DNA of 64,000 nucleotides. Origin: Escherichia virus TH15. Where the stretch lies: the sequence record MT446392.1; one strand, given 5' to 3'. Position numbers and translations under genes: made by a program. Under the pieces are notes generated by a model, which worked only from the letters and a program-made list of their open reading frames with translations, was not told where the DNA came from and did not search any database. Below, in pieces: positions 1 to 64,000 of this stretch. Positions within the stretch are counted from its first letter, which is position 1; each line of letters begins with the position of its first letter.

Positions 1-1205
1 GATAGTGAATCGACAACGTTTTCAGGTTTAGTCGGGTCTTGACGTTCTTCTTGTACTTCACCTGTGATTAATGCAAACACTTCACCATCAATTGAATCCA
101 TCTTATAACAAACAGCTTTTGGGTTGCCGCTTATTGTGCTAAAACCAGCTTCAAACAATTTTTCACCAAACGTTGGAGAGTTAGGGTCATTATCAATCGG
201 AGCATCAGAAGATTTAGCTTTGTACACGCGGTCACGGCCAGAAACGTAAATCATGGAATCAGTCGTAGTAATTGCTTCAGCAATTGTTGAGATATAAGCA
301 GGGAGTCTTGCATACGTGCCAAATATTTCAATATCGAATCCGAGATTGATATCCGAACCAATTTTTGCAAATGTTATATCCTGAGAACTGAATCGAACAT
401 CATCAGCAGACCATCTTACGTCACTTGATTTACGACCGTAAAAAATTCGGTCATACCCGAGCACATAAGTTGTCGTATCTGATTGATAATAAATTGTGCG
501 CGATACGGGGTTGCCGATACGGTCATTAAACAATTTCACATAATACCAGTTCTGTCCTTTATCATTGGAGACTTTGACAGTTGTCTGGAATCGTTCAAAC
601 AAATACAACACGCCACCAAGTTCAGCAATCATCGTACGATTAACATCGTTACACACTGGCTGAATGCTACCCTGAATTTCGTGATATTGGTCTTCCTTTA
701 ATACATAGTTTGAAATTGAAGACAAATGAGAATATGCAGGAGTAAAGCTAAAATCTTCGGACATCAACGATGCCGTAATCGCATCATTATTAAAGTTAAT
801 ATAAGCCTGGTTGTTGTTTGCGAATTTTTCTTCAATGAATTTATTTGTTAATGTAAACTCACGCATGTGTTCAAATGTGTATGCGTTAGTTGCAAAGGTT
901 TCAAATTCTTCGGTATAAACCCAATCAGATTGCTCAAAACCCATTGCTGCAACGGCAACACGCATTTTGTAAAATGATACTGGACGAATAAAATCTTGTT
1001 CGAACCATTCATTGTCTGGAGTATAACCTAAATTCCTCCATAACAGATTTTCTTCTGGAATAGCAACACCATTTTCTTTTGTCGGAGCAATCTCAACAAA
1101 ATAATAAAAGTTGGCGCCAACATTATCCCATTTTATGCTAACCTGGTTAGCAGATAGTTTATCAATCCGTAAGCTGGTTACATAAGGGGCTTTAACACTC
1201 ATCAT
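1..1205 (-). CDS. 7: baseplate wedge protein gp7, N-terminal part (gene runs past window start)
   Basis: Minus-strand ORF from ATG at 1205 (SD aagga upstream) open to the window edge, hand-translated; N-terminus MMSVKAPYVTSLRIDKLSANQV resembles T4 gp7; lies downstream of gene 6 as in T4. Confidence 0.6.
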   Translation of the reverse strand, partial: MMSVKAPYVTSLRIDKLSANQVSIKWDNVGANFYYFVEIAPTKENGVAIPEENLLWRNLGYTPDNEWFEQDFIRPVSFYKMRVAVAAMGFEQSDWVYTEEFETFATNAYTFEHMREFTLTNKFIEEKFANNNQAYINFNNDAITASLMSEDFSFTPAYSHLSSISNYVLKEDQYHEIQGSIQPVCNDVNRTMIAELGGVLYLFERFQTTVKVSNDKGQNWYYVKLFNDRIGNPVSRTIYYQSDTTTYVLGYDRIFYGRKSSDVRWSADDVRFSSQDITFAKIGSDINLGFDIEIFGTYARLPAYISTIAEAITTTDSMIYVSGRDRVYKAKSSDAPIDNDPNSPTFGEKLFEAGFSTISGNPKAVCYKMDSIDGEVFALITGEVQEERQDPTKPENVVDSL

Positions 1206-1233
1206 GGTTTCCTTAAAAAGCCTCCGAAGAGGC

Positions 1234-3180
1234 TTATAGTGTAATTGGTTCGAGGTCAATCTTTGTATATTGGGGACGAAGGTCATTCTCAAATACAATC
1301 AGCGAACCATCTTGCGTGTATATATTATCTTGGTTAGGACTTGCATAAAGTTCGATTGATTGAACCTCAAAGCGGTCGGAGGTCAATCCAATCGCAGCGA
1401 TATCCCAAAAAATATAATCAGAATAATAGTCAATTTCGCCGATTGCGTAATAAACTGTTTGGTCAGCCGGAGCTTCCATTTTATTAAAGTCATCTTGTAG
1501 ATAAGGCTGGATGTTTACGTTTTCGATAACATCGCCTTGACGGAATGGACCAATTACCATTTTACCATCACCACGAGAATCTTTATCGGTTGCAACAATG
1601 CGAACGTTATAGGCTTCACCTGTGGTCGGAACAAATTCAAATTCACTTGATTCGACAGAACGGTTGCCATACTGGTTATAGTATTTAATGCCGGATTCTG
1701 GTGTCTTAAAGAAGTTCAGGACTTCACGCACCATCGAAATAGTTGCAGACGAACCAAGAATACTATGATCAGTATTATCAACATATGTGAGCATTTTTGA
1801 CTTAGCAAAACTTCTGTTAAAGATTTCGACTTCATCGATATAATAACGGTCAATTTGATTAATGATTTGCGCTTGCAACCATTGTTCAGATTCTTGTAAT
1901 TTGTTCAGCGCATAAGATACTTTGATATTATGTCTAAGGAACAAATAATCTGGAGAAATAACCGATGGTGTAATTGTTGATACGTTGAAATCCGCCAGGT
2001 AGTTCTGTATGTCCTCACGCTGCACTGCAGTGAGATATAGGCCCGATTTAGGCTTAACTGATATAAACGCATACCCAGGTTTATTGGCGTCCGTAAACGT
2101 CTGTACGGCTTGCACGATTGAGCCGAATCTTTCAGATACGAAGGTATCATAATCCGTTCCGGTGACAGCACGCATCTGCGCTTCACGTTTAACAACAGCC
2201 AGTTCACGGATTCGTTCGATATCTTCCTGGTCCCCGCCACCATCGGCACCGACATAATCAGGGTCGTCATTGTAGTTTTCGGTAATCTTATCCACTGTGA
2301 TATAAGACAACGTATCAGCATAACTGAAATCTACTGCACCGTTAGCATCCGCTCCTGATGTACGAAGATACTCAATAACAATTGTCGAATCTTGTACAGG
2401 TTTAAGACCGCCAATATAGTTGGCTTCCATAACGCCGCCGGCTACAGATTTAGTAGATTCACCTTCACCGAAGAAAAATTCCGTATAACCATCGATTGTT
2501 TCACGCATATAAAATATGGTGGAAGTCGAACCAGCGTGAACCATTGATTTGTTCGTCCAGTCAACCCACTCAACGCCGTTCACGTATAACTTAACTTCTT
2601 TGCGGTCGATATCCGGGTCACGAATAAGAATAGGTTGTTTCGGGTCATATAAAAGTTCTGTACGAATAATACGACCTTGTGCCAGAGATACAATCGGAAG
2701 GTATTGGTTGTTAATATCTTTAACTGCGATAACATTTTCAGTGGTAACAAAAACATAAGGGTCAGCTGATGTATCCCGAGCATAAGCCAGGAACTTAGTT
2801 CCACGAGGTATTTCAATATTCGATGGTTGCAGAGCATGGGAACACGTCAACATAACAGAAGTCTTTGCAGCTGAGCGAGAAGATGGAAGATAGCCATTAT
2901 CCTGTGCCGCCTGAACAACCGAAGACCTTAAGTTTGCAGTTCCGATGAATGTTTCATAAACCGCTGTATTAGCAAACTGCTGCATATACAATGTATTATA
3001 TGCAAGCATATCAATCAGGATGTTCATTCGCGAACCTACGAAATCATAATCCTTAAATTCATCCTGGCTTGATAACCAGTCGATGATGTTCTTTTTAATT
3101 TCTTCAAACGTAGCTCCCACAAATACTTTTGGGATAGCGTTAACGGTTCTTGTTAATTGGTAATTCGTAGGAGTAGCCAT
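1234..3180 (-). CDS. 6: baseplate wedge protein gp6
   Basis: 648-aa ORF (T4 gp6 about 660 aa); position between 5.4 and 7 in the conserved baseplate operon. Confidence 0.75.
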   Translation of the reverse strand: MATPTNYQLTRTVNAIPKVFVGATFEEIKKNIIDWLSSQDEFKDYDFVGSRMNILIDMLAYNTLYMQQFANTAVYETFIGTANLRSSVVQAAQDNGYLPSSRSAAKTSVMLTCSHALQPSNIEIPRGTKFLAYARDTSADPYVFVTTENVIAVKDINNQYLPIVSLAQGRIIRTELLYDPKQPILIRDPDIDRKEVKLYVNGVEWVDWTNKSMVHAGSTSTIFYMRETIDGYTEFFFGEGESTKSVAGGVMEANYIGGLKPVQDSTIVIEYLRTSGADANGAVDFSYADTLSYITVDKITENYNDDPDYVGADGGGDQEDIERIRELAVVKREAQMRAVTGTDYDTFVSERFGSIVQAVQTFTDANKPGYAFISVKPKSGLYLTAVQREDIQNYLADFNVSTITPSVISPDYLFLRHNIKVSYALNKLQESEQWLQAQIINQIDRYYIDEVEIFNRSFAKSKMLTYVDNTDHSILGSSATISMVREVLNFFKTPESGIKYYNQYGNRSVESSEFEFVPTTGEAYNVRIVATDKDSRGDGKMVIGPFRQGDVIENVNIQPYLQDDFNKMEAPADQTVYYAIGEIDYYSDYIFWDIAAIGLTSDRFEVQSIELYASPNQDNIYTQDGSLIVFENDLRPQYTKIDLEPITL

Positions 3181-3188
3181 TTTATTTC

Positions 3189-3482
3189 CTATTTTATAAA
3201 GACTTTTGATGAGGCTTGAGCCACAGTATCACCACATGAAATCGGGTCTGCCATCTGGACGGCCTTTTTGCCTGTAACATACACCTTTGATGTTCTAGGT
3301 TGGGTTACTCCACCATGGGTTTCATATGGTTTTTTAATTTCTGTATGTTCGGTAATAGGGTCCCCGGCAACTAACACAGGAATTCCCCCTGTGAATACTT
3401 TACCTTGGGTTGCATTGATTACAGTCGGCGGCCATGCTTCGTGACCTGCTGTAACACATTGATTAAAACTTAATCCAGCCAT
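3189..3482 (-). CDS. 5.4: PAAR-repeat baseplate spike-tip protein gp5.4
   Basis: 97-aa ORF immediately upstream of gene 6, same size and position as T4 gp5.4. Confidence 0.6.
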
Positions 3483-4004
3483 TTAATCCCTCGCGTATAC
3501 GTATGAACGCAATTTATCTGCACATCGGCTCCAGTTACCGACGATAGTTTTTGTGTAAACTTTTGTCATTGTCTTTCTTACTGGGGCCGGAGGTGGGTCT
3601 GTCTCGTTGCCTGCCCGACTATTACTACCACCAGAGTTCCCTGTGTCTCCTCCAGAGCTCTCTTCTTGAAAGTCATAGGTTAGGGTTACTGTGTATGAAA
3701 AGACCTTCTGGAGGCTCGCTGGGGCCCTCCAGAGATACAATTGAGTGCTCTTATCCACAGGAAGTTCTTCCCATGAAGCAGCAGTTTTGAATTCATCATC
3801 AAGCCGATATTTAAGTGCATCATCTGCAAATCCGAACACGGATTCATAAACACCATAAAGATGATTGCCCTCAACATTAACGCCAGGGGTGGCCTCATAT
3901 TCAGTTATATTTATTTCGACTAATGTTTCGTTTGTTTCTAATTGAGCTGTAAACGTAACATCGATTGAGGCTCCTTCCATGGAGTCTCCTAGGTCAGTGC
4001 TCAT
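3483..4004 (-). CDS. 5.1: hypothetical protein, gp5.1-like by position
   Basis: ORF 3483..4064; start placed at internal Met 21 (4004) because the longer start overlaps gene 5; Ser/Gly/Pro-rich C-terminus. Confidence 0.4.
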   Translation of the reverse strand: MSTDLGDSMEGASIDVTFTAQLETNETLVEINITEYEATPGVNVEGNHLYGVYESVFGFADDALKYRLDDEFKTAASWEELPVDKSTQLYLWRAPASLQKVFSYTVTLTYDFQEESSGGDTGNSGGSNSRAGNETDPPPAPVRKTMTKVYTKTIVGNWSRCADKLRSYVYARD

Positions 4005-4014
4005 TGGGGTTATA

Positions 4015-5757
4015 TTAGCCAATGTCAATCCTCGAACCATCAATAGTATATTGTCCAGATGCAATAGAACTCATTGAAGCCATAGTCTCGGACCAAGCAC
4101 CTGCACAAGTCCAAGATACAGTACCATTTACAGTCCAGTTTAAATTACCATTAGTCGTGCGAGTTTCATTACCTTCTACTAAGGTAGTCGCATCACCCTT
4201 AACAGTAACATCAGCATTTCCTTCAACAATAACAGTAACGTTGCCTTTAACTCTGAGTGTTCCATTACCTTCTACAGTTTTCTCTTCGTTACCACGAATA
4301 TGGATGGTTTCGTTTCCATCGGTCTGACGACGAACGTTAGCCATATTGTAATAGGTTTCATCACCGCCAACGTTGACTTTATTATTACCACCGACATAAG
4401 TACTCGAATCGCCCTGGGTCATATAATAACCATCGGCTACCGTCTTCGAAGTCTTACGACCATCTGGTGCAACTTCCTCGTAGGAGCCAGTCGGGTGAAT
4501 CAGTCGATAACGTTCTTGCCCTGGAGTGTTATCGAATTCCTGAATATGTCCGCCTTCGGTTTGCATTGTCTGCACATAAGGATATTCGCCCTTGTAACTT
4601 GATTCTGGCTCTTTAAATAGAATCCTCGTATCTTCTGGAGTCCACGGGTCGGCCGGGTCAGAATTTGTAGGGGCCGCAAAGGTTTGAATCATCCTATATG
4701 AACGCCCTTTAAATTCCATTTCTTTAGGGGCCATTATACCATATGATTCCATATTACCGGTAAGGATAATCATTGATACCCTTGATGCACGCCCTTTAGT
4801 TTGGTTAAACCATACTGAATTACGAGCTTCCTCAAATGCCTTTTTATAATCGCCTATTAACATTGCACTAAGCATTCCACGGAATTTAGCAAGTCCACCT
4901 AATCCCATTTGGAAAGCCATGTTTTCAAGAGCCATTTGTCTCGAACGGTTTTCTTTATTGTAAACCGGACCTACAACACTATGCCTACCTATATCACTTT
5001 GTACTTTCTTAAGGTCTTCCTGGAATAATTTGGAAGCCTCGTCCATTGATATTGCGCCAGGGTTACCTTTAACTTCACGGCCTATTTGATTAGATAATAT
5101 TTTGTTTATCTGATTCATATCTCTAATAGGTTGTGGTGTAATAAGGTGGCCAATCCCGACAGTCGGATAACCTTCGGTGTCCCAATATACTTTCAGACGA
5201 AGCCCCTCATCACGGTGAAGCATATTTTCAATTGTGAAATTAGGGTTATCGTCTGGCTTAACCTGACTTAAATCAAGACCATCAGGGTTAATACCCAAAT
5301 CAAGGTTTGAATCCTGGATTACGTTTGAAGTGGCATCATAACCAACTTCACCCCCTCGGTTAAGCGCTGCAGCATCATTACCGACATAAAGTGGGTATTG
5401 TCCTGTGGGGTCAGAGAAACCTTCGTTAGGATTTGCTTTTTGCCTTGAGGCTGAACCGTATGTACCAATGACAAGACCGTTGAGCTTCCACTTGTCTAAA
5501 AAGTGACCATACACCTGAGTCCCTGGTACCATACCAGTCATGGCAGTTTGAATTCCAGAAACCGACGCAGATGATGTTGGCATCAGCACAGACATCCATG
5601 GTAGGTCTTCAGTTCTGATACCTTTTACAGGCCCTTGTGATTTCTCATATGGATGCATACCCCATACACGAACACGGACTCTACCTTGCTGAAGCGGGTC
5701 CATTCGGTCTTCAACCACACCGACGAACCAGCTTACACTATCTGACATATTAATCAT
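4015..5757 (-). CDS. 5: baseplate hub / tail lysozyme gp5
   Basis: 580 aa; central lysozyme-like segment (GYPTVGIGHLI, cf. T4 lysozyme [10 protein letters not shown]) and C-terminal VxGxxTxxVEGN beta-helix repeats. Confidence 0.85.
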   Translation of the reverse strand: MINMSDSVSWFVGVVEDRMDPLQQGRVRVRVWGMHPYEKSQGPVKGIRTEDLPWMSVLMPTSSASVSGIQTAMTGMVPGTQVYGHFLDKWKLNGLVIGTYGSASRQKANPNEGFSDPTGQYPLYVGNDAAALNRGGEVGYDATSNVIQDSNLDLGINPDGLDLSQVKPDDNPNFTIENMLHRDEGLRLKVYWDTEGYPTVGIGHLITPQPIRDMNQINKILSNQIGREVKGNPGAISMDEASKLFQEDLKKVQSDIGRHSVVGPVYNKENRSRQMALENMAFQMGLGGLAKFRGMLSAMLIGDYKKAFEEARNSVWFNQTKGRASRVSMIILTGNMESYGIMAPKEMEFKGRSYRMIQTFAAPTNSDPADPWTPEDTRILFKEPESSYKGEYPYVQTMQTEGGHIQEFDNTPGQERYRLIHPTGSYEEVAPDGRKTSKTVADGYYMTQGDSSTYVGGNNKVNVGGDETYYNMANVRRQTDGNETIHIRGNEEKTVEGNGTLRVKGNVTVIVEGNADVTVKGDATTLVEGNETRTTNGNLNWTVNGTVSWTCAGAWSETMASMSSIASGQYTIDGSRIDIG

Positions 5758-6386
5758 AGCGACTTCTCCATCTCACGAATAAGCGCCGAAATAAAAGATT
5801 CGATATCGTTAGGGTCGATTATCTTTATTTCTCGTTTGTATTCATTTTTGCGAATAGCATCTTCATAGATATCCACTGCGGCTAATGGACCTTCGTATTG
5901 TGGGTATAATTTGTTTTTATCGCCTTTATCGTACCAGGTGTATGGATTATCAGGATAAGAAACAAGGTTCCAGAATTTTTCACCATCTTCATTTACATGA
6001 TAAAGAACCTGATTGCCCCCGACATTCGAATATTTCTGAATTGATGCTTGATAAGATGCTTCTTGGGTACAAAGCCAACCATAATACGGGTCATAGATAT
6101 CATTGAGCATAAGGAGAACCCAATAGAGCTGAGTGTTGCCGTATAGCTGATATGCTAATTCTTCCGGGCGCGGAGCTCCGGCAATGTAATAGGTTTTTGG
6201 TGTATAATTGGCCGCGACTCTATCAAAGTAAGCACGATAATTTCTGAAGATGTCTGTCATTGGAATGCTTAAGACGTCTTCTTTCGTTAATGATGCCGAG
6301 TTTTTTCTGATTGTTTTAGCATCATAATCAATTGGGTTAAAAAATGAAAAAAGCATAAAGCCTCCATTTATAAATAAGTATATCAA
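5754..6386 (-). CDS. 53: baseplate wedge protein gp53
   Basis: 210-aa ORF upstream of gene 5 and divergent from gene 4, as in T4; true start may be the internal Met at 6356. Confidence 0.55.
   Translation of the reverse strand: MIYLFINGGFMLFSFFNPIDYDAKTIRKNSASLTKEDVLSIPMTDIFRNYRAYFDRVAANYTPKTYYIAGAPRPEELAYQLYGNTQLYWVLLMLNDIYDPYYGWLCTQEASYQASIQKYSNVGGNQVLYHVNEDGEKFWNLVSYPDNPYTWYDKGDKNKLYPQYEGPLAAVDIYEDAIRKNEYKREIKIIDPNDIESFISALIREMEKSL
6369..6376 (+). promoter_or_regulatory. putative late promoter TATAAATA upstream of gene 4
   Basis: Exact TATAAATA about 29 nt upstream of the gene 4 ATG, in the divergent 53/4 intergenic region. Confidence 0.4.
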
Positions 6387-6404
6387 TATTTATTAGGAGG
6401 CTAT

Positions 6405-6854
6405 ATGGCGTACTCCGGGAAATTTAAGCCCACTAATATAGAAAAATATAAGGGCGACTGGAAGAAAATACAATACAGGTCAAGTTGGGAGGCTTGGTTG
6501 ATGAGATGGCTTGACAACCATCCGAACGTTGTTCAATGGGGTTCTGAGACTGTTATCATCCCTTACTTTAGCAATGCTGATGGTAAAAAGCGCAGGTATT
6601 ATATGGATTTCTGGGTTAAGTTTGATACAGGACAACAGTTCTTTTTCGAAGTTAAGCCATTAAAAGAAACAAGGCCTCCAGCCAAACCGGTTAATAATAC
6701 CGCCGCGAGTAAAAAGAGATTTATTAACGAGATGTACACCTGGAGCGTTAACTCTGACAAATGGAAAGCTGCACAAGCTACCGCGGATAAGATGGGTATA
6801 ACGTTCAGGATAATCACTGAAAACTCACTGAAAAAATTAGGATGGAAAGGATGA
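6405..6854 (+). CDS. 4: head completion protein gp4
   Basis: 149 aa (T4 gp4 150 aa); conserved position and divergent orientation relative to gene 53. Confidence 0.7.
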
Positions 6855-7675
6855 GTATTTTTACATTTATCAATGAATCTGCAGATAAACCGGGTCCGAA
6901 ACCCAGTAAATCCGAACAACAATGGGTTGAGATAGGGGTTGAATTTTATACAGCAAAAGAAAAGGGAATGACCTCGAAGAAGTTTGCTGAAGAGAAGGGA
7001 ATCAACTATTCAACCTTTACCAAAAGCATGTCAAGATATCATTCGAGAATTCAGACTGCTTATAAAGTATCCAAACTCAAAAAGAAACCTGCTGGTAAAC
7101 TTACAAAGGCTGAACGCCAGCTGATAATGGTGAATAGCTTTAGGAAGAGCATAAGAGATAAAATTGCTAACGAAGGTGCTGCAAGCAACACCAAATCTGC
7201 CAGATGGTTCGCTGAGACAATTAAGAAAGCTGTCAGAGGGCACGTAACGGCTAAACCTCAACCAGGTAAGATTTATGCTTATATCTATGATGCAAAGCAT
7301 AAGGATACTCTTCCGTACTGGGACAAATATCCATTAATCATTTATCTTGGGTTAGGTAAGCACAATTTGATGTATGGTTTGAACTTGCACTATATTCCAC
7401 CGAAGGCACGTCAAGAGTTCCTTGAGGAACTTCTTAAGCAATATGCTAATACTCCTACGATTACGAACAAGACTCATCTGAAGATTGATTGGTCAAAGGT
7501 GAAGGGATTTAAAGGGGCTGACCAGATGATTAAAGCATATATACCTGGTAATATAAAAGGCACTATCACTGAAATCAAGCCCAGCGACTGGGCAAATGTG
7601 GTATTACTCCCCCTCCAACAATTTATGTCGAAAGGCAAAAGATTCTCTTCACAAAAAGTATGGAGAAATTCATAA
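6842..7675 (+). CDS. 2: DNA end protector protein gp2
   Basis: 277 aa (T4 gp2 274 aa); position between genes 4 and 3. Confidence 0.7.
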
Positions 7676-7760
7676 TCTATTATCGGTCAGTGTTATTGGT
7701 AAGGACAAAAGGTCTAGAACCATTATAACACTGATTGGTTTAAAGCAAACAAGGTGCACT

Positions 7761-8360
7761 ATGTCAGGTTTATATAATCAAACTAACACGACTAACTTTA
7801 TATTAGAGGTAAGCGATTCAAACCTCACACAGACTTTTAAACTCAACGTTCAAGACGTTACCCTCCCAGGAGTTCACATCCCTGTTACAGATGTCCCGGG
7901 TGGAACACAAGGCATAAATCGCTCCAGTCTTCCTGGTAGTACAATAGAATTCGACCCGCTGATTGTTAACTTTCTGTGTGACAAAGACCTAAGGGCATGG
8001 CTTGATATCTATAAATGGATGCTCTCGCTTAACAACTACATCACACACGAATCAAAGGCATGGCATCCAAAGGGTCGTCCCGAAGCGGTCACGCTTCATA
8101 TCTTAGATAACAACAAGGACAAAATTGTCATGTCAATCCATTACTATGGAGCATGGCCGTCCGACCTGTCAGAGATTCAGTATTCATATAAAGAAGATTC
8201 TGACCCTGCTATCAACGCAACAGCAACTTTTAACTTTAAGTCTTTTGCTGTGGAAATTGATGGTATAATAATAGAAGGTAGACCACAGATTGATAGTAAT
8301 GCAGCAATGCAACAGGAAATCAGGTCTAAGTCAATGCATCCATCTATGAGAAACGTATGA
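7761..8360 (+). CDS. 3: tail completion / sheath stabiliser protein gp3
   Basis: ORF 7596..8360; start placed at Met 56 (MSGLYNQ..., 7761) after the end of gene 2; position as in T4. Confidence 0.6.
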   Translation: MSGLYNQTNTTNFILEVSDSNLTQTFKLNVQDVTLPGVHIPVTDVPGGTQGINRSSLPGSTIEFDPLIVNFLCDKDLRAWLDIYKWMLSLNNYITHESKAWHPKGRPEAVTLHILDNNKDKIVMSIHYYGAWPSDLSEIQYSYKEDSDPAINATATFNFKSFAVEIDGIIIEGRPQIDSNAAMQQEIRSKSMHPSMRNV

Positions 8361-9033
8361 AATTAATTGCGATTGTGGGTAAAAAACGCAGTGGTAAAGA
8401 TACGACTGCTGATTATGTTATTAGTCAAAACGGAACAAAGTGGCAACTTGCTGGTCCAATTAAAGAAGCGCTTTATAAAGCGTGGGTTCGTCAAGACCTG
8501 CCACACAATTTGACCCTGGAAAATTTTGATGGACAAGGTTATGACCGTGAAAAAACATTGATAATGAACAACACCGAAGCTCATATTCTTCTGGTTGATG
8601 CTCTTGAATGGTTAAAACAACAATATAATCTTGACCTTCCGAATCCAGATATGGTTCGTAAAATCATTGAATTTCACACACTAAATAATGTTGAGCCCTG
8701 GACAGTTAGACGTTTCATGCAGACCCTTGGAACTGACATCGTTTGTACAGAGTTCGACAGCATGTTTTGGATTAAAACTTTTGCATGCGATTATCTTGAC
8801 AACCTCTATTCTGGATATAAATATTACGTTGTCCCAGATGTTCGCCAAAAGAACGAACTTGATTCGCTTCGGGCGATGGGTGCTACAATAATCTTTGTAG
8901 AGCGCGATGAAGCAAATCATTCTACTGATACACACATTACGGAAGCTGGACTTCCACCACTAGCTAGTGACATTGTTATTAAAAACGATGGCACACTCGA
9001 AGAACTTTTTGATAAAATTAATAAGGTAATATA

Positions 9034-9034
<1 letters not shown>
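8357..9034 (+). CDS. 1: deoxynucleoside monophosphate kinase gp1
   Basis: 225 aa; N-terminal P-loop GKKRSGKDT; position between genes 3 and 57A as in T4. Confidence 0.8.
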
Positions 9035-9724
<690 letters not shown>

Positions 9725-9725
<1 letters not shown>

Positions 9726-9764
9726 TGTACAAATGAGTGTAGGTGCAGTATTATGTTCCTACAC
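9725..9764 (+). promoter_or_regulatory. early promoter cassette: -35 GTGTAC, -10 TATTAT bracketed by inverted repeat GTGTAGG/CCTACAC
   Basis: GTGTAC, 18-nt spacer, TATTAT; 7-bp inverted repeat flanks the -10; the ATG at 9753 lies inside the -10. Confidence 0.55.
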
Positions 9765-9785
9765 CAACGAACAAACGGAGTTAAA

Positions 9786-10118
9786 ATGAACATCAAGACT
9801 TATAACGAGTTTTTAGTCGAATCCGCCATCAATGAGACCAAATCAATTGATGATAGTGAAGGCTCTCTGAAATTTGGTTTATCCAAAAATGCAGATGGTG
9901 TTTTCTTTCAGATTGGTAATGAACGTTTTCAAACGTCCAAATATTCCAAAGCTGCAGTTGAAGCTGTCCTGAAATCTGGTGGCAAGTGGAAAGGCAAAGA
10001 AGGTACTAAAGAAATTGGTATCGCTGTTGACGGCGGTATGGCTTATTTCAAAATTGGTGATGAACAATTCATTATGTCTGCTCGCGGACGTAAAGAACTT
10101 GCAAAACTTTATAAATAA
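9786..10118 (+). CDS. internal-protein-like protein with capsid targeting sequence (MNIKTYNEFLVE)
   Basis: Start placed at Met 12 of ORF 9753..10118 (SD acggag); N-terminus matches the T4 IP capsid-targeting motif M-K-T-Y/F-x-E-F-x-x-E. Confidence 0.6.
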   Translation: MNIKTYNEFLVESAINETKSIDDSEGSLKFGLSKNADGVFFQIGNERFQTSKYSKAAVEAVLKSGGKWKGKEGTKEIGIAVDGGMAYFKIGDEQFIMSARGRKELAKLYK

Positions 10119-10126
10119 GGTTTCTT

Positions 10127-10399
10127 ATGAAAACTTTCAATGAATTTTTCAACGAGTCCCAACTGAATGAAGAAGTAAAAATTAGTAAATCAGTCAAAGC
10201 TATGATTGACAATATCAATCACCTGTATAGCATTGACTTAACTGACCATATAACAATTGGCAACAAACGCAACTTTTTCGCGTTTGACATTTCAGAACTT
10301 GACCAGAACCAAATTAATAACATTGAGCGTTTTGCCAATGATAAGGGTCTCCGCCACGAGACAGCTGGTTATAAAAAATATGCAATTTATCTAAAATAG
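10127..10399 (+). CDS. internal-protein-like protein with capsid targeting sequence (MKTFNEFFNE)
   Basis: 90 aa; CTS-type N-terminus. Confidence 0.6.
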   Translation: MKTFNEFFNESQLNEEVKISKSVKAMIDNINHLYSIDLTDHITIGNKRNFFAFDISELDQNQINNIERFANDKGLRHETAGYKKYAIYLK

Positions 10400-10407
10400 G
10401 ATTTCAA

Positions 10408-10707
10408 ATGCAAACTTTTCATGAATTTTTGGTAGAAAACAATTACCTGGCGGAAGCAAAAACCTGGCCTCTGGGCCTTCAGAAGAAAAACACCTACAAA
10501 TGGGTTGACTTCAAAGGCAAAGGCGACGCTGAAGACTTTGACCAGCTGCGTAAAAATGGTTATACCTTCCTTGACTCTAACTATAATAAAATTACCTCAT
10601 TTGGTCAGAAATCCAGCATCGCATATATTGAAACTGGTAAAAACACCCCTAAGAACATCACTGACGACTTCGCAGCTTATGGCGTGATTCGCGGTTCAAA
10701 AATGTAA
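10408..10707 (+). CDS. internal-protein-like protein with capsid targeting sequence (MQTFHEFLVE)
   Basis: 99 aa; CTS-type N-terminus. Confidence 0.6.
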   Translation: MQTFHEFLVENNYLAEAKTWPLGLQKKNTYKWVDFKGKGDAEDFDQLRKNGYTFLDSNYNKITSFGQKSSIAYIETGKNTPKNITDDFAAYGVIRGSKM

Positions 10708-10742
10708 TGTACATGATGGGATAACTGCAGTATAATTATCCC
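10707..10742 (+). promoter_or_regulatory. early promoter cassette: -35 ATGTAC, -10 TATAAT inside palindrome GGGATA...TATCCC
   Basis: -35-like hexamer, 18-nt spacer, TATAAT; GGGATA(n6)TATAAT-TATCCC palindrome; leader ATCAACTACTGGAG. Confidence 0.6.
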
Positions 10743-10762
10743 ATCAACTACTGGAGCTACTA

Positions 10763-11041
10763 ATGAAAACTTATCAAGAATTTATTAACGAATCAATTAG
10801 TCACCCGGATATGCTGGAAGACCTGAAAGGACATCTGATGGTTAAGGCCAAACCGGTTGATGGTGGCGCATTTGAGTTGTTTCTTGTTAAAGGCGAAAAC
10901 GGTCCTGATAACAAGAAAGTTTCAGCAATGATGTTGACTAAAGGTTACAAAGTCAGTTCTTCCTGGAATGCTCCATTCACTTACGCGGTAAGCCCTCGTG
11001 AACTGAAAAAAGTTAAAGCTGGACAATATACAAAAATTTAG
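10763..11041 (+). CDS. internal-protein-like protein with capsid targeting sequence (MKTYQEFINE)
   Basis: 92 aa; N-terminus matches the T4 IPI/IPII/IPIII targeting peptide. Confidence 0.65.
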   Translation: MKTYQEFINESISHPDMLEDLKGHLMVKAKPVDGGAFELFLVKGENGPDNKKVSAMMLTKGYKVSSSWNAPFTYAVSPRELKKVKAGQYTKI

Positions 11042-11076
11042 TGTACGTGATGGGATAGTTGCAGTATAATTATCCC
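11041..11076 (+). promoter_or_regulatory. early promoter cassette: -35 GTGTAC, -10 TATAAT inside palindrome GGGATA...TATCCC
   Basis: Near-identical copy (about 85 bp) of the cassette at 10707 including the first codons of the downstream gene. Confidence 0.6.
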
Positions 11077-11096
11077 ATCAACTACTGGAGCTACTA

Positions 11097-11351
11097 ATGA
11101 AAACTTATCAAGAATTTATTAACGAAGCCGCAGATGCAAAAGTTGAGTTTGCTTACGTTGGTTCCCCGCGCGGCAGTTTTTCTAATGAAGAATTCCGTCG
11201 TTCACTGGACAATTTCATGCAGTTAAGTGCTGAAGTATCGCATGATGGCCGTTATGACATCGTTACTATTAGCGGTTCTGAAGACCTTATCAAAAAGTGG
11301 TACAAGCAGAAAGATGTTGAGATGCGTTACTATCGTATCCCTAAAAAATAA
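11097..11351 (+). CDS. internal-protein-like protein with capsid targeting sequence (MKTYQEFINE)
   Basis: 84 aa; CTS-type N-terminus. Confidence 0.65.
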   Translation: MKTYQEFINEAADAKVEFAYVGSPRGSFSNEEFRRSLDNFMQLSAEVSHDGRYDIVTISGSEDLIKKWYKQKDVEMRYYRIPKK

Positions 11352-11386
11352 GTGTACATTTGAATGGGATAGCGTATAATTATCCC
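11352..11386 (+). promoter_or_regulatory. early promoter cassette: -35 GTGTAC, -10 TATAAT inside palindrome GGGATA...TATCCC
   Basis: GTGTAC, 17-nt spacer, TATAAT; palindrome; leader ATCAACTACTGAGGAG. Confidence 0.6.
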
Positions 11387-11408
11387 ATCAACTACTGAGG
11401 AGAATAAA

Positions 11409-11594
11409 ATGAAACGTTGCGAATTAATTAGAAATGTTACTGCCATTGTTGCTGTTACCGCTTTTGGTTTTAGCATGTTTGCTGGCTTTATGTTGAATAT
11501 GCTTTCAACTTCTGAGAATATAATCTCTTTAGTAGTGGCATTCTTAATTGGTTCAATCTCTTTTGTTATGGATAAAATCTCTAAAGGTGAGTAA
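11409..11594 (+). CDS. small hydrophobic protein (two predicted TM segments)
   Basis: 61-aa ORF behind a promoter cassette with SD. Confidence 0.45.
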   Translation: MKRCELIRNVTAIVAVTAFGFSMFAGFMLNMLSTSENIISLVVAFLIGSISFVMDKISKGE

Positions 11595-11595
11595 A

Positions 11596-11976
11596 ATGTA
11601 TAAAGTGTACGCGGATTATCAGGCAAACCCATCTGACAAACCAGAATGTCAAATTGGGTGGGCGCATGACACCCTGCTTGAAGCGGTAGATAACGCCCAG
11701 AAATTAGGATATAGTTACGTAGATATTGTTCAACCATCTGGAACGGTTATTACTCTTGAAGAATTCAAGAATATCAAAACAAACTTTTTACTCTTTGCTG
11801 GCGATAGCTATTATCCCCGGGGCGGTTATGCAGACCTAATCGCAAAAGCCGCTACCGAAGATGAACTGCGTGATATCATTAAAGAAAACGAGAATAAGCC
11901 TCAATATGGTTCTAACCGTTTTGACTGGTGGCAGATTGTTAATGCCAATACTCATACTATTGTTGATGAAGGTTGA
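11596..11976 (+). CDS. hypothetical protein
   Basis: ORF 11548..11976; start placed at Met 17 (MYKVYADY...) directly after the stop of the upstream ORF. Confidence 0.45.
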   Translation: MYKVYADYQANPSDKPECQIGWAHDTLLEAVDNAQKLGYSYVDIVQPSGTVITLEEFKNIKTNFLLFAGDSYYPRGGYADLIAKAATEDELRDIIKENENKPQYGSNRFDWWQIVNANTHTIVDEG

Positions 11977-12455
11977 TTATGAATATTAAATTTGGTCAGA
12001 CCATCCCTAAAGGTTATGTGATTGAAATTGAAACCTGGGAAAATGATGGTGACAACTATAAAACCCAGACAATATTTGGTGTAGAAGAACAAGAAATCCA
12101 GCAGTACAAATATATCCTGGAACTTTTTCAAGGCTCTCATTGTAACTATCCAGATAAATGTGGTAATTCAGAATGGGACGTAGTTAAAGACTTTCTTATC
12201 GCACACATTGAATCTGGTGTAAAATCTGGTCAATTAACTCCTGAATTCATTAACAAAACACTTTGTATTGAAAATCTGGAAAACCTGGTTGAAGGTGACA
12301 ACGGCCAGGAATTTGAATTATTGTGTTCTCTCCAGGAATTGCTGGGCGAGCCGGTGGAATATGATAGCGTTTTGCGCGTAGTTTCGTGGGTAAAATTATA
12401 CATCATCGAAGAAGAAATCCAAATACCAAACGTTAAAGCACTTAATATGCTTTAA
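11973..12455 (+). CDS. hypothetical protein
   Basis: 160-aa ORF, start overlaps upstream stop (possible start at 11979). Confidence 0.45.
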   Translation: MIMNIKFGQTIPKGYVIEIETWENDGDNYKTQTIFGVEEQEIQQYKYILELFQGSHCNYPDKCGNSEWDVVKDFLIAHIESGVKSGQLTPEFINKTLCIENLENLVEGDNGQEFELLCSLQELLGEPVEYDSVLRVVSWVKLYIIEEEIQIPNVKALNML

Positions 12456-12533
12456 GAGTTATGTGTTATTATTAATAAGTACCCTCTATTACCAAAGGTT
12501 CTTCCCTCAAAGAACCTCTCATAATAGAATTAA

Positions 12534-12607
12534 GGCCCTGTAGCTGGACGGTCAAGCGAGCGACTCATAATCGCTGGATGGTGGTTCGATTCCACCCAGG
12601 GCCACCA
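12534..12607 (+). tRNA. tRNA with anticodon CAU (Met, or Ile if lysidine-modified)
   Basis: Hand-folded cloverleaf: acceptor GGCCCTG/CAGGGCC, anticodon stem AGCGA/TCGCT with loop CTCATAA, T-arm GGTGG-TTCGATT-CCACC, encoded CCA. Confidence 0.7.
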
Positions 12608-12741
12608 AACTTATTTTAAATTATCATGGCGATAGGTATTGTAGATGCGGTTCGATTCCGTCCGGGGTAAGTGCCCTAGCATGCTTGGAGCATGAGTGAC
12701 TTAATATTGGTGGTTCGAGTCCACCCCGCTATGAACAAACA
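12608..12741 (+). other. tRNA-like remnants or small structured RNA: two T-arm-like hairpins without a complete cloverleaf
   Basis: GCGG-TTCGATT-CCGT (about 12647-12661) and GGTGG-TTCGAGT-CCACC (about 12709-12725); no matching acceptor strands found by hand. Confidence 0.3.
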
Positions 12742-12817
12742 CGAGGCATAGCTCAGAAGGAAGAGCAAGGACCTTCTAAGTCCTAGGTCGTAGGTTCGAT
12801 TCCTACTGTCTCGACCA
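12742..12817 (+). tRNA. tRNA-Arg (anticodon UCU)
   Basis: Hand-folded cloverleaf: acceptor CGAGGCA/TGTCTCG (one G-U), D-arm GCTC/GAGC with GG loop, anticodon loop CTTCTAA, T-arm GTAGG-TTCGATT-CCTAC, encoded CCA. Confidence 0.75.
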
Positions 12818-13132
12818 AACAAGAAACCGGGTCGCTACCGGTAAGTCGTCGGACTGAAGTTCCCTGTTTAAGGACTGACATTAATAAATCTTTATGTTTT
12901 GTTAATGACCCCTTATCTCACAGCTGAAACGGCGCACCTAATTATCGATTCGAGGAAATATCTTTGCCGTAAGCCGAGTGGCGTTTTTGACGGAACGTTC
13001 GGATATGGTCGAGATATGGCCTTTTAAAAATATTGAGTAGCGTCAACTACTTGATAACCGGGTTCGAATCCCGGCGTATCGTACAAACACTTGCCTAGCA
13101 GGTGGAACCCCGACAAGGTTACCCTAGGTTAA

Positions 13133-13161
13133 AGCCCCTCCCGAAAGGTTGGGGCTTTTTT
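13133..13161 (+). terminator. rho-independent terminator after the tRNA/RNA cluster
   Basis: Hairpin AGCCCC-(12 nt loop)-GGGGCT followed by TTTTTT. Confidence 0.6.
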
Positions 13162-13168
13162 ATAAATA
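13161..13168 (+). promoter_or_regulatory. possible late promoter TATAAATA
   Basis: Exact TATAAATA about 27 nt upstream of the ATG at 13195. Confidence 0.3.
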
Positions 13169-13194
13169 TAACGTACCCATAACTAAGGAAATTT

Positions 13195-13749
13195 ATGAAA
13201 CTTTTAAAATATCTAAGCTGGATTCTGTTAGTGCCACTGGATTTCATTTCAATGATTCTGGCTGTTATCCTTGCACCATTTGTAGTGCCGTTCCATAACA
13301 AAAAGACTGGTAAGCTTCCGTTCGGATTTGACTGGATGATGACATACGATAATCCAATTGATGGTGACCGTGGTCATGTTAAACGTTGGGAAAAAATCAG
13401 AAAATGGCCGTTAGGTGTTTACTTCCAGCGAGTGGCCTGGCTCTGGCGAAATAAAGCCTACAATTTTGCTTATCATAAGCTGGGTCGCGATTGCGATTCT
13501 AAATTCCATTATAAAGGTAATCCTGATGTTGAATCGGGCTCCCCGGATAAAGCTCACCATGGCTGGCTCTGGATGTGGAATGATAATGCATGGGGCGTGT
13601 TCGCTTCCGTACCTTATCTTAAAGTTGGTGGAATCACCTTTTATCTGCGCGTGTATTGCGGTTGGAAGCTCAAAAGTCTTCTGTCCCGTCCTATCCCGAA
13701 AGCTATGTTAGCCTTTCATATCAATCCCTTCCGTTTTTATAAGAACTAA
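13195..13749 (+). CDS. hypothetical membrane-anchored protein
   Basis: 184 aa; N-terminal hydrophobic segment; SD ctaaggaaa upstream. Confidence 0.5.
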   Translation: MKLLKYLSWILLVPLDFISMILAVILAPFVVPFHNKKTGKLPFGFDWMMTYDNPIDGDRGHVKRWEKIRKWPLGVYFQRVAWLWRNKAYNFAYHKLGRDCDSKFHYKGNPDVESGSPDKAHHGWLWMWNDNAWGVFASVPYLKVGGITFYLRVYCGWKLKSLLSRPIPKAMLAFHINPFRFYKN

Positions 13750-13752
13750 TCG

Positions 13753-13777
13753 AACCCGCTCCGGCGGGTTTATTTTT
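13753..13777 (+). terminator. rho-independent terminator
   Basis: AACCCGC-TCCG-GCGGGTT followed by T-tract. Confidence 0.6.
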
Positions 13778-13796
13778 AATATTTCTTCAAAAAGTA

Positions 13797-13826
13797 GTGT
13801 ACATCCGGATTGACCGGGTGCATAAT
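13797..13826 (+). promoter_or_regulatory. early promoter cassette: -35 GTGTAC, -10 CATAAT, ACTGAGTTAC-type leader
   Basis: GTGTAC, 18-nt spacer, CATAAT; leader GATTCCATACTGAGTTAC shared with cassettes at 14864, 33166 and 33755. Confidence 0.5.
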
Positions 13827-13876
13827 GATTCCATACTGAGTTACACACTGAATCACAAAAACTTTGGAGAAATAAA

Positions 13877-14302
13877 ATGAACTTTCTGACCCTGACCTCT
13901 GCATTCTCTGTTACCCGCATCACTAACAAAATGGTTGCTGATGAAGTATGTGAAATCTGCATTCGTGAAGATGCACTTATCCATCTGACTTCAACCCAAA
14001 TTGTTGCCATCGCCAAGTCCCTTAATTCTGAACTGAAGGTAAACACCAAACAGTCAAAAGAATCCATCATTGAATTAATCCAAGCTGAAATGATTGAATT
14101 CCCAATTGAAGAAGTTAAAGAAGAAAAAATCCAGTCCAAATCTGGTAACGCCCGTGACATTTGCTTCCAGGCATTTGCAGAAATTGATATGAATGATAAT
14201 GCAGCTCGTCGCGCTCTGATTGATGACCTGGTTACTACCCATGATATCAAAAAGACTGTTGTTCAGTCTTATGCTTCCAACTTCCGCAAAGCTCAAAAAT
14301 AA
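13877..14302 (+). CDS. hypothetical protein; C-terminal domain shared with the next gene (...VVQSYASNFRKAQK)
   Basis: 141 aa; C-terminal 45 aa paralogous to the C-terminus of 14386..14829. Confidence 0.5.
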   Translation: MNFLTLTSAFSVTRITNKMVADEVCEICIREDALIHLTSTQIVAIAKSLNSELKVNTKQSKESIIELIQAEMIEFPIEEVKEEKIQSKSGNARDICFQAFAEIDMNDNAARRALIDDLVTTHDIKKTVVQSYASNFRKAQK

Positions 14303-14313
14303 TTGAGAAAAGT

Positions 14314-14349
14314 GTTTTACTTCCAAGTGGGATAGTGTATAATTATCCC
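14314..14349 (+). promoter_or_regulatory. early promoter cassette: -35 GTTTTAC, -10 TATAAT inside palindrome GGGATA...TATCCC
   Basis: 17-nt spacer; palindrome flanks the -10. Confidence 0.55.
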
Positions 14350-14385
14350 ATACTGAGTTACCAAATAAACAAACGGGATAATAAA

Positions 14386-14829
14386 ATGAAAACTTCAAAA
14401 CTGGTTAAGTACGTTAAACTGGCATTAAACAACTCTTCTGAAGCTGAAGCGCAATCCGCAGCGCGTATGTTCTTCAAACGTCTGACAGCTGAAGGTATTT
14501 CATTTAACCCGGCAGTATTTGGTATCACTCGTGGCGAAGCTGCTAAACTGGCAACTCTGGCAGGTAAAATTTTTAAAGGTCTGAATGATGGACAGGTTAA
14601 ACCAGAAGTTAAACCTACTCCTAAAGCTGAACCAAAAGCTGAGTGTAAGGCACCTAAACGCTCCGGTATGAGCAACAAAGATTTATGCTATGATATGTTC
14701 AAAACTGTTAATATGTCTAATGGTGCTGCTCGCAGAGCTGTTATTGATATGATTGTGCGTGAGTTTGGATTCAACAAAGCATCAGTTCAATCTTATGCTT
14801 CCAACTTCCGCAAAGAATTTGAAATTTAA
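14386..14829 (+). CDS. hypothetical protein; C-terminal domain shared with the previous gene (...SVQSYASNFRKEFEI)
   Basis: Start placed at Met 18 of ORF 14335..14829 (MKTSKL..., SD gggataa); earlier ATG lies inside the promoter. Confidence 0.5.
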   Translation: MKTSKLVKYVKLALNNSSEAEAQSAARMFFKRLTAEGISFNPAVFGITRGEAAKLATLAGKIFKGLNDGQVKPEVKPTPKAEPKAECKAPKRSGMSNKDLCYDMFKTVNMSNGAARRAVIDMIVREFGFNKASVQSYASNFRKEFEI

Positions 14830-14836
14830 TTCAAAA

Positions 14837-14861
14837 AGGGGGTATACAAGCCCCCTGCTTT
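14837..14861 (+). terminator. hairpin terminator whose loop carries the -35 of the next promoter
   Basis: AGGGGG-TATACAAG-CCCCCT then GCTTT; loop contains GTATAC positioned 18 nt upstream of CATAAT (14866-14871). Confidence 0.5.
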
Positions 14862-14910
14862 AAGGCATAATGATTCCATACTGAGTTACCAAATAAAACT
14901 GGAGAATAAA

Positions 14911-15216
14911 ATGAAATTCATCATCAACCTGGCGCTTGTTGACTTTGATAAAACTGGTAATTTCGCATCTGCTGAAAATATGATTCGCAACACTAAGTTC
15001 AAAGTGCAAGTCCAGCAGGCGGTAGCAAAAGAGTTCTTTACTGATAAATTAACCCACGTTGTCAATCACCTGAATGTGCAAGTTAAATTCACTCGTAAAG
15101 CAGAAACTACAGTTGAATTTGATTTTGAATGTCGTTACCATGATGAATATGTTCGCCGCATCCTTAATATTGTATCTGATGAACTTTACTATGGTGTGCA
15201 GGAAAACAAAATCTAA
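14911..15216 (+). CDS. hypothetical protein
   Basis: 101-aa ORF behind a promoter cassette; SD ctggagaa. Confidence 0.5.
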   Translation: MKFIINLALVDFDKTGNFASAENMIRNTKFKVQVQQAVAKEFFTDKLTHVVNHLNVQVKFTRKAETTVEFDFECRYHDEYVRRILNIVSDELYYGVQENKI

Positions 15217-15220
15217 ATCA

Positions 15221-15256
15221 GTGTACGCTTTAACGGGAACATGATAGTATGTTCCC
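15221..15256 (+). promoter_or_regulatory. early promoter cassette: -35 GTGTAC, -10 TAGTAT bracketed by inverted repeat GGGAACAT/ATGTTCCC
   Basis: 18-nt spacer; 8-bp perfect inverted repeat around the -10. Confidence 0.55.
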
Positions 15257-15292
15257 TGGATAATAAAACATTAACCAACTGAAGGAAATACC

Positions 15293-15886
15293 ATGAATAC
15301 TTTAAAGAAACTTGTTGAATTCATCCGCTCCAAACTGGGTACTGCAATGGCACAAAACCTGTCTATTGAAGACCAATATACTAAAGCGGCAACAACCCTG
15401 ATTGACAAGATTACTGAGCTCCAGACTGCCCACGTTAAGTCTGTTAATGAAGAAAAACGCATCCGCGAGTTAGCGAATGAAAAAGACCAGCTCGCTGCTT
15501 CAAAAGAGCGTGAAATCCGTAAACTGATTGCTGATGGTGCTGATGTTCAGGTCCATGCTAAACTAGGTCTCCTGTATCGCCACACGGCTAAACAACTTCG
15601 TAAGAAGGCAGATGATTATGTTGAAATGCGTAATGAAATTAAATTGAAAGTTAAAGAGCTGGATGATTCTCGTCAGGAACTAGCTGTTAAACTGGAATAC
15701 ATCCGCGAAACTCGTAAGGTATCTGCCCTGGGTATTGCGACTGCAGATGATGTTGTTGAAATCGCTGCATTGACTAAGATTGATATTGAAGACACTCTGA
15801 TGCGTGTTGAAACCTTCAAAGGCCCACAGGTTGGTGTGGATACCACATCCGCTGACATTGAAGAATACATCAATTCACTTAAGTAA
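15293..15886 (+). CDS. hypothetical coiled-coil protein
   Basis: 197 aa, charged and helical composition. Confidence 0.5.
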
Positions 15887-15893
15887 GATAAAA

Positions 15894-15908
15894 GGGGGCT
15901 TTGCCCCC
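15894..15908 (+). terminator. GC-rich hairpin (weak terminator)
   Basis: GGGGGC-TTT-GCCCCC, no clear T-tract. Confidence 0.3.
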
Positions 15909-15929
15909 TAATTGGGAGAGGAGAATATT

Positions 15930-16484
15930 ATGACTTCATACGATAATCTTATATCAAATGTAGAATGGTTTGGCGGCAGTGGTCTTGCCACTGAAACTAA
16001 TACAGTTCTTTATAGAATCCGTGGTGACCTAGGTTATTCCAATGATTTCTTAAGAAGAACAACTAGTCGGGGCGATACTACCAAATTACCTTTTATTTTT
16101 GCTTTGGCTGAAGACCTTTCTTTCGCAGATGCCTTGGAAATTATTGACGTGAATCTGGGCATTCAACGAGTGGAATTCGCTGGACTACGTTATTCAGTGT
16201 ATGCATTAAACGACCCTAGCGATTATAGACAACTTATTGATGCAGACGATGATTATCATTTAGTGTGTTATTTGATGTTAGAAAATGGTGACCACTTTGG
16301 AATGGTTGACCGCCGTCCAACTTACTCTGATATTAAAAATTATGATAAAGATGAGCTTACTATTTTGGCTGCTGAGTATACATCAGAGAGTCGTAAGCAA
16401 CAACGGAAGCTTAATCGTTTTATTACTGAATGTCGTGAATATGCTAAAGGGGTTCAAAATGCGAACGCTATATCTGCCAAGTAA
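15930..16484 (+). CDS. hypothetical protein, C-terminal FITECR motif
   Basis: Start at ATG 15930 (track ORF begins at TTG 15912); SD gagaggag; C-terminal ...NRFITECREYAKG. Confidence 0.5.
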   Translation: MTSYDNLISNVEWFGGSGLATETNTVLYRIRGDLGYSNDFLRRTTSRGDTTKLPFIFALAEDLSFADALEIIDVNLGIQRVEFAGLRYSVYALNDPSDYRQLIDADDDYHLVCYLMLENGDHFGMVDRRPTYSDIKNYDKDELTILAAEYTSESRKQQRKLNRFITECREYAKGVQNANAISAK

Positions 16485-16818
16485 ACCAGAAAAATTTGTA
16501 TACGCGGACAAGATTGATAAAGACCTTATGCCTCCATTTGGAGCTTTGTCCATGTGCATCGTTGGGGTTATAATGATGGTGCTTTGTGGGGATATGGATA
16601 TCATTAGTGTCGGAGTCGCCTGGACACTAATAATCGCAACTCCTTTTATTACAGTCCTGAGTATGATTTTGATAAATGTGTGGCATCAAAATCATATGAA
16701 TAAAGGATATCGTGGACGAGTTAAAGAGTGGGAACAAAAATGTGTTTCCCTACAAAAAGAGCACAAAATTAAATGTGCAGAAGAATTTATCAAGGAGGTT
16801 CGCAATGGAACGGCCTAG
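16459..16818 (+). CDS. small membrane protein, C-terminal FIKEV motif
   Basis: Start at Met 59 of ORF 16285..16818 (MRTLYLP...), overlapping upstream stop; two hydrophobic segments. Confidence 0.45.
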   Translation: MRTLYLPSKPEKFVYADKIDKDLMPPFGALSMCIVGVIMMVLCGDMDIISVGVAWTLIIATPFITVLSMILINVWHQNHMNKGYRGRVKEWEQKCVSLQKEHKIKCAEEFIKEVRNGTA

Positions 16819-17158
16819 TCTTGCACTACATGTTTATCAATTGGCTGAATATGATATTGGTGCCAATTTATTATTAGGGATTGTTACCGCTATGCTCGGG
16901 GGCTTGGTTGGCCTGGTAATGACCACAGTTATGGCTGCAATCGAGGGAGTCATGCCTATTGAGATGGGCTTCTTTATGATAATTGCTCCGGCTGTTGTAG
17001 CCTATTTTATCCCGGTTGTGTATGATATCTGTCACACAAACACCTTGAATGCTCCCATCCGTAAGAGATACGCTTTGGCAATGGCTGAGTATAATAAGTT
17101 CCTGGACAAAACAAAACGTAATGAACTTGAAACCTTTATTAAGGAATGTAAATCATGA
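16805..17158 (+). CDS. small membrane protein, C-terminal FIKECKS motif
   Basis: Start at Met 32 of ORF 16712..17158 (MERPSLALH...); two hydrophobic segments; stop overlaps next ATG (ATGA). Confidence 0.45.
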   Translation: MERPSLALHVYQLAEYDIGANLLLGIVTAMLGGLVGLVMTTVMAAIEGVMPIEMGFFMIIAPAVVAYFIPVVYDICHTNTLNAPIRKRYALAMAEYNKFLDKTKRNELETFIKECKS

Positions 17159-17445
17159 ATAAAATTGAAATCGCTATCCCTAAGTATTATGATGAGAAAT
17201 CTGCAGAAAAAGCTATCTATTCTCTTCTAAATAAGACTTCTGAAATTGAAACACATTGTGAAGAAATCGCTGATGAATATGGCATTGAATTCAGCACCGG
17301 CGATTACGGCACAGGTCGTACATACCACCCAGTCGGTTATGAATGCTCTGAATGGTTTACCCATCATATTGAAGCCAATGGCGGTCGGGTTGAAAATGGT
17401 GTTGTTACCGTTGGTGCTTGGGTCTCCTCTTCTGAGATGTGTTAA
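17155..17445 (+). CDS. W-SSS-x-C family small protein, member 1 (ends ...GAWVSSSEMC)
   Basis: 96 aa; shares the EEIADxY N-terminal helix and W-V-S-S-S-E-x-C C-terminus with the four downstream ORFs. Confidence 0.55.
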   Translation: MNKIEIAIPKYYDEKSAEKAIYSLLNKTSEIETHCEEIADEYGIEFSTGDYGTGRTYHPVGYECSEWFTHHIEANGGRVENGVVTVGAWVSSSEMC

Positions 17446-17454
17446 GGAAATGGT

Positions 17455-17736
17455 ATGATGAACGATTACAGTAAAAATAAAGAACTGGCCAACGCAGTAA
17501 ACGAAATCCATAAAGCTATTCGGCGCGCCGAGGAAATTGCAGACAAATATGAGACTCATTTTAATATATACCCTGCTCGCGGTATGGGCGGTGACTATTA
17601 TTCTCCTGGCGCCTTGAAAGCTGACCTTGCTCATTGGGAAAACTACGGTGAAGCCCAATACGCCATTGTTAACCAACATGACTACACAACGGACCTTGAA
17701 AAAGGTGGTTGGGTTTCCTCTTCTTCTGAATGTTAA
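17455..17736 (+). CDS. W-SSS-x-C family small protein, member 2 (ends ...GGWVSSSSEC)
   Basis: 93 aa; tandem paralogue; stop followed by TAAGGAA SD of the next gene. Confidence 0.55.
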   Translation: MMNDYSKNKELANAVNEIHKAIRRAEEIADKYETHFNIYPARGMGGDYYSPGALKADLAHWENYGEAQYAIVNQHDYTTDLEKGGWVSSSSEC

Positions 17737-17744
17737 GGAATTAT

Positions 17745-17942
17745 ATGTCCCGTGAATTAGATTGTGCAATCCGTACTGCTGCGGCAGCTATTGAAAACGT
17801 TATCCAGATTTGCAAAGAAGAACGCGAAGAAGCTGATATCTATATTGACGGTCAGCGTAATCTGGAACAACATATTACGCTTTATAATGGTTGTATTACT
17901 ATTAGTGGTACCTCTTGGGTGTCCTCCTCTTACGAATGCTAA
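17745..17942 (+). CDS. W-SSS-x-C family small protein, member 3 (ends ...TSWVSSSYEC)
   Basis: Start at Met 6 of ORF 17730..17942 (SD aaggaa); tandem paralogue. Confidence 0.5.
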   Translation: MSRELDCAIRTAAAAIENVIQICKEEREEADIYIDGQRNLEQHITLYNGCITISGTSWVSSSYEC

Positions 17943-17950
17943 GGAAATAA

Positions 17951-18178
17951 ATGACTACTAAAACTGTTAAAGAAATTGAAGACCAAATCCGTGCACTAAT
18001 CTGTGAAGGTGAACAGCTGGCCGATAAAACTGGTGAATACTTTCATGTATATGCTGACAGTCTTCAACGATATATTCCTGCGGGCTGTCCAGAATATGAA
18101 GAATATGACTGGATTCGCGGTGATTATGGTATCCCAGAAGGTAAAGGTTTCTGGTACACCTCCTCTATGTCTTGCTAA
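17951..18178 (+). CDS. W-SSS-x-C family small protein, member 4 (ends ...FWYTSSMSC)
   Basis: 75 aa; tandem paralogue. Confidence 0.5.
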   Translation: MTTKTVKEIEDQIRALICEGEQLADKTGEYFHVYADSLQRYIPAGCPEYEEYDWIRGDYGIPEGKGFWYTSSMSC

Positions 18179-18187
18179 GGAATAAAA

Positions 18188-18412
18188 ATGTCTGATATTA
18201 ATGAATTAGAAAAAGCAGCTCTTGAACTGGCTGCGCTGTATAAGAAAGTTAAAGATATGGCTTCTGCTCAAGATTTCGGTATTGAGCTCGATGATTATGA
18301 TGGCGAAGTTCGTCTTGAAGACTGGTTGAACAGCTCTTGTTATGGTGAAGAAGCTGGTCGAACCTTCGTTGCTCACCCGGATGGTAAAATCTGGTACCCG
18401 AGCAGCTGCTAA
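18188..18412 (+). CDS. W-SSS-x-C family small protein, member 5 (ends ...KIWYPSSC)
   Basis: 74 aa; tandem paralogue, most divergent. Confidence 0.5.
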   Translation: MSDINELEKAALELAALYKKVKDMASAQDFGIELDDYDGEVRLEDWLNSSCYGEEAGRTFVAHPDGKIWYPSSC

Positions 18413-18456
18413 AATTATCACAAGGATGTGATAGGAGGACTTATGCACAAGATTTA

Positions 18457-18486
18457 GTATACAAGTCTAAAGAAACATAGTATCAT
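18457..18486 (+). promoter_or_regulatory. early promoter-like element: -35 GTATAC, -10 TATCAT
   Basis: 18-nt spacer; leader CTCGTCAACTAATGAGGAAA precedes the ATG at 18515. Confidence 0.4.
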
Positions 18487-18514
18487 TATCTCGTCAACTA
18501 ATGAGGAAATCAAT

Positions 18515-18745
18515 ATGTGGTATTACGCCCCAATGGCTGATGAGCCTGTGAAAATTAGTCGCGCTAAGTTTACAAAGATTTACGGCCTCGTTTATAAGAA
18601 GTCTGATTACGGTGTTCGTTTTGAAGATGCACACTGTATCAACGACCCTTATAATGAAGACCTCTATGGCAAATTGGTTCCTATCGTTAAGGGGTCCGCC
18701 TCTGAGATGATAGATGAATCTAATATCTCTGCTGCTGAAATTTAA
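18515..18745 (+). CDS. hypothetical protein
   Basis: 76-aa ORF with SD. Confidence 0.45.
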   Translation: MWYYAPMADEPVKISRAKFTKIYGLVYKKSDYGVRFEDAHCINDPYNEDLYGKLVPIVKGSASEMIDESNISAAEI

Positions 18746-18763
18746 GTTACTGAGGAAAATATT

Positions 18764-19723
18764 ATGATGTTAGTTATTGGCTCTCGCGCATTACATAACG
18801 CCGGTCTGATTGAAAGTAAGAAAATTGAAAACTCTGATTGGGATTTTATCGCTGACCAGGGTTCCTGGAACAGCTTTAAAACCCAGATGATGGGGCAGCA
18901 TGTTCATGTGGATAACCCAGATGTGCAAGCTTTTAAATGTATGCACAATGGTAAAGAAACTTATTTTGAAGCGTACATCGTCCGCGCACTGACAAGTGTT
19001 CGTGAGTTGACTGATGAGTTGCAAGAGGAAGATTTTACTTCCAGTTATCGTCTGCTCAAATATGCAAAGGCAAATATTCAGAAAGACCGTCTATCTGGTT
19101 TTTACTGGGCGACCCCTGATATTTGTCTGGCAATTAAATTGTCTCATCGTTACCTGAAGAACAATCCATTCTTCCTGAAGACAATGAGCCATATTAATTA
19201 CCTTCGTAATAAGGGTGTTGTTCTTAATGATGAACTACAAAAAATCATGCAACAACGACAGGCAGAAACACTGTCATATAGTCACCCTAAACTAGACGTG
19301 GGCAAGAAAACTTTCTTTAATGATACAATCTATACCCTTGACCATGACTCCATCCACGAGGCCGTGGCGCTTGCTGATAAGCCTGCATATAAGTTCTATA
19401 TGAAGGATGATTCAGAAGTCATGACCTCACGTGAAAAATTTGAAGCACTCCCTGATGTTATTAAACTGGCAGGGGTTTATGAAGAAGCATGTGTGCTCGC
19501 TCTGGAGCGTTCGCAGGTTCCTAACGAGTTTAGTATCCCGGCCAGTCATAGCTTCCATATGGCTCTGGAAAAAGTCTGCACCTCCATTACTTCTGGATGG
19601 TTTCGTGAGTATGCCTGGGAACATTACCAGGATGTGGTTAATATGTACAACACCCTGGGTCGCGAAGACTATGTTAAACGTTTCAAGGCTAACCAGCATT
19701 TAATTCGTCCTTTTTCAAAATAA
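18764..19723 (+). CDS. Pol-beta-superfamily nucleotidyltransferase-like protein (function unknown)
   Basis: 319 aa; N-terminal VIGSRA ... SDWDF ... ETYFEAYIV arrangement fits the hG[GS]-x(9-13)-D-x-[DE] minimal NTase signature. Confidence 0.4.
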   Translation: MMLVIGSRALHNAGLIESKKIENSDWDFIADQGSWNSFKTQMMGQHVHVDNPDVQAFKCMHNGKETYFEAYIVRALTSVRELTDELQEEDFTSSYRLLKYAKANIQKDRLSGFYWATPDICLAIKLSHRYLKNNPFFLKTMSHINYLRNKGVVLNDELQKIMQQRQAETLSYSHPKLDVGKKTFFNDTIYTLDHDSIHEAVALADKPAYKFYMKDDSEVMTSREKFEALPDVIKLAGVYEEACVLALERSQVPNEFSIPASHSFHMALEKVCTSITSGWFREYAWEHYQDVVNMYNTLGREDYVKRFKANQHLIRPFSK

Positions 19724-19725
19724 GT

Positions 19726-19755
19726 GTGTACAACCAAATGGGGCTATGACATAAT
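19726..19755 (+). promoter_or_regulatory. early promoter cassette: -35 GTGTAC, -10 CATAAT
   Basis: 18-nt spacer. Confidence 0.5.
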
Positions 19756-19782
19756 GGTCCCACAATCAATGAGGAAAATATT

Positions 19783-20469
19783 ATGAACGGTCCTAAAACT
19801 TTTAATAGTCAAGCTCGTGCAGTTGGTGGTTTTGCACATAACGTACAAAATGACCAAATCAAAAATGAACCAATGTTCTTTAACTGTGATTTGAGTTTTG
19901 CTTGGGATAATGGTGGTCCAATCACTCGTAGCTTTATTGCCAATCTCCCAATTGATTGGACTAATCAACATGTTGTGTTTGATTCACGTGCGCATATGTT
20001 AATGCCAGGTTGGTATCCAGCTATCCCTGGCTATCATCATGATGATGTTCCTCGTCCACCCATTCCAACAGGACAACATTTTATTACTGCAGGACAACCT
20101 GATTATGACAATCCTCGCTATTTGTCTGAACACATTCTTGGTCTTGTTAACGCTGATGTGTGCCCTACCCATTTTGCTACAGGCGAAGCCACCTTTAGTG
20201 AAATCCCAGAAGGTGAACTGATTTATCGCCAATGGCATAAAGAAGTTCTGGCTAAAATTGAATCAGGTGAATTAGAGCAATGGGAAGCTCCTGACCGCAC
20301 ACTCCTGCAGTTTAATTGTCATACCTGGCATACTGGTTCCCAGACAGTGCGCAATGGCTGGCGTTGGTTTGGTCGTGTATCTCGTAACACTGACCGTGTT
20401 AAAAATATTACCAATGAAATCCGCGTTAATGCCCAAGTATATCTGGAATTCCCTATGGAGGGATGGTAA
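19783..20469 (+). CDS. hypothetical protein
   Basis: 228-aa ORF with SD gaggaaaa. Confidence 0.5.
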   Translation: MNGPKTFNSQARAVGGFAHNVQNDQIKNEPMFFNCDLSFAWDNGGPITRSFIANLPIDWTNQHVVFDSRAHMLMPGWYPAIPGYHHDDVPRPPIPTGQHFITAGQPDYDNPRYLSEHILGLVNADVCPTHFATGEATFSEIPEGELIYRQWHKEVLAKIESGELEQWEAPDRTLLQFNCHTWHTGSQTVRNGWRWFGRVSRNTDRVKNITNEIRVNAQVYLEFPMEGW

Positions 20470-21044
20470 TGATGTATGAACCCGGTTGCATGGGTGATAT
20501 GAAAGGTCCACAAGGATGTGCAGGTATTCCAGTTCCAAGAGATGAATTTATGATTACCAAAAGATATTGGGCAAACCTTGATGATGGTGATGAAGGAATC
20601 AAGGTGGAAAACGTTGATTGGTCGCACTGTAACCGTCATATGAAAGAGCTTTTGATTGAGGAATATAAAATGAAGCACATCGTTAAAGGTTGGCAACCAG
20701 AACCACATAAAGAACAAACACCTGACCCATTGATTTGTTATAGTGAAAAATATGGTTTTCGTACATGGAGCGATGAATATGACAAGTTGGTGTGCTCCAG
20801 GTTCTATGTTTGGATGGGAATACTATTTTTTCCAATCCTGTGGTTTTTCCTGACAACGAAAAATGACTTGCCAATTTGCGTATTCGGGGCAGCAGTATCT
20901 GCGGCCATTGCAGGTATTATCGCATCATTTTTGTGGACCTCTGTTATTGAAGTACCTTTTCGTATTTCTAAAGTTAAAAAGGTATATGACAATATCACAA
21001 AGAAAAATACATTAAACTCTTTTATTGAGGAATGTCGTAAATGA
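20463..21044 (+). CDS. membrane protein, C-terminal FIEECRK motif
   Basis: 193 aa; two C-terminal hydrophobic segments; tail matches the FIxEC family at 15930-17158; stop overlaps next ATG. Confidence 0.5.
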   Translation: MVMMYEPGCMGDMKGPQGCAGIPVPRDEFMITKRYWANLDDGDEGIKVENVDWSHCNRHMKELLIEEYKMKHIVKGWQPEPHKEQTPDPLICYSEKYGFRTWSDEYDKLVCSRFYVWMGILFFPILWFFLTTKNDLPICVFGAAVSAAIAGIIASFLWTSVIEVPFRISKVKKVYDNITKKNTLNSFIEECRK

Positions 21045-21277
21045 GTATTGCAATTTATATTAAATCAGAGTCATGTGATTCTTACCTGTATTCCTATGAT
21101 AAAGGTACGCCCGAAGTTGAAATCAAAGATGATTTAGAAATTGACCTGGACTTGTTCCGCCCGATTTCTGAATACAGAGTTCAAACTTCTAGTAGTGAAT
21201 CGCCATCAACAGAAACACGTATTGAAATTATTATGGCCGAAATCTTTAAAAAATCTTGGGAACGTGATGATGAGTAA
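21041..21277 (+). CDS. hypothetical acidic small protein
   Basis: 78-aa ORF translationally coupled on both sides. Confidence 0.45.
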   Translation: MSIAIYIKSESCDSYLYSYDKGTPEVEIKDDLEIDLDLFRPISEYRVQTSSSESPSTETRIEIIMAEIFKKSWERDDE

Positions 21278-21728
21278 GAAAAACGTGGTGAAAGAATTAT
21301 CTGCTGGCATTATTTTCATGACTGAAGATAAAGAGTTATTCATGGGTCGTGTGACTGGTTCTCGCAAACCGGGTATGCCTGCACATAAATGGGATATCCC
21401 TAAGGGTCATGTTGAAGCCGGCGAATCCCCGATTGAAGCGGCTATGCGTGAATGTGAAGAAGAAACAGGCTTTACCCAGTATGACCCGGCATTCTTAAAA
21501 GACCTAGGCGAGTTCCGTTATTCAGATAACAAAAACCTTCACCTGTTTTTGTACACGGTCCCGGTCGAGCATGAGCAATTCAGACATAGTAAATGCTCCG
21601 CATATCATACATTCCCGGATGGTAGTTCGGTCCCAGAGTTTGATGCATTTGCTCTGATTAAACCGAGTCAATGGCAATACGTAATGGGTAAATCGATGTA
21701 TAAGGTTTTGACTCAAATTTTCGGATAA
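21267..21728 (+). CDS. nudE: Nudix hydrolase NudE
   Basis: Start at Met 43 of ORF 21141..21728; Nudix box GHVEAGESPIEAAMRECEEETGF; lies immediately upstream of e as T4 nudE (e.1). Confidence 0.75.
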   Translation: MMSKKNVVKELSAGIIFMTEDKELFMGRVTGSRKPGMPAHKWDIPKGHVEAGESPIEAAMRECEEETGFTQYDPAFLKDLGEFRYSDNKNLHLFLYTVPVEHEQFRHSKCSAYHTFPDGSSVPEFDAFALIKPSQWQYVMGKSMYKVLTQIFG

Positions 21729-21739
21729 TAAATACACAT

Positions 21740-22495
21740 ATGAATTATCTAAAAATATATGAATCTTTAATAGTATCTGCTATTAAAAGACCTCTTACAC
21801 AAGGATACACCGAAAAACATCATATTTTACCGAAATCGATGGGTGGTAATGATTCTATTGATAATTTAGTTACCCTTACCGCCCGTGAACATTTTATTGC
21901 ACACTTATTATTGGCAAGAATTTTTAAGAATCGCGAAATGTGGTCCGCTGCATATATGATGGCTTCAACAAGTCTAACTAACTCGGATAGACATAGATGC
22001 TCGTCACATTTATATGAATTATTGCGTAAACAAGCGTCGGTATATAATTCAGGTGAAAATTCTCCAAATTGGGGAATAAAACGTTCTGAAGAAACACGAT
22101 TAAAAATGTCAATTTCAAAAATGGGTATCAGGAATCCAATGTACGGTATTCCACAATGTTTGGAACACTCTCATAAAATTAGCCTTGGTGTTACCGAAGC
22201 TTTTAAAAATCCAGAAATGAAAGAACGCCACCGTCAAAGTGTTTCTGGAGAGAATAATGGGTTTTATGGAAAAAAACATTCCGAAAAAAGTTTGGAAAAA
22301 CAGCGGAATACAAAACGGAAAGGATTTCCTTGGGACAATTATTTGGAATTGTACCCAATTTGGGTTTCATTAAATTGCCCCAAGCATCCAACATTCACAA
22401 ATGAACTTGTTAAATTGGGATACCCCAAAAAGAAGCTTGTTCGAATAGTGGAAGAGTTTAAAAATGAATATATTCGAAATGCTACGCATAGATGA
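21740..22495 (+). CDS. HNH homing endonuclease
   Basis: 251 aa; N-terminal [11 protein letters not shown]...[20 protein letters not shown] is the typical HNH core; NUMOD-like basic repeats at the C-terminus; overlaps start of e by 32 nt. Confidence 0.7.
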
Positions 22496-22952
22496 AGGTT
22501 GTAAATTAGATTTGTATAAAGATACCGAGGGGTACTATACCATTGGTATCGGGCAACTGATAACTAAGAACCCATCGAAAGATGTTGCTCGTGCCGAGCT
22601 CGACAAGCTCATGGGTCGCGTCTGTAATGGTCGCATAACCCAGCACGAAGCTGAAACATTGTTTAACCGTTCGGTCGAAAAAGCTAAAGCCGGAATATTG
22701 AGGCATCCTGTCTTAAAACCTGTTTATGATGTACTGGATGAAGTTCGTCGTTGTGCACTCATTAATATGGTATTCCAGATGGGTGTTGCCGGGGTTGCTG
22801 GTTTTCCTAAGGGACTGCGATTGCTCAAGGCCAAATCGTGGGAAGCTGCTGCTAAGGAACTGGCGGACTCAAGATGGTATAAAGTCCAGACTCCAAACCG
22901 GGCCAAACGAGTTATTGAAACTTTCCGTACTGGAACTTTTGACGCTTATTAG
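22464..22952 (+). CDS. e: endolysin (T4 lysozyme homologue, gene e)
   Basis: 162 aa; [12 protein letters not shown]...[11 protein letters not shown]...[13 protein letters not shown]...[13 protein letters not shown] closely parallels T4 lysozyme. Confidence 0.9.
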
Positions 22953-22989
22953 TTTACATCTCCAAACGATAGGGTTATAATGACCCTAT
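22952..22989 (+). promoter_or_regulatory. early promoter cassette: -35 GTTTAC, -10 TATAAT bracketed by inverted repeat ATAGGGT/ACCCTAT
   Basis: 18-nt spacer; 7-bp inverted repeat around the -10; leader ATCAACTACGGAG. Confidence 0.55.
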
Positions 22990-23007
22990 CAACTACGGAG
23001 AACAAAC

Positions 23008-23424
23008 ATGACTCGCATTAATTTAACCCTGGTATCTGAACTTGCTGACCAACACCTTATGGCTGAATACCGCGAGCTTCCTCGCGTGTTTGGTGCTGTT
23101 CGTAAGCATGTGCAAAATGGTAAAAAGGTGTCTGACTTTAAAATCCCATCATCTTTTCTTTTAGGAACTGGTCATGTCACCTTCTTTTATGATAAGCTTT
23201 TGTTCCTTAAAAACCGTCATCAAGAACTTATTGCTGAATGTTTAAAGCGAGGGTTTAATATAAAAGATATTTCTACCCAAGATTTAAATGATATTCCTGA
23301 TGAATGGAAGAATGATTATCAACCATCAATCTGGTCAATTGAAATCAGTCAATCCAGACTGAATGAGAAAATTTCTCAAAAGCCTACCTGGTACAAATAC
23401 TATGGGAAAGCTGTGTACGCTTAA
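23008..23424 (+). CDS. denV: endonuclease V (pyrimidine dimer DNA glycosylase) DenV
   Basis: 138 aa; [34 protein letters not shown]... closely parallels T4 DenV, same length. Confidence 0.9.
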
Positions 23425-23442
23425 CTAAAAAGGTTGTATAAT
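23413..23442 (+). promoter_or_regulatory. early promoter cassette inside the 3' end of denV: -35 GTGTAC, -10 TATAAT
   Basis: 18-nt spacer; -10 overlaps the denV stop region; the ATG at 23434 lies inside the element. Confidence 0.45.
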
Positions 23443-23472
23443 GATTTTATCAACCAAACAATGGAATATAAA

Positions 23473-23736
23473 ATGAAAACTTATCAAGAATTTATTACTG
23501 AATCTGCCAAAGCTCCTGCTGGTTCCTTTAAAGTCCGTGCCTTCGCTGGTGATGCTGAAGACTTTGGCTCACTGAAGCGCAACGGTTATTCTTTCTTTGG
23601 TGGTGATGGTAAAGAAATTGTTACCTATGCAAAACGTCGCGAAATCGCATTCGTGGTTGCTGGTAAGAAAGTATCCCCAGAAGATATTGAAGTTGACTTT
23701 GAGACCTTTGGTATTGTTTCTGGCGGTAAAGCTTAA
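23473..23736 (+). CDS. internal-protein-like protein with capsid targeting sequence (MKTYQEFITE)
   Basis: Start at Met 14 of ORF 23434..23736; CTS-type N-terminus; position matches T4 ipII/ipIII near denV. Confidence 0.6.
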   Translation: MKTYQEFITESAKAPAGSFKVRAFAGDAEDFGSLKRNGYSFFGGDGKEIVTYAKRREIAFVVAGKKVSPEDIEVDFETFGIVSGGKA

Positions 23737-23738
23737 CT

Positions 23739-23767
23739 GTTTACTTTATGATGGGATAGTGTATAAT
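23739..23767 (+). promoter_or_regulatory. early promoter cassette whose -10 overlaps the start codon of the next gene
   Basis: -35 GTTTAC, 17-nt spacer, GGGATA, TATAAT; the ATG at 23766 is formed by the last two bases of TATAAT plus G. Confidence 0.5.
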
Positions 23768-24065
23768 GTTAACTTATCAAGAATTTATCACAGAAGCCAA
23801 AGTTCCTAAAGCATTTCAAATTGGGGTTCAAGGCAATTTAGACCAACAATATGTTGATGCTATTGTAGCAAGCCTCGGTAAACAAGGGGTGCAAGTGGAT
23901 TTGGTTGATTTTACCAAAGGCAATACTTTTAATATTGTTACATCTAAAGGTTCTTTAGCTAAAGTTAAAAAGGCCTTTGGCGTAGCACAAGCATACGAAA
24001 TCGACCATTCTGAATTCGAAAATAAAGGTCGCCAGAACACAATTAAAGGCTCTGGTTCTTTTTAA
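23766..24065 (+). CDS. internal-protein-like protein with capsid targeting sequence (MLTYQEFITE); leader deleted
   Basis: 99 aa; CTS N-terminus with K2L change; no SD, ATG inside the upstream -10. Confidence 0.5.
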   Translation: MLTYQEFITEAKVPKAFQIGVQGNLDQQYVDAIVASLGKQGVQVDLVDFTKGNTFNIVTSKGSLAKVKKAFGVAQAYEIDHSEFENKGRQNTIKGSGSF

Positions 24066-24229
24066 TAAAGGCAAACCGACCCTCTCCTCATGAACGTCGT
24101 GTCCTCTGAGTGATGGACCTTTCCCTACCTGTAATAAGGTCGAGCCCGAGTGCGGTAAGGGGTTTACATTCGGATACATGGATGAATTAATGTGCCAAGG
24201 AATGGCCCCAAAACCTTAAGAGAAACAAT

Positions 24230-24775
24230 ATGAGAACTTTTTTAACTGGACCTTATCTATCCCTGATGAATGCTTTTACCCACCATTCTGATGCTCGAAT
24301 AGAAGAACTTTGTAAGACCGATTGTTATATTCCTCCAATGGAAGTCTTGCTCAAAGAATACTGCACACTCCGTATGGATGGCGGGCGACAATCAGGTAAA
24401 TCTACTGCAGTAACTAATTTTGCTGCTAACTGGATTTATGACGGAGGTACAGTAATTGTCCTGTCTAATACCTCGGCTTATGCAAGAATTTCATCCGATT
24501 CTATCAAAAATGATTTTATTCGTTTTAGCGCGGAAGATATTCGTTACCGGCTTTTCCATGATTCATTACGTAGCTTTATCGGTAATAAAGGTTCTAAATT
24601 CCGTGGCCTTGCGCTTTCACGCGTATTGTATATAATTGATGAACCTATTAAAGCTCCTGATATGGACAAGATTTACGATATCCATATGAAAACTGTACAA
24701 CACTGCTGCCATGCTCATTGTTTTAAAACGGGTGAAACAGTTCGTCCTCAATTTTTTGTGATTGGAATGCAATGA
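24230..24775 (+). CDS. P-loop NTPase-like protein
   Basis: 181 aa; Walker A-like GGRQSGKST about residue 50. Confidence 0.45.
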   Translation: MRTFLTGPYLSLMNAFTHHSDARIEELCKTDCYIPPMEVLLKEYCTLRMDGGRQSGKSTAVTNFAANWIYDGGTVIVLSNTSAYARISSDSIKNDFIRFSAEDIRYRLFHDSLRSFIGNKGSKFRGLALSRVLYIIDEPIKAPDMDKIYDIHMKTVQHCCHAHCFKTGETVRPQFFVIGMQ

Positions 24776-25128
24776 TGAATACTATCGAAGTTTTTGAATA
24801 TTGTTATAGCAGCTCCGCTTGTAATAAAAAGGCCCTCGTAGAAAACTATGAGATATTCCATTTTAAACCTAAACGGTATCGTTTGACTAAAGGTCCATTC
24901 AAGGGACAACAGGTTCTCTGTACCGCACCAAATGAACGTCTGATGAATATCATTCCATATTTCAAAATGGAATTCATTGGCAGACGTTATAAAGGGCTAA
25001 TCACTCAAAGCCTGATGGCTTATGGCTCTGATCCGATTTTGATGGAACAAACCGAATTTAAAAAGTTTTATACAGGTTCAGCCGTTTTAGCTGAACCTAA
25101 AGGCTTTACGGTGGCCCATCATGGCTAA
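24772..25128 (+). CDS. hypothetical protein
   Basis: 118-aa ORF, start overlaps upstream stop. Confidence 0.45.
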   Translation: MMNTIEVFEYCYSSSACNKKALVENYEIFHFKPKRYRLTKGPFKGQQVLCTAPNERLMNIIPYFKMEFIGRRYKGLITQSLMAYGSDPILMEQTEFKKFYTGSAVLAEPKGFTVAHHG

Positions 25129-25339
25129 ATTGATTATCGAAGGTTCTGATGAAGCCTTGAAAAGATTCGTTGAATGGTTTAATGGCCCGGGCGAACAAGA
25201 CTTTCTGGAAGTCTGGGACGGTGGTCAATGGAATGGTAAAGAAATGGTTTACCCAACTACCTATATCTCCGTGCAAGGGTGGACTGACAGACTTCGTTTG
25301 GTAGAATATGATATCGCAACTGGCGAGGAAGTGAAATGA
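25121..25339 (+). CDS. hypothetical protein
   Basis: 72-aa ORF, translationally coupled. Confidence 0.45.
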   Translation: MAKLIIEGSDEALKRFVEWFNGPGEQDFLEVWDGGQWNGKEMVYPTTYISVQGWTDRLRLVEYDIATGEEVK

Positions 25340-25599
25340 TTGAAGATATCAAAGGTTACAAGCCACATACCGACGATAAAATCGGTAAAGTGAACGCTAT
25401 TAAAGATGCAGAAGTTCGTCTTGGATTGATGTTTGATGCTCTGATTGAAGAAGCATATATCTTGAAAGAAAATGAAACAGAGCAACAAACCAAAGAAGAT
25501 ATGGATGCAGTGCAGGCTCTTAAGTATGCTAAGCAACATCTAAAAGAAGCCAGCATGTGGGCATGTCGTGCAGTATTTCGACCCGAGGAAAAATACTAA
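25336..25599 (+). CDS. hypothetical protein
   Basis: 87-aa ORF, translationally coupled. Confidence 0.45.
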
Positions 25600-25904
25600 T
25601 GGCGCAGATTAATTCTGGTTTTGGTTATGAGTTATCAACCGCTTCTCATCGCCGCATAAATGATTCCAATCCGTTTGGATTCACATCGAAACAGCCAAAA
25701 ATTCAAAGTCTAGACGATTTCCAGGAAGTTATTCGTAAGGCCTTTCAGGACTACGGGAACTATCTTAAAGAAGATTCAAACGACTGTCTTGAAGAAGATG
25801 AAATTGCTTACTACGAGCAACGCCTTGAACAGCTTAAGAATTTGCACGCTGTTCGTGCCGAAGTCTCACAATCATTAAATAAGCTAATTCGTTTTAAAGA
25901 ATAG
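25599..25904 (+). CDS. hypothetical protein
   Basis: Start at Met 15 of ORF 25557..25904 (TAATG overlap with upstream stop). Confidence 0.4.
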
Positions 25905-25939
25905 TGTACAAGCAGGTTGAAATGAGTTATGATTATCCC
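25904..25939 (+). promoter_or_regulatory. early promoter cassette: -35 GTGTAC, -10 TATGAT, half palindrome TATCCC
   Basis: 18-nt spacer; leader ATCAAACAAAAGGAG precedes regB. Confidence 0.45.
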
Positions 25940-25960
25940 ATCAAACAAAAGGAGATAATC

Positions 25961-26419
25961 ATGACTACTATCGATTCAAGTGTTTACATTCGCCGCAATA
26001 AACTTCGTCGTATTTTTGAAACGGAGTTCCTCAAAATTAATAATGCTATCAACAAGGCTTGTAAAGAAGCAGGCCTTGAAGCATTCTTCATTAAGTACAG
26101 TCCACACCTGTTGGACCGTGCAATCCAACGTGAAATTGACGAACAATATGTTTTTGACTTGTTTGGAAAAATCACACCACATGTAAAAGAAATTGTTGAA
26201 TTCCTGGAGATGAAACCACTCCCGGAAGTTGAAGCACAAATTGACCCGAATGTGAACTACCGTCCACTTCGTCTGGAAATCACAGACAAGAACCTATGGT
26301 TAGGAATGACAGTTAACCCAGCTCTTCCTGGGAAGTCTCCAACCATGTGTTGTCGTATGGCGTTTGTTAACTCTAATCGTCTGGAAGGAAAAATTAGCAC
26401 AAAAGTGATTTATATCTAA
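25961..26419 (+). CDS. regB: endoribonuclease RegB
   Basis: Start at Met 20 of ORF 25904..26419; ...YIRRNKLRR...HLLDRAIQREIDE...RPLRLEITDKNLWLG... parallels T4 RegB. Confidence 0.85.
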   Translation: MTTIDSSVYIRRNKLRRIFETEFLKINNAINKACKEAGLEAFFIKYSPHLLDRAIQREIDEQYVFDLFGKITPHVKEIVEFLEMKPLPEVEAQIDPNVNYRPLRLEITDKNLWLGMTVNPALPGKSPTMCCRMAFVNSNRLEGKISTKVIYI

Positions 26420-26429
26420 TGGGGAATTC

Positions 26430-26972
26430 ATGAAAAAAGTAATAGCCACTTTACTATTGACAGTTAGTATGTCTGCCCATAGCGTAGAGCCTACTTTCAG
26501 TAATGAACAGATGGAAAATCTTCAATATGCGTATGCATTTGGAGAACAGTTCCAGAAAAATGGTAAGTACAAAGAAAATCCGCACCAACATAATGGTTTG
26601 GGATATATCATGGCTGGATTAACCTGGCAGGAAAGTTCTGCCGGGGTTAATACAGGATTAAATAAAGATAAGCATCATGCATATGGTATATTCCAAAATT
26701 ATCTTCCAACCGTGCGCGAGCGCGTAAAACAGGTTGGGTGGACAATGACAGATAAAGAAATAATCAAGATGATAAGCAAGAGAGAGAACAGTGCACGCTG
26801 GGCTTATATTGAGCTTTCATACTGGTTGAACATTCACAAGGGGGACATAAGAAAAACACTATCATCATATAACGCAGGGTGGAATGTGAAAGCTGGAAAT
26901 ACGTATGCTTCACAGGTCCTAGAAAAAGCTAACTACTTAAAATCACGAGGCCTATTAAAAACGGTGGATTAA
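26430..26972 (+). CDS. secreted protein, possible lytic transglycosylase (SLT-like)
   Basis: 180 aa; N-terminal signal peptide; QESSAG ... AYGIFQ resembles the SLT catalytic ES ... G-h-M-Q pattern. Confidence 0.4.
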   Translation: MKKVIATLLLTVSMSAHSVEPTFSNEQMENLQYAYAFGEQFQKNGKYKENPHQHNGLGYIMAGLTWQESSAGVNTGLNKDKHHAYGIFQNYLPTVRERVKQVGWTMTDKEIIKMISKRENSARWAYIELSYWLNIHKGDIRKTLSSYNAGWNVKAGNTYASQVLEKANYLKSRGLLKTVD

Positions 26973-27332
26973 ATGGTAAGAGTCATAACTTTAGCCATAG
27001 GGTTAGTATTCAGCACGGGAGGAATAGCTTCAGTACAGAGCGATGATAATAATAGCATCATAGAATATGCAACGAGGACGGCCAAAGATTATTGTGCATC
27101 AAGCAATGTGGATTGTGTAATCCAGTTTAGTGCCAAACTCACTGCTGCATATAAAGACGGTCAAAATGATGTTGAACACACTCTTATGAAAAAGAGTATT
27201 TTATCCAACAAATATGAAAAGAAACTATTTGAAATGGATTGTATTCTGTCGAGTGCCAAATATAAAGCGGCCTGCACCAGTATGGTTGACAGGTTAGTCG
27301 ATTCCTATAACAGAGGATTGAACTCTAAATGA
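26973..27332 (+). CDS. secreted Cys-containing protein
   Basis: 119 aa; N-terminal signal-like hydrophobic segment. Confidence 0.45.
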   Translation: MVRVITLAIGLVFSTGGIASVQSDDNNSIIEYATRTAKDYCASSNVDCVIQFSAKLTAAYKDGQNDVEHTLMKKSILSNKYEKKLFEMDCILSSAKYKAACTSMVDRLVDSYNRGLNSK

Positions 27333-27793
27333 TTGTTAACTATATTAAGGGCGATATTGTCGCCCTTTTTCTCGAAGGAAACATCATAGCTCATGGCTGT
27401 AATTGTTTCCATACAATGGGTTCAGGCGTTGCTGGCCAACTGGCAAAGGCTTACCCAAAAATTTTAGAAATGGATAAGACATCAACTGAATACGGTTCCC
27501 GAGAAAAACTCGGTGATATGTCTATCGTTTTTAAACATAAACCAACTGGATTTGGTATGTGCTATAACCTTTATACCCAGTATGAACCGGGTCCAAATCT
27601 GGATTATGGTGCTTTAGTAAATTGCATGATAGAATTAAATCGACAAGCAGAATCCCTTTTGTTCAAGCCTGTGATTTATATTCCCAGGATTGGATGTGGT
27701 ATTGCAGGTGGTGATTGGGATAAGGTTTCCCGGTTAATTGATATGTTTACTCCTGACATTGATTTGATAGTGGTGGATTATGAGTCAAACTAG
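27329..27793 (+). CDS. macrodomain protein (ADP-ribose binding/processing fold)
   Basis: 154 aa; GDIV...NIIAHGCNC...GSGVAGQLA... and C-terminal IPRIGCGIAGGDW match the conserved macrodomain motif layout. Confidence 0.5.
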   Translation: MIVNYIKGDIVALFLEGNIIAHGCNCFHTMGSGVAGQLAKAYPKILEMDKTSTEYGSREKLGDMSIVFKHKPTGFGMCYNLYTQYEPGPNLDYGALVNCMIELNRQAESLLFKPVIYIPRIGCGIAGGDWDKVSRLIDMFTPDIDLIVVDYESN

Positions 27794-27986
27794 TATTCTT
27801 AAAAATGCTCACTGTGAAAAGTGTAAATGGCCAGTTGTTTTTGCTTTATGCAACGATGAAATGATATGTGATTTTGATTATTGGTGCTATTGTTCTAATA
27901 AAGGGTGTGTGAATCATGCAGGCGCCGGTTTCTATTCCGGGTTTCAACCGTATCCAGACTTTGTAAAACAAGGTGAACCGAAATGA
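27780..27986 (+). CDS. Cys-rich small protein (putative zinc-binding)
   Basis: 68 aa with CxxC ... CxxxxxxC ... CxC ... C pattern. Confidence 0.45.
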   Translation: MSQTSILKNAHCEKCKWPVVFALCNDEMICDFDYWCYCSNKGCVNHAGAGFYSGFQPYPDFVKQGEPK

Positions 27987-28168
27987 GTTTAAGTATTAGT
28001 CAGAAAAGTAGATTGTTTGAGCTTATCCATGAGCTTTTGGACGAGCATACGGAAGCGAACGCTTTTTATGATGAATACGGCCCGATAGATGCCGAACATC
28101 AGGAAGAATTTGCTAATCGGTTTGATGAGAAAGAAAACGAATTAATTGCTTATGTGAATACTCTTTAA
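27983..28168 (+). CDS. hypothetical acidic small protein
   Basis: 61-aa ORF, translationally coupled. Confidence 0.4.
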   Translation: MSLSISQKSRLFELIHELLDEHTEANAFYDEYGPIDAEHQEEFANRFDEKENELIAYVNTL

Positions 28169-28177
28169 GAAGGTGAT

Positions 28178-28750
28178 ATGGCGAGTTTAATTTATCATTA
28201 CGCAGCAATGAATGCAGGCAAAACAGCTTCATTGCTGACTGCAGCTTATTCCTATAAAGAGCGTGGAATGAGTGTGCTTTTGCTAAAACCTGTTATTGAT
28301 AATCGGGACTCGGAATCTGAAATTAAATCACGTATTGGTATTAGCCAGGAAGCAAACCTGGTAACGGCCGACATGAACCTGTTTGAATTCTATAAATGGG
28401 CCGAGTCTCAAAAGGATATCCATTGTGTCCTGGTTGATGAAGCTCAATTTTTGTTACCAGAGCAAATTGACCAGTTAGCACGAGTGGTTGATAATTACAA
28501 TATCCCCGTTATGTGTTACGGGTTAAGAACAGATTTTCGGGGTCAATTATTTCCCGGTTCAGCCAGACTTCTGGCTATTTCGGATAAACTGGTTGAATTA
28601 AAGGGCGTCTGCCATTGCGGCCGGAAAGCAACCATGACCGCTCGAGTAATCGACGGTGCTGCTGTAAAGGACGGCGAGCAAGTGTTAGTCGGTGGGAATG
28701 AATCGTACGTATCTTTATGCAGGAAACATTGGCTCGAATTGACAAGCTGA
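28178..28750 (+). CDS. tk: thymidine kinase
   Basis: 190 aa; P-loop NAGKTASL, VDEAQF and C-terminal CxCG...C zinc motif typical of type II thymidine kinase. Confidence 0.85.
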   Translation: MASLIYHYAAMNAGKTASLLTAAYSYKERGMSVLLLKPVIDNRDSESEIKSRIGISQEANLVTADMNLFEFYKWAESQKDIHCVLVDEAQFLLPEQIDQLARVVDNYNIPVMCYGLRTDFRGQLFPGSARLLAISDKLVELKGVCHCGRKATMTARVIDGAAVKDGEQVLVGGNESYVSLCRKHWLELTS

Positions 28751-28757
28751 GGTCCTT

Positions 28758-29033
28758 ATGATATATAAGATTTGGACGTATATCTCTATTTTTGTTATTG
28801 CTGGAATTGCATTTATCCCCACACAAACAGATAGCGAGAGATATGAAAGGGAAATTGAAATAGTAGCAAGCACGTACCATTCTGTTAATAAAGAATGCCC
28901 GAATAAAAATGGAATAAATTTACAAAAAGCACATTATATGCTGACTGTTACTAGCCCAGTGCAAAGAATATGGGTTGATAGACATTTTTCTGATTTATTT
29001 GCAATATATTGTTTCAAGTTTAAAAGATTATAA
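28758..29033 (+). CDS. small membrane protein
   Basis: 91 aa with N-terminal TM segment. Confidence 0.45.
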   Translation: MIYKIWTYISIFVIAGIAFIPTQTDSERYEREIEIVASTYHSVNKECPNKNGINLQKAHYMLTVTSPVQRIWVDRHFSDLFAIYCFKFKRL

Positions 29034-29107
29034 ATACAGTTACTAACTAGTATTCCGCTATGTTAAGGCTGCAAAGCGTAATCATGACCAACAATAAGGA
29101 GTCCTTT

Positions 29108-29404
29108 ATGGACCTTATTCGAGGACTTTCTCTAAGTCTATTACTAATGGGCTGTTTAGGCCCAAATCTGTCCTCTGCTACAGATGGTAAATTTACCCAG
29201 TATGCAGATAGTGCGATGCAAATCTATTCGCAATTCAAAGAACCCAGCGTCGAGCAGTCCGAACAATTTTGGGCTTTTATTAAAACCGAATGGAACAATA
29301 AGAGTCAATGTGTAAATGAAATCACATGTCAAATTGATGGCCGGGCTGCTGCAGTCGAATACGCTAAATTAATGAAGGTAAAATTGGAAGATGAAATTCG
29401 ATGA
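29108..29404 (+). CDS. putative lipoprotein
   Basis: Start at Met 17 of ORF 29060..29404 (strong SD aaggag); signal peptide with lipobox-like LLMGC. Confidence 0.45.
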   Translation: MDLIRGLSLSLLLMGCLGPNLSSATDGKFTQYADSAMQIYSQFKEPSVEQSEQFWAFIKTEWNNKSQCVNEITCQIDGRAAAVEYAKLMKVKLEDEIR

Positions 29405-29774
29405 TTTCGTAACAGGTCGTGGGTCTGAGGTGGATTCATACATTGGGTGGCTATTAACCTCTTTAGCATATTTTAAGTCCGCCCATCTTGAAACCAAAAG
29501 TTACGCCCGCCATAAAGCTTATGATTTCTACTTCACAGAAATCCAAGGTCCACTCGACCAGTTCAGTGAGCAATGGTTAGGTTACAGCGGGAAACAATAC
29601 AAAGCTGCATTACCGTCCGCCTCGGACTTGCCGAAAGATACAATTTTGTTTTTAGATGAAATGATTAAAAGCTCGGAAAGAGTCTATAAAGTTGTACCCA
29701 AGGCTATTCAATCGACTCTGGACGATATCGTTGGAGTTTTCTTTCAGACTAAGTATCTGTTAACACTAGAGTAA
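29391..29774 (+). CDS. hypothetical protein
   Basis: 127-aa ORF, translationally coupled. Confidence 0.45.
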   Translation: MKFDDFVTGRGSEVDSYIGWLLTSLAYFKSAHLETKSYARHKAYDFYFTEIQGPLDQFSEQWLGYSGKQYKAALPSASDLPKDTILFLDEMIKSSERVYKVVPKAIQSTLDDIVGVFFQTKYLLTLE

Positions 29775-29781
29775 TTCAAAA

Positions 29782-29807
29782 GGTCTGCCTTCGGGTGGAC
29801 CTTTTTT
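29782..29807 (+). terminator. rho-independent terminator (UUCG-loop hairpin)
   Basis: GGTCTGCC-TTCG-GGTGGACC followed by TTTTTT. Confidence 0.55.
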
Positions 29808-29816
29808 CATTTAGGG

Positions 29817-29852
29817 GTTTACATCCTCATAAAAAGGGTGTACTATTATCCC
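29817..29852 (+). promoter_or_regulatory. early promoter cassette: -35 GTTTAC, -10 TACTAT, TATCCC half-site
   Basis: 18-nt spacer; leader ATCAACTACTGAGGAG. Confidence 0.5.
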
Positions 29853-29874
29853 ATCAACTACTGAGGAGAACACA

Positions 29875-30078
29875 ATGAGAATTAAAAATATCAAGATTGA
29901 TGCAGTTAATACTGGTGATGAGGTTGTTATCTATCTTAATGATTATGCAATCTTTATGGACAGTGCCACTGATGAAGAAGTGGTTGAACTCTTACAGAAA
30001 GCTCCATTTGAACTGTGTGAAGAAGATGCTACTCATCTTTCATCAGCAATTTTCTCATTATCATATGTGGTGGAATAA
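29875..30078 (+). CDS. hypothetical small protein
   Basis: 67-aa ORF behind a promoter cassette. Confidence 0.45.
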   Translation: MRIKNIKIDAVNTGDEVVIYLNDYAIFMDSATDEEVVELLQKAPFELCEEDATHLSSAIFSLSYVVE

Positions 30079-30314
30079 TGAAACTTACAAATACCATGGT
30101 TTCATTGGAATATGAAACCAATAATCATATTCTTGAAATTAAGATATTTGATGACAGAAGCATATTTGCTGATTACAGGGGGTACAGAATCCGCTTGGAA
30201 AAGGAACAGCTTAAAGATGTTGAGCTTTTTAAAGAAACATTAAAAAGTTGCGGGTGTAAACTGAAAAATACTCAAGTCCAAGAATTAATTTCTACCATTA
30301 TCAAATACTGGTGA
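30078..30314 (+). CDS. hypothetical small protein
   Basis: 78-aa ORF, translationally coupled. Confidence 0.45.
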   Translation: MKLTNTMVSLEYETNNHILEIKIFDDRSIFADYRGYRIRLEKEQLKDVELFKETLKSCGCKLKNTQVQELISTIIKYW

Positions 30315-30317
30315 TAT

Positions 30318-30500
30318 ATGATTACTTTAGAACAAATTGAAAAAATTATTAAACTCGCTCGCGATATTGAAATTGACTCATATGAACTAGCTGTTGAACA
30401 TTGCGAAGGATATTCATATTCTGGGATAGAGCAGTGCAAACGTGATTTAAATGGTTCTAAAGAAAAATTAGTCGCTTATCTAAACGAGTTGAAAGCATAA
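30318..30500 (+). CDS. hypothetical small protein
   Basis: 60-aa ORF. Confidence 0.4.
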   Translation: MITLEQIEKIIKLARDIEIDSYELAVEHCEGYSYSGIEQCKRDLNGSKEKLVAYLNELKA

Positions 30501-30757
30501 TGGCTGTTGGATTTGCAAAAGATGGTGCTGAACAGTTAGAGATGGAAGCGGTTGTACAAGCCGCTATCACCCATGCGAGAGCACAGGTTTCAGTTGAAAG
30601 GGAGTCTGCTAAATTCTGTTTTGACTGCGATGAAAAAATTCCTGAAGCGCGGAGACAAGCGATTAAAGGTGTGATATATTGTGTTGGTTGCCAATCAATG
30701 CATGATAAAGTTTTTAAACGTGAGCCACGTAACTGTTGGCATAGGAGCATGAGATGA
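30500..30757 (+). CDS. TraR/DksA-family C4 zinc-finger protein
   Basis: 85 aa; CFDCDEKIPEARRQAIKGVIYCVGCQ matches the C4-type zinc finger of the TraR/DksA family. Confidence 0.5.
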   Translation: MAVGFAKDGAEQLEMEAVVQAAITHARAQVSVERESAKFCFDCDEKIPEARRQAIKGVIYCVGCQSMHDKVFKREPRNCWHRSMR

Positions 30758-30848
30758 TTTACTATCTTGAACCTTGGGCTTGGTTAATAATGGCTGTAGG
30801 GCCTGTTTTAATTGGTTTATTCTTTTCATGGTTAGCGAGGAAACTGTA

Positions 30849-31064
30849 ATGTTATACGACCCTAGTGGTAATTCTGAAAATGGTGTGATTGTTCTGGAGC
30901 CTGAGCATCCGACTGGTGATGTATACCGTACCGTTGAAGTGTGTGAATGTAATTTCGTTGAAGGAAATACCGGTGGGATTTCCATTGAGCAAGATGATGA
31001 TGTTATTTACCTGGATGCAAGCCAAGTAGAAGCTCTTTATAGTATTTTAAAACATAACCGTTAA
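30849..31064 (+). CDS. hypothetical small protein
   Basis: Start at Met 26 of ORF 30774..31064 (SD gaggaaa); a 31-aa hydrophobic peptide ORF lies just upstream. Confidence 0.4.
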   Translation: MLYDPSGNSENGVIVLEPEHPTGDVYRTVEVCECNFVEGNTGGISIEQDDDVIYLDASQVEALYSILKHNR

Positions 31065-31076
31065 GAGGAAATTAAA

Positions 31077-31631
31077 ATGATTATTGAAAAATCTGGGTTG
31101 TTTGGTGACCTGACTGCCGATGTAATTGATAATGCAATCGTGCTTAAACAAGAAGATGATACAGTCGTTTTGACCATTCAAGATATTCAGAACCTGTACG
31201 AGTTGTCTGTTATTGATGCAGAGCAGTATATTCGAACTCGTAATCGTGTCTTTAAAATTAACGATGAAGTTGTGGCTTGGTTGTATCGAGGTGAAAATGG
31301 CTTTAATCTGGAAACCGAATGGGCTTGTTTATCCATTAAAAACCGTTCAGAATTTTTAGAGAAAATTTTTAAACTCTTCCAAGAAGAGTGTGTACCTGAG
31401 CTCGAATGGAAAATCCCCGGTTGTGATGCTATTATACATTCAAGCGAAACCTTTGAAGGTGATGAAGAAGGTGATTATAATACTGAATTCAGTGTCTACC
31501 AATATCAAGGTCGCGATATGTTATCTATCATCCAGACCCACGGTGGTGAAGCTGAAGTAGTATTCACTAAAGACGAATTAAAAGTTCTGGTAAAATACCT
31601 GAACACTGTTATCCCAACTATGAACCCTTAA
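31077..31631 (+). CDS. hypothetical protein
   Basis: 184-aa ORF with SD gaggaaa. Confidence 0.5.
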   Translation: MIIEKSGLFGDLTADVIDNAIVLKQEDDTVVLTIQDIQNLYELSVIDAEQYIRTRNRVFKINDEVVAWLYRGENGFNLETEWACLSIKNRSEFLEKIFKLFQEECVPELEWKIPGCDAIIHSSETFEGDEEGDYNTEFSVYQYQGRDMLSIIQTHGGEAEVVFTKDELKVLVKYLNTVIPTMNP

Positions 31632-31641
31632 GGAAAATATT

Positions 31642-32094
31642 ATGATTATCAATACAAACTCTTGGCACGCTAAATTACACGACCGTTTTTATGACCGTCA
31701 TTCTCGACCACACTCTTTGTGTGCTTACTTCTGGAAAATTGTATGGGCCTGTTTTGTTTGTGCAGGTTTTATTGGCAGTACAGTCTTCTGCTTAACTGTT
31801 GCAGGTGCTGGTGTATTGGAGCAGTTCTTTGTATTAAGTATTCCGGTTGGTTTAGGGCTAGGGTTTATTTTAGGACTGGCTACAATGGCTATTATTCTGG
31901 CGGTAGTATTTGGTTTAATGTATGGTCTAATGAATTTATGGTCCTGGTATGATTTACGTAAAGAAGAAAAAGAATGGGAACGAATTAAAGCTGGGCGTGA
32001 AGGCCGAGAAACTAAAGAAAACGTTTTCATTCAATATATCAAAGCTCGTAAATCTAAGATGTGCCCGGTAATCCATTTTGAGGCGAAGAAATGA
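31642..32094 (+). CDS. membrane protein
   Basis: 150 aa; multiple hydrophobic segments. Confidence 0.5.
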   Translation: MIINTNSWHAKLHDRFYDRHSRPHSLCAYFWKIVWACFVCAGFIGSTVFCLTVAGAGVLEQFFVLSIPVGLGLGFILGLATMAIILAVVFGLMYGLMNLWSWYDLRKEEKEWERIKAGREGRETKENVFIQYIKARKSKMCPVIHFEAKK

Positions 32095-33101
32095 GAACAG
32101 TTATGAAGGGCTATTTTGGCTCACATCTTTATGGAACAAGTACTCCGGAATCTGATGTTGATTTTAAAGAAATCTTTGTTCCACACCCACGTGACATTCT
32201 GTTAGGTACGGCTATGAACCATACCAACTTGAACACGAATAATACGGCATCCAAAAACACTAAAGACGATGTTGACCACGAGCTTTATAGTCTGAAATAT
32301 TTCTTTAAACTGGCGGCTGAAGGCGAAACTGTTGCTCTGGACATGATTCACACTCCGGCTAACCTGGTAGTCAAATCCGATTTACCAGATGTATGGAAGT
32401 TTATCCAAGACAACCGTTCACGGTTCTATACGACCAACATGAAAGCATATTTGGGGTACGTCCGTAAGCAAGCTTCAAAATATGGTGTTAAAGGTTCTAG
32501 ACTGGCTGCTTTACGTGGTGTACTGGCAATTGTTAACCAGATTCCTGAACAGTGGGTTGACTACCAAGAAGATGGTTCGACTAAACAACGTCGCACTAAA
32601 GTTGAAGATATTAAGCATCGTCTCCCAGAGAACGAATTCTGTGAATGGGTATTCCATAACCATGAGAAAACTGGCCCTCAAACGTTTTATACTGTTCTCG
32701 GTCGCAAATACCAAACTACTTTGTCATTAATCGAGCTTAAGCAATCTCTGAATAAACTTGATGCTGAATATGGTGAACGTGCTCGTAAGGCTGAAGCTAA
32801 CGAAGGTATTGACTGGAAAGCTCTGAGCCACGCTTATCGTGCTGGATATCAGTTGAAGGAAATTTATATGACCGGTGACCTTCAATATCCTTTACGAACA
32901 GCCCCATTTATCCTTGAAATCAAACAAGGGCTACATGCTTTTAAAGATGTACAGGCTGAACTTGAAGCTATCGTTGATGAAGTCGAAACTAATGCCATCT
33001 GGGCTGCTAAGAACGGTATGCCCGATAAGGTAGACATGAAGTTCTGGGACAAGTTTGTTGAAGAGGTATATCTTGACAACCACAATTCCTATTATTGTTA
33101 A
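32091..33101 (+). CDS. nucleotidyltransferase (Pol-beta superfamily) domain protein
   Basis: 336 aa; N-terminal GSHLYGTSTPESDVDF is a clear G[GS]-x(9-13)-D-x-D NTase signature. Confidence 0.5.
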   Translation: MRTVMKGYFGSHLYGTSTPESDVDFKEIFVPHPRDILLGTAMNHTNLNTNNTASKNTKDDVDHELYSLKYFFKLAAEGETVALDMIHTPANLVVKSDLPDVWKFIQDNRSRFYTTNMKAYLGYVRKQASKYGVKGSRLAALRGVLAIVNQIPEQWVDYQEDGSTKQRRTKVEDIKHRLPENEFCEWVFHNHEKTGPQTFYTVLGRKYQTTLSLIELKQSLNKLDAEYGERARKAEANEGIDWKALSHAYRAGYQLKEIYMTGDLQYPLRTAPFILEIKQGLHAFKDVQAELEAIVDEVETNAIWAAKNGMPDKVDMKFWDKFVEEVYLDNHNSYYC

Positions 33102-33107
33102 ATTCTA

Positions 33108-33134
33108 AGGACCCTTCGGGGTCCTTTTTTATTT
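33108..33134 (+). terminator. rho-independent terminator (UUCG-loop hairpin)
   Basis: AGGACCC-TTCG-GGGTCCT followed by TTTTTT. Confidence 0.7.
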
Positions 33135-33143
33135 TAAAAAGTA

Positions 33144-33173
33144 GTGTACAACAAGATGGTCATGAGGCATAAT
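33144..33173 (+). promoter_or_regulatory. early promoter cassette: -35 GTGTAC, -10 CATAAT, ACTGAGTTACC leader
   Basis: 18-nt spacer; leader GATTCCATACTGAGTTACCAAATAAAAACGGGAG. Confidence 0.55.
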
Positions 33174-33213
33174 GATTCCATACTGAGTTACCAAATAAAA
33201 ACGGGAGAATAAA

Positions 33214-33420
33214 ATGTTAGAATTAATCAAAGCTGCTGGTGAAAAAGGTCTGATGGTTAACACTCGTGACCCTGAACAACGTCAAGCATTTGGTGAGTTA
33301 AAAGCCAAAGGTCTGGTTAAAGCATCCCTTGGTATTGGTAATGCTTTGCGTGTGACTTTGACCCCTGCAGGTAAAGCAATGTTCTTCCCTAAACCATTAC
33401 CAAAACGTCGTCGCAAGTGA
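33214..33420 (+). CDS. hypothetical basic small protein
   Basis: 68-aa ORF behind a promoter cassette. Confidence 0.45.
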   Translation: MLELIKAAGEKGLMVNTRDPEQRQAFGELKAKGLVKASLGIGNALRVTLTPAGKAMFFPKPLPKRRRK

Positions 33421-33426
33421 GGAATT

Positions 33427-33729
33427 ATGAAAAAGTATGAAATTGACATGATTGATGCATGTCTTAAATCTGCTGACCATTTTAAGTTGAAAATGCACAA
33501 GTTAAGAGGAATGGTCAAAACTCCAGAAGAGAAGAAACGTTATGCTCTGAAGGAGAAATGTAAAGCTCTTATCATGATGGATAAGATGCAAATGGTCGCC
33601 GCAGAAGCCCACAGGACAAGAAAAGCAGAGGCCCTTGGTGTTTATATGGCTGAACAGATTCATCGCGCACAGCAAGCCGTTAAGAGCGCCTGGTTCAGTG
33701 GCAGTGATGGTGAAAGAACTTTTAATTAA
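33427..33729 (+). CDS. hypothetical protein
   Basis: 100-aa ORF with SD. Confidence 0.45.
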   Translation: MKKYEIDMIDACLKSADHFKLKMHKLRGMVKTPEEKKRYALKEKCKALIMMDKMQMVAAEAHRTRKAEALGVYMAEQIHRAQQAVKSAWFSGSDGERTFN

Positions 33730-33731
33730 AT

Positions 33732-33761
33732 GTGTACACCAGTATGGGAGCGTGACATAAT
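33732..33761 (+). promoter_or_regulatory. early promoter cassette: -35 GTGTAC, -10 CATAAT, ACTGAGTTACC leader
   Basis: 18-nt spacer; same leader class as 33144. Confidence 0.55.
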
Positions 33762-33799
33762 GTTCCTATACTGAGTTACCAAACAAACGGGAGAATAAA

Positions 33800-34324
33800 A
33801 TGGAAGCCAAATCAATCTTTAATCTGATTAATTACAATAATGGTAATTTTAAATCAGAAGCACAAAGCAAGTTCTTTAATGATGTTGCTTGTGCAGGTGA
33901 GATTACAGTATCAGGCGGTCAAACTTATAAAAACGCCTGGAACTGGATTGTAAATGTTGATTCAGTTGGTATTGTTGATGTGTATAAAAACACCAACAAA
34001 AACCGCTCTTTGTTCTGGTCAAGAGAGACTAATGCTGAGTATCAGGCAACAAGAGCAAAGAAAAATATGCCTACTGAATCTGATGTACAGAACATCAAAT
34101 CAGATATCCAATATTATGATGGTCTGATTGCTGAACAACAAGCAGTGCTTGATAAGTTCAATGAAATCAAAGCATGTAAAGAGATTCCTGAATTCATGAG
34201 GGAATCAGTTAATGAACAATACAATCTCACTTCAGAGCGTATTGAAACCTATACCAAACAAAGAGCAGAGCGCCAGGTACTCCTTCAGAAGTTTGAAGAG
34301 CGTTTAAAGACGGTTCTCGCATAA
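33800..34324 (+). CDS. hypothetical protein
   Basis: 174-aa ORF with SD gggagaa. Confidence 0.5.
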   Translation: MEAKSIFNLINYNNGNFKSEAQSKFFNDVACAGEITVSGGQTYKNAWNWIVNVDSVGIVDVYKNTNKNRSLFWSRETNAEYQATRAKKNMPTESDVQNIKSDIQYYDGLIAEQQAVLDKFNEIKACKEIPEFMRESVNEQYNLTSERIETYTKQRAERQVLLQKFEERLKTVLA

Positions 34325-34387
34325 ACGCTTTATACCAAGGATGGTATAATGGTTCTGACCTTTGATTAATCTATTGAGGAAAATAAT

Positions 34388-34801
34388 ATGTCACAAGCAA
34401 TTAATGAAATTCGTTCTGAAGTTAAAAAAGCAGTTAAATTTAACAGTATTCCGAGCACTAAAGATGTGGTTTTAAATGTTTTATATATGATGTGGAATAA
34501 GTTCAATGTTTGTACTAATTCTGCTGAATTCACTAAAATCTTTAATAAAACAACGGGCTTGCTTACATTAGAAGACCGAGTCATGAAATCTCTTCATCGT
34601 TCAGGTATGTTGTCTCGTGCTAATGCCAAAATTTTACTTAAAAATTATAATAAAGGTTATGACCTTTATGGTCGTGCGATTAGCACCATGACATTTGATG
34701 AAGTGGTCAAAGACCTTCATACTAACCAACGCCGTTTATTGGCATTAGGTGCTCGTTTAGCAAGCGGTCAAGATAAACAAATGACCTTTAAAAACCAATA
34801 A
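34388..34801 (+). CDS. hypothetical protein
   Basis: 137-aa ORF with SD gaggaaa. Confidence 0.5.
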   Translation: MSQAINEIRSEVKKAVKFNSIPSTKDVVLNVLYMMWNKFNVCTNSAEFTKIFNKTTGLLTLEDRVMKSLHRSGMLSRANAKILLKNYNKGYDLYGRAISTMTFDEVVKDLHTNQRRLLALGARLASGQDKQMTFKNQ

Positions 34802-34910
34802 TTCTTTAGATTATAAACTATTTAATGTTATTAAAGGTCAAAATGAAGGCGAATACAGTATTTCTTCTTTTAGTGGATGTCAATACGAAAACTGGAAATT
34901 CCATCTTCGT

Positions 34911-35237
34911 TTGGCTTTGTCTGAACTCGAACATCATGGGGTTCTTACCTTCTATGATGTTAAAACTGGAGGCGTCCAGCGTATTAAACTATGTCAAATT
35001 AAAGACCGAGTTGTAGTTGATAGTCCTTCAGAACAAGCTCCTAAAATGGAACCTGTTCCAGTGCGAAGCAATGAAAAATATTCAGAGCAAATTGAGCTTT
35101 TCACTAAACAGATTGAAGAGCTTAACATCACCATCCAGCAGCAAGATGATGAAATTTTCCGTCTGTCAGGACTGAATAATGCAGCGAAAGCCGAACGTCA
35201 GAAACTGATGAACGTTATTAAATTGCTTAAGGATTAA
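34911..35237 (+). CDS. hypothetical coiled-coil protein (start uncertain, possible frameshift)
   Basis: Track ORF begins at TTG 34911; the frame is open from about 34785 without an ATG, while an overlapping frame carries ATGs at 34825 and 34843. Confidence 0.3.
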   Translation: MALSELEHHGVLTFYDVKTGGVQRIKLCQIKDRVVVDSPSEQAPKMEPVPVRSNEKYSEQIELFTKQIEELNITIQQQDDEIFRLSGLNNAAKAERQKLMNVIKLLKD

Positions 35238-35321
35238 TTATGGAATGGCTTGCTGTTCTTGGTTATGTATTCGTTGCCACAGGTATTCTGTGGCTGATAT
35301 TCTCAAATATTGTAGGTTAAT

Positions 35322-35537
35322 ATGGAAATTGTAGGTTTTATTCTCCTTTACTTTATGTTAGGATTCATGACGACCATTATCATTCATAAATCGGGTGATT
35401 GGAATCCAATCGAAATTGAATCAAGTTATGATGCAGTATTCATTACACTAGTATGGCCTCTGCTTTGGTTTGCTTTGGCAATTATGATGGTGTTTTGGCC
35501 TATTGCTAAATTCTATGAAAAATTATTTGGACTATGA
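35322..35537 (+). CDS. small membrane protein
   Basis: 71 aa, two hydrophobic segments. Confidence 0.5.
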   Translation: MEIVGFILLYFMLGFMTTIIIHKSGDWNPIEIESSYDAVFITLVWPLLWFALAIMMVFWPIAKFYEKLFGL

Positions 35538-35538
35538 T

Positions 35539-36438
35539 ATGAAAATTAAAACTCGCGCTGAATATGCTAGTAGTTATGAACCACATGACGGTCGTGTGAC
35601 TCGTCTTATCGCAATGAATTCTTTGGTTAACTTTGGCAAAATCAAATCAGGTTCTGCTACCCAGGGGTATGGTCAACGTATTGTAAGAATTAACTCTCTG
35701 AATGATTACTGCCGCCGCCCAGCGTTTTTGTTTGGTGCCACGGTTCGTAAGAGTATCAAGGAAATTCTGGCCGGCGGATTTCGTATTCGCAAAGCTCCGG
35801 TTAACATCAAGAACTATAATTTTAACTCTGACAACTTGATTATCAATATCAAGAATGATGGTGTACAGATTAAGTTCAAACCAACTACCAAGGGCGATGT
35901 TGCTCTTTGTCATAACTTTAAAGAGGTTATGGGTATTGCGCTGTTTTATATGCGCCATGCTGTTGAATCGTACACGTTTGATGAAGATACAAATTATATC
36001 CACCAAACGGAAAAATTCCTCAAAACTATAGTCATTGATATTAAATTAACTAAAGAATATCTTTTGTCTTATGCTCCTTATCAAGAGAAAAATGAACCAG
36101 AAGAGGAAAAGGAACCAGAAATGGAACGTATCCCTACCGCATCATATGGCCCAGCATTTGCAGGTCAGTTTAAATCTTACGACCAGACTAAAATTTCACC
36201 ACTGGAAGTTAAAAATATGTATCAATGGAAAATCCAGCCAAACAGCTCTCTTGAAATCTTTAACCCACCAATGAAGCCTATTGAGAGCTATCATGCTGAT
36301 GCTATCCGGGAATCAGTTAACCGCTTAAATGGTCTGATTGAAGATGAGAAAAAGGGTATCCAGGATGTTCTGAATCGCATCAAGAATATGGAAAAACAAC
36401 GCAATAAATTGCAAGCGGCAATCAAAGCATTAAAATAA
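35539..36438 (+). CDS. hypothetical protein
   Basis: Start at Met 13 of ORF 35503..36438, directly after the upstream stop. Confidence 0.5.
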   Translation: MKIKTRAEYASSYEPHDGRVTRLIAMNSLVNFGKIKSGSATQGYGQRIVRINSLNDYCRRPAFLFGATVRKSIKEILAGGFRIRKAPVNIKNYNFNSDNLIINIKNDGVQIKFKPTTKGDVALCHNFKEVMGIALFYMRHAVESYTFDEDTNYIHQTEKFLKTIVIDIKLTKEYLLSYAPYQEKNEPEEEKEPEMERIPTASYGPAFAGQFKSYDQTKISPLEVKNMYQWKIQPNSSLEIFNPPMKPIESYHADAIRESVNRLNGLIEDEKKGIQDVLNRIKNMEKQRNKLQAAIKALK

Positions 36439-36496
36439 TGTTTACTTCCAAGGATGGAGGGAGTATAATGAATTCCTACTTTATGAGGAGAACACT

Positions 36497-37489
36497 ATGA
36501 CACGTAATGAATATATCCAGGCCTTTAACTCAACTATCGACACAAAAGTAAAACCATTAATAGGTGAATCGGCTATCCTTTTAATTATCAATTTCTGGTT
36601 AAATCAGATTGACTCGACAATTGTTGCATCTGGACGCTTCAAGAAAGACATTGCAACTATTGCGAGTCGTGCTGGTAACGATGATATCAAGAAAACTTTT
36701 AAAAGTTCCCGAGTCCTGGCATACCTGGTTAATAAAGACCTTCTTAACAAGTTTGGTGTTGAATCCAGACGTGGTAAAGGTACAATTGGATATCATTGGT
36801 TTGGCGATGTTGAAAAATACTATCTTGATAAACAAGGCTATACTGCTTCTGAATTCGCAAATTGTTGGGCTCGTGAATTCAGAGATAACAAAATGTCTAT
36901 CATCAAATCAGCGACAAAATTGATGGGTGGTGATTTTCGCACTATCTCCCATTTGGCTGAGCACATGATAAATGTTAAAGATTCTGGTGAAAACCAGGTA
37001 ATTATTGCAGTTAAGTATGAATTCTTTACGCCAGTGGCTACTCCAGAAAATGTCAAAAAGTACCTTGATGTTGCCTGTACGCTTACTCATCAGCTGCAGT
37101 GTGCACTTAATTATATGCGCACTGTTGAAAAAATTAAAGTAGACCCTATCACCAGTGCTCATGGTTGGAAAGGTTGGAAAATTGTGGTGACATTACGCGA
37201 AGTTAAATGTGCAAAGCAACCAACTGTTGCAGAAATCTATAAAAAGAAAAGTGAGGAAATTATGAATGCTCCGCATGAAGTTACTACCCTTGAAGACCTG
37301 ATTGATAACCTGAATAATGAGCCAGTGAAACAAAAAGCGCCTGAAATTGTTGCCCTGGAAACAGCGTATAATGAAGCTCTTGCTGTTAATAAAAAGGCAA
37401 CTGAAGACTATACAAAAGCCAAGCGACTTTGGGAAGAATCAACCAATCGTCTGGATAAACTGGAACAGGCTCTGGAGCTGTTGAAATGA
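36497..37489 (+). CDS. hypothetical protein
   Basis: 330-aa ORF with SD gaggag. Confidence 0.5.
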   Translation: MTRNEYIQAFNSTIDTKVKPLIGESAILLIINFWLNQIDSTIVASGRFKKDIATIASRAGNDDIKKTFKSSRVLAYLVNKDLLNKFGVESRRGKGTIGYHWFGDVEKYYLDKQGYTASEFANCWAREFRDNKMSIIKSATKLMGGDFRTISHLAEHMINVKDSGENQVIIAVKYEFFTPVATPENVKKYLDVACTLTHQLQCALNYMRTVEKIKVDPITSAHGWKGWKIVVTLREVKCAKQPTVAEIYKKKSEEIMNAPHEVTTLEDLIDNLNNEPVKQKAPEIVALETAYNEALAVNKKATEDYTKAKRLWEESTNRLDKLEQALELLK

Positions 37490-37803
37490 AAAATCGTTTA
37501 AGAGAAGATATTGCTGCAGCCTCTAATACAGATTTATTGAAATTTATTAAAGAAGCCGAGCTCGATGAAATTAAATTGAATGGAAAAATTCATGGCTGTG
37601 ATGATTATAGCCGAGATATTCCTGATTGGAATGCTATTATTAAAATTGTCGAACGTCGTGAAAAAGCTTCTAAGAACGTTCCTAACTGTCCTATGTGTGG
37701 AACTGAACAAGTCCAGTTGATTCAATGGCGACATAATCCGCTTCAGTATAAATGTCGCATGTGTAAACACAAATTTGAGAGAGATGAAAATGGCAAAGCG
37801 TAA
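37486..37803 (+). CDS. zinc-ribbon protein
   Basis: 105 aa; CPMCG ... CRMC pair near the C-terminus. Confidence 0.45.
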
Positions 37804-38035
37804 AGAATATGTTGAGACCGCCGAAAGGGTGGTCCGTGAATTAACTCTGGCCTATTATAAAGAACACGGCAAATTTCCGGATAGTTATTCGGTATTGAAA
37901 TCCGCTTTAACCCGTTCGTATAATAATATCCTTACTGAAGTGCATGATATCAGAAATGCACACCTTAAAGAAACTGGAACAGAGCTTGACCGCTCTGAAG
38001 TATTCAAACAAGTATTAGGAATTCAAGATGTTTAA
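37790..38035 (+). CDS. hypothetical protein
   Basis: Start at Met 6 of ORF 37775..38035. Confidence 0.4.
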
Positions 38036-38291
38036 AGTATATGGCTATGATTCAAACATTCATCGTTGTGTTTTCTGCGACAATGCAAAACGTCTACTTG
38101 ACGTTAAAAAACAGCCTTACGAATTCATCAACGTGATGCCTGAAAAAGGTGTGTTTGATGATGAGAAGATTGCTCAACTCCTGGCTGCACTTGGTCGCGA
38201 ATCCCAAATTGGTTTGACTATGCCACAAGTGTTTGCTCCTGACGGAAGTCATATTGGTGGCTTCGACCAACTGCGAGAATATTTCAAATGA
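38028..38291 (+). CDS. nrdC: thioredoxin / glutaredoxin NrdC
   Basis: 87 aa; [24 protein letters not shown]...[25 protein letters not shown] closely parallels T4 NrdC including the CxxC site. Confidence 0.9.
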
Positions 38292-38477
38292 TTGAATTAA
38301 TGTTGGGTGTTTTGTATCTTATCATTGGTATTGGTTATGCTAAGACCCTAGCTAAATTAGATGATTTCGGTGCAGGTGATTTTTGTTGGTGGCTGACGTC
38401 TATGATTTGTTGGCCTTTATTTCTGGTTGGTGCTTCATTCTGGAACTTTAAATGATTGACGAATTTATGGTGGAATT

Positions 38478-38786
38478 ATGATTGGATTAAATGAACAGAC
38501 TATTTTTCTAGGTGATGGTACCGAAGATGACCTAGAATATAAACTCTATGAATACATGGTAGCCCTGGCGAAAGAAGAAGGTATTGACTTTGCTGTGGCT
38601 AATCCATATGGCGAGAACACCGTTGTAATCGGTGGCACTGCTTATGAAGTCCAATGGCAATACGTTGGGCTTGAATCTGAAGAATATGAAGAAGATAAGC
38701 ATGGCGATTGGCATCCGGTTGGTCCTTGGTATTGGGACGACGGCGAGCCTGATTTTGAAGTAAGTAGTTATTGGTGTGACCGTTAA
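38478..38786 (+). CDS. hypothetical acidic protein
   Basis: 102-aa ORF. Confidence 0.45.
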   Translation: MIGLNEQTIFLGDGTEDDLEYKLYEYMVALAKEEGIDFAVANPYGENTVVIGGTAYEVQWQYVGLESEEYEEDKHGDWHPVGPWYWDDGEPDFEVSSYWCDR

Positions 38787-38832
38787 GCCATGGTATACCG
38801 CTCGATGGGAAACTGTCGAGCCAGAGGAACCG

Positions 38833-38862
38833 GTTTACAACGGTTTCGAAACAGAGTATAAT
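38833..38862 (+). promoter_or_regulatory. early promoter cassette: -35 GTTTAC, -10 TATAAT, palindromic spacer GGTTTCGAAAC
   Basis: 18-nt spacer. Confidence 0.5.
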
Positions 38863-38902
38863 GAACCTTCAAACAATGATTTAATCGATATGGAGTTTGG
38901 AT

Positions 38903-39076
38903 ATGAGTACCAAAATTGAAGTTGGCCGTCACAAAGGCCGTTTAATTGAACATTCTCTTTACGAGTTGTCGGATTCTCGTAAGTTACCTGATGAAGAATC
39001 TGCTTTAATTTTTGCCGCGGCAGATTATATTCATTGGCTTGAAGCCCAACTTCGCTTTTCTGATGAGGTCTTTTAA
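38903..39076 (+). CDS. hypothetical small protein (57 aa, below the ORF-track cutoff)
   Basis: Hand-translated MSTKIEVGRHKGRLIEHSLYEL...; stop overlaps next ATG (TAATG). Confidence 0.35.
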   Translation: MSTKIEVGRHKGRLIEHSLYELSDSRKLPDEESALIFAAADYIHWLEAQLRFSDEVF

Positions 39077-39345
39077 TGTTTTTAGAAATTGTTAATATTC
39101 ATGCTGCTCAATCAGGTTTTATGAAAGAGCTTCAAGACGCGGGATTTAAAAATGGTGATGTTATCCAGGCGTTAAGACAACGTTTTGACCCTGATGTTGA
39201 ATGTAATGTTTGGGACGTTGTTGAAGCAGATGAATACCTTTTTGATACCATAGAAATTGAAGGGTCATGGACCTGTATCACTGAGTATATGATAATTGAT
39301 AATGGTAACGTTGAATGCCATTATCCTTGTTTTAGGATTGTTTAA
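39076..39345 (+). CDS. hypothetical small protein
   Basis: 89-aa ORF, translationally coupled. Confidence 0.45.
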   Translation: MFLEIVNIHAAQSGFMKELQDAGFKNGDVIQALRQRFDPDVECNVWDVVEADEYLFDTIEIEGSWTCITEYMIIDNGNVECHYPCFRIV

Positions 39346-39521
39346 TGAAAACTAAATTAGTCTATACTGAAAAATTAAATGGTGCCAAGGTCTGGAAACT
39401 TCTTATCAAAGGAAGTCCTACCGACCAGTTTATGGCCACCTGTGTGGGATTGTATACTCGTCCTACCAAAAAGATGATTCGTCAATTTAAACGGTTGCAT
39501 CGCTCTTTCTATAATATTTAA
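39345..39521 (+). CDS. hypothetical basic small protein (58 aa, below the ORF-track cutoff)
   Basis: Hand-translated MKTKLVYTEKLNGAKVWKLL...; TAATG coupling to the upstream ORF. Confidence 0.35.
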   Translation: MKTKLVYTEKLNGAKVWKLLIKGSPTDQFMATCVGLYTRPTKKMIRQFKRLHRSFYNI

Positions 39522-39557
39522 TAAATACCCTTATCTAATAATGGTAGGGGTTAAATT

Positions 39558-40634
39558 ATGCAAGATTATGGCCATTGGTCTGTATTTGAAGAAGTTGACA
39601 TTAAAAATTATATTGGGTTTGTGTACGTGATTACATTTGAAGACGGTCGCAAATATGTTGGTGCTAAAAAGATTTGGAAACGAATCAAAGCAGCTCCATG
39701 CACATTCAAGCGCGGTCCCAAAAAAGGTTTTGAAGAATCTGATTGGAAAACCTACACATCCTCATCAAATGAGTTAAACTCAATTCTGGAAAATGGTATA
39801 AAGCCAAAAGAAATGATTATCATGGGTTGGTATCCAACTTGGGGTAAAACACTTATGGCTGAAATGGAAATGCAACTAGCTAATGATGTTTTGCGAGACC
39901 CAATGTGGCTCAACAAACAGATTGGTGGTCATTTCAACCCCAACTGTTTTGATGATTTGACTCAAGATGATATTGCTCGATGGATTGAATTTGACAAAGG
40001 CAATGAACATGTTAATTGGCCTGTGATGTATAAAATGGGTCAGAAAACTAAATATGTTAAACCTGACGAAGTTGAAAATTATTTGGCGAAGGGTTGGCAG
40101 TTTGGGCGTTCTCGTTCAGAAAAGCATGGAATAATTACCAATTGTTCTTCGTATAAAATTTGGGATTACCAGACTGATACGGAAGTTGAAGTCGTTAACC
40201 AAACCGAGTTCGCGCAAGAAAATGAAATCTCTGCAAGTCATTTAACCAGACTGTTACAGGGTGATTTAGACCTAATTCAGGAACGTTGGGGCTTACCTCC
40301 GACCATTGCACGACAAAGATACAAATTTGCTTTGGCTGATGATAGTGTAAAATTTATATCGAACGCTGATGTTGAACAATATTTTGGTGTTGGTCGCGGT
40401 GGTTGTGCAAAAATATTAAAAGATGGAAAAATTAAAAAGTTGGTCGTGGAAGACAAAAAATCGCATAAAGCAAAACTTGCAACCATGGATTTAGTCAAAA
40501 CAGTTCGACATGAAAAAGTTTCACAAATGGAATTAAACTTTTTCAAAGATATGGTTAATCCGCTATCTCAAACTGAAAGAGATAACTTAACAGTATGGCT
40601 CGAAAGCTATATACAGTATTTAAAAAACAACTGA
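39558..40634 (+). CDS. possible GIY-YIG-type (Seg-like) endonuclease
   Basis: 358 aa; N-terminal YIGFVYVITFEDGRKYVGAKK resembles the GIY-(10 aa)-YIG module; remainder unassigned. Confidence 0.35.
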   Translation: MQDYGHWSVFEEVDIKNYIGFVYVITFEDGRKYVGAKKIWKRIKAAPCTFKRGPKKGFEESDWKTYTSSSNELNSILENGIKPKEMIIMGWYPTWGKTLMAEMEMQLANDVLRDPMWLNKQIGGHFNPNCFDDLTQDDIARWIEFDKGNEHVNWPVMYKMGQKTKYVKPDEVENYLAKGWQFGRSRSEKHGIITNCSSYKIWDYQTDTEVEVVNQTEFAQENEISASHLTRLLQGDLDLIQERWGLPPTIARQRYKFALADDSVKFISNADVEQYFGVGRGGCAKILKDGKIKKLVVEDKKSHKAKLATMDLVKTVRHEKVSQMELNFFKDMVNPLSQTERDNLTVWLESYIQYLKNN

Positions 40635-40772
40635 GGAAATCGCTCAAATGATTAATTTTTATGGCTACATATTTTATGCTTTAGCTGAATCTATGAATGA
40701 TATTATCCGCCGCATGGGTGACGAGTATCCTTCTCAATGGCTATTCCTCGTAACCAATACAGGACCTTTCTA

Positions 40773-40988
40773 ATGAATAATTTTCGCAATGCGGCGGCAG
40801 ATATCCTGGCAAACATAACGCTTGTGTTGTTCATCGTTTGTCTGCTTATTCTGGCTATCCCGTTTGGTTTGCTGTTTGTTATCATCGGTTGGTTAAGCAC
40901 TAATCCTGGCCTCGAAAGCTCTGAATTCAACAAAAGAATCCAGGCTATTCATAATACCATTGCAAAAATGCTGAAGGTGAAAGAATGA
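40773..40988 (+). CDS. small membrane protein
   Basis: Start at Met 13 of ORF 40737..40988, coupled (TAATG) to a 41-aa upstream ORF at about 40648-40772. Confidence 0.4.
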   Translation: MNNFRNAAADILANITLVLFIVCLLILAIPFGLLFVIIGWLSTNPGLESSEFNKRIQAIHNTIAKMLKVKE

Positions 40989-41284
40989 AACGTTTTGAAG
41001 AATATGTAGCTACTAATTGGACCGCATGGGACAAGTTCGGTGATGAATGGTACTTCCATGACTGTGACTTGGACCCGAAATTCTTTGCTGATAAAGAAGA
41101 AGACCTTAAAGATATCTATGCTCTATCTGAGATTCATGGAATCAAACCGACGGTTTATTTCTCTTTCGACGACACTGGTTTCCTTGTACAGGTTTATGTC
41201 CCGTATGCAACCGCCAGCGATGAAGAAGTTATTAAAACCTGGAACTACCAAGGAGTGATTTCCTGTGGGCCAAAACTCGACTAA
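40985..41284 (+). CDS. hypothetical protein
   Basis: 99-aa ORF, translationally coupled. Confidence 0.45.
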   Translation: MKRFEEYVATNWTAWDKFGDEWYFHDCDLDPKFFADKEEDLKDIYALSEIHGIKPTVYFSFDDTGFLVQVYVPYATASDEEVIKTWNYQGVISCGPKLD

Positions 41285-41582
41285 GATTGAAATCTATGGT
41301 ATCCCCGAAGAAGTCGGTCGATGCCCTGGTTGTATGCACGTCAGGAGCCTTCTGGGCTCCTTAAACCTTCCTTATACATTCTATTCAGTCCTTAACAAAC
41401 AAGGCTCTGAAATCGCTTATGACAGGCCATTAATCGTGTCTTTGGCTAAGCGTGCTGGATATCCTACCCTTAACATTCGTTACCCAGTGATTTTTGTCAA
41501 TGATGAAAAAATGACCAATATTCCTGCCTTTAAAACAAAACTGATATCCCTGGGGTATGACCAGGACTTAATTGAAGATTAA
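41265..41582 (+). CDS. thioredoxin-fold (glutaredoxin-like) protein
   Basis: 105 aa; CPGC motif near the N-terminus in an NrdC-like context. Confidence 0.4.
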   Translation: MGQNSTKIEIYGIPEEVGRCPGCMHVRSLLGSLNLPYTFYSVLNKQGSEIAYDRPLIVSLAKRAGYPTLNIRYPVIFVNDEKMTNIPAFKTKLISLGYDQDLIED

Positions 41583-41584
41583 AA

Positions 41585-41618
41585 AGGGGTGTACAAGCCC
41601 CTTTGAATGATGTATCAT
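41585..41618 (+). promoter_or_regulatory. overlapping terminator hairpin and early promoter (-35 GTGTAC in the hairpin loop, -10 TATCAT)
   Basis: AGGGG-TGTACAAG-CCCCT hairpin; GTGTAC, 18-nt spacer, TATCAT; ATGAT/ATCAT inverted repeat around the -10. Confidence 0.5.
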
Positions 41619-41649
41619 TATCCCATCAACTACTGATGAGGAAAACAAA

Positions 41650-41832
41650 ATGGTTATTCAAGATAAAGAAATTAAAGTTGACCGGTATTATTCTGTAAAT
41701 GGCTATCCTGTACAGGTAACCAAAGTGACTGACCAAGATGTATGGTATCGTCCTTTGAAATGGCCTGATGCTCCGTTGATGGTGTGTGACCGTAGCTTGT
41801 TCAATACAGTTGCAAAAGGACCTAAATTATGA
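41650..41832 (+). CDS. hypothetical small protein
   Basis: 60-aa ORF with SD gaggaaa. Confidence 0.45.
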   Translation: MVIQDKEIKVDRYYSVNGYPVQVTKVTDQDVWYRPLKWPDAPLMVCDRSLFNTVAKGPKL

Positions 41833-42077
41833 GCCTTAAATTGCACGCAATGAAAAATATCATTACCCTTAATCTGGATGATGAGCGTCTGATTTTTCTC
41901 ACCATCACTGATAAGAATATTGAAATTGCAAATGGTCCTAAGACTTATTGTTGCCCAGTAAAAAATTGGAAGCATGTAACCTTTTTGTCCCTGGGCGAAC
42001 GTCTGGAAGACCTTAAGTTGGATTTGGGTATCAAAGATATCCAGTATATCAAAAATCTTATTGACGCTAACTGCTGA
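41829..42077 (+). CDS. hypothetical small protein
   Basis: 82-aa ORF, translationally coupled. Confidence 0.45.
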   Translation: MSLKLHAMKNIITLNLDDERLIFLTITDKNIEIANGPKTYCCPVKNWKHVTFLSLGERLEDLKLDLGIKDIQYIKNLIDANC

Positions 42078-42084
42078 GGTAACT

Positions 42085-42378
42085 ATGGGTAAAACTATTC
42101 GTCGCAAAGAATTGTCTGTAAAAGATTTTTATTATTCAGGGCGTCGTCAGGCGCGCTGTGGTGTAAGTCAGGAACAAGTTGAAGAAAATATCTTCCGTTC
42201 AGACAAATGGAAGCGTATGCGTGGTGTTGATTCAGAAGTTAAGAATGAGATGAATCGTCAACTGCGTAAAGAAGTTCGTCAGTTGAAAAAAGATGTGTAC
42301 GTTGAGGATGATTTTGATTATAATACTTCTCATCGTGTTGCAAAGCGTAAATCAAATGAATGTTACCGTTATAGCTGA
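42085..42378 (+). CDS. hypothetical basic protein
   Basis: Start at Met 9 of ORF 42061..42378 (SD gaggt). Confidence 0.45.
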   Translation: MGKTIRRKELSVKDFYYSGRRQARCGVSQEQVEENIFRSDKWKRMRGVDSEVKNEMNRQLRKEVRQLKKDVYVEDDFDYNTSHRVAKRKSNECYRYS

Positions 42379-42517
42379 GGAAAATATGAATATCAAACGA
42401 ATGTTTTTTAAGCAGGGGTTATACACTTTAAATGCTACTCCAAAGGGTGATACAACTAAGTGGTCAGTAAATGACTGGATTAAATTCATTGATGAAAATG
42501 GCAATTGGAAAATTTAA

Positions 42518-42715
42518 ATGAATCCTGAATCTAAATTATCACAGCGAATTGCCGAATCTCGTCGTCAGTTCTTTGAAAATATGATGGCCCAAGGTATTGA
42601 TGACGAAGTTTTTCTGAACTGGTTTTGGAATCACAAATATTCAAGCTGTTCAGGAGCAATATTAATATCCGTCGCATTGATGTATGAAGGATGGAAAGCC
42701 GCTAAAGCGCAGTAA
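42518..42715 (+). CDS. hypothetical small protein
   Basis: 65-aa ORF. Confidence 0.4.
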   Translation: MNPESKLSQRIAESRRQFFENMMAQGIDDEVFLNWFWNHKYSSCSGAILISVALMYEGWKAAKAQ

Positions 42716-42723
42716 AAACCAAC

Positions 42724-42745
42724 GGGGTCATGGTATAATGACCCC
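42724..42745 (+). promoter_or_regulatory. -10 TATAAT inside perfect palindrome GGGGTCAT...ATGACCCC
   Basis: 8-bp inverted repeat arms flank the -10; no good -35 seen. Confidence 0.4.
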
Positions 42746-42782
42746 AAGGATAATAAAATTTTAATTGAATGAGGAATATATC

Positions 42783-43109
42783 ATGACTGCATCTATCACT
42801 AACACCATCGCTAATTTCGCATTTGCTAAAGTCAACACTCTGATGAAATCTGGTTTCGTTACTCCTGAGATTCTGGACCAGTGGGAAGGTGATGTACAGA
42901 AGTTGATTATTGCAGAAGGTCAGACAATGGGTAAAGCACGTATTCGTGAAAGCCTTGTTCAGTATATCCTGAATGAATTTGATGTAGTAGCGTTTGGTCT
43001 GCCGCTCCCACGTGAAAACAAAGAAGTTTCTGACAAAGCCATCAAGCGCATGAATTCCCAGCGCAAGAAAGGTTTTGTTGACCTGAAAATTGTTAAGGGC
43101 GAGAAATGA
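42783..43109 (+). CDS. hypothetical protein
   Basis: Start at Met 7 of ORF 42765..43109 (SD gaggaa). Confidence 0.45.
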   Translation: MTASITNTIANFAFAKVNTLMKSGFVTPEILDQWEGDVQKLIIAEGQTMGKARIRESLVQYILNEFDVVAFGLPLPRENKEVSDKAIKRMNSQRKKGFVDLKIVKGEK

Positions 43110-43372
43110 TTAAAATTAAACTCTCTCATTATGAGAAAAACCTGGAAATGATTACTATGAAAGAAGAACTCCTAAATGATATCCGCTTTACGGGTTACGC
43201 AGTTCAATTTAATGATGTTGGTGTCCTCCAGATTGAAGGCGACCACTTTATTATTGAATATGAATTCAAGCAGTATTGGTTGTATGCCAAAGATGAAGTT
43301 GGCGGGATTGATTATGTTGACCAGTTTGATAAGCTTGATGATGTTTTAGAAGCTGCCCAATTGGTGCACTGA
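43106..43372 (+). CDS. hypothetical small protein
   Basis: 88-aa ORF, translationally coupled. Confidence 0.45.
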   Translation: MIKIKLSHYEKNLEMITMKEELLNDIRFTGYAVQFNDVGVLQIEGDHFIIEYEFKQYWLYAKDEVGGIDYVDQFDKLDDVLEAAQLVH

Positions 43373-43638
43373 TGCACATCAATCATACAATGATATCCGT
43401 CCAGGACCTGGGAACGTTTTGGGTGGATGAATTCATGAAAATAACATTCTTCCCACACGCAGAAGGGTATGGCTCCTGGGAATCTCATATCAGCATGTTG
43501 AATGAAGGTCAATACCGCAACGAGCATGACCGGCTGATGGAATTCATTAGTGATGCTGAGGTTATCCCTTATATTGACATCCACGAATTTAAGGCAATTA
43601 TGGAGAAGGTCTTCCAGGCTTACTGTTTACTTCGCTAA
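43372..43638 (+). CDS. hypothetical small protein
   Basis: 88-aa ORF, translationally coupled. Confidence 0.45.
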   Translation: MHINHTMISVQDLGTFWVDEFMKITFFPHAEGYGSWESHISMLNEGQYRNEHDRLMEFISDAEVIPYIDIHEFKAIMEKVFQAYCLLR

Positions 43639-43686
43639 CGCTTTGTATCAAGGATGATATAATATTCATATACTAAGTGAGGCGAT

Positions 43687-44244
43687 ATGAACGAAATTAA
43701 ATTAACCAAGAATAACTATGTAAATAATAAAGAGCTTCTGAAAGCTATTTCGGAGTGGAAACAGAAGCTGAATGCGAACACCGACCCAAATAAAATTATT
43801 CGCCAGAACGATGTTATTGGTCTGGCAATTATGCTTATAGCCGAAGGTCTTAGCAAACGTTTCAACTTTTCAGGATATACCCAATCTTGGAAGCAGGAAA
43901 TGATAGCGGACGGAATTGAGGCCGCAATAAAAGGTCTTCATAACTTCGACGAAACAAAATACGATAATCCACATGCTTACATAACAATGGCTTGCTTCAA
44001 TGCTTTCGTTCAGCGTATCAAAAAAGAACGTAAAGAAATGGCAAAGAAATATAGCTACTTCGTCCATAACGTGTACGATTCACGTGACGACGATATGGTG
44101 GCTCTGGCTGACGAAACATTTATCCAGGACATCTATGACAAAATGACACAGTACGAATCCTCCTTAGTTAAAGCGCCAGGGTCTGATAAGAGCGCCAAAG
44201 ATAAAGAAGGTGATTTGGATTTTTTATATGGAACATCAATTTGA
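43687..44244 (+). CDS. 55: late-transcription sigma factor gp55
   Basis: 185 aa; ...NYVNNKELL...[40 protein letters not shown]... closely parallels T4 gp55, same length. Confidence 0.9.
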
Positions 44245-44461
44245 TATTACCGATTTTTTAGATAAAATCGAGGAAGACTTTACAGCGCTCCCATATTTCA
44301 TTAAACTTTATCTGCGAGACATAAAAGGTCTTCCAATTGATATCGACCCTTTAAACGTCCGGAATCTGGAATTTACTTCACCGGATAATAACGTTGATTA
44401 CCGTTATCATGTGGATAATGCTAATCTATATTTTACAATTGAGTTAACTCCCAAGGATTAA
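44228..44461 (+). CDS. hypothetical small protein
   Basis: Start at Met 7 of ORF 44210..44461, overlapping the end of gene 55. Confidence 0.4.
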
Positions 44462-44462
44462 T

Positions 44463-44774
44463 ATGCAAGCTCCAGATATTTCTCAACTGACCGATAAGCA
44501 GATTGAAGAAGCACAGGAACGTCTCGAAGAAGCGAACGCACTCGAAGCTACCAGCCAGGCAGCAAAGATTCTGAAAAAGAATGCTCGTGAAATTGAACGC
44601 CTGAATAAGCATGCTCAAGGGGCAGTGCTGGAAAACAATTTTGAAGCATACAAATATGCTTTAGTTAAACTGCGTGGAATTTACCGCCAACCAGTTACGG
44701 AAGACCTGATTAAGTTGATGTGGGAAACTACTCGCAAGCAAATTTGGGAAATCGTAAATGGCATTAGTAAATAA
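44463..44774 (+). CDS. hypothetical protein
   Basis: 103-aa ORF. Confidence 0.45.
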   Translation: MQAPDISQLTDKQIEEAQERLEEANALEATSQAAKILKKNAREIERLNKHAQGAVLENNFEAYKYALVKLRGIYRQPVTEDLIKLMWETTRKQIWEIVNGISK

Positions 44775-44958
44775 ACCTTTTAAACGGCTTCTTGTTGGAG
44801 CCGCTTTCAGACTTCGCTCATATGGTAATATCTGTATTAAGCAGACTGAAACCGAATACAAAATGATTGGCCAGTATTCTGACGGTATTTTTCAGATTGA
44901 GCCAGTAGCGAAGGTGTGGGTTGATTCACATCAACTTAAGAAATGGTGGCAAAGGTGA
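44758..44958 (+). CDS. hypothetical small protein
   Basis: 66-aa ORF. Confidence 0.4.
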   Translation: MALVNKPFKRLLVGAAFRLRSYGNICIKQTETEYKMIGQYSDGIFQIEPVAKVWVDSHQLKKWWQR

Positions 44959-45214
44959 TAACATGGACGGCGGGCTAATGAAAGACGAACATCCAGATTT
45001 TTAAGAGGTCATATGAATGACGAGTACGAAAAAGTTTAAGAGACTACGTTATGATGAATTCGACGGATTTTGATAAGATTAAATCTGACAAAAATGAGAT
45101 GATGCTTCAATTTGAAGCCGCTCGTATTAAAGCAGAAAATGAAGGTACTATTACCTATAAACCCATCAAGTTCAAGTCTTCTCATGAACCTCTGTATGGT
45201 GTATTAATTGGAAA

Positions 45215-45237
45215 GGAAGCCTAGTGCTTCCTTTTTT
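45215..45237 (+). terminator. rho-independent terminator
   Basis: GGAAGC-CTAGT-GCTTCC followed by TTTTTT. Confidence 0.65.
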
Positions 45238-45264
45238 GCTTTATAGTCGGGATGATAAAATGAA
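45232..45264 (+). promoter_or_regulatory. possible MotA-type middle promoter (TTTGCTTTA box, about 12-nt spacer, TAAAAT)
   Basis: MotA-box-like TGCTTTA overlapping the terminator T-tract, -10-like GATAAAAT downstream. Confidence 0.3.
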
Positions 45265-45281
45265 CCAACTGAGGAGAACAT

Positions 45282-45425
45282 ATGGAATTATTTTTAGGAT
45301 ATGTCGTGTTATTCATGGCATTCTACACATTCACACGAACTTGTTGGATAGGATTCTTTTCTACTCCTGACGGGTTCATCTCATTAATTTTATTTTGCAT
45401 TGCGATAACGGCGCTTGGCTTATGA
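45282..45425 (+). CDS. small hydrophobic peptide (47 aa, below the ORF-track cutoff)
   Basis: Hand-translated MELFLGYVVLFMAFYTF...; strong SD gaggagaa; stop overlaps gene 47 start (ATGA). Confidence 0.4.
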   Translation: MELFLGYVVLFMAFYTFTRTCWIGFFSTPDGFISLILFCIAITALGL

Positions 45426-46441
45426 AAATTTTAAATTTAGGTGATTGGCACTTAGGTGTCAAAGCTGACGACCCATGGGCTCAAAACATTCAACGCGATG
45501 GTATTTTACAGGCGATTGCATATTCCAAGGCAAATGGGATTAAAGTCTGGATTCAATATGGTGATATTTTTGACGTCCGTAAGGCCGTAACGCATAAGAC
45601 GATGGAATTCAGCCGCGAGATTATGGAACTCCTTCGTGAAGCAGGAATTACTATGCACACGATAGTCGGGAACCATGACATGAATCTGAAGAATAAGATT
45701 CATCCTAATGCTATCACTGAACTCCTGAATAAGTATGACCATGTTAAAATCTACGACAAGCCAACGACTGTTGATTTTGACGGTTGTCAGATTGATATGA
45801 TTCCATGGATGTGTGACGAGAACGCGACTGACATTCATCAACACATCAAAACTTCTGGTGCCGAATATTGCATCGGTCATTGGGAATTAACTGGGTTTTA
45901 TTTCTATAAAGGATTGAAATCTCACGGACTTGAGCCTGATTTCCTTAAGAAGTACAAGCAAGTTTGGTCTGGTCACTTTCACACCATTTCAGAAGCTGCA
46001 AACGTTAAGTACATCGGTACACCATGGACATTAACAGCAGGTGATGAGAATGACCCGCGCGGATTCTGGGAATTTGATACCGAAACCGAAGAGATGAAAT
46101 TTATTCCGAATGAAACCACCTGGCATCGGAAGATTTTCTATCCAAACGAAACTATTAACTACGACGACTTCAAAGACTTATCAGTCCGTGTTATTGTAGA
46201 AAAAGTCGATAAAGACCTGACCAAGTTCGAATCTGAATTAGAAAAGCGTGTGCATGAATTGCGTGTTGTCAATAAGGTTGATAACAGTGTTGATACATCA
46301 GATTCCGAAGAAGAGTTAGACATAAAACGCTTAACTGATATGATGGCAGAATATATCGATGCATTACCTGATGCCAATGAGAAAGAATCAAAAGCTCTCA
46401 AAGCATTGGCCAACAAATTATATCTTGAGGTGCAACCGTGA
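45422..46441 (+). CDS. 47: recombination nuclease subunit gp47 (Mre11/SbcD-like)
   Basis: Start at Met 10 of ORF 45395..46441 gives 339 aa as in T4 gp47; N-terminal LNLGDWHLG metallophosphoesterase motif. Confidence 0.85.
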   Translation: MKILNLGDWHLGVKADDPWAQNIQRDGILQAIAYSKANGIKVWIQYGDIFDVRKAVTHKTMEFSREIMELLREAGITMHTIVGNHDMNLKNKIHPNAITELLNKYDHVKIYDKPTTVDFDGCQIDMIPWMCDENATDIHQHIKTSGAEYCIGHWELTGFYFYKGLKSHGLEPDFLKKYKQVWSGHFHTISEAANVKYIGTPWTLTAGDENDPRGFWEFDTETEEMKFIPNETTWHRKIFYPNETINYDDFKDLSVRVIVEKVDKDLTKFESELEKRVHELRVVNKVDNSVDTSDSEEELDIKRLTDMMAEYIDALPDANEKESKALKALANKLYLEVQP

Positions 46442-46701
46442 GACTTTATGATTTTAATGAAGCGGGACTTGAACATATCCGCGAATGTGATGTGGTTGAC
46501 GATGATAACCAACCGAATACGATTAAGTATTGGTTTGAAGCCATTACTGACCGGGAAACCGGCCAACTTATCAAAGTCTATGTAGTCACTGATTGGGCTG
46601 TAGAATTTAGCTTTAATGTAATGGAAGATGATACTCCAGAGACATTAATTCATATGGCTGAATCATGTATCAAGGATGCTTATTACGATGAAGACTTTTA
46701 A
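46438..46701 (+). CDS. hypothetical acidic small protein
   Basis: 87-aa ORF between genes 47 and 46. Confidence 0.45.
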   Translation: MRLYDFNEAGLEHIRECDVVDDDNQPNTIKYWFEAITDRETGQLIKVYVVTDWAVEFSFNVMEDDTPETLIHMAESCIKDAYYDEDF

Positions 46702-48370
46702 GCTAAAGAAAGTTATCTATAAAAATATCATGTCAGTTGGAGCGCAAGCAATTACGGTTCAACTTGATAAAGTCCAGAAAACTCTGGTGACCGGTAAGAA
46801 CGGTGCAGGTAAATCAACCTTCCTTGAAGCCGTTACATTTGCATTGTTTGGTAAGCCTTTTCGTGATGTTAAGAAAGGGCAGTTGATTAACTCGAGCAAC
46901 AAAAAAGATATGCTCGTTGAATTGTGGATGGAATATGATGGAAAAGAATACTATATCAAGCGTGGGCAAAAACCCAATGTTTTTGAAATCTCTTGTGGCG
47001 GTGAACGTCTTGATGAATCTGCCAGCAGTAAAGACTTCCAAGCAGAATTTGAACAGCTTATCGGAATGTCATACGCCAGTTTCAAACAGATTGTCGTGCT
47101 CGGCACAGCTGGATATACCCCTTTCATGGGCCTATCCACTCCTGCAAGAAGAAAACTTGTCGAAGACCTGTTAGAGGTTTCTGTACTGGCGGATATGGAT
47201 AAGCTGAACAAATCTCTTATCCGTGAAGTCAACAGTCAAATCCAGGTGATTGATGTTCAGCATGATGGTGTTGTGCAACAGATTAAAATCTACCAGGACA
47301 ACGTTGAAAAGCAGAAAAAATTATCAGGTGATAATCTGCTGCGGTTGCAAACGATGTATGATGATTTGGCTTCAGAAGCTCGTGATATCAAATCAACGAT
47401 TGATGAAGCAACGACAAGATTGACCGAGATTATTTTGGGCGAAGACCCTGAACAGGAACTGACGAAAGTCAAGCAAGAATCGTTCCTGATTAAATCGAAA
47501 ATCGATAGCTTCCGTAAAGTAATCGGTTTGTACGAGAAAGGCGGTTGTTGCCAAACGTGTTTGAGTCAATTGTCGCCAGGAGACTCCATAGTCCCCAGGA
47601 TTGAGACAAAGATTGAAGAGTATAATCGTGAGTCTGATAGCCATAAAGCTCTCCAGGCCTCCATTCAGGAGCGATTTGATGCGTACGCTGAAGCAAGACA
47701 AAACCAACGTACAATAGCTCAAGAGATTCAAACTAAGAAACAAACATTAATCCAGACTGTGGATAAAGCTAAAAAGGTTAAGACGTTAATTGAACAAGCT
47801 AAGTCTGAATTCATTGACCATGCCGATGATATTAAAACGCTTCAAGACCAGCTTGATAAAATAGTCAAACAGAAATCTGACCTTGTTATGGAAAAATATC
47901 AACGTGGTATCTTAACTGATATGTTGAAAGATTCTGGAATCAAAGGCGCGATTATTAAGAAATATATTCCTATCTTTAATAAGCAAATTAATGCTTATCT
48001 GAAAGTTATGGAAGCTGATTATAGTTTTACGCTTGATGAAGAATTCAACGAAACAATTAAATCTCGTGGGCGTGAAGACTTTAGCTATGCATCATTTAGC
48101 CAGGGTGAAAAAGCTCGTATCGATATTGCATTGTTGTTTACATGGCGTGATATTGCTGCGAAAGTATCTGGTGTGCAAATTAGTACGTTGATTCTGGATG
48201 AGGTCATGGATTCAGCCACTGACGCCGAAGGCATCAAAGCTATCCAGGCAATTATCAATAAATTAGAAGGTCAAAACGTGTTTATCATTAGCCATCGTGA
48301 ACACGACCCAGAAGCATATGGGCAGCATCTTCAAATGAAAAAAGTTGGTCGATTTACTGTTCTGGAATGA
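46688..48370 (+). CDS. 46: recombination nuclease ATPase subunit gp46 (Rad50/SbcC-like)
   Basis: Start at Met 5 of ORF 46676..48370 gives 560 aa as in T4 gp46; Walker A GKNGAGKST; closely parallels T4 gp46. Confidence 0.9.
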   Translation: MKTFKLKKVIYKNIMSVGAQAITVQLDKVQKTLVTGKNGAGKSTFLEAVTFALFGKPFRDVKKGQLINSSNKKDMLVELWMEYDGKEYYIKRGQKPNVFEISCGGERLDESASSKDFQAEFEQLIGMSYASFKQIVVLGTAGYTPFMGLSTPARRKLVEDLLEVSVLADMDKLNKSLIREVNSQIQVIDVQHDGVVQQIKIYQDNVEKQKKLSGDNLLRLQTMYDDLASEARDIKSTIDEATTRLTEIILGEDPEQELTKVKQESFLIKSKIDSFRKVIGLYEKGGCCQTCLSQLSPGDSIVPRIETKIEEYNRESDSHKALQASIQERFDAYAEARQNQRTIAQEIQTKKQTLIQTVDKAKKVKTLIEQAKSEFIDHADDIKTLQDQLDKIVKQKSDLVMEKYQRGILTDMLKDSGIKGAIIKKYIPIFNKQINAYLKVMEADYSFTLDEEFNETIKSRGREDFSYASFSQGEKARIDIALLFTWRDIAAKVSGVQISTLILDEVMDSATDAEGIKAIQAIINKLEGQNVFIISHREHDPEAYGQHLQMKKVGRFTVLE

Positions 48371-48375
48371 GCCTC

Positions 48376-49092
48376 TTATTGAGGCTTCATTTTGCAGTTA
48401 TCAAAATGCCAACGTTTCATATTAGCTGGTGTACCGACTACATTACAGTGTGGACACTGAATTTTGGGGTCCACCTTTTTCTTCCGGTTTGGATTGGATT
48501 TGCAGAATTGTCGGTGAGTGGATATAACACACTTTTTACCTTCAATACCACAAAATTCACAAGTTAAAATTTCATGTTTAGCTTGTTTTAATCCTACTGA
48601 AATTTTTTGCTTTCGTTCTTCTGAAATAGTATGAACAACCTTGTTTGGACCTTTGGAACAGTTATCAAAATGCCAACGATTCATATTGCCAACGAGACCG
48701 GTTTTTCCACAATGTGGACATTCAACTCTCGGTTTTAATTTGGCAGATTCTGACATTTTCTTTCTGGTTTCATCGGAGAAAATTTTATTTTGTTGAGCTT
48801 CCAAGTTTTTACGACGAAGCCATCCAAATAATTTGTTTTTGCTTCTGTCGGTGTTTGGTGCAGAAACTGTCATCATGCGTGCGGCATAGACCAAAGAAGC
48901 ATTATTTGGATGCATTTTGACCAACAGTTGATGACAAACGAAATGTTCCTCGGGAGTTAAATCAACAAGATTTGAAGCGTCGTCTGCCCCACCCATACAA
49001 CGGGGTATAATGTGATGACTTTCAGAGTATGTGGTTAATTTGCGATTCAATGCTCTGCTAATAAGCTTTTGGTAAATGATGTTATAATTCAT
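48376..49092 (-). CDS. HNH homing endonuclease with repeated C-terminal zinc-finger-like motifs
   Basis: Start at Met 68 of minus ORF 48376..49293: MNYNIIYQKLISRA...ESHHIIPRCMGG is the typical HNH start; three CPHCG...NMxRWHFDNC-type repeats follow. Confidence 0.7.
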   Translation of the reverse strand: MNYNIIYQKLISRALNRKLTTYSESHHIIPRCMGGADDASNLVDLTPEEHFVCHQLLVKMHPNNASLVYAARMMTVSAPNTDRSKNKLFGWLRRKNLEAQQNKIFSDETRKKMSESAKLKPRVECPHCGKTGLVGNMNRWHFDNCSKGPNKVVHTISEERKQKISVGLKQAKHEILTCEFCGIEGKKCVISTHRQFCKSNPNRKKKVDPKIQCPHCNVVGTPANMKRWHFDNCKMKPQ

Positions 49093-49329
49093 ATCAGACC
49101 CTTGTTTGATACTGCAACGGATAATATTATTTATGAGCAATTTTTTAACCGGGCAGCATTTACTGGCTGTCCCCGAAATTAAACGATATGTGTTAGTTAA
49201 TACCTTTTCGAAAGATGAACACCTAGTTACTGAACGTGACTTACAAAACGCTTTCGGTGAAGAATATGTTAAAATAATCGCGAACAGACACAAAGCCTGG
49301 TTCGCATATGAATACTTTGATTAATTGAA

Positions 49330-49755
49330 TTGAATAGAGAGAATATTATGAACAACGTAACTGCTAAAGATATCCAAGTTAAAACCATCCGCACCGACGC
49401 TAACCCACATAACCAAAACCGCATCCGTAAATCCTGGGTCCTGGCATGTGATGAAGTATCTGCCACCCGTCTGAAATCACTTCCTCAAGAAGTTAAATTT
49501 ATGTTGTATGGTGTTATTGATACTGATGTATCTGATAAGTGGATTGAACTGATGCAACGTCATTACACCGAATCTCTGGCAGCTGGTGCTAAACTGGTTA
49601 TCGACCGTGACGGCTCCGAACGTCTAGAAGATGATTACTGTGTTGACTTCGATGACCACCTGGTCCAAGCTGGTTCTATTATTGCTGCGCAACTTCCAGA
49701 GTATATTGAATCTCTTCCGGAAGCTATCCGCAAACAAATGGCAGTTGTTGCGTGA
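49330..49755 (+). CDS. hypothetical protein (position corresponds to T4 rpbA/45.2)
   Basis: 141-aa ORF upstream of the gene 45 cluster. Confidence 0.4.
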   Translation: MNRENIMNNVTAKDIQVKTIRTDANPHNQNRIRKSWVLACDEVSATRLKSLPQEVKFMLYGVIDTDVSDKWIELMQRHYTESLAAGAKLVIDRDGSERLEDDYCVDFDDHLVQAGSIIAAQLPEYIESLPEAIRKQMAVVA

Positions 49756-50639
49756 ATTTGATTTATAAAATAACCTTTATAACAAGGGAACAAAATAACG
49801 AATTCCCTTGTTATTATATTGGTTCAAAGGTTGATGCGACATTTAACGGTCAAAATATTCTCGACAAAAATAATAAAATTTATACAGGTTCTCCGAATTC
49901 AAAATACACTAAGCTGTATAATGAATTGATTGATAGAGGTGACTATATTGTTACTATCATTGGAGAAACAAAGCAGGACCCAAGAAAAATAGAAAATATT
50001 TTTCAAATGTCAGTTAAAGCTGTAACCAATGAGAAGTACTTTAATAAAACGTATGCTCACGACCAAAGCCGGTATGATGCTCCTGGATATGCTCCATACC
50101 GAAACTTGAAAACAGGTAAAGTCGTTAAATTGCATCCATCTGAACTTACATCTGATTATGTTGGTGTTCGTAAAGACTGCTCAATTTCGGATAAGCACAT
50201 TCAAGCAATTAAAGACTTTCAAAAAGAATATTGGACTGCCGAAGCTCGACAAGCAAGGTCTATTGAAGTCAAAAATCGTTATAAAGATGCCGAGTATGCT
50301 TTAAAATTCAAAGTTATAATGAATACATCTGAAGTATACGAAAAATATTTAAAATCAATTACTGAATATTGGAATAATTCAGATAATAGAATAAAGGCTT
50401 CAAAACGAGCAACTGAAAGAAATGCTAGTCCTGAGTTTAAAGAAAAATTTAGGAAATCCAAAGCAAGGGGAACCTGGTTGCAGTATGAAGATGAACTTAA
50501 AACATTGTGGAATGCTTTAGGTCAACCGGGGTATATTAAGTTTAGAAAACACGCCATTGAACATGGGTTTAATGATGAAAATTATCAGGGTGCAATCCGG
50601 TCCTGGTCAAATTATTATGTTAATAGGAAAATGAAATGA
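49752..50639 (+). CDS. GIY-YIG homing endonuclease (Seg-like)
   Basis: 295 aa; N-terminal LIYKITFITREQNNEFPCYYIGSK is a GIY-(13 aa)-YIG module; lysine-rich repeats follow. Confidence 0.6.
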   Translation: MNLIYKITFITREQNNEFPCYYIGSKVDATFNGQNILDKNNKIYTGSPNSKYTKLYNELIDRGDYIVTIIGETKQDPRKIENIFQMSVKAVTNEKYFNKTYAHDQSRYDAPGYAPYRNLKTGKVVKLHPSELTSDYVGVRKDCSISDKHIQAIKDFQKEYWTAEARQARSIEVKNRYKDAEYALKFKVIMNTSEVYEKYLKSITEYWNNSDNRIKASKRATERNASPEFKEKFRKSKARGTWLQYEDELKTLWNALGQPGYIKFRKHAIEHGFNDENYQGAIRSWSNYYVNRKMK

Positions 50640-51331
50640 AATTTAGTCGTGACACCATCGCAGTTCTGAAAAACTTCACCTCCATCTACTCTGGCATTAT
50701 GCTTAAGCCGGGTAATACCATCTTGACTCGTTCCGTAACTGGAGCGTCATATGGCGAAGCCGAAATCAATGATACAATTGACTTTGAAGCTGCGATTTAT
50801 GACCTGAACGGCTTCTTAAGTATCCTGGGCCTGGTAACTGACCAAGCTGAAGTATCTCTAGCTGAAGACGCATCAAACATCATTATCAAAGACCAACGTT
50901 CAACGATTCACTGGCCTGCAGCAGACCCGAGCACTATCGTGTTCCCTGCTAAGAAGATTCCTTTCCCGGTAGCTAAGGTTATCTTCGACCTGAAAGGCAG
51001 TGACCTGCAGCAGCTTCTGCGTGTGGCTGGTGGTTTGTCTCTGGATACTTTTGCAATCACCAACAAAGACGGTAAGATTGTTATCCATGGTTATAACCAG
51101 CTCGAAGATAAAGAATTAGCGCGTCCATTGTATTCCCTGGTGTGTGGTGATTACGAAGGTGATGCAGCGTTTAAATTTATCATTAACAAACTGAACATGA
51201 AAATGATTCCGGCTGATTACCGTGTTATGCTTTGGGCGAAAGATGATAAATTTGCTACGAAGTTTGAAGGCACACAAGCAAGTTATGTGATTGCAATGGA
51301 ACAAGGCTCTAGCCACGAATTCCAAGATTAA
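50636..51331 (+). CDS. 45: sliding clamp gp45
   Basis: 231 aa; MKFSRDTIAVLKNFTSIYSGIMLKPG...IHWPAADPSTIVFP... closely parallels T4 gp45. Confidence 0.9.
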   Translation: MKFSRDTIAVLKNFTSIYSGIMLKPGNTILTRSVTGASYGEAEINDTIDFEAAIYDLNGFLSILGLVTDQAEVSLAEDASNIIIKDQRSTIHWPAADPSTIVFPAKKIPFPVAKVIFDLKGSDLQQLLRVAGGLSLDTFAITNKDGKIVIHGYNQLEDKELARPLYSLVCGDYEGDAAFKFIINKLNMKMIPADYRVMLWAKDDKFATKFEGTQASYVIAMEQGSSHEFQD

Positions 51332-51385
51332 TAAATGGGGCTTCGGCCCCATGGAGTATTGAGTAGAAACTAATGAGGAAAATAT

Positions 51386-52345
51386 ATGTTAACGGTTAAT
51401 GACAAAGAATTCATGTGGGAACAAAAATACCGCCCAGGTACATTATCAGAGTGTATTCTGCCGGCTCATGATAAAGAAACATTAGAGGCGATTGTTAAAA
51501 AAGGTTTGATTCCTAACTTGATTCTGGTCAGTAGTTCCCCTGGTACTGGTAAGACAACAGTTGCGAAAGCTATGTGCGCGGATACGAATTCTGATATGCT
51601 GTTTGTTAACGGCTCCGATTGCCGAATTGACTTTGTGCGTAATGAATTGACTCGCTTTGCATCATCCAAATCAATCGAAGGACGCCGTAAGGTAATCGTG
51701 ATTGACGAGTTCGACCGCGCGGGTCTGGCGGAATCCCAGCGACACCTCCGTAGTTTCATGGAAGCTTATTCAAGCAACTGTTCTATCATTATGACCGCGA
51801 ACAACATCGATGGTATCATCACTCCATTGCAGTCCCGTTGTCGTGTGATTAAATTCGGTGAGTCAACCGATGAAGACCGCACCTCCATGCTTAAGCAGAT
51901 GATTCATCGTTCAGTGGCTATCTGTAAGAACGAAGGTGTTGAAATCGAAGACCTGAAAGTTGTTGCTGCCCTGGTTAAGCATAACTTCCCGGACTTGCGT
52001 AAGACAATTAACGAGCTTGACCGTTACTCTGCGAAGGGTGTTATCGATTCTGGTATCTTAAGTATCGTGACAAATAATCGCACTCCAATCGATGATGTGA
52101 TTGATGCCCTTAAAGACCGTAACTTTAAAGTTCTTCGTGGTCTGGCACCGAAATTTGCAAACGATTATTCAAACTTCATTGCCAAGCTCGCTGATGAAAT
52201 GTATGGCAAACTGACTGGTGCAAGCATCATCCGTATGTATGAAATTGTGGGTGAGAACAATCAGTATCACGGGCTGGCAGCGAACACCGAAGTTCACCTG
52301 ACCTACTTGTTTGCTCAACTGGCTGGGGAAATGAAATGGCTGTAA
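51386..52345 (+). CDS. 44: clamp loader large subunit gp44
   Basis: 319 aa as in T4 gp44; Walker A SSPGTGKTT; conserved position. Confidence 0.85.
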   Translation: MLTVNDKEFMWEQKYRPGTLSECILPAHDKETLEAIVKKGLIPNLILVSSSPGTGKTTVAKAMCADTNSDMLFVNGSDCRIDFVRNELTRFASSKSIEGRRKVIVIDEFDRAGLAESQRHLRSFMEAYSSNCSIIMTANNIDGIITPLQSRCRVIKFGESTDEDRTSMLKQMIHRSVAICKNEGVEIEDLKVVAALVKHNFPDLRKTINELDRYSAKGVIDSGILSIVTNNRTPIDDVIDALKDRNFKVLRGLAPKFANDYSNFIAKLADEMYGKLTGASIIRMYEIVGENNQYHGLAANTEVHLTYLFAQLAGEMKWL

Positions 52346-52914
52346 GTCTCTTTGATGATGACGTTCAATTAAACGAACATGAGGTTGCGTGGAAATCACG
52401 CGACTTTAACAAAATTCAGGAATTGTCTGATTCATACAAAGAGAAAGCCGAAAATGAATTGTTTGCGATTCTTAATGATGTCACCGTGAGTAAAAAGCCT
52501 CGGTGTCTGATTCAATCGGAAAACTATAATAAATTTTGGTTGGACAATGCCCTGAGCCAACATGTTGATTGTATTATGCAGGTCAATGTGATGAACTTAA
52601 TCGGGGCCGGGTTAACAGACCAGCAGCATTACAATTATCTGTTGCATGCAGTTCCACAAGGCAAGCGTTATGGCAAATGGGCGAAGGCTGAGCCGGATGT
52701 AGTCAGCGTCCAGCTTGTGTTAAAGCTTTTAATGAAATATTATACAATTAATGCAGATGATGCTTTGATGTATATGGAAACATTGAAAGTCAAAGGTAGT
52801 CTTAAAGATGTTTTGAAAAAGACAAAGGGTCTGGTGACGGATGAATTCTTAAAGACCGTTACCAGTAATGTGAAAGAACAAAAAGAAATTAAAAAACAAA
52901 TATTGGAATGGTAA
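52336..52914 (+). CDS. 62: clamp loader small subunit gp62
   Basis: 192 aa (T4 gp62 about 187 aa); overlaps the gene 44 stop; conserved position. Confidence 0.8.
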   Translation: MAVSLFDDDVQLNEHEVAWKSRDFNKIQELSDSYKEKAENELFAILNDVTVSKKPRCLIQSENYNKFWLDNALSQHVDCIMQVNVMNLIGAGLTDQQHYNYLLHAVPQGKRYGKWAKAEPDVVSVQLVLKLLMKYYTINADDALMYMETLKVKGSLKDVLKKTKGLVTDEFLKTVTSNVKEQKEIKKQILEW

Positions 52915-52915
52915 A

Positions 52916-53284
52916 ATGATTGAAATTACATTAAAGCAACCTGAAGACTTCCTGAAAGTTAAAGAAACTCTGACCCGTATGGGCATCGCAAATAATAAAG
53001 ACCGTGTGCTGTACCAGAGCTGTCACATCCTCCAAAAGCAAGGTCGTTACTATATTGTTCACTTCAAAGAAATGCTGCGCATGGATGGCCGCCAGGTGGA
53101 TATTGATGGCGAAGACTATCAGCGCCGTGATTCCATCGCTCAACTGCTCGAAGACTGGGGCTTAATCGCTATCAAAGAAGAAGAGCATAATGAATTGTTC
53201 GCAGTAACAAATAACTTCCGTGTTATCTCATTCAAACAAAAAGACGACTGGAAGCTCGTGGCCAAATATACAATTGGAAATTAA
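52916..53284 (+). CDS. regA: translational repressor RegA
   Basis: 122 aa; MIEITLKQPEDFLKVKETLTRMGIANNKDRVLYQSCHILQK... closely parallels T4 RegA, same length. Confidence 0.9.
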   Translation: MIEITLKQPEDFLKVKETLTRMGIANNKDRVLYQSCHILQKQGRYYIVHFKEMLRMDGRQVDIDGEDYQRRDSIAQLLEDWGLIAIKEEEHNELFAVTNNFRVISFKQKDDWKLVAKYTIGN

Positions 53285-53285
53285 T

Positions 53286-53504
53286 ATGAATACTGAAATT
53301 AAACAAGAATTGATGAATGACATTAAAGTTGCTTATGGATTGACTGAAGACCAGACCGTATTTGACCTTGATGAAGATTTACAGCTAGAATTCCAAAAAG
53401 AATTTGAAAGGGCTGTTAATCCAAACTGCAAAGTTTTCCAAGCCGTTATTAAAACTATTACATCCGAAGGCGTAAGGTATACTCGTCATGCGGTAGAAAT
53501 TTAA
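53286..53504 (+). CDS. hypothetical small protein
   Basis: Start at Met 23 of ORF 53220..53504, right after the regA stop. Confidence 0.4.
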   Translation: MNTEIKQELMNDIKVAYGLTEDQTVFDLDEDLQLEFQKEFERAVNPNCKVFQAVIKTITSEGVRYTRHAVEI

Positions 53505-53509
53505 AGCAA

Positions 53510-53529
53510 AGGGACTTCGGTCCCTTTTG
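53510..53529 (+). terminator. UUCG-loop hairpin / weak terminator upstream of gene 43
   Basis: AGGGAC-TTCG-GTCCCT followed by TTTGT; then TAGTATAAT -10-like element at 53531-53538. Confidence 0.45.
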
Positions 53530-53589
53530 TAGTATAATAGCGTCAAGTCATAAAACAAAAGTCAATCACTCGACTATAAAGGAAACCAA

Positions 53590-55113
53590 ATGCAAGAATT
53601 TTATTTAACTATCGAACAAATCGGTGACAACCTGCTCGAACGGTACATTGACAAGAATGGTCATGAACGTGTTCGTGAAATCCCTTATGCTCCATGCTTG
53701 TTTATGCATGCTCGCGAAGACCAGGCTGCAAAGTATACAGACATCTATAATAAAGGTTGTGTGAAAAAAGAATTCGATTCCATGCGTGATGCATCCCAGT
53801 GGATGAAGCGCATGAACGATATGGGCCTCGAAGCTATGGGTATGGACGATTTCAAACTCGCGTACCTGAGCGACCGTTACCCACATGAAATCAAATACGA
53901 TTCAAGTAAAATCCGTGTGGCTAACTTCGATATCGAGGTGACATCTCCTGATGGGTTCCCTGAGCCGTCTGAAGCACGTCACCCTATCGATGCCCTGACG
54001 CACTATGATTCGGTAGACGATAAATTCTATGTCTTTGACCTTTTGAGCTCGCCATACGCCACTGTGGAGCAATGGTCTATTGATATTGCTGCTAAGCTGC
54101 AGGAAGATGGCGGTGATGAAGTCCCCGAAGAAATCCTGGAAAAAATTGTTTATATGGCTTTCGATTCAGAAGAAGAAATGCTCCAGCAGTATTTGGTATT
54201 CTGGAACGAGAAAACTCCGGTTATGTTAACTGGTTGGAACATCGAGAAATTTGATATTCCGTATATCTACAACCGCATTAAAAATGTATTTGGTGAAGCT
54301 ACGGCCAAACGTCTGAGCCCACATCGTCGTACAAAAGTTAAAGTCATTAACAACGGCTTTGGTGAAGAACAAGAAATCATTCAGATTCTGGGTATCTCTG
54401 TTCTGGATTATCTGGACCTGTACAAAAAGTTCAGCTTCACAAACCAACCGTCTTACTCGTTGGACTATGTTGCGGAATCTGAGCTGGGTGTTGGTAAACT
54501 TCCGTATGATGGCCCGATTTCTAAATTACGTGAATCCAATCACCAGCGATACATCAGCTATAACATCATTGACGTTTATCGTGTTGTGCAGATTGACCGT
54601 AAGCGACAGTTCATTAACCTGAGCCAATCGATGGGTTATTATGCAAAGATGCAGATTCAGTCTGTATTCAGCCCAATCAAAACTTGGGATGCGATTATCT
54701 TTAACAGTCTGAAGACTCAAAACAAGGTTATCCCTGAAACCAAATCACATGTTCGTCAATCGTTCCCTGGTGCATTTGTTAAGGAACCGATTCCGAACGC
54801 ATACAAATATGTAATGAGCTGTGACTTAACATCTCTGTATCCGAGCATCATCCGACAGATTAACATCAGTCCAGAAACGATTGCCGGGTCATTTGCACCA
54901 GCCCAGATGCACGAATACATCGCAGGAACTGCTGACCGTCCATCTGATGCATTTAGTTGTGCGCCAAATGGTATGATGTATTTTAAAGATGTTGCGGGTA
55001 TTATTCCGACAGAAGTTGAGAAAGTTTTTAATCAACGAAAAACCGAAAAGAAAAAGATGTTGGCGGCACAACGTAATAGTGAATTGATTAAAGAAATTTT
55101 ACATGGAAAATAA
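53590..55113 (+). CDS. 43: DNA polymerase gp43, N-terminal segment (exonuclease and N-terminal domains)
   Basis: 507-aa ORF ending in a stop; contains B-family polymerase N-terminal and 3'-5' exonuclease regions (e.g. FDIEV); continues in ORF 55791..56966. Confidence 0.85.
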   Translation: MQEFYLTIEQIGDNLLERYIDKNGHERVREIPYAPCLFMHAREDQAAKYTDIYNKGCVKKEFDSMRDASQWMKRMNDMGLEAMGMDDFKLAYLSDRYPHEIKYDSSKIRVANFDIEVTSPDGFPEPSEARHPIDALTHYDSVDDKFYVFDLLSSPYATVEQWSIDIAAKLQEDGGDEVPEEILEKIVYMAFDSEEEMLQQYLVFWNEKTPVMLTGWNIEKFDIPYIYNRIKNVFGEATAKRLSPHRRTKVKVINNGFGEEQEIIQILGISVLDYLDLYKKFSFTNQPSYSLDYVAESELGVGKLPYDGPISKLRESNHQRYISYNIIDVYRVVQIDRKRQFINLSQSMGYYAKMQIQSVFSPIKTWDAIIFNSLKTQNKVIPETKSHVRQSFPGAFVKEPIPNAYKYVMSCDLTSLYPSIIRQINISPETIAGSFAPAQMHEYIAGTADRPSDAFSCAPNGMMYFKDVAGIIPTEVEKVFNQRKTEKKKMLAAQRNSELIKEILHGK

Positions 55114-55801
55114 ATTGCATTTTGTGTATAAAATTACAAATAACATTAATGGTAAAATTTACATCGGTGTTCACAGCACCGATGATATTAATGATGGATA
55201 TTTGGGCAAAGGTACTTTAATTCAGAAAGCTATTAAAAAATATGGGAAATCTAATTTTAAAAAGGAAATTTTGGAATTTTTCGAGGACCGCACTTCAGCC
55301 TTTGACAAAGAGCGAGAGCTTGTAACCAGAGAATTTGTCAGTTTGACAACAAACTATAATTTAAAAACTGGCGGCGAAGGTGGTGCAATGTATGGTAAAA
55401 CCAATCCGATGTATGGTCGAACATATAGGAAGTCGGAATCAGAGAAGACCCAAATTTCGTTGCGATTTAAAAATGTTCCCAAAACCAACCAGCACAAACA
55501 AAACCTATCCAATTCATTACTCGGTAAACCCAGACCGGACATCGCTGAGAGACAGCGCGGATTGTTACCCTGGAATGTTAATTCTATTCGCAATAACAAA
55601 ACCAGACTAAGAAAATTCGCCGACCTGGATATTATTTTCGATTATTGGTCTAGTCATAAATGTGGTGTTAAAGCATTAGCGAATTGGTATCAACTGGCGA
55701 CGTATAATGAATTAGCATCCGTTATGCGATTCATTAAAAAGTATGGTGACCCGCGACTGAATGGTGATTGGAAAAAATTTAAGGCTGACTATGAATATTG
55801 A
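55103..55801 (+). CDS. GIY-YIG homing endonuclease inserted within gene 43
   Basis: 232 aa; HFVYKITNNINGKIYIGVHS is a GIY-(10 aa)-YIG module; MYGKTNPMYGRT repeats; overlaps both polymerase ORFs by about 11 nt. Confidence 0.75.
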   Translation: MENKLHFVYKITNNINGKIYIGVHSTDDINDGYLGKGTLIQKAIKKYGKSNFKKEILEFFEDRTSAFDKERELVTREFVSLTTNYNLKTGGEGGAMYGKTNPMYGRTYRKSESEKTQISLRFKNVPKTNQHKQNLSNSLLGKPRPDIAERQRGLLPWNVNSIRNNKTRLRKFADLDIIFDYWSSHKCGVKALANWYQLATYNELASVMRFIKKYGDPRLNGDWKKFKADYEY

Positions 55802-56966
55802 TTATAATGCTGATTTTACAGAAGAACAAATCGAATACTTAAAAACTTTGTCTAAAGATGAATTGGAACACCATTTATACAATTCTCAAATGGCTGAAGT
55901 AGCTGCAAACACCGCGCAGATTAACCGTAAACTGCTTATCAATAGCTGTTATGGTGCTCTGGGCAATATCTGGTTCCGTTACTTTGACCTGCGAAATGCA
56001 ACTGCGATTACATCTTTCGGGCAACTTGCATTGCAGTGGATTGAGCGTAAAGTTAACGAATACTTCGATAGTGTTTGTGGTACAAGTGGTGAGACTTACG
56101 TATTCTATGGCGATACTGACTCCATTTATATCCAGTGCGATAACCTGATTAAAAAGGTTGGTGGTGAATCTAAATTCCGCGATACAAACCACCTGGTTGA
56201 CTTCATGGACAAGTTTGCAAAAGACCGTCTGGAACCGGCAATTGATAAAGCTTTCCGTGAACTGGCCGAATACATGAACAATAAACAGCACCTTATGTTT
56301 ATGGACCGTGAAGCGATTGCATGTCCTCCGCTGGGTTCTAAAGGCGTGGGTGGATTCTGGACGGCGAAGAAGCGTTATGCGTTGAACGTGTATGATATGG
56401 AAGGCACACGATATGCTGTTCCGAAACTGAAAATTATGGGTCTGGAAACTCAAAAGTCGAGCACTCCAAAAGCATGTCAGAAAGCTCTGAAAGAATGTAT
56501 CCGTCGCATGCTGCAAGAAGGTGAAGAATCTCTGCAGACATACTTCAAGGAATTCAATAAGGAATTTAATGAGCTTAACTACATGACCATCGCAGGTGTA
56601 TCATCGGTTAACAACATCCAGAAATATAATGAGGGCGGTTTCCCTGGATTTAAGTGCCCGGCTCATATCAAAGGTGTGCTTGCATATATGCGTGCAACTA
56701 AAGGGCTGAAGACTGTTCCGCAAATCATGGAAGGGGAAAAGGTGTATGTGCTTCCTCTTAAAGTTGGTAATCCGTTTGGCGAAACCGTGATTGCGTGGCC
56801 ATCAGGGATTGAACTCCCGATTGAAATTCGTGACCAAGTCTTGCAGTGGATGGACTACAACACACTGTTCCAGAAGACTTTTGTTAAGCCATTGACAGGG
56901 TTCTCTGAAGCAGCTAAGGTTGATTACGAGAAAAAAGCATCTCTTTTTGATATGTTTGATTTTTAA
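55791..56966 (+). CDS. 43: DNA polymerase gp43, C-terminal segment (palm/thumb, motif C YGDTDS)
   Basis: Start at Met 11 of ORF 55761..56966; INSCYGALGN and YGDTDSIY polymerase motifs. Confidence 0.85.
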   Translation: MNIDYNADFTEEQIEYLKTLSKDELEHHLYNSQMAEVAANTAQINRKLLINSCYGALGNIWFRYFDLRNATAITSFGQLALQWIERKVNEYFDSVCGTSGETYVFYGDTDSIYIQCDNLIKKVGGESKFRDTNHLVDFMDKFAKDRLEPAIDKAFRELAEYMNNKQHLMFMDREAIACPPLGSKGVGGFWTAKKRYALNVYDMEGTRYAVPKLKIMGLETQKSSTPKACQKALKECIRRMLQEGEESLQTYFKEFNKEFNELNYMTIAGVSSVNNIQKYNEGGFPGFKCPAHIKGVLAYMRATKGLKTVPQIMEGEKVYVLPLKVGNPFGETVIAWPSGIELPIEIRDQVLQWMDYNTLFQKTFVKPLTGFSEAAKVDYEKKASLFDMFDF

Positions 56967-57038
56967 GTGTTTACAATGGCAAAGGATTGCCGTATGATTA
57001 CTCCATCAATTACTGATGATTAACTTAAGGATATTAAA

Positions 57039-57281
57039 ATGGAAACATTAATTGCGGGTACTGTTGTTCTTGGTGCTGGTTCTTTCTTCTTGGCTGCACT
57101 GACCTATTTTCTACCGTGGATTATCGCGCTACTGCGTGGAACCAAAAGTAATTGCGGAATCTTCTTTGTTAACCTTCTGTTAGGTTGGACAATGGTTGGG
57201 TGGTTTATTGCGTTTATTTGGGCACTCGTTGCTGAACGTAAATCAAACGCACAGTTAATTATCATCAAGGAAACCAAATGA
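57039..57281 (+). CDS. imm: superinfection immunity membrane protein Imm
   Basis: 80 aa with two TM helices, downstream of gene 43 as in T4. Confidence 0.6.
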   Translation: METLIAGTVVLGAGSFFLAALTYFLPWIIALLRGTKSNCGIFFVNLLLGWTMVGWFIAFIWALVAERKSNAQLIIIKETK

Positions 57282-57421
57282 AGATAATTACAATTATTGT
57301 ACTGATTGCATTTTTTAGTATGTCAATCTATTGGGCAATAATGACTCCGCATATGATTCCAACTTTAATTTTGGGTTGGATATTTTTGGGACTCCAAGCC
57401 CGTTATGAATGTTTTAATTGA
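57278..57421 (+). CDS. small hydrophobic peptide (47 aa, imm.1-like by position)
   Basis: Hand-translated MKIITIIVLIAFFSMSIYWAIM...; ATGA overlap with imm. Confidence 0.4.
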   Translation: MKIITIIVLIAFFSMSIYWAIMTPHMIPTLILGWIFLGLQARYECFN

Positions 57422-57431
57422 GGAAAATACA

Positions 57432-57935
57432 ATGAAAAAGTTAGCTATCGCAGCTGTTATGCTGCTATCTGGTTGTGCTTACCAGGGTGATGTAGTTAAT
57501 GTCAGTGAAATTGGTAAAGCGCGAATTGCTGCAGACCGTCAGGTGCATAATGGTTCCTTTGATTTCAAAGGTGGTACTGGGCTTATCTACAAACGCGACA
57601 ATAGTCAGTGTGGAAATAACTGCGCGAAATATGCTCAACAAGAAATTGAGTACAAACGCGAGCAAGCTGCGAAGCATGATGAAGTAATCGCTAAATTAGA
57701 AGCAGAAACTAAGCGACAAAATGACTTGGATACTGTTAACCAGATTTCACAGGTCTGCATGTCTTACATCAATATGCAGATAAACATCATGCGCGCGGAA
57801 GCTTATCAGGCAGCGGAGACTGGTTCTCCAAAAGCCAATGAGTATCGCGATATGTATCAGCGTTCTGCTCAAAATCGTCTGAGCTATATTAATAAATGTG
57901 TGGCTAAAGAGAAAGCCCGCCAAGGTATTAACTAA
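57432..57935 (+). CDS. lipoprotein (candidate superinfection-exclusion factor)
   Basis: Start at Met 10 of ORF 57405..57935; signal peptide plus lipobox LLSGC; occupies the interval where T4 has genes 42 and beta-gt. Confidence 0.5.
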   Translation: MKKLAIAAVMLLSGCAYQGDVVNVSEIGKARIAADRQVHNGSFDFKGGTGLIYKRDNSQCGNNCAKYAQQEIEYKREQAAKHDEVIAKLEAETKRQNDLDTVNQISQVCMSYINMQINIMRAEAYQAAETGSPKANEYRDMYQRSAQNRLSYINKCVAKEKARQGIN

Positions 57936-57942
57936 CATTAAT

Positions 57943-57969
57943 TGCTCTAAAAATACAGTGATATAATTA
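57943..57969 (+). promoter_or_regulatory. possible MotA-type middle promoter upstream of uvsX
   Basis: MotA-box-like TTGCTCTA, about 13 nt, then TATAAT (57964-57969). Confidence 0.3.
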
Positions 57970-58020
57970 TCCTATCTTAAACCTGTGAGAAAAATATAAT
58001 GGTGCCTATGGAAAAAATGA

Positions 58021-59199
58021 ATGTCTATTGCAGATTTGAAATCCCGTTTGATTAAAGCTTCTACATCCAAAATGACCGCGACTCTTACCAAGTCCAAGTT
58101 TTTTAATGATAAAGATGTAGTTCGTACAAAAATCCCGATGCTGAACATTGCAATCAGCGGTGCACTAGATGGTGGTATGCAGTCAGGTTTGACTATTTTT
58201 GCTGGTCCGTCAAAACACTTTAAATCCAATATGGGTTTAACGATGGTCTCTGCATATATGAACAAATACCCCGAAGCAATCTGTTTGTTCTATGATTCAG
58301 AATTTGGTATCACAGAAGCCTATCTGCGTGCAATGAAAGTAGACCCGGAACGTGTTATTCATACACCAATCCAGTCGGTTGAACAATTGAAAGTTGATAT
58401 GGTTAACCAGCTTGAAGCAATTGAGCGTGGTGAAAAAGTCATTATCTTTATTGACTCAATCGGTAACATGGCGTCGAAAAAAGAAACAGAAGATGCGATG
58501 AACGAAAAAGTCGTTGGTGATATGACTCGCGCTAAATCCCTGAAATCTCTGTTCCGTATTGTTACCCCATATTTTAGTATCAAGGATATTCCTTGTGTCG
58601 CGGTTAACCATACAATTGAGACGATTGAGATGTATAGCAAAACCGTTATGACCGGTGGTACAGGTGTTATGTATTCTGCGGACACCGTATTCATTATCGG
58701 CAAACGCCAGATTAAAGAAACCGGTAAAGAGCTTGAAGGTTTCCAATTTGTACTGAACGCCGAAAAATCTCGTATGGTCAAAGAGAAAAGTAAATTCTTC
58801 ATTGATGTAAAATTCGATGGTGGTATTGACCCGTATTCTGGCCTGCTTGATATGGCAATGGAAATTGGATTTGTGGTGAAGCCGAAAGTTGGTTGGTATA
58901 ACCGTGAATATCTTGATGTTGAGACCGGTGAAATGGTCCGCGAAGAAAAATCATGGCGAGCAAAAGATACTAACTGCACTGAATTCTGGGGCCCGCTGTT
59001 CAAGCACGAACCTTTCCGTGATGCAATCAAACGTCATTACCAACTGGGTGCAATCGATAGCAATGCTGTTGTTGATGCCGAAGTTGATGAGCTTATTAGT
59101 TCGAAAGTTGAAAAATACTCTGCACCAGAAGGCAAATCAAAACCATCTGCGGCAGACATCGAAAACGATTTAGATATGATGGAAGACCTTGATGAGTGA
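58021..59199 (+). CDS. uvsX: recombinase UvsX (RecA-like)
   Basis: 392 aa; ...LKSRLIKASTSKMTA...KIPMLNIAISGALDGGMQSGLTIFAGPSKHFKSN... closely parallels T4 UvsX. Confidence 0.9.
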   Translation: MSIADLKSRLIKASTSKMTATLTKSKFFNDKDVVRTKIPMLNIAISGALDGGMQSGLTIFAGPSKHFKSNMGLTMVSAYMNKYPEAICLFYDSEFGITEAYLRAMKVDPERVIHTPIQSVEQLKVDMVNQLEAIERGEKVIIFIDSIGNMASKKETEDAMNEKVVGDMTRAKSLKSLFRIVTPYFSIKDIPCVAVNHTIETIEMYSKTVMTGGTGVMYSADTVFIIGKRQIKETGKELEGFQFVLNAEKSRMVKEKSKFFIDVKFDGGIDPYSGLLDMAMEIGFVVKPKVGWYNREYLDVETGEMVREEKSWRAKDTNCTEFWGPLFKHEPFRDAIKRHYQLGAIDSNAVVDAEVDELISSKVEKYSAPEGKSKPSAADIENDLDMMEDLDE

Positions 59200-59533
59200 T
59201 ATCGATTTATCTGATTTAGATAATTTCGAGAAAGATGCGGAGGGAGCTAAGGCTCCTTCTGTGCCTTACTACGAAAAAAGTTTGGAGATTATCCGGCAAT
59301 CCATGGGAACTGTACGACAGGAAATTCTGTTATCACTTCCCGATGGGTCCAGTCACATCGTGTACGTAACCGGAATTAAAATTGAACCATCTGGAAAAGT
59401 TTCAGTTGATTTCGGCACCCCTTCTGAAGACCGCAAAGCGGAGCTTGCAGTGCATGTAGAAAAGTGTGTTACAATGCAAATACAAGATGAAATTGATAAG
59501 ATTAAAATGAAAAAGAGGTGGTGGAAGTGGTAG
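59189..59533 (+). CDS. 40: gp40-like protein
   Basis: 114-aa ORF between uvsX and gene 41 as in T4. Confidence 0.5.
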   Translation: MMSDIDLSDLDNFEKDAEGAKAPSVPYYEKSLEIIRQSMGTVRQEILLSLPDGSSHIVYVTGIKIEPSGKVSVDFGTPSEDRKAELAVHVEKCVTMQIQDEIDKIKMKKRWWKW

Positions 59534-60957
59534 AAACTATTTTATCCCAGCTACTCTTTAACAAGGAATATTTTGTTAAAGTCTGGCCATATCTGAATAA
59601 TACATATTTTGAAAAGGGTCCTGCGAAGACCCTTTTTAATACGATTAACGAACATGTAAAAGAATATCAAGCAGTGCCAACTAAGACTGCACTTGATATC
59701 GCGCTCGACGGTTCTGACCTTTCTGAAGTTGAATATGAAGGCACAAAGAAACTCTTAGGAGTCCTGGCCGATACTCCAGAAGACCAGGAATGGTTGGTCA
59801 GAGAAACCGAGAAGTATGTACAGAAGTCTGCGATGTTCAATGCCACATCCAGGATTATCGAAATCCAGAGTAATGCCGAACTTCCGAAAGATAAGCGTGA
59901 TAAACGAATCCCGGATATCGGGGCTATCCCTGACATTATGCGCGATGCATTGTCTATTTGTTTTGACTCTGCTCTGGGCCATGACTGGTTAAACGATTAC
60001 GAAGCTCGATTCCAGACTTATCTGAACAAATCGAAGAAAGTTCCGTTCCGTATTAACATCCTGAATAAAATTACGAAGGGTGGAGTTGAGTACGGTACAG
60101 AGAACGTTTTACTAGCCGGGACAAACGTCGGGAAATCCCTTGGACTCTGTTCATTAGCCGCTGACTATCTTCAGACTGGTCATAACGTTCTTTATATAAG
60201 CATGGAAATGGCTGAAGAAGTATGTGCCAAACGTATTGATGCCAACTTGCTGGATGTGTCTCTGGATGATATTGATGAAGGTCATATATCATGGGCGGAA
60301 TATAAAGCTAAGATGGAAAAATGGCGTGCTTCCGGGACTCTCGGGACTCTGAAGATAAAACAATATCCAACTGGGGGCGCGCATGCGGATACCTTCCGTG
60401 CATTACTGAACGAGTACAAACTGAAGCAAGGATTTGTACCAGATGTGATTATTGTTGACTACCTGGCAATCTGCGCAAGCTCAAGACTGAAAACGTTTAC
60501 CGAAAACAGTTACGGCCTGATTAAGATGGTTGCAGAAGAACTTCGTGGTCTGGCGGTCGAGAAAAATGTGGTCCTATGGACCGCGGCGCAGACAACCAGG
60601 GGCGCGAACGTTGCAGCTGAGATTGATATGGCTGACATCGCAGAATCCTTTGGTATTGCTCACACGGCTGACTTTATGTTGGGTGTTGTTGAGACCGAAG
60701 AATTCGCTCAAATGGGACTGCAGTTAATCAAACAGCTTAAGTCTCGTTATGGCGATAAGAACTACTATAATAAATTCAAGATGGGTGTTAAGAAAGGTAA
60801 TCAACGCTGGTATGAGGTTGATGATGATTCAGCTCCTAAACAAGGCCCTACGGTGAAAGAAGCCACTGGTGAGATGAATCGTCAGGCTGAAATGAATAGA
60901 CAAACCAGGGTCAACAGGAGCGACCTGGATGACCTTGCCGCTCAAATGAAATTTTAA
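59518..60957 (+). CDS. 41: replicative DNA helicase gp41
   Basis: 479 aa with GTG start (59518 or 59527); ...LFNKEYFVKVWPYLNNTYFE...GTNVGKSLGLCSLAADYLQTGHNVLYISMEMAEE... closely parallels T4 gp41. Confidence 0.9.
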   Translation: MVEVVETILSQLLFNKEYFVKVWPYLNNTYFEKGPAKTLFNTINEHVKEYQAVPTKTALDIALDGSDLSEVEYEGTKKLLGVLADTPEDQEWLVRETEKYVQKSAMFNATSRIIEIQSNAELPKDKRDKRIPDIGAIPDIMRDALSICFDSALGHDWLNDYEARFQTYLNKSKKVPFRINILNKITKGGVEYGTENVLLAGTNVGKSLGLCSLAADYLQTGHNVLYISMEMAEEVCAKRIDANLLDVSLDDIDEGHISWAEYKAKMEKWRASGTLGTLKIKQYPTGGAHADTFRALLNEYKLKQGFVPDVIIVDYLAICASSRLKTFTENSYGLIKMVAEELRGLAVEKNVVLWTAAQTTRGANVAAEIDMADIAESFGIAHTADFMLGVVETEEFAQMGLQLIKQLKSRYGDKNYYNKFKMGVKKGNQRWYEVDDDSAPKQGPTVKEATGEMNRQAEMNRQTRVNRSDLDDLAAQMKF

Positions 60958-60968
60958 AATATTTTAAA

Positions 60969-60989
60969 AGGGGCTTACAGCCCCTTTTT
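60969..60989 (+). terminator. rho-independent terminator after gene 41
   Basis: AGGGGC-TTACA-GCCCCT followed by TTTTTC. Confidence 0.65.
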
Positions 60990-61002
60990 CTTATGTTATA
61001 AT
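60973..61002 (+). promoter_or_regulatory. early promoter overlapping the terminator loop (-35 GCTTAC, -10 TATAAT)
   Basis: 18-nt spacer; leader GACCCTATCAACTACTGGAG. Confidence 0.45.
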
Positions 61003-61028
61003 GACCCTATCAACTACTGGAGAATAAA

Positions 61029-61346
61029 ATGAAAACTATTGATTGCAAAGCGGAATACAAAGTTTATTATCATGGCTCAAGCTCTAATGCTGGAATCCAA
61101 AATATGCTTTGCCCTCCTGATGCAACTGGTGTTCTGTCAGAAGTTGGGCGCAAGAAAAATTTAGGGCGTGTGTTTTTTACTGAAGATATTGGTTTGGCAC
61201 GTATCTATGCAGGAAGAGCAGCTCGTTCAGTGGGAGGAGAACCCCGTCTTTATCGTGTGATTGCACCTGTTGATGTGGTTTGTTTAAATGATACTAAAGG
61301 CGCAACAGTTTATCACGCAGACTGGGCGTTTTGTGAGGAAATCTAA
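61029..61346 (+). CDS. small protein with ADP-ribosyltransferase-fold-like H-G-S motif (tentative)
   Basis: 105 aa; KVYYHGSSSNAGIQNML...GRVFFTEDIGLARIYA resembles the H-G-S ... aromatic ... acidic layout of PARP/Tpt1-type folds. Confidence 0.3.
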   Translation: MKTIDCKAEYKVYYHGSSSNAGIQNMLCPPDATGVLSEVGRKKNLGRVFFTEDIGLARIYAGRAARSVGGEPRLYRVIAPVDVVCLNDTKGATVYHADWAFCEEI

Positions 61347-61559
61347 ATGTATAAATTAGAGAACGTAGTGTTTATTGGTTGGTTTGAAAATGGTAATATG
61401 TTTACCAAAGAAACCGCGCTGGATGTTAGTGACCAAAAAATGATTGAATGGGTTACGGTGCAGTATGCAGAGGTGAATAATGCGCTGGTGAAAGCCTTTG
61501 TTAATGACAATAAAGTTTTTGAATGTGATTATCGTATCCACTTATCTGAGGAAATCTAA
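61347..61559 (+). CDS. hypothetical small protein, paralogue of 61560..61901
   Basis: 70 aa; shares the ...NNALVKAFVNDNKVFECD block with the next ORF; junction GAGGAAATCTAAATG on both sides. Confidence 0.45.
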   Translation: MYKLENVVFIGWFENGNMFTKETALDVSDQKMIEWVTVQYAEVNNALVKAFVNDNKVFECDYRIHLSEEI

Positions 61560-61901
61560 ATGGCTTTTAATCCAGAAGACCGCGTAAAAGTAACAATCAA
61601 AGTGAGTGCTGTTGGCGTTCCATCTTTTGAGCGCTCAAGTATGTTCCATCCCGCAGGTATTCACTGGTATGTTCAGAAGACTGCTGATAACTATAATGCG
61701 CTTGTTGAAGCTTTTGTTGATGACAAGCTAATTCATAAAGTAGACATGCGTAAGGGTACCGCATTGCGTAATCTGATTTTGACCGTTGAAGCGCAACTGT
61801 TAAATGAAGAAATCTGCCTTACTGATATTGAAGCAGCTCTTCATATTGCACGTGCTGAATATTACAACTTGACCGGTTTTTCAGTTGAAGGCGAAAAATA
61901 A
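61560..61901 (+). CDS. hypothetical protein, paralogue of 61347..61559
   Basis: 113 aa; shares the ...YNALVEAFVDDKLIHKVD block. Confidence 0.45.
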   Translation: MAFNPEDRVKVTIKVSAVGVPSFERSSMFHPAGIHWYVQKTADNYNALVEAFVDDKLIHKVDMRKGTALRNLILTVEAQLLNEEICLTDIEAALHIARAEYYNLTGFSVEGEK

Positions 61902-61936
61902 GTGTACAACAAAGGGATAATGCAGTATATTATCCC
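61902..61936 (+). promoter_or_regulatory. early promoter cassette: -35 GTGTAC, -10 TATATT inside palindrome GGGATAA...TATCCC
   Basis: 18-nt spacer; leader ATCAACTACTGAGGAG. Confidence 0.55.
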
Positions 61937-61959
61937 TATCAACTACTGAGGAGATTGAA

Positions 61960-62253
61960 ATGAAAAAGTTATTAATCGCGGCAATTCTTACCGTAGCATC
62001 ATGTGGTACAGCTCCTGTAACCGCTGGACTTGATAAAGACCTTTGTGAGTGGTCTATGACTGCTGACCAGACTGATGTTGAACATCAGATTTATGCTGAT
62101 ATCATGAATATTACTAAACGTGACCGCCCAGATATGGTTAAAGAAGTATCTGACCAACTGGCTTCTGGCGACGTTATGCAGTATAACTATGTTCTGTATT
62201 GCGATGCTTCATTTGACAACAGCAAGATTGTTCAATGGGTTACAGGTGAATAA
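61960..62253 (+). CDS. putative lipoprotein
   Basis: 97 aa; signal peptide with lipobox TVASC. Confidence 0.5.
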   Translation: MKKLLIAAILTVASCGTAPVTAGLDKDLCEWSMTADQTDVEHQIYADIMNITKRDRPDMVKEVSDQLASGDVMQYNYVLYCDASFDNSKIVQWVTGE

Positions 62254-62254
62254 A

Positions 62255-62695
62255 ATGATTAACAGAAATTTAGTTATCAAAAAACTTCGTTGTAAAAATC
62301 AAAATGCACAGGCATACAGGATGTTTTGGAGCGACGACCCCATCCAATACCTGGGTTATTTTCTTGTTGATAGTGATAATAGAATTACGTTTGCTCATAA
62401 ACTTCTTAACAAAGAATTAAACCATTGGCAAGAACTTATTGCGGTCAAGTCTAAATTATTTTCGCGCAATACAATGCACCAATTGGTTTATTTTTTCGCT
62501 GATGGTATTCCTGACAAGGTTGAATTTGATGGGTTTGAATTTAAAGACATCAACCCTGATAATGAATTGAATGACAGTATTGTTAATATGGGTATCCCGG
62601 GTAAGTACATCAAAAACAGTCTTTTGAAACTTCTGGAAACTCCTGTATATTCAGTTGACGACCAAATTTTTAATGCCTTCATGAAGCGAGATTAA
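62255..62695 (+). CDS. hypothetical protein, C-terminal DDQIFNAFMKRD tail
   Basis: Start at Met 46 of ORF 62120..62695, directly after the upstream stop; C-terminal tail shared with the next gene. Confidence 0.45.
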   Translation: MINRNLVIKKLRCKNQNAQAYRMFWSDDPIQYLGYFLVDSDNRITFAHKLLNKELNHWQELIAVKSKLFSRNTMHQLVYFFADGIPDKVEFDGFEFKDINPDNELNDSIVNMGIPGKYIKNSLLKLLETPVYSVDDQIFNAFMKRD

Positions 62696-62696
62696 T

Positions 62697-63056
62697 ATGA
62701 GTTATTATAATTTTCTGAATTTTGAACTGGTGAGCAATAATGATGGTAATGCCCGTTATGAATTTCGTGAGCCTCGGTTTAATCAGGCGATTGGTTATAT
62801 TATCGTTAAAGATGATGTTATCATAAAGGCTCGCTCATTTATGGTAATGAGTGGACCTTATGAAGATACTCGTGGCTATCCATTTGATAAAAAGAATGTA
62901 CGCGATTGTGCAGCATGGATAACCGGAAACCCTGAAATTGGGGTCATGATATCTACTGAAGCAAATGACATTCTGGAAGGGGCTTGGGTTAAAGCTCAAG
63001 AACTGCCTACTGATATTGATGACCAGATTTTTAATGCCTTCATGAAGCGAGGTTAA
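62697..63056 (+). CDS. hypothetical protein, C-terminal DDQIFNAFMKRG tail
   Basis: 119 aa; the last 12 codons plus stop/start junction are near-identical to those of the preceding gene. Confidence 0.45.
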   Translation: MSYYNFLNFELVSNNDGNARYEFREPRFNQAIGYIIVKDDVIIKARSFMVMSGPYEDTRGYPFDKKNVRDCAAWITGNPEIGVMISTEANDILEGAWVKAQELPTDIDDQIFNAFMKRG

Positions 63057-63057
63057 T

Positions 63058-63279
63058 ATGTTTGTTTTGACCCAATTCTCTAAAGCAATATATAGTTACT
63101 CTTGTCAGTGGGAAGTCTTTATTGATACTCCTTCGCCTAAGTATGGTGTTTTTGGACGAGTAACTACACAAGCTTACGTTGCGCGACCGACTAAACGTCA
63201 GATTCGTAAGCTTAAAAAGGCACATCGTCAATTGATTAAAAGAAGGGAACAATATGAGTGCAATGTGTACGGGCTCTAA
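63058..63279 (+). CDS. hypothetical basic small protein
   Basis: 73-aa ORF, translationally coupled. Confidence 0.4.
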   Translation: MFVLTQFSKAIYSYSCQWEVFIDTPSPKYGVFGRVTTQAYVARPTKRQIRKLKKAHRQLIKRREQYECNVYGL

Positions 63280-63445
63280 GATTTCGGTCTTCCAGATTTT
63301 TGAAGAATATGAAATCGTGTCGCAAGACCAAGAAGCAATCCATGTTATCGCTGATGATGGTGTTACCTGGATTATTCCATTGTATCATGAAGACACTTAT
63401 GAAGTGACTGATGCAAATGGTGATAAAGCTATCTTCGTTGTATAA
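63254..63445 (+). CDS. hypothetical small protein
   Basis: 63-aa ORF. Confidence 0.4.
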   Translation: MSAMCTGSKISVFQIFEEYEIVSQDQEAIHVIADDGVTWIIPLYHEDTYEVTDANGDKAIFVV

Positions 63446-63447
63446 AT
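63440..63447 (+). promoter_or_regulatory. putative late promoter TATAAATA
   Basis: Exact TATAAATA about 17 nt upstream of the ATG at 63464. Confidence 0.4.
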
Positions 63448-63463
63448 AGCGGAAAGGGGGTGT

Positions 63464-63631
63464 TATGAAAACATTCAAAGATTTTATAAACGAAGATATG
63501 GTTGCAGGTGATGCAGGTGGAAACCCAACTAATATCGCAACAGGTACCACTTCCGGGGCAGTTGTCAATAAAGGCCCTGAACAAATCCCATCAAAAAAGC
63601 GTAAGAATAAAGACGATAAACCTACAGTATA
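63464..63631 (+). CDS. small protein with capsid-targeting-type N-terminus (MKTFKDFINE; 55 aa, below the ORF-track cutoff)
   Basis: Hand-translated MKTFKDFINEDMVAGDAGGNPTNIATGTTSGAVVNKGPEQIPSKKRKNKDDKPTV; SD aaaggggg; preceded by a late-promoter motif. Confidence 0.45.
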
Positions 63632-63664
63632 ATGGTCCTTCGGGGCCATTGAAATGAGGAAACT

Positions 63665-64000
63665 ATGTCATATATTGATAGAGAATTTGCAATCAGAGCT
63701 TTATCGTATCAACCACGTTATAGAGAAGTCACCGGGAGCACATTTAAGGCAAACTGTCGTTGTAAGGTTTGCGGTGACTCCCAGAAAGATTCACACAAGG
63801 CCCGATTCTGGGCGTATACCAATCCGTCTGATGGTGCGGTTTACGTGAAATGTTTTAACTGTGACTACTCCACGCATATAAGCAAATACATAAAAGAGTT
63901 TGAGCCGGATTTGCACCGGGAATATATGGTTGAGAAGTACAAGGAAAACGCCTTCGGTCGACAACGTAATGAAGTTGCAGAAGCTCCGAAAGAACAAGAA
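63665..64000 (+). CDS. 61: DNA primase gp61, N-terminal part (gene runs past window end)
   Basis: Hand-translated open frame from ATG 63665 to the window edge: ...CRCKVCGDSQKDSHKARFWAY...VKCFNCDYSTHISKYIKEFEPDLHREY... resembles the T4 gp61 zinc-binding N-terminus. Confidence 0.75.
   Translation, partial: MSYIDREFAIRALSYQPRYREVTGSTFKANCRCKVCGDSQKDSHKARFWAYTNPSDGAVYVKCFNCDYSTHISKYIKEFEPDLHREYMVEKYKENAFGRQRNEVAEAPKEQE

Follow-up and report, generated by a model that had tools for sequence, protein, structure and literature searches.

In T4, the alpha-glucosyltransferase gene (a-gt) lies between genes 47 and 55. In Escherichia virus TH15 the same interval, which we analyzed within a 64-kb window (the whole stretch of its genome under study), holds only small open reading frames (ORFs). 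This locus raises two questions: whether the small ORFs take the place of a-gt, and what the interval can tell about the glycosylation of the phage DNA. The alpha-glucosyltransferase gene is absent between 55 and 47. We consider it very likely that the interval represents an "empty-site" version of a 55-47 region conserved in T-even-type phages, in a genus whose DNA is unglycosylated and in which a-gt is not needed. The original prediction saw the small ORFs as present instead of a-gt, and the interval as independent support for the absence of the glucosylation pathway from its T4 positions; as an overall interpretation it is partly supported.

The small genes between genes 55 and 47

The interval is bordered on the left by gene 55 (late sigma factor; 43687-44244, + strand; 80% of amino acids identical to T4 gp55 across 182 aa, E 9e-97; also called 55 in the SP18 and VR7 annotations) and on the right by gene 47 (SbcD-like nuclease subunit; 45422-46441, + strand; 72% identity to T4 gp47, E 3e-170). 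Five ORFs of 77, 103, 66, 57 and 47 aa lie between them on the + strand, with the sizes and coordinates originally described. The first (77 aa, 44228-44461) matches T4 a-gt.5 (39% identity, tblastn E 7e-13), Pfam DUF5491 (E 1.5e-12) and phrog_1169 (E 5e-29), and it shares its first 17 nt with the 3' end of gene 55, an overlap also seen in T4. It is followed by counterparts of T4 a-gt.4 (103 aa, 44463-44774; 43% identity, E 1e-22; DUF2654, E 6e-25; phrog_951, E 4e-40) and a-gt.3 (66 aa, 44758-44958; 43% identity, E 7e-14; phrog_1648, E 5e-29), which overlap each other by 17 nt in the window and by 32 nt in T4. The counterpart of a-gt.2 (57 aa, 45051-45224; 55% identity, E 2e-18; DUF5486, E 2e-21; phrog_2140, E 3e-32) is slightly shorter than the 63-aa T4 protein. 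The last ORF encodes a hydrophobic protein (47 aa, 45282-45425) that matches T4 47.1 (76% identity, E 2e-20; phrog_6693, E 1e-29) and overlaps the start of gene 47 by 4 nt.

All five ORFs have full-length PHROG matches, with E values between ~5e-29 and 4e-40, and three of the five have Pfam matches. Nonsynonymous divergence is lower than synonymous divergence (pN < pS) in every comparison, with dN/dS of 0.05-0.56 where dS could be estimated (0.07-0.35 for the a-gt.4 counterpart, 0.05 against JS98 for that of a-gt.3, and pN of 0.38 versus pS of 0.64-0.85 for that of a-gt.5). Because the similarity to T4 counterparts, the PHROG and Pfam matches and the excess of synonymous change concur, sequence comparison identifies the five ORFs as genuine genes rather than chance ORFs. 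Full-length similarity, together with order and position relative to 55 and 47, further assigns them to the families of T4 a-gt.5, a-gt.4, a-gt.3, a-gt.2 and 47.1, the orthologues that flank a-gt in T4. They evolve under purifying selection and are probably translationally coupled.

The segment upstream of a-gt.2 is more fluid. In the window, a-gt.2 is preceded by a 92-nt spacer in which its start region (ATGAA.GACGA...TTTAAGAG) recurs as two degenerate direct copies of 30 nt at 44978-45042 (+ strand; repeat search, 70% identity, spacing 35), each closed by a stop codon. The same search found three copies in SP18, and the spacer between a-gt.3 and a-gt.2 differs in length among relatives, with indels in the alignment with SP18, VR7 and JS98. 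Tandem Repeats Finder reported nothing in the interval at a score of 30.

The T4 region (NC_000866, 35.4-40.2 kb) reads 55, a-gt.5, a-gt.4, a-gt.3, a-gt.2, mobB, a-gt, 47.1, 47, and shares gene order and orientation with the window, at 39-80% amino acid identity gene by gene. What T4 has in addition is 2.1 kb comprising mobB (which encodes a homing endonuclease), a-gt and a second terminator/promoter module. T4 thus carries the same five genes around a-gt, and only the mobB and a-gt cassette is missing from the window, so the small ORFs are not replacements for a-gt. That they could form a functional substitute, such as a new DNA-modification or anti-restriction module, is extremely unlikely: some database records label neighboring genes "anti-restriction nuclease", but T4 carries all five genes plus a-gt, RB69 and JS98 have them as well despite a DNA chemistry different from that of T4, which makes their presence independent of the type of modification, proteins of 47-103 aa fall short of the size of a nucleotide-sugar transferase fold, and the Pfam and PHROG matches are only to families without an assigned function.

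The regulatory junction after a-gt.2 and the missing cassette

A single regulatory junction appears to separate a-gt.2 from 47.1, and both of its elements had been anticipated. The strong terminator is borne out: a terminator scan places an intrinsic terminator at 45210-45243 (+ strand), in which the hairpin GGAAAGGAAGC-CTAGT-GCTTCCTTTTT (45210-45236; 11-bp stem, 5-nt loop; about -12.9 kcal/mol in a single-sequence fold) is followed by a T-run (tail TTTTTTGCTTTAT). It fits the definition of an intrinsic terminator, in that the hairpin contains GC pairs, leads straight into a U-run and stands where a gene ends, and the a-gt.2 stop codon falls inside its loop.

The possible MotA-type middle promoter also holds up. 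A MotA-dependent middle promoter is expected to have a box of the form (a/t)(a/t)TGCTT(t/c)A centered around -30 and, 11-13 bp further downstream, TAnnnT as its sigma-70 -10 element. A predicted promoter conforming to both lies at 45235-45261 (TTTGCTTTA, 12 nt, TAAAAT), with its TGCTTTA core at 45237-45243 and, after the 12-nt spacer, the -10 element at 45256-45261 (pattern match, + strand). The loose MotA pattern occurs eight times in the window versus 3.3 expected, which by itself is weak evidence. A hairpin, a MotA box and a -10 element nevertheless stand directly 3' of a-gt.2 in all six phages compared (the window, SP18, VR7, JS98, RB69 and T4), and this shared arrangement makes a MotA-type promoter at this site convincing as a sequence-based prediction. 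The hairpin stems differ in sequence while pairing is kept (AAGGAGC/GCTCCTT in JS98, GGAACTC/GAGTTCC in RB69, AGGAGC/GCTCCT in T4). RNAalifold returned no consensus structure for five of these hairpin/promoter modules, whose hairpins were misaligned by MAFFT and have loops of unequal length. T4 has a corresponding non-coding site upstream of mobB, which has been catalogued as a promoter (PMC2988022). The genes motA and asiA lie outside this window and are both present in VR7. Scans for other promoter classes gave chance-level results, with seven sigma-70 sites in 43500-46000 versus 6.9 expected, hence no evidence for early promoters, and with no late promoter (TATAAATA) in the interval (six in the window versus 5.1 expected).

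From their consensus features and conservation, the hairpin would stop transcription arriving through gene 55 and the genes a-gt.5 to a-gt.2, and the MotA/AsiA-dependent middle promoter right behind it is predicted to restart transcription of 47.1, 47, 46.2 and 46, a unit that includes recombination nuclease subunits. In T4, where a hairpin, a MotA box and TAAAAT likewise follow a-gt.2 directly, there are two such modules and the glucosyltransferase gene is a cassette between them; the window has one. The two T4 modules around mobB and a-gt resemble each other (similarity score of 28 versus 13.3 +/- 2.4 for shuffled sequences, a score reached by none of 2000 shuffles). We also considered that the window module might be a hybrid, its left half resembling the first T4 module and its right half the second, and dropped this because the similarities were mixed. 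Insertions and deletions in the genomes of T4-like phages are mediated by motifs that combine a terminator with a promoter (PMC4122927), and junctions of this kind may be sites of gene gain and loss in T4-type phages. The arrangement recalls the PeSL motifs of these phages (Arbiol 2010, PMC2839356; Comeau 2014, PMC4122927), in which a stem-loop terminator is fused to a promoter, here on both sides of a variable cassette in T4. It differs in that the promoter in the window is of the MotA middle type and not of the early type behind the PeSL name, and recombination at the two copies would be an extrapolation.

The absence of a-gt itself is clear. The best tblastn hit of T4 a-gt across the whole 64 kb had an E value of 1.0. 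An a-gt-like ORF of ~400 aa does not exist between a-gt.2 and 47.1, a gap of 57 nt, and the longest ORF inside the 55-47 interval encodes 103 aa. No remnants of a-gt or mobB were found in the intergenic stretches. Genes for mobB-like HNH proteins occur elsewhere in the window (48376-49092 on the - strand, and 21740-22495).

Distribution of the layout and the search for other glycosyltransferases

The window is 92-97% identical to the Gapriverviruses VR7, SP18 and TH44, and this similarity places the phage in Gaprivervirus. The 55-47 interval shows 95-97% nucleotide identity to Gapriverviruses, with TH44 as the top match, and 83% to the JS98 group. We read the same a-gt-less layout directly in VR7 and SP18, in the Dhakavirus JS98 and in the Mosigvirus RB69, that is, in three genera. 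The exception is 47.1, which is kept in the window, in JS98 and, unannotated, in SP18, and is precisely absent from VR7 and RB69. A deletion of a-gt private to this phage, with relatives that still glucosylate, can be set aside with near certainty: the T4 cassette does sit precisely here, flanked by two similar modules that could recombine, but in 76 database records 80% or more of the query is covered by a single contiguous match, which a 2.1-kb cassette would break, the layout recurs in the four phages just named, and no remnant of a-gt is detectable in the window. By this comparison, the a-gt-less interval is a trait of the genus and is not specific to this phage. The absence of a-gt is real, ordinary and already known, since it can be seen in the public annotations of VR7, SP18, JS98 and RB69, the literature has discussed that Gaprivervirus lacks genes for hydroxymethylation and glucosylation, and experiments have established that VR7 DNA is unglycosylated. 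On its own, the finding changes little.

It also says little about DNA chemistry. RB69 DNA is arabinosylated (PMC6024577; PMC13326640), and because RB69 combines the same interval with glycosylated DNA, the 55-47 interval is a poor predictor of DNA glycosylation. The identical arrangement in RB69 and JS98 makes the a-gt-less interval weak support for the absence of the glucosylation pathway from its T4 positions. That part of the original prediction stands on other ground, namely the second T4 position and the experiments on VR7. Between gene 43 and uvsX, the window carries, on the + strand, imm (57039-57281), 42.1 (57278-57421) and a lipoprotein-like ORF of 176 aa (57405-57935); their translations show that gene 42 and b-gt are absent from this site (57039-57935). 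The VR7 arrangement is that of the window. JS98 and RB69 carry a 5-hydroxycytosine/arabinosylation cluster here that the window and VR7 lack, and the window region has only orf43 and orf44 in common with JS98.

A glycosyltransferase could nevertheless be encoded elsewhere and glycosylate the DNA after all, as in RB69, whose 55-47 interval is equally empty (as is that of JS98), whose DNA is arabinosylated through genes at other positions and whose arabinosyltransferase gene adjoins rIIA. Our inspection covers 64 kb of this genome, with the rest judged by analogy with VR7. A search for glycosyltransferases in the window found none by tblastn or Pfam: T4 b-gt, T4 gp42 and the RB69 arabinosyltransferase ORF003c gave only E > 1, and the 30 ORFs submitted to Pfam, including the ten largest unassigned ones, contained no GT family at E <= 0.1. 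A rebuilt complete VR7 genome likewise had no match at E < 1 to a-gt, b-gt, gp42, ORF003c or 5-hydroxy-dCMP synthase. With homologues of ORF003c, a-gt and b-gt in neither the window nor VR7, with the JS98/RB69 5-hydroxy-dCMP and UDP-arabinose cluster missing from the 43-uvsX region, and with VR7 DNA open to cutting by Csp6I, which is glycosylation-sensitive, and fully restricted by BREX, like non-glucosylated T4 (PMC6326788), glycosylation by a gene elsewhere is very improbable. The same 30 ORFs contained no methyltransferase or ThyA-family domain. An ORF at 13877-14299, deaminase-like in the VR7 annotation, had no Pfam match.

Probable cytosine modification in Gapriverviruses

If the DNA is unglycosylated, it might simply contain plain cytosine, as in RB49-type phages, and the missing genes 42, a-gt and b-gt would reflect an unmodified genome. 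The lack of a dedicated gene 42 homologue in the window and in the VR7 genome agrees with this, but the published work on Gapriverviruses does not. The genus has no known base-modification enzymes, yet it keeps dCTPase, Alc, DenA and DenB (PMC8056088; PMC12115623), and those of VR7, with dCTPase encoded by gene 56, act against cytosine-containing DNA (PMC12115623); restriction analysis of VR7 moreover shows modified cytosines (PMC6326788). The single ThyA-family gene in the complete VR7 genome encodes an enzyme with the dCMP-specific Asp177. We regard plain cytosine as very improbable. More consistent with these observations is a genus without hydroxymethylcytosine or glycosylation genes, in whose DNA the cytosines are most likely modified in a way that provides no hydroxyl to which a sugar could be attached.

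Which modification this might be is suggested by the thymidylate synthase gene td, located outside this window. In ThyA-family enzymes, N177D marks dCMP as the substrate, a hydrophobic residue at L143 a methyl product and D169N a 5-hydroxy product (PMC13326640; PMC8670742), and the N177 rule gave the right product for 5 of the 7 enzymes tested in one study (bioRxiv 2024.12.05.627091). In an alignment in which controls fit this residue code, td of four Gapriverviruses (VR7, TH44, SP18 and CJ20) reads L143/D169/D177 and, with the catalytic Cys146, bears the predicted signature of a dCMP C5-methyltransferase. We therefore lean toward the reading that Gapriverviruses, including this phage, replace cytosine with 5-methylcytosine through a re-specified td, their single thymidylate synthase-type enzyme, acting as a dCMP methyltransferase, a proposal that draws on td of relatives and under which the absence of a-gt, b-gt and 42 would not be plain loss. 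Since 5-methylcytosine lacks a hydroxyl group, it cannot serve as a substrate for any glycosyltransferase. The dTTP would be supplied by the host's enzyme or by deaminating the methylated nucleotide.

A comparable pathway is that of Xp12, in which a ThyA homologue methylates dCMP and a deaminase supplies dTTP (PMC8670742; bioRxiv 2024.12.05.627091). The relatives' td shares Asp177, Leu143 and Asp169 with it, and both a gene of the dCMP deaminase family (cd) and one for a dNMP kinase (gene 1) occur as well. Unlike the Xp12 enzyme, Gaprivervirus td is 64-70% identical to genuine T4-type thymidylate synthases. In the literature, we found no paper linking Gaprivervirus to 5-methylcytosine and no chemical analysis of Gaprivervirus DNA. 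If true, the 5-methylcytosine reading would settle which base Gapriverviruses use, a point on which PMC8056088 and PMC12115623 gave no answer. If confirmed, it would mean that coliphages in therapeutic use have 5-methylcytosine DNA, and would bear on their sensitivity to BREX, type IV restriction and CRISPR as well as on genome sequencing and engineering. Three other T4-type lineages are reported to be without any known base-modification enzymes, namely Acinetobacter phages 133 and ZZ1 and Morganella phage MP1, and all three share the td signature of the Gapriverviruses.

Gene content of the 55-47 interval

By sequence identity we assign the window to Gaprivervirus, a genus of T4-type phages, because the 1.9 kb around the interval between genes 55 and 47 (734 matching phage records in a database search) are 95-97% identical to the best matches, the Gapriverviruses TH44, MN01, EAWsc9, RZ, VR20, SP18 and VR7, and 85-89% of a 24-kb piece aligns with VR7, VR26, VR25 and TH40 at 92-95% identity. 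An identical record was absent from the collection compared. The early and middle genes of the window lie on the + strand, as do gene 55 (43687-44244, 80% identity to the T4 protein), gene 47 (45422-46441, 72%) and the small ORFs between them.

The original prediction held that this interval lacks the T4 alpha-glucosyltransferase gene (a-gt) and carries small ORFs instead. The absence is confirmed, the best tblastn E value of T4 a-gt across the whole 64-kb window being 1. The ORFs are also in place, as orthologues of a-gt.5 (77 aa; 44228-44461; 39% tblastn identity to the T4 protein), a-gt.4 (103 aa; 44463-44774; 43%), a-gt.3 (66 aa; 44758-44958; 43%), a-gt.2 (57 aa; 45051-45224; 55%) and 47.1 (47 aa; 45282-45425; 76%), with E values of about 7e-13 to 2e-20. 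They are no substitute for a-gt, however, because T4 carries all five alongside it, in the order 55, a-gt.5, a-gt.4, a-gt.3, a-gt.2, mobB, a-gt, 47.1, 47. All five have full-length PHROG matches (E about 1e-29 to 4e-40) to families of unknown function, and three match Pfam families founded on these T4 proteins (DUF5491, DUF2654 and DUF5486). In comparisons with JS98, RB69 and T4, substitution is much more frequent at synonymous than at non-synonymous sites (dN/dS 0.05-0.56 wherever computable). Judged by this conservation, the five are genuine genes, and four already carry their T4 names in the SP18 and VR7 annotation.

Gene 47.1 is polymorphic within Gaprivervirus: it is present in the window and, unannotated, in SP18 (about 4745-4890 of record L001), and precisely absent from VR7 (site at 3123-3179 of record L002), where the same ribosome-binding site runs straight into gene 47. 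RB69 likewise lacks it. At the other end of the operon, a-gt.5 shares only 36% identity with its JS98 counterpart, whereas the other four genes share 80-94%, a drop that probably marks a mosaic boundary. In the spacer between a-gt.3 and a-gt.2 (44959-45050), the a-gt.2 start region recurs as two degenerate 30-nt copies, each closing with a stop codon; the first encodes MKDEHPDF, similar to the N-terminus of T4 a-gt.2. The SP18 spacer (L001 4360-4515) has three such copies and an additional insert; in T4 the two genes overlap and the spacer is absent.

A predicted terminator-promoter junction behind a-gt.2

The strong terminator and the possible MotA-type middle promoter of the original prediction are both borne out as predicted elements: an 11-bp hairpin followed by a T-run (45210-45236, +) folds at -12.9 kcal/mol, and TGCTTTA, 12 nt and TAAAAT (45237-45261, +) lie directly behind it. 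A stable hairpin follows the a-gt.2 stop codon in six phages (the window, SP18, VR7, JS98, RB69 and T4), with stems that vary in sequence while pairing is kept; beyond it come, in all six, a T-run, the box TTGCTTTATA and, 11-12 nt on, GATAAAAT or GGTAAAAT. We read this junction as a predicted terminator fused to a predicted MotA-type middle promoter. Both motA and asiA are encoded by VR7, and the promoter listed for T4 mobB is a non-coding site ahead of that gene (PMC2988022). Transcripts coming through 55 and the a-gt.x genes would terminate at the hairpin, and MotA-dependent transcription would restart behind it for 47.1, 47, 46.2 and 46.

T4 has a second such terminator-promoter module after a-gt, just ahead of 47.1 (AGGGCTTCGGCCCT-TT-AGCTTTATA-N12-TATAAT). 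The similarity score between its two modules is 28, a value reached by none of 2000 shuffles (13.3 +/- 2.4). In T4, mobB, a-gt and the second module thus make up a cassette of 2.1 kb, set between two similar modules; the window has one module and lacks the cassette. T4-type genomes are known to gain and lose genes at composite terminator/promoter motifs (PMC4122927; PMC2839356), and we infer that such motifs may have mediated gain or loss here. The feature is an ordinary genus-wide difference in gene content at a conserved regulatory junction.

Glycosylation genes and the td signature

The interval had also been taken as support for a missing glucosylation pathway. This stands only in part: gene 42 and the beta-glucosyltransferase gene (b-gt) are absent from the window too, but an empty 55-47 interval by itself is no predictor of unglycosylated DNA, because RB69 (Mosigvirus), which like JS98 (Dhakavirus) has the same interval without a-gt, carries arabinosyl-5-hydroxycytosine, with genes located elsewhere (PMC6024577; PMC13326640). 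The same modification is predicted for the JS98 group. The gene 43-uvsX region is more informative. It holds gene 42 and b-gt in T4 and an RB69-type cluster including 5-hydroxy-dCMP synthase in JS98, whereas in the window and VR7 its content is limited to imm, 42.1 and a lipoprotein-like ORF of 176 aa. Homologues of T4 gp42, b-gt, the RB69 arabinosyltransferase ORF003c and the JS98 cluster proteins orf38-orf42 were not found in the window, and a glycosyltransferase domain is likewise missing from all 10 of its largest unassigned ORFs. The complete VR7 genome (169,285 bp, joined from five pieces) agrees: there a-gt, b-gt, gp42, ORF003c and 5-hydroxy-dCMP synthase nowhere reach a tblastn E < 1.

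According to Gordeeva et al. (PMC6326788), restriction analysis shows that VR7 cytosines are modified and its DNA unglycosylated, and BREX restricts VR7 more than 1e11-fold, similar to a T4 mutant with non-glucosylated hydroxymethylcytosine. Two comparative papers describe Gaprivervirus as lacking any known non-canonical-base enzyme while keeping dCTPase, Alc, DenA, DenB and Ndd, and both give the identity of its base as unknown (PMC8056088; PMC12115623). The a-gt-less interval is therefore real, a trait of the whole genus and already known.

The sole point here that merits an experiment lies outside the window. The only ThyA-family gene of VR7 is annotated as thymidylate synthase (td; NC_014792 142492-143349); its product has GLPFDIGSY at the place of GLPFNIASY in thymidylate synthases. 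Numbered by alignment on E. coli ThyA, the td of VR7, TH44, SP18 and CJ20 (records L012-L014 for the last three) has L143, D169 and D177, and that of Tequatrovirus slur07, JS98 and RB69, like E. coli ThyA itself, has L143, D169 and N177; T4 gp42 has D143, D169 and D177, and the JS98 homologue of the RB69 5-hydroxy-dCMP synthase E143, N169 and D177. In the published residue code, an enzyme with N177D uses dCMP in place of dUMP, the product is methylated and not hydroxymethylated when residue 143 is hydrophobic, and D169N marks 5-hydroxy-dCMP synthases (PMC13326640; PMC8670742). By this code, L143/D169/D177 predicts that Gaprivervirus td acts as a dCMP methyltransferase, which would place 5-methylcytosine in the DNA; the N177 rule gave the right product for five of seven enzymes in one study (bioRxiv 2024.12.05.627091).

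The same residues occur in the only td of Acinetobacter phages 133 (L018) and ZZ1 (L019) and Morganella phage MP1 (L020), the three other T4-type lineages reported without known modification enzymes, and Asn177 is kept by the genuine td of T4-type phages having gene 42 or an RB69-type synthase. The Gaprivervirus td sequences stand apart as a group of their own, with 32 records at >= 85% identity and the next best at 70%. In phages with 5-methylcytosine, deamination of the methylated nucleotide can supply dTTP (bioRxiv 2024.12.05.627091), and VR7 has a dCMP deaminase gene. The literature searched yielded no chemical analysis of Gaprivervirus DNA. The restriction results for VR7 would be accounted for by 5-methylcytosine, because cytosine methylation affects EcoRII and SalI but leaves Csp6I unaffected (PMC6326788).

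Homing endonucleases and other loci of the window

A 358-aa SegE-like GIY-YIG homing endonuclease ORF (39558-40634, +) stands in place of gene 49 (endonuclease VII, the packaging resolvase), which is present at the corresponding site in VR7, VR20, VR25 and VR26. Homology to VR7 ends at 39560 and returns at 40618, only the last 15 gene 49 codons being retained, and the 64-kb window holds no further copy. Gene 43 (DNA polymerase; 53590-56966, +), intact in VR7, is here divided between two ORFs (53590-55113 and 55761-56966, corresponding to T4 gp43 residues 1-500 and 517-897) with a 232-aa SegA-like GIY-YIG ORF (55103-55801) between them. Three further free-standing homing endonuclease genes are not at the corresponding VR7 sites: a mobB-like HNH gene between 46 and 45.2, oriented against its neighbours (48376-49092, -), a second one upstream of the lysozyme gene e (21740-22495, +), and an ORF between rpbA and 45 (49752-50639, +), whose N-terminus looks seg-type GIY-YIG-like by eye and whose C-terminus gives only a weak SegA match.

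The ORF at 13877-14299 (+), 99% conserved in VR7 and annotated there as similar to cytidine/deoxycytidylate deaminase, has no Pfam match and hits phrog_9997 only; the ORF that follows (14596-14814, +) contains a paralogue of its C-terminal half, and another paralogue lies beside motA in VR7. The anaerobic ribonucleotide reductase genes nrdD and nrdG are absent at 40737-41582 of the window and at 39.2-40.0 kb of VR7, between 55.8 and 49; nrdD is annotated in the matching region of some Gapriverviruses (VR20, VR25 and UPEC01).

Follow-up and report, generated by a model that had tools for sequence, protein, structure and literature searches.

In the replication-gene operon of a Gaprivervirus, the short gaps on either side of 45.2-rpbA are very probably occupied by two free-standing homing endonuclease genes (HEGs) that are independent of each other. 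The window, i.e., the whole 64,000-nucleotide stretch of Escherichia virus TH15 (accession number MT446392.1) analysed here, is T4-like and approximately 97% identical to phages VR26 and VR7, and its gene order in this region is 47, 46.2, 46, HNH (minus strand), 45.2, rpbA, GIY-YIG, 45, 44. Both genes are of the T4 mob/seg kind, and both lie in intergenic gaps among conserved replication and recombination genes (Table 1). A preliminary description of this DNA had named the pair and three further endonuclease ORFs in the window; the ORFs, motifs and families of the pair were confirmed, and all five ORFs are supported by family or fold evidence. That description also counted the HNH gene as one of two minus-strand genes outside the baseplate block, which is correct for the HNH gene, the only one of the minus-strand ORFs of at least 120 aa outside that block to have family support, whereas the second gene was not identified. 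Its term "hot-spot" is fair: in VR20, a third site, 45/44, is occupied by a homing endonuclease of phrog_314. Selfish endonuclease genes that wedge between essential genes and drag their flanks along are textbook biology in T-even phages, and a literature search for HEGs at 46/45.2 and rpbA/45 found nothing specific.

Table 1. Positions of the two endonuclease genes, their parts, their flanking sequences and the other endonuclease ORFs of the window
Feature	Position	Strand	Evidence
HNH ORF overlapping e	21740-22495		phrog_655 HNH 1.2e-54
SegE-like GIY-YIG ORF	39558-40634		Pfam SegE_GIY-YIG 3e-33
3' end of gene 46, HNH-linked allele	48175..48370	+	informative sites, codon comparison
Stem-loop directly 3' of gene 46 stop, encloses HNH stop TAA (48378..48376)	48364..48397	.	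RNA fold
Free-standing HNH endonuclease gene, 238 aa, convergent with gene 46	48376..49092	-	phrog_655 "homing endonuclease" 2.7e-68
Zinc finger 3, residues 213-233, CPHCNVVGTPANMKRWHFDNC	48394..48456	-	regex, codon listing; model
Direct repeat copy 1, 29 nt, codes finger 3 helix	48395..48423		repeat search
Zinc finger 2, residues 178-197, CEFCGIEGKKCVISTHRQFC	48502..48561	-	regex, codon listing; model
Zinc finger 1, residues 125-145, CPHCGKTGLVGNMNRWHFDNC	48658..48720	-	regex, codon listing; model β hairpin 122-133 + helix 134-144
Direct repeat copy 2, codes finger 1 helix	48659..48687		repeat search
HNH catalytic motif, residues 24-54, ESHHIIPRCMGGADDASNLVDLTPEEHFVCH	48931..49023	-	motif
Candidate HNH promoter, sigma-70-like TTAAAA-16-TATTAT, overlaps near-late-promoter CATAAATA	49121..49148	-	consensus scan
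Gene 45.2, 63 aa	49133..49324	+	Pfam Gp45_2 2e-23
rpbA	49330..49755	+	Pfam Phage_RpbA 4.3e-44
Free-standing GIY-YIG-type endonuclease gene, 295 aa, GTG start	49752..50639	+	phrog_7504 6.4e-15; GIY-YIG fold
GIY-YIG catalytic domain, residues 1 to ~105, LIY...YIG...E81...N98	49752..50066	+	
All-helical C-terminal region, residues ~147-290, presumed DNA-binding domain	50190..50621	+	model helices 147-290, pLDDT 56-80
MotA-box middle-promoter-like motif TGCTTTA-N11-TATAAT, 339 nt upstream of gene 45 ATG	50297..50320	+	pattern search
Second MotA-box-like motif TGCTTTA-N12-TATATT, 123 nt upstream of gene 45 ATG	50513..50537	+	pattern search
Gene 45 5' end, GIY-YIG-linked variant	50636..50656	+	junctions of 4 filled, 4 empty alleles
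GIY-YIG ORF splitting gene 43	55103-55801		Pfam GIY-YIG 1e-5

The comparison with relatives lacking each gene, which the preliminary description had proposed, revealed endonuclease-free alleles in close relatives. Both genes are missing from VR7, VR25, SP18 and UPEC07, whereas VR26 carries the GIY-YIG gene only, and P8, P479, PSD2001, DK-13 and MN01 carry the HNH gene only; most Gaprivervirus genomes are without either. The gap between 46 and 45.2 is 34 bp in VR7 versus 762 bp in the window, and that between rpbA and 45, 30 bp in VR7, is filled in the window. None of 50,697 records carries both genes at the identity level of the window; an exact-sequence look-up of the 295-aa protein in public assemblies found no record, and a 98% relative of it sits on HNH-free contigs. 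In three genera, these genes are found at the same two positions with protein identities of 55-76%, and the lengths of both proteins are kept among these homologs; Tequatrovirus-like and Mosigvirus genomes also have both genes in this arrangement, with the HNH gene antisense. In Salmonella phage F13076 (genes 0127 and 0130) and Mosigvirus G2285 (genes 00063 and 00059-60), orthologs stand at the same two sites in the identical layout of 46, HNH (antisense), 45.2, rpbA, GIY-YIG and 45. Their HNH proteins are as long as that of the window and have three fingers, and the stop/start overlaps are also those of the window, but the orthologs share only 55-63% protein identity with those of the window, and their annotations read no more than "homing endonuclease" or "hypothetical protein". 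In G2285, the GIY-YIG homolog is broken into two ORFs, and some copies therefore decay. Orthologs of both genes are thus already public, and the finding is real but ordinary for the T4-like phage group.

The HNH gene lies in a minus-strand ORF that spans 48376-49293, and its start is placed at the ATG at 49092 because all close homologs (3960 homologs in total) are 237-239 aa long and begin with MNY. The segment ESHHIIP...GGADDASNLVDLTPEEH aligns with the HNH motif of McrA, and Glu24, His26, His27, Asn41, His50 and His54 are invariant in 51 homologs. In the AF2 model (pLDDT 92), the motif is predicted to form two strands (residues 24 to 27 and 42 to 45) and a helix (residues 47 to 60), all with pLDDT >90, in a β-β-α arrangement; i.e., the His...Asn...His motif is on the hairpin-plus-helix that HNH (ββα-metal) nucleases require. 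Compared with the P8 allele, the gene has a dN/dS of 0.13 (16 synonymous and 9 nonsynonymous changes), i.e., it is under purifying selection although it is antisense to the operon.

The three C-x2-C...H-x3-C repeats reported in the preliminary description are present as C-x2-C-x12-H-x3-C fingers, as determined with a regular expression and a codon listing. A classical ββα (C2H2-type) zinc finger is defined by C-x2-4-C-x12-H-x3-5-(H/C) spacing, a hairpin plus a helix, and bound zinc; all three putative fingers have this spacing and are predicted to form a hairpin plus a helix, and Cys213, Cys216, His229 and Cys233 of finger 3 are invariant in the 51 homologs. No Pfam zinc-finger model matches these fingers above its cut-off (the best is Zn_ribbon_9, with 20.9 versus 29.1 bits), and no curated family covers the module. 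The direct repeats, previously given as approximately 25 bp, are also present, with a length of 29 nt, 28 of 29 positions identical and an in-frame spacing of 264 nt; they encode NM(K/N)RWHFDNC in fingers 3 and 1. The DNA repeat is thus the coding sequence of the protein repeat and therefore not a separate DNA element. A role as a regulatory or recombination element was rejected because the repeat is in frame, codes for the conserved helix of the fingers and is found again in orthologs, with the same pattern in P8 and G2285.

The HNH gene resembles T4 mobE and the other mob genes, which likewise lie in intergenic gaps between conserved genes and have flanking polymorphisms that are co-converted (PMC2790892, PMC2988022); by sequence, they also appear to share the domain order, with HNH at the N terminus and a DNA-binding region that is specific to each lineage at the C terminus. 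The annotation of VR7 labels a paralog of the HNH gene "similar to RB43 MobE". On the other hand, all T4 mob genes are co-oriented with their neighbors and mostly lack a promoter of their own, whereas the HNH gene is antisense; its three-finger array is unlike the C termini of T4 mob proteins, and the 46/45.2 site is empty in T4. The only T4 HEG that runs against its surrounding genes is segD, a GIY-YIG gene between 23 and 24 whose promoter provision is unclear (PMC2988022). It differs from the HNH gene in nuclease family and site and is uncharacterised, while the HNH gene is under purifying selection and has at least a candidate for a promoter; an antisense HEG of this kind bears on how such genes are expressed.

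The 295-aa protein belongs to a family of approximately 290 clusters at 50% identity, and its assignment as a GIY-YIG enzyme rests on predicted fold and motif rather than on a curated family match. In the predicted structure, it has the α/β fold of GIY-YIG domains, and Tyr5, Tyr22, Gly24, Lys26, Tyr44, Ser47, Glu81 and Asn98 are invariant in 56 relatives. Tyr5, Tyr22, Gly24, Glu81 and Asn98 occur in GIY-YIG motif order as the GIY Tyr, the YIG Tyr, the metal-binding Glu and the structural Asn, on a residue mapping onto I-TevI that we infer rather than compute. No invariant or near-invariant Arg that could serve as the catalytic Arg after the YIG strand was found in the domain among the 56 relatives; Lys26, Tyr44 and Ser47 are invariant instead. 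The protein differs from I-TevI and the T4 Seg enzymes, especially SegE, in that it matches neither Pfam GIY-YIG (PF01541) nor SegE_GIY-YIG (PF19835) even at an E-value of 10, has no identifiable equivalent of Arg27, carries an extra hairpin (residues ~27-47) after the YIG strand, and ends in an all-helical region that stands where most of its relatives have NUMOD3 and a zinc-finger tail (NUMOD3 is found in 45 of the 56 relatives). Only 4 of the 56 relatives reach an E-value of 0.002-0.01 for PF19835, and hhalign against the SegE-like ORF of the window gave an E-value of 6e-4 with a probability of 28%. Pfam and PDB sequence searches with the 295-aa protein, as a single sequence and as 6- and 56-sequence profiles, gave no match to the catalytic domain; only the linker of the relatives matched the DNA-binding domain of I-TevI. 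Compared with VR26, the gene has a dN/dS of 0.07 (10 synonymous and 3 nonsynonymous changes), i.e., it is under purifying selection.

The GIY-YIG gene shares 4 nt with each of its neighbors in the operon, GTGA with rpbA and ATGA with gene 45; the TGA stop codon of rpbA thus overlaps the GTG start, which is backed by the homolog N termini MNL[IV]Y. Through these overlapping stop and start codons, the gene would be expressed within the rpbA-45 message. MotA-box promoters are found at the empty sites of T4 and VR7, but at the filled rpbA/45 site the box is lost (TGCTT to TGCGT), and the GIY-YIG gene contains the Shine-Dalgarno sequence of gene 45 as well as two MotA-like motifs. The pattern has 9 matches in 64 kb versus 4.1 expected, 2 of the 9 being inside this 888-bp gene, and both motifs are at the same offsets in VR26 and in the homolog from G2285, which is 62% identical. 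As they coincide with the conserved protein motifs YALKF and NALG, the motifs may be conserved owing to coding constraint. These middle-promoter-like motifs may replace the displaced MotA promoter, and the GIY-YIG gene would therefore be costly to delete; a corresponding promoter pattern has been documented for mobE/nrdB and segG/gene 32 (PMC2790892, PMC2988022). The HNH gene needs its own promoter because it is antisense to the operon, and a candidate is located just upstream, inside imported sequence and overlapping the 45.2 start codon; it agrees with the consensus at 9 of 12 positions, a score that AT-rich sequence such as this yields by chance (7 such sites found versus 9.6 expected). No exact late promoter, TATAAATA, was found near either gene, and the terminator scan gave nothing relevant. 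At the other end of the HNH gene, the stem-loop folds with -18.9 kcal/mol (z = -4.05) on the plus strand and -14.1 (z = -3.47) on the minus strand; it is absent from empty alleles, the VR7 site showing no such structure (z = 0.05).

One could ask whether one or both proteins are relics that no longer cut and are kept for signals that essential neighbors need, i.e., the promoters and ribosome site of gene 45, which lie within the GIY-YIG gene, and, beside the HNH gene, the altered start of 45.2. The two embedded motifs and the Shine-Dalgarno sequence, in the absence of the native promoter, the broken but still present G2285 homolog, the missing canonical Arg, and the notion that embedded promoters favor retention (PMC2988022) all fit such relics. 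We nevertheless consider them unlikely, as the dN/dS values apply to the whole ORFs and all family-invariant residues are intact, which indicates that the proteins are still selected; the sharp breakpoints around the HNH gene and the 96-100% identity of the enclosed patch to P8 indicate recent transfer into a VR7-type backbone. The inactive remnants with disrupted motifs that the preliminary description had considered were likewise not found, the catalytic motifs being intact and invariant in the 51 and 56 relatives.

If both genes are functional HEGs, each enzyme would recognize its own locus in a co-infecting relative where that locus is HEG-free, and would nick or cut this allele. The HNH enzyme, in which three C2HC fingers would recognize DNA for a ββα-metal nuclease head, probably nicks, by analogy with T4 MobE; for the GIY-YIG enzyme, a double-strand break that leaves a 2-nt 3' overhang is probable, as with the T4 Seg enzymes. 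The lesion would be repaired by gp46/47 and UvsX from the HEG-carrying genome, whereby the HEG and some flank would be copied in. A related view, that the nucleases are mainly weapons that exclude the markers of competitors or helpers that promote amplification of nearby genes and are not simply selfish, seems quite improbable to us: marker exclusion by T4 HEGs (PMC2988022) has been documented, as has the amplification of anti-defence loci that SegB drives (PMC13096335), and the targets are in replication and recombination genes carried by every competitor; however, most Gaprivervirus genomes manage without either gene, and the mechanism, cutting of the rival allele, is the same, so that sequence cannot separate this view from plain homing.

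Homing would leave recombinant flanks, and the HNH gene is located inside an approximately 1-kb P8-type patch (about 48175 to 49165-49294) in a VR7-type backbone. Upstream of 48148, approximately 150 informative sites in gene 46 are of the VR7/VR26 type, whereas 51 of 51 sites in 48175-48369 and 7 of 7 in 49136-49165 are of the P8 type, and the sequence is VR-type again from 49294; the breakpoints are thus in 48148-48175 and 49165-49294. Compared with the allele of HNH-free relatives, the linked gene 46 end has 51 informative sites and 13 amino acid changes in 66 codons, and this 196-bp block co-segregates with the HNH gene in eight Gaprivervirus genomes (three with and five without it) of different backbones; the first ~33 nt of 45.2 (49133-49165) are a P8-type variant that travels with the gene. 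The HNH gene thus shows the flanking-marker co-conversion that serves as a criterion for free-standing HEGs. The flank linked to the GIY-YIG gene is short, with 8 variant positions among the 21 nt at the start of gene 45, and it is not universal: codons 3 to 5 of gene 45 are TTT AGT CGT versus TTC TCT AAA, with a K5R change, in a variant common to the window, VR26 and G2285 and absent from F13076. These codons were rejected as a universal "immune" polymorphism because F13076 has the GIY-YIG gene with empty-type codons.

The window is mosaic elsewhere too, with switches among VR26, VR7 and P8 affinity, e.g., at 44900-45100 and 53300-53700, and a recombinant patch alone is therefore no proof of endonuclease-driven transfer. 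T4-like phages recombine at very high rates, and these rates and switches would suit ordinary homologous recombination of co-infecting phages, with the nucleases uninvolved, as the source of the patch and the presence/absence pattern, but this is very unlikely, as the patch extends only ~200 bp beyond the HNH gene at one end and 33-160 bp at the other, the gene 46 block is linked to the gene without exception on different backbones, and the same sites are used across three genera, as expected for site-specific elements. Under homing, the carrier genome would be protected by replacement or disruption of the target region, i.e., by the variant gene 46 3' end, the filled gap and the replaced first 45.2 codons for the HNH enzyme, and by the changed rpbA/45 junction and gene 45 codons 3 to 5 for the GIY-YIG enzyme.

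The four allele states (both genes, either one, or neither) among phages that are 91-97% identical, with mapped breakpoints, constitute a natural experiment; with a fully linked putative "immune" gene 46 allele, target-site mapping and homing crosses should be straightforward. An uncharacterised C2HC finger array on a putative nickase and an Arg-less GIY-YIG domain may also be of engineering interest. We propose only tentatively, and with some doubt, that the HNH protein is a natural "zinc-finger nickase", i.e., an HNH head with three modular DNA-reading C2HC fingers, and that the 295-aa protein together with it represents an active Arg-less GIY-YIG lineage. Homing endonucleases of the HNH and GIY-YIG types both use this finger module, which is thus shuffled between them; it forms the C-terminal end of most relatives of the 295-aa protein, and the number of fingers among homologs ranges from one to at least four.

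The preliminary description had read the genes between 46 and 45 as an endonuclease hot-spot, and both the finding and its interpretation hold. As judged from sequence, the minus-strand HNH gene (49092 to 48376, between genes 46 and 45.2) and the plus-strand GIY-YIG gene (between rpbA and gene 45) are putative free-standing homing endonuclease genes of the type represented in T4 by mob and seg. Their interest is above routine for three reasons: among close relatives, the four allele states form a clean series; the HNH gene lies antisense to its own operon, yet is under purifying selection; and two protein modules, a finger array and an Arg-less GIY-YIG domain, are uncharacterised. The plus strand of the window carries a T4-type replication and recombination operon, as determined by ORF listing and family scans. 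Megablast assigns the genus Gaprivervirus, with vB_EcoM_VR26 and VR7 as the nearest phages (96-97% identity), and coverage of a 6-kb query does not exceed 87% in any of 50,697 phage genomes.

Genes of the plus-strand operon surrounding the two endonuclease genes
Feature	Position	Strand	Basis
Gene 47	45395-46441	+	ORF listing/family scan
46.2	46438-46701	+	ORF listing/family scan
Gene 46	46676-48370	+	ORF listing/family scan
45.2	49133-49324	+	Pfam Gp45_2, 2e-23
rpbA	49330-49755	+	family scan, 4.3e-44
Gene 45	50636-51331	+	ORF listing/family scan
Genes 44, 62, regA	listed after gene 45	+	ORF listing/family scan

Comparison with relatives lacking each gene, as had been proposed, yielded empty alleles and defined both insertion sites. 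Both are empty in VR7, VR25, SP18, and UPEC07. VR26 has the GIY-YIG gene alone, and the HNH gene alone is present in P8, P479, PSD2001, DK-13, and MN01. At informative sites, gene 46 is of the VR7/VR26 type up to 48148, whereas 51 of 51 sites in 48175-48369 are of the P8 type (the HNH-linked state), as are the first seven sites of 45.2 (49136-49165); the VR type resumes from 49294. The P8-type patch of roughly 1 kb thus brackets the HNH gene and shows what would be the footprint of recent homing. Across eight Gaprivervirus genomes of differing backbones, three HNH-positive and five HNH-negative, a 196-bp block of gene 46 that carries 13 amino-acid changes co-segregates with the HNH gene without exception. 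Such co-segregation is expected if the block is the cleavage-resistant allele and is always carried along with the HNH gene, crossovers being resolved within the identical stretch immediately upstream. The C terminus of gp46 in the HNH-linked allele (48175-48370) has residues common to T4 and Mosigvirus gp46 (ISTL, DAEGIK, IIN, NVF, and DEVM) that are absent from the HNH-free Gaprivervirus alleles, which suggests that the block was imported together with the HNH gene from another genus.

The 238-aa HNH ORF is real, and its start is placed at the ATG at 49092 because its homologs are 237-239 aa long with the N terminus MNY; it ends 5 nt past the gene 46 stop codon. The protein matches phrog_655 "homing endonuclease" (2.7e-68), and its motif aligns with the HNH motif of McrA. 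Glu24, His26, His27, Pro30, Asn41, His50, and His54 are invariant in 51 homologs, and in a confident model of the protein (pLDDT 92) residues 24-60 form strand-strand-helix. The three C-terminal repeats described previously are present at residues 125-145, 178-197, and 213-233 (C-x2-C-x12/13-H-x3-C), each modelled as a hairpin plus helix. Against the P8 allele, dN/dS is 0.13, from small counts. A stable hairpin surrounds the stop codon, and the sole promoter candidate found (sigma-70-like and near-late, 49121-49148) matches no better than chance. The only precedent for an antisense homing endonuclease gene in T4 is segD (PMC2988022). In the 45.2 start region (49093-49135), the ribosome-binding sequence AGAGG, present in empty alleles, has been lost from HNH-carrying alleles, whose first codons read MSNF instead of MADF; HNH insertion may therefore affect 45.2 translation.

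The claimed DNA direct repeats of about 25 bp exist (29 nt, 28/29 identical, 264 nt apart), but not as an independent DNA element. The copies are in frame and encode NM(K/N)RWHFDNC of fingers 3 and 1, and similar inter-finger nucleotide identity occurs in P8 (28/33) and Mosigvirus G2285 (28/33); the repeat is therefore an image of the protein repeat. The finger consensus C-x2-C-x12-H-x3-C (CPHCG..G..GNM.RWHFDNC; 48394-48720, minus strand), a predicted hairpin plus helix, matches no Pfam family above cut-off. It is shared by HNH proteins and GIY-YIG relatives of the 295-aa ORF, in one to at least four copies per homolog.

The plus-strand ORF reported at 49752 extends to 50639 (295 aa), starting at a GTG that overlaps the rpbA stop codon (GTGA) and ending in overlap with the gene 45 start (ATGA). 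Pfam and PDB sequence searches gave no match for the protein, and an exhaustive profile search gathered a family of about 290 clusters. In a 56-member alignment, Tyr5, Tyr22, Gly24, Lys26, Tyr44, Ser47, Glu81, and Asn98 are invariant, in the order GIY...YIG...E...N, and the canonical GIY-YIG Arg has no conserved equivalent. Most relatives (45/56) end in NUMOD3 repeats, and the family consensus includes the same C-terminal CCHC finger as the HNH protein; in the window's subfamily, an all-helical C terminus replaces this NUMOD3/finger tail. Against VR26, dN/dS is 0.07, again from small counts. The VR26 record annotates the gene (3525-4412) from an internal ATG as 210 aa, which omits the whole catalytic domain; the full 295-aa frame with its GTG start is intact.

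T4 and empty Gaprivervirus alleles have a MotA-box middle-promoter motif (ATGCTTTAA-N-TATAAT) between genes 46 and 45.2, which HNH insertion removes. Between rpbA and gene 45, T4 has a second such motif and VR7 a MotA box without a matching -10 element; this box is destroyed with GIY-YIG insertion (TGCTT to TGCGT). The GIY-YIG gene itself holds two MotA-type motifs, 339 and 123 nt upstream of the gene 45 ATG, with identical offsets in VR26 and G2285. This layout resembles the documented cases of mobE/nrdB (PMC2790892) and segG/gene 32 (PMC2988022). The motifs coincide with conserved protein motifs, and therefore we only infer that they would function as promoters.

In other genera, these two sites hold orthologs of both genes, at 55-76% identity. 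The complete arrangement, including the antisense HNH gene, occurs in Salmonella phage F13076 and in G2285, but in the latter the GIY-YIG homolog (1443-2332) is recorded as a pair of overlapping ORFs, apparently through a frameshift, and illustrates decay of a gene at this site. The arrangement is thus already in public genomes, uncharacterised; the particular allele combination of the window is not.

A third endonuclease site of the 46-44 interval, empty in the window, is marked by VR20, where a 196-aa ORF (4475-5065) separates gene 45 from gene 44; annotated as hypothetical, it matches phrog_314 homing endonuclease (2.1e-17). The earlier count of five endonuclease genes in the window is borne out for all five ORFs. 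A 232-aa GIY-YIG gene (55103-55801; Pfam GIY-YIG, 1e-5; phrog_314, 1.4e-45) interrupts DNA polymerase gene 43 (53590-56966), leaving ORFs of 507 and 401 aa. None of the 50,697 phage genomes matches this insert at the DNA level, with coverage ending at 55-57%; a gene 43 product of 507 aa is also encoded on a metagenome contig. A second HNH gene (21740-22495, phrog_655) shares 32 nt with the start of lysozyme gene e and encodes a 251-aa product that is 36% identical to the minus-strand HNH protein and has C-terminal NUMOD3-like repeats instead of three fingers.

Follow-up and report, generated by a model that had tools for sequence, protein, structure and literature searches.

A split DNA polymerase gene 43 in Escherichia virus TH15, probably brought in by a GIY-YIG endonuclease cassette

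The family B DNA polymerase (PolB) of Escherichia virus TH15 is encoded as two polypeptides, and between their genes, 43A and 43B, lies a free-standing gene for a predicted Seg-like GIY-YIG homing endonuclease. This split was probably not made in TH15; it was most likely brought in ready-made by homing. We analysed a window of 64,000 nucleotides of the phage (sequence record MT446392.1), in which the following features were located:

53590-55113, + strand: gene 43A (507 aa), stop TAA at 55111-55113, from the ORF list and Pfam
54823-54846, + strand: motif A, DLTSLYPS, within 43A
about 55042-55917, + strand: putative imported split cassette of about 850 nt, where homology to VR26 and M719 stops and then resumes
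55103-55801, + strand: free-standing Seg-like GIY-YIG endonuclease gene (232 aa), from the ORF list and Pfam
55103-55113, + strand: junction 1, ATGGAAAATAA, where the endonuclease start codon precedes the 43A stop (TAA) by 8 nt
55780-55801, + strand: junction 2, with the Shine-Dalgarno sequence TAAGG at 55780-55784, the 43B ATG at 55791 and the endonuclease stop TGA at 55799-55801
55791-56966, + strand: gene 43B (391 aa), from the ORF list and Pfam
55929-55955, + strand: motif B, KLLINSCYG, within 43B
55955-55960, + strand: empty insertion site of the gene-43 group I intron of relatives (YGA|LGN), which reads TATGGTGCTCTGGGC uninterrupted
56106-56123, + strand: motif C, YGDTDS, within 43B

Each of the three genes occupies a reading frame of its own. 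In 43A, Pfam recognised the PolB exonuclease domain (PF03104, 4.8e-26) as well as the N-terminal portion of DNA_pol_B (PF00136, 8.9e-15), which continues in 43B (2.2e-11). Together the two pieces make up a complete gp43 (507 + 391 aa, compared with 904 aa in the intact protein of VR26): gp43A contains the N-terminal domain, the 3'-5' exonuclease, the first half of the palm with motif A and the first fingers helix, and ends within the fingertip loop; gp43B contains the second fingers helix with motif B, the second half of the palm with motif C, and the thumb. An earlier note on this DNA had described gene 43 as two ORFs around a GIY-YIG gene, with INSCYGALGN and YGDTDS on the C-terminal ORF and overlaps of about 11 nt with both pieces. 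Its coordinates proved right to the base, motifs B and C were located in 43B, and the overlap is exactly 11 nt at each junction. The stop codon at 55111-55113 is no sequencing error, as identical junctions were found in an independent run (L009, 98.95% identical to TH15 over 954 nt) and in a relative (L008) with 71% identity.

In an alignment with RB69 gp43, the end of 43A falls near residue 505 and the start of 43B near residue 513, so that the split lies after motif A (D411) and before motif B (K560). The fingers, which we take to span residues 469-572 of RB69, are thus broken in the loop that joins their two long helices. The same start point is used by about 60 natural split 43B proteins of 388-394 aa. 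Both halves are under purifying selection (dN/dS against VR26 of 0.076 in 43A and 0.036 in 43B). The replicative polymerase would be produced as gp43A and gp43B, which would reassemble non-covalently across the fingertip into an active enzyme with a composite active site. We infer this because the proteins of phages 25 and 44RR and engineered split Pfu polymerase behave in this way: the two halves of the phage 25 enzyme co-purify and show activity (PMC2988022), and Pfu polymerase split at the fingertip shows wild-type-like behaviour (PMC3061061). Natural splits into gp43A and gp43B at this site are known from phages of Aeromonas and Acinetobacter (Petrov et al. 2006, 2010; PMC2988022, PMC3061061), and the earlier note was right in mentioning a few T4 relatives with a split gene 43.

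It is hardly credible that a single polypeptide is made after all, whether through splicing of RNA or protein or through ribosomal bypass, or that the arrangement is an artefact of assembly or sequencing. Translational bypass does occur in T4 gene 60, but to our knowledge the 690-nt gap seen here far exceeds any known bypass. A scan of positions 52000-58500 with Rfam at E<=1 gave no group I intron and no match at all, whereas the same library detected the gene-43 introns of the relatives L004 and L006 and of phage 25 with 64-81 bits. The insert is a complete ORF that is under purifying selection and lies in a frame unlike that of either half, and Pfam showed no intein domain. We therefore rejected a PolB interrupted by an intein and, as RF00028 is absent from the region scanned, also a gene 43 interrupted by a group I intron of the type found in phage 25, JSE, G2285 and L004. 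It is at the site left empty in TH15 that the homology of L004 and L006 to this phage is broken, between 55957 and 55960, by a 214-nt RF00028 intron. The earlier note was right that there is neither a group I intron nor an intein-like in-frame insertion. Against an artefact speaks the recovery of this structure in independent assemblies of several runs.

The product of the middle gene matched two Pfam families above their gathering cut-offs (SegE_GIY-YIG PF19835, 8.8e-07; GIY-YIG PF01541, 1e-05) and PHROG 314, 'homing endonuclease' (1.4e-45). Its catalytic domain (residues 1-95) is followed by a disordered linker, in which a single weak NUMOD3-like match was seen, and by a helical C-terminal module (about residues 166-232). 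In an AF2 model the N-terminal domain matched the catalytic domain of I-TevI (1mk0) with a probability of 1.0, and the TM score normalised on the target was 0.64 for 1mk0 and 1ln0; the top matches in BFVD were Seg-like endonucleases, and a sequence search of the PDB gave no meaningful match. All invariant residues of the GIY-YIG domain are kept (Y9, N13, Y20, G22, H24, D31, Y33, G35, G37, K46, E70, N86, G90 and G91), and pN/pS against L008 is about 0.3 in all three segments, indicating purifying selection. The GC content of the gene is 36.9%, that of the polymerase body 43%. The protein is rare. Only 10 sequence variants were found in 15 billion proteins, the IMG/VR and JGI metagenomes held no further copies and only relatives at 56% identity or less, and tblastn and blastn searches of GenBank phages (50,697 records) with the endonuclease and the junctions returned at best Seg catalytic domains of 35-44% identity. 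For the C-terminal module, an exhaustive HMMER search yielded 5 matches in 1.84 billion representatives, one of them another NUMOD3 endonuclease, and Foldseek found no significant match in the PDB; its DNA binding is therefore an assumption. Taken at the level of sequence and predicted fold, the protein appears to be a free-standing Seg-like GIY-YIG homing endonuclease, with predicted cleavage activity and a presumed target in gene 43, and its C-terminal module is nearly an orphan.

No Shine-Dalgarno sequence was found for the endonuclease at junction 1, which suggests that its translation probably starts by termination-reinitiation at the 43A stop, and presumably at a low level. This junction is kept in L009 and also, with a GTG start, in L008; no stable hairpin was found there. 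At junction 2 the overlap reads ATGAATATTGA (55791-55801), and TTTAAGG-N6-ATGAATATT(G/A)A is common to TH15, L009 and L008. The start of 43B at 55791, as given previously, is borne out by the Shine-Dalgarno sequence TAAGG and by the conservation of the start MNI(D/N)Y in L006, L008 and L009, and it was preferred to the first in-frame ATG at 55761, which we rejected. Gene 43B would be translated from this ribosome binding site of its own, which lies inside the endonuclease gene at its 3' end. The T4 late promoter TATAAATA is absent from 53000-57000, the counts of sigma-70-like promoters and terminators around the junctions were no higher than the shuffle level, and no hairpins that could sequester the ribosome binding sites were seen around the junctions, where fold z-scores were positive. 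We thus saw no sign of separate transcription or structural control of the endonuclease, which would be transcribed together with gene 43. Since a promoter, a late promoter and a regulatory hairpin were all not found, its mode of expression is a guess.

TH15 is a Gaprivervirus with about 95% nucleotide identity to VR26, VR7 and SP18. An uninterrupted gene 43 of 2715 nt is present in 30 of the 30 near relatives listed, out of 32 records at >=90% nucleotide identity, and none of the 50,697 records covers at least 80% of the query. Gene 43A follows VR26 with 96% identity up to 55041, and the first run of mismatches begins at 55042. Alignment against intact gene 43 showed that a tract from about 55042 to 55917 has been replaced, with sharp mosaic borders. 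It consists of a foreign 43A tail (TEKKKMLAAQRNSELIKEILHGK, about 60 nt), the endonuclease gene and a foreign 43B head (MNIDYNADFTEEQIEYLKTLSKDELEHHLYNSQMAEVAAN, about 100-125 nt), and stands in place of about 180 nt of the intact allele. A related cassette was found in the Dhakavirus-like background of L008, whose GenBank relatives VR5 and JS98 have an intact gene 43. The cassettes of L008 and TH15 have the same left border and share a 17-nt string, CCGAAAAGAAAAAGATG; this identity could reflect selection for a matched tail and head, or a recombination hotspot, rather than the position of cleavage. Presence/absence polymorphism together with a mosaic flank among close relatives, by which homing endonucleases are recognised, is thus found at gene 43.

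The earlier note had regarded the endonuclease as the apparent agent of the split, and this was not supported. The same fingertip break occurs in many endonuclease-free alleles, the flanks from 55042 to about 55917 are foreign rather than a local intact gene that has been cut, and in L006 a wholly different endonuclease follows the same 43A tail (55 nt, 100% identity). On these grounds the endonuclease appears as the vehicle of a ready-split allele, not its creator, and it most likely imported such an allele instead of splitting an intact gene in place. Could transposition of the endonuclease gene nevertheless have split a gene 43 that was still intact in this Gaprivervirus lineage? All close relatives are intact, the endonuclease adjoins both cistrons without a spacer, and mobE in Aeh1 nrdA and mobA in T4 gene 60 are documented precedents for the splitting of genes by ectopic insertion (PMC2988022). 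We nonetheless consider such a de novo insertion very improbable: the flanks are replaced and not just interrupted, neither tail nor head is VR26-type sequence with point changes, the identical tail in L006 is followed by an untranslated spacer as well as by the different endonuclease, and the split position and the 43B start agree with those of many endonuclease-free split alleles. In addition, the IEYLKTLSKDEL signature seen in other split alleles is present in the 43B head, which is nearer to P0162 (19/26 identical) than to VR26 (about 6/26) by a count from printed sequences. The motif IEYLKTLS was tried as a signature of split alleles and is only partly one; because intact RB69 carries the related DFSDEIKEKIKKLS, it was not relied on alone. 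Among isolates, tblastn with the 43B head and 43A tail found no high-identity split-type tail or head, and no footprints of partial conversion, that is, split-type tails inside an intact gene.

The course of events that we favour is the import of the cassette: a fingertip split that already existed elsewhere would have been carried by the cassette of about 850 nt into a Gaprivervirus lineage with intact gene 43, most likely during a mixed infection, by endonuclease-initiated double-strand-break repair, i.e. homing with co-conversion of the flanks. Split and endonuclease might instead have been inherited only vertically, with an endonuclease that is inactive in homing or has been co-opted as a spacer or translational coupler for 43B. 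The activity of the enzyme is a prediction, the element is as rare as described above, and the 11-nt overlaps put the ORF in the path of translation from 43A to 43B, which could alone select for an open frame. The purifying selection on amino acids in all three segments goes beyond an open frame, however, every invariant residue of the catalytic domain is kept, and the presence of the cassette in two genera with otherwise intact members needs lateral transfer; we regard this relic as unlikely.

A bolder form of the import is also possible, and we put it forward tentatively, giving it somewhat less than an even chance. The cassette may be a self-mobile gene-splitting element whose endonuclease takes matched fingertip halves along and so turns intact, essential polymerase genes into two-subunit ones at each homing, in at least two genera of coliphages (Gaprivervirus and Dhakavirus), and that competes for the slot with a cassette of a seg43-like endonuclease of unrelated specificity and a group I intron (L006, G2285). 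If this is true, gene 43 of the T-even phages of E. coli is a natural arena of allelic endonuclease competition in which four states coexist: intact; intron only; split with a seg43-like endonuclease and an intron; and split with the TH15-type endonuclease.

Natural split polymerases, and their apparent endonuclease-driven spread, are now extended to the T-even group of E. coli. As a single cassette of about 850 nt distinguishes the split from the intact alleles, in genes that are otherwise 94-96% identical, TH15 and VR26, VR7 or SP18 form a nearly isogenic, genetically tractable pair. Such a pair could show whether a polymerase split at the fingertip differs in fidelity or nucleotide selectivity, which the work on split Pfu polymerase suggests, how the polymerase halves find each other, and how a selfish endonuclease restructures an essential enzyme while its host survives. 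It also carries a warning for annotation: two 'DNA polymerase' fragments in such genomes are no pseudogenes.

The arrangement has already been described in T4 relatives of Aeromonas and Acinetobacter; new here are the phage genus and the different endonuclease. An endonuclease gene between the halves of an essential enzyme is likewise found with mobE in nrdA of Aeh1 and mobA in T4 gene 60/39, 'genes in pieces' in which the enzyme is functional as separate polypeptides and the endonuclease was argued to have made the split itself (PMC2988022); unlike the TH15 endonuclease, these are of the HNH family and reside in other host genes. With T4 SegA-G and I-TevI our protein shares the catalytic fold and, as is assumed here, the order of catalytic domain, linker and DNA-binding module, but it is only 35-44% identical to any Seg protein in the 50,697 phage records, it is not intron-encoded as I-TevI is, and its C-terminal module is nearly an orphan, unlike theirs. 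The endonuclease-free phages Aeromonas 44RR, 31 and 65 and Acinetobacter 133 and Henu6 (Petrov et al. 2006; PMC3061061) are split at the same site as TH15, and their 43B proteins (388-394 aa, 57-63% identity) share its start position. Their gaps differ from that of TH15: the halves abut directly in L011 and L012 (with a 1-nt overlap in L011), 44RR has an untranslated spacer only (PMC2988022), and the gap is filled in L010 by two small ORFs, neither of them for an endonuclease, and in Henu6 by five small ORFs.

Closest in organisation is Aeromonas phage 25, in which seg43(25), a Seg-like GIY-YIG gene, occupies the slot between 43A and 43B (Petrov, Ratnayaka & Karam 2010, J Mol Biol 395:457; via PMC2988022). 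Both phages have PolB split at the same fingertip position and a free-standing Seg-like gene between the cistrons, and the GIY-YIG domains are 46% identical over 89 aa. Phage 25, a Tulanevirus, differs from TH15 (Tevenvirinae, Gaprivervirus) in having a 44-nt untranslated spacer ahead of the endonuclease gene and, in 43B, an endonuclease-less group I intron thought to be mobilised by seg43(25), whereas the TH15 gene overlaps both cistrons and the C-terminal half of its product is unrelated, without NUMOD3 repeats or a Zn-finger tail. Two further alleles come from Tevenvirinae of the E. coli type, the metagenomic L006 (ENA ERZ28618682) and that of Mosigvirus vB_EcoM_G2285 (MK327933), which is annotated in GenBank only as 'unable to determine intron/exon boundaries'. 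They are split in the same codon region as TH15 and share the 43B start MNIDYN, but unlike TH15 they have the phage 25 order of spacer, seg43-like endonuclease (272-277 aa) and group I intron, and this endonuclease shows 41% identity to seg43(25) along its entire length.

The window belongs to a Gaprivervirus with about 95% nucleotide identity to its relatives VR26, VR25 and VR7 over 23 kb, and it has the classic 45-44-62-regA-43-imm-uvsX cluster. In this cluster gene 43, encoding the replicative PolB DNA polymerase, is divided over three ORFs, as the earlier note had read them (507 aa with a stop at 55113, 232 aa, and an ORF to 56966).

Features of the split gene 43 (ORF table and sequence)
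53590-55113: 43A, the N-terminal cistron, 507 aa, TAA stop at 55111-55113
55103-55801: endonuclease gene, 232 aa
55791-56966: 43B, the C-terminal cistron, start chosen at ATG 55791

By Pfam, the first ORF contains the PolB exonuclease domain and the beginning of the polymerase domain, and the third ORF the rest of the latter. The middle ORF matches GIY-YIG and SegE_GIY-YIG, each above the curated cut-off, in agreement with its earlier assignment. Motif A (DLTSLYPS) lies in 43A and motifs B (KLLINSCYG) and C (YGDTDS) in 43B, so that the active site is incomplete in either piece. Each of the three ORFs has its own reading frame, and the overlaps, previously estimated at about 11 nt, are exactly 11 nt both between 43A and the endonuclease gene (ATGGAAAATAA) and between the latter and 43B (ATGAATATTGA). 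The third ORF has its earliest in-frame ATG at 55761; the true start of 43B is ATG 55791, because TAAGG is found upstream of it at the right spacing and the MNI(D/N)Y N-terminus is conserved in three related loci.

The junctions were compared with those of other assemblies. L009, an independent SRA assembly, was 98.95% identical to the window over 954 nt spanning both junctions, and the 71%-identical relative L008 (ENA ERZ13617679) kept both overlaps of 11 nt, its endonuclease starting with GTG; the stop at 55111-55113 is thus not a sequencing error. The endonuclease is known as ten sequence variants in two 90% clusters, among which P0245 has the same sequence as the window protein. The earlier note had also excluded a group I intron and an intein-like in-frame insertion, and both statements hold: no Rfam match was found in 52000-58500 even at a permissive threshold, while the same library detected the gene-43 group I introns of the metagenome contigs L004 and L006 and of Aeromonas phage 25 at 64-81 bits, and no intein domain was found in the split gene, the insert being out of frame with both halves.

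On alignment with RB69 gp43, the end of 43A falls near residue 505 and the beginning of 43B near residue 513, which places the break in the loop at the fingers tip, with motif A (D411) on one side and motif B (K560) on the other. Used as a query, 43B retrieved about 60 proteins that were 388-394 aa long, with 57-63% identity and 99-100% coverage, among them 'split DNA polymerase [Acinetobacter phage Henu6]' and proteins of Aeromonas phages B614 and GomatiRiver_11 and of IME13. They share one start position, M-x-(L/I)-(D/E)-... DF-x-x-x-E-(I/L)-x-Y(L/I). As the earlier note stated, gene 43 is split in a few T4-related phages: natural fingertip splits occur in phages 133, 44RR, 31, 25 and 65, with gaps of 2 bp to 3 kb, and Pfu polymerase with an engineered fingertip split behaves like the wild type (PMC3061061). 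Phage 25 carries the endonuclease gene seg43(25), and its gp43A and gp43B co-purify with polymerase activity (PMC2988022). The polymerase of the window is most likely made as two pieces, which would reassemble as in phages 25 and 44RR. The gaps of other split alleles were inspected as well. In L010 (3446-4011) the gap holds two unknown ORFs, of which the second shares 11 nt with 43B; in Henu6 (L013, 2148-3943) there are five small unknown ORFs; in L011 (3615) the gap is empty with a 1-nt overlap, and 43A is longer (578 aa). With such varied cargo, the gap between split cistrons looks like a general insertion hotspot.

Phage records with at least 90% identity number 32, and each of the 30 that are listed has an intact gene 43 of exactly 2715 nt; none of 50,697 phage records covers 80% of the split locus. 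Two close metagenomic relatives of the window, L004 and L006, show other states of the gene. In L004 it is unsplit and contains, after YGA, a group I intron that lacks an endonuclease (5739-5952, Rfam RF00028, about 80 bits). In L006 (ENA ERZ28618682) the order is 43A (507 aa), a 53-nt spacer, a 272-aa endonuclease with 41% full-length identity to seg43(25), 43B exon 1, the intron as in L004 (5739-5952, RF00028, about 80 bits) and exon 2. The Mosigvirus isolate vB_EcoM_G2285 has the same arrangement; its GenBank annotation goes no further than 'unable to determine intron/exon boundaries', and it could be resolved from the listed ORFs.

Gene 43 of G2285 (MK327933.1, 1925-5726)
43A, 506 aa
3489-4322: seg43-like endonuclease
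4322-4501: 43B exon 1
group I intron
exon 2

The introns of L004, L006, G2285 and phage 25 are homologous. In the window the site is empty (TATGGTGCTCTGGGC, 55950-55964; insertion point 55955-55960). The window represents a fourth state of gene 43: split, with a different endonuclease, and with both spacer and intron absent.

Identity of the window to VR26 is 96% as far as 55041 and, from 55887 onwards, 94%, with residual mismatches to about 55917; no nucleotide homology was detectable in between. The first run of mismatches begins at 55042, directly after the QRK codons. Over the stretch up to 55101 the window shows 100% identity with L006 (the split-type tail TEKKKMLAAQRNSELIK), diverging from it just before the endonuclease ATG. 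The head of 43B is only 76% identical to L006. Over its first 26 residues, counted from the printed sequences, 19 match P0162, a split-allele 43B protein, and about 6 match VR26, so that it is by far nearer to other split alleles. L008 (1691 nt) has a Dhakavirus-like background, its flanks being 89-92% identical to VR5 and JS98, both with intact gene 43, and at the same site it contains a copy of the endonuclease that is 65% identical. Its foreign tract begins at the same codon, with 17 shared nt (CCGAAAAGAAAAAGATG), and ends near AEVAG. With these foreign flanks and this common left border, 43A tail, endonuclease gene and 43B head behave as one portable unit, which has entered two genera.

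The earlier note had regarded the endonuclease as the agent of the split. De novo creation by this enzyme is unlikely, since the same break occurs without any endonuclease in several lineages and the same 43A tail is joined to a different endonuclease in L006. Instead, the split very probably reached the window lineage together with the endonuclease cassette, most likely by double-strand-break repair after the predicted cutting of an intact allele during co-infection. As the carrier must be immune, the target likely lies in or adjoining the replaced tract of intact alleles.

Between regA and 43A, at 53286-53504, there is a 72-aa ORF assigned to the Phage_RB18_ORF43.1 family (PF25760, 1.8e-19). 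It is an indel polymorphism: VR26 and pEC-M719-6WT.2 lack it (homology gap 53286-53498), and L004 and L006 have it. Directly upstream of gene 45 lies a 295-aa ORF with a GTG start and no Pfam match (49752-50639), which may be another mobile endonuclease; its VR26 counterpart carries the annotation 'putative DNA endonuclease', and a 295-aa ORF is found there in L006 too. The imm-uvsX interval (57282-57935) is variable among close relatives, with 47-aa and 176-aa ORFs without Pfam match in the window and 159-aa and 469-aa ORFs in L004 and L007, at only 70% identity over about 220 nt.

Residues 1-95 of the endonuclease form a canonical Seg-type GIY-YIG catalytic domain, in which every one of the 14 columns that do not vary in 31 family members, seg43(25) among them, is kept. 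AlphaFold pLDDT is 85-97 here, the region matches the I-TevI catalytic domain best in PDB, and the BFVD matches of the model are Seg-like endonucleases. The linker (residues 94-169) is disordered, with one weak NUMOD3-like match. The C-terminal module (residues ~166-232) is helical, with no significant match in PDB and only five relatives in 1.84 billion representatives, one being another NUMOD3 endonuclease. Unlike the seg43(25)/L006 lineage, the protein has neither NUMOD3 repeats nor the CxxC...H...C tail, which marks it as a different occupant of the same slot; its target probably differs too. pN/pS against L008 was about 0.3 in each of the three segments (catalytic, linker and C-terminal), dS being saturated, and GC content was 36.9% for the endonuclease gene and 43% for the polymerase body.

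At either junction we found no late promoter, no sigma-70-like site above background, no terminator and no stable hairpin. The endonuclease ATG, located 8 nt before the stop of 43A, lacks a Shine-Dalgarno sequence; this arrangement suggests low-level translation by termination-reinitiation. For 43B, a conserved TAAGG sits 6 nt upstream of the ATG, within the 3' end of the endonuclease gene, whose stop is 8 nt inside 43B. Both junction sequences are conserved between the window and L008, whose endonucleases are 65% identical.

The locus is of an already described kind, in which gp43 is split at the fingertip and a free-standing GIY-YIG gene separates the two cistrons. New are the host clade (Gaprivervirus of E. 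coli/Shigella/Yersinia; a sister cassette occurs in Dhakavirus), the non-orthologous and very rare endonuclease, the compact overlapping layout with no spacer and no intron, and the clear cassette borders in two backgrounds. Seg43(25) reportedly cuts intron-less 43B sites; if the L006 and G2285 endonucleases act in the same way, genomes of the window type, with their empty intron site, would be targets of that rival cassette.
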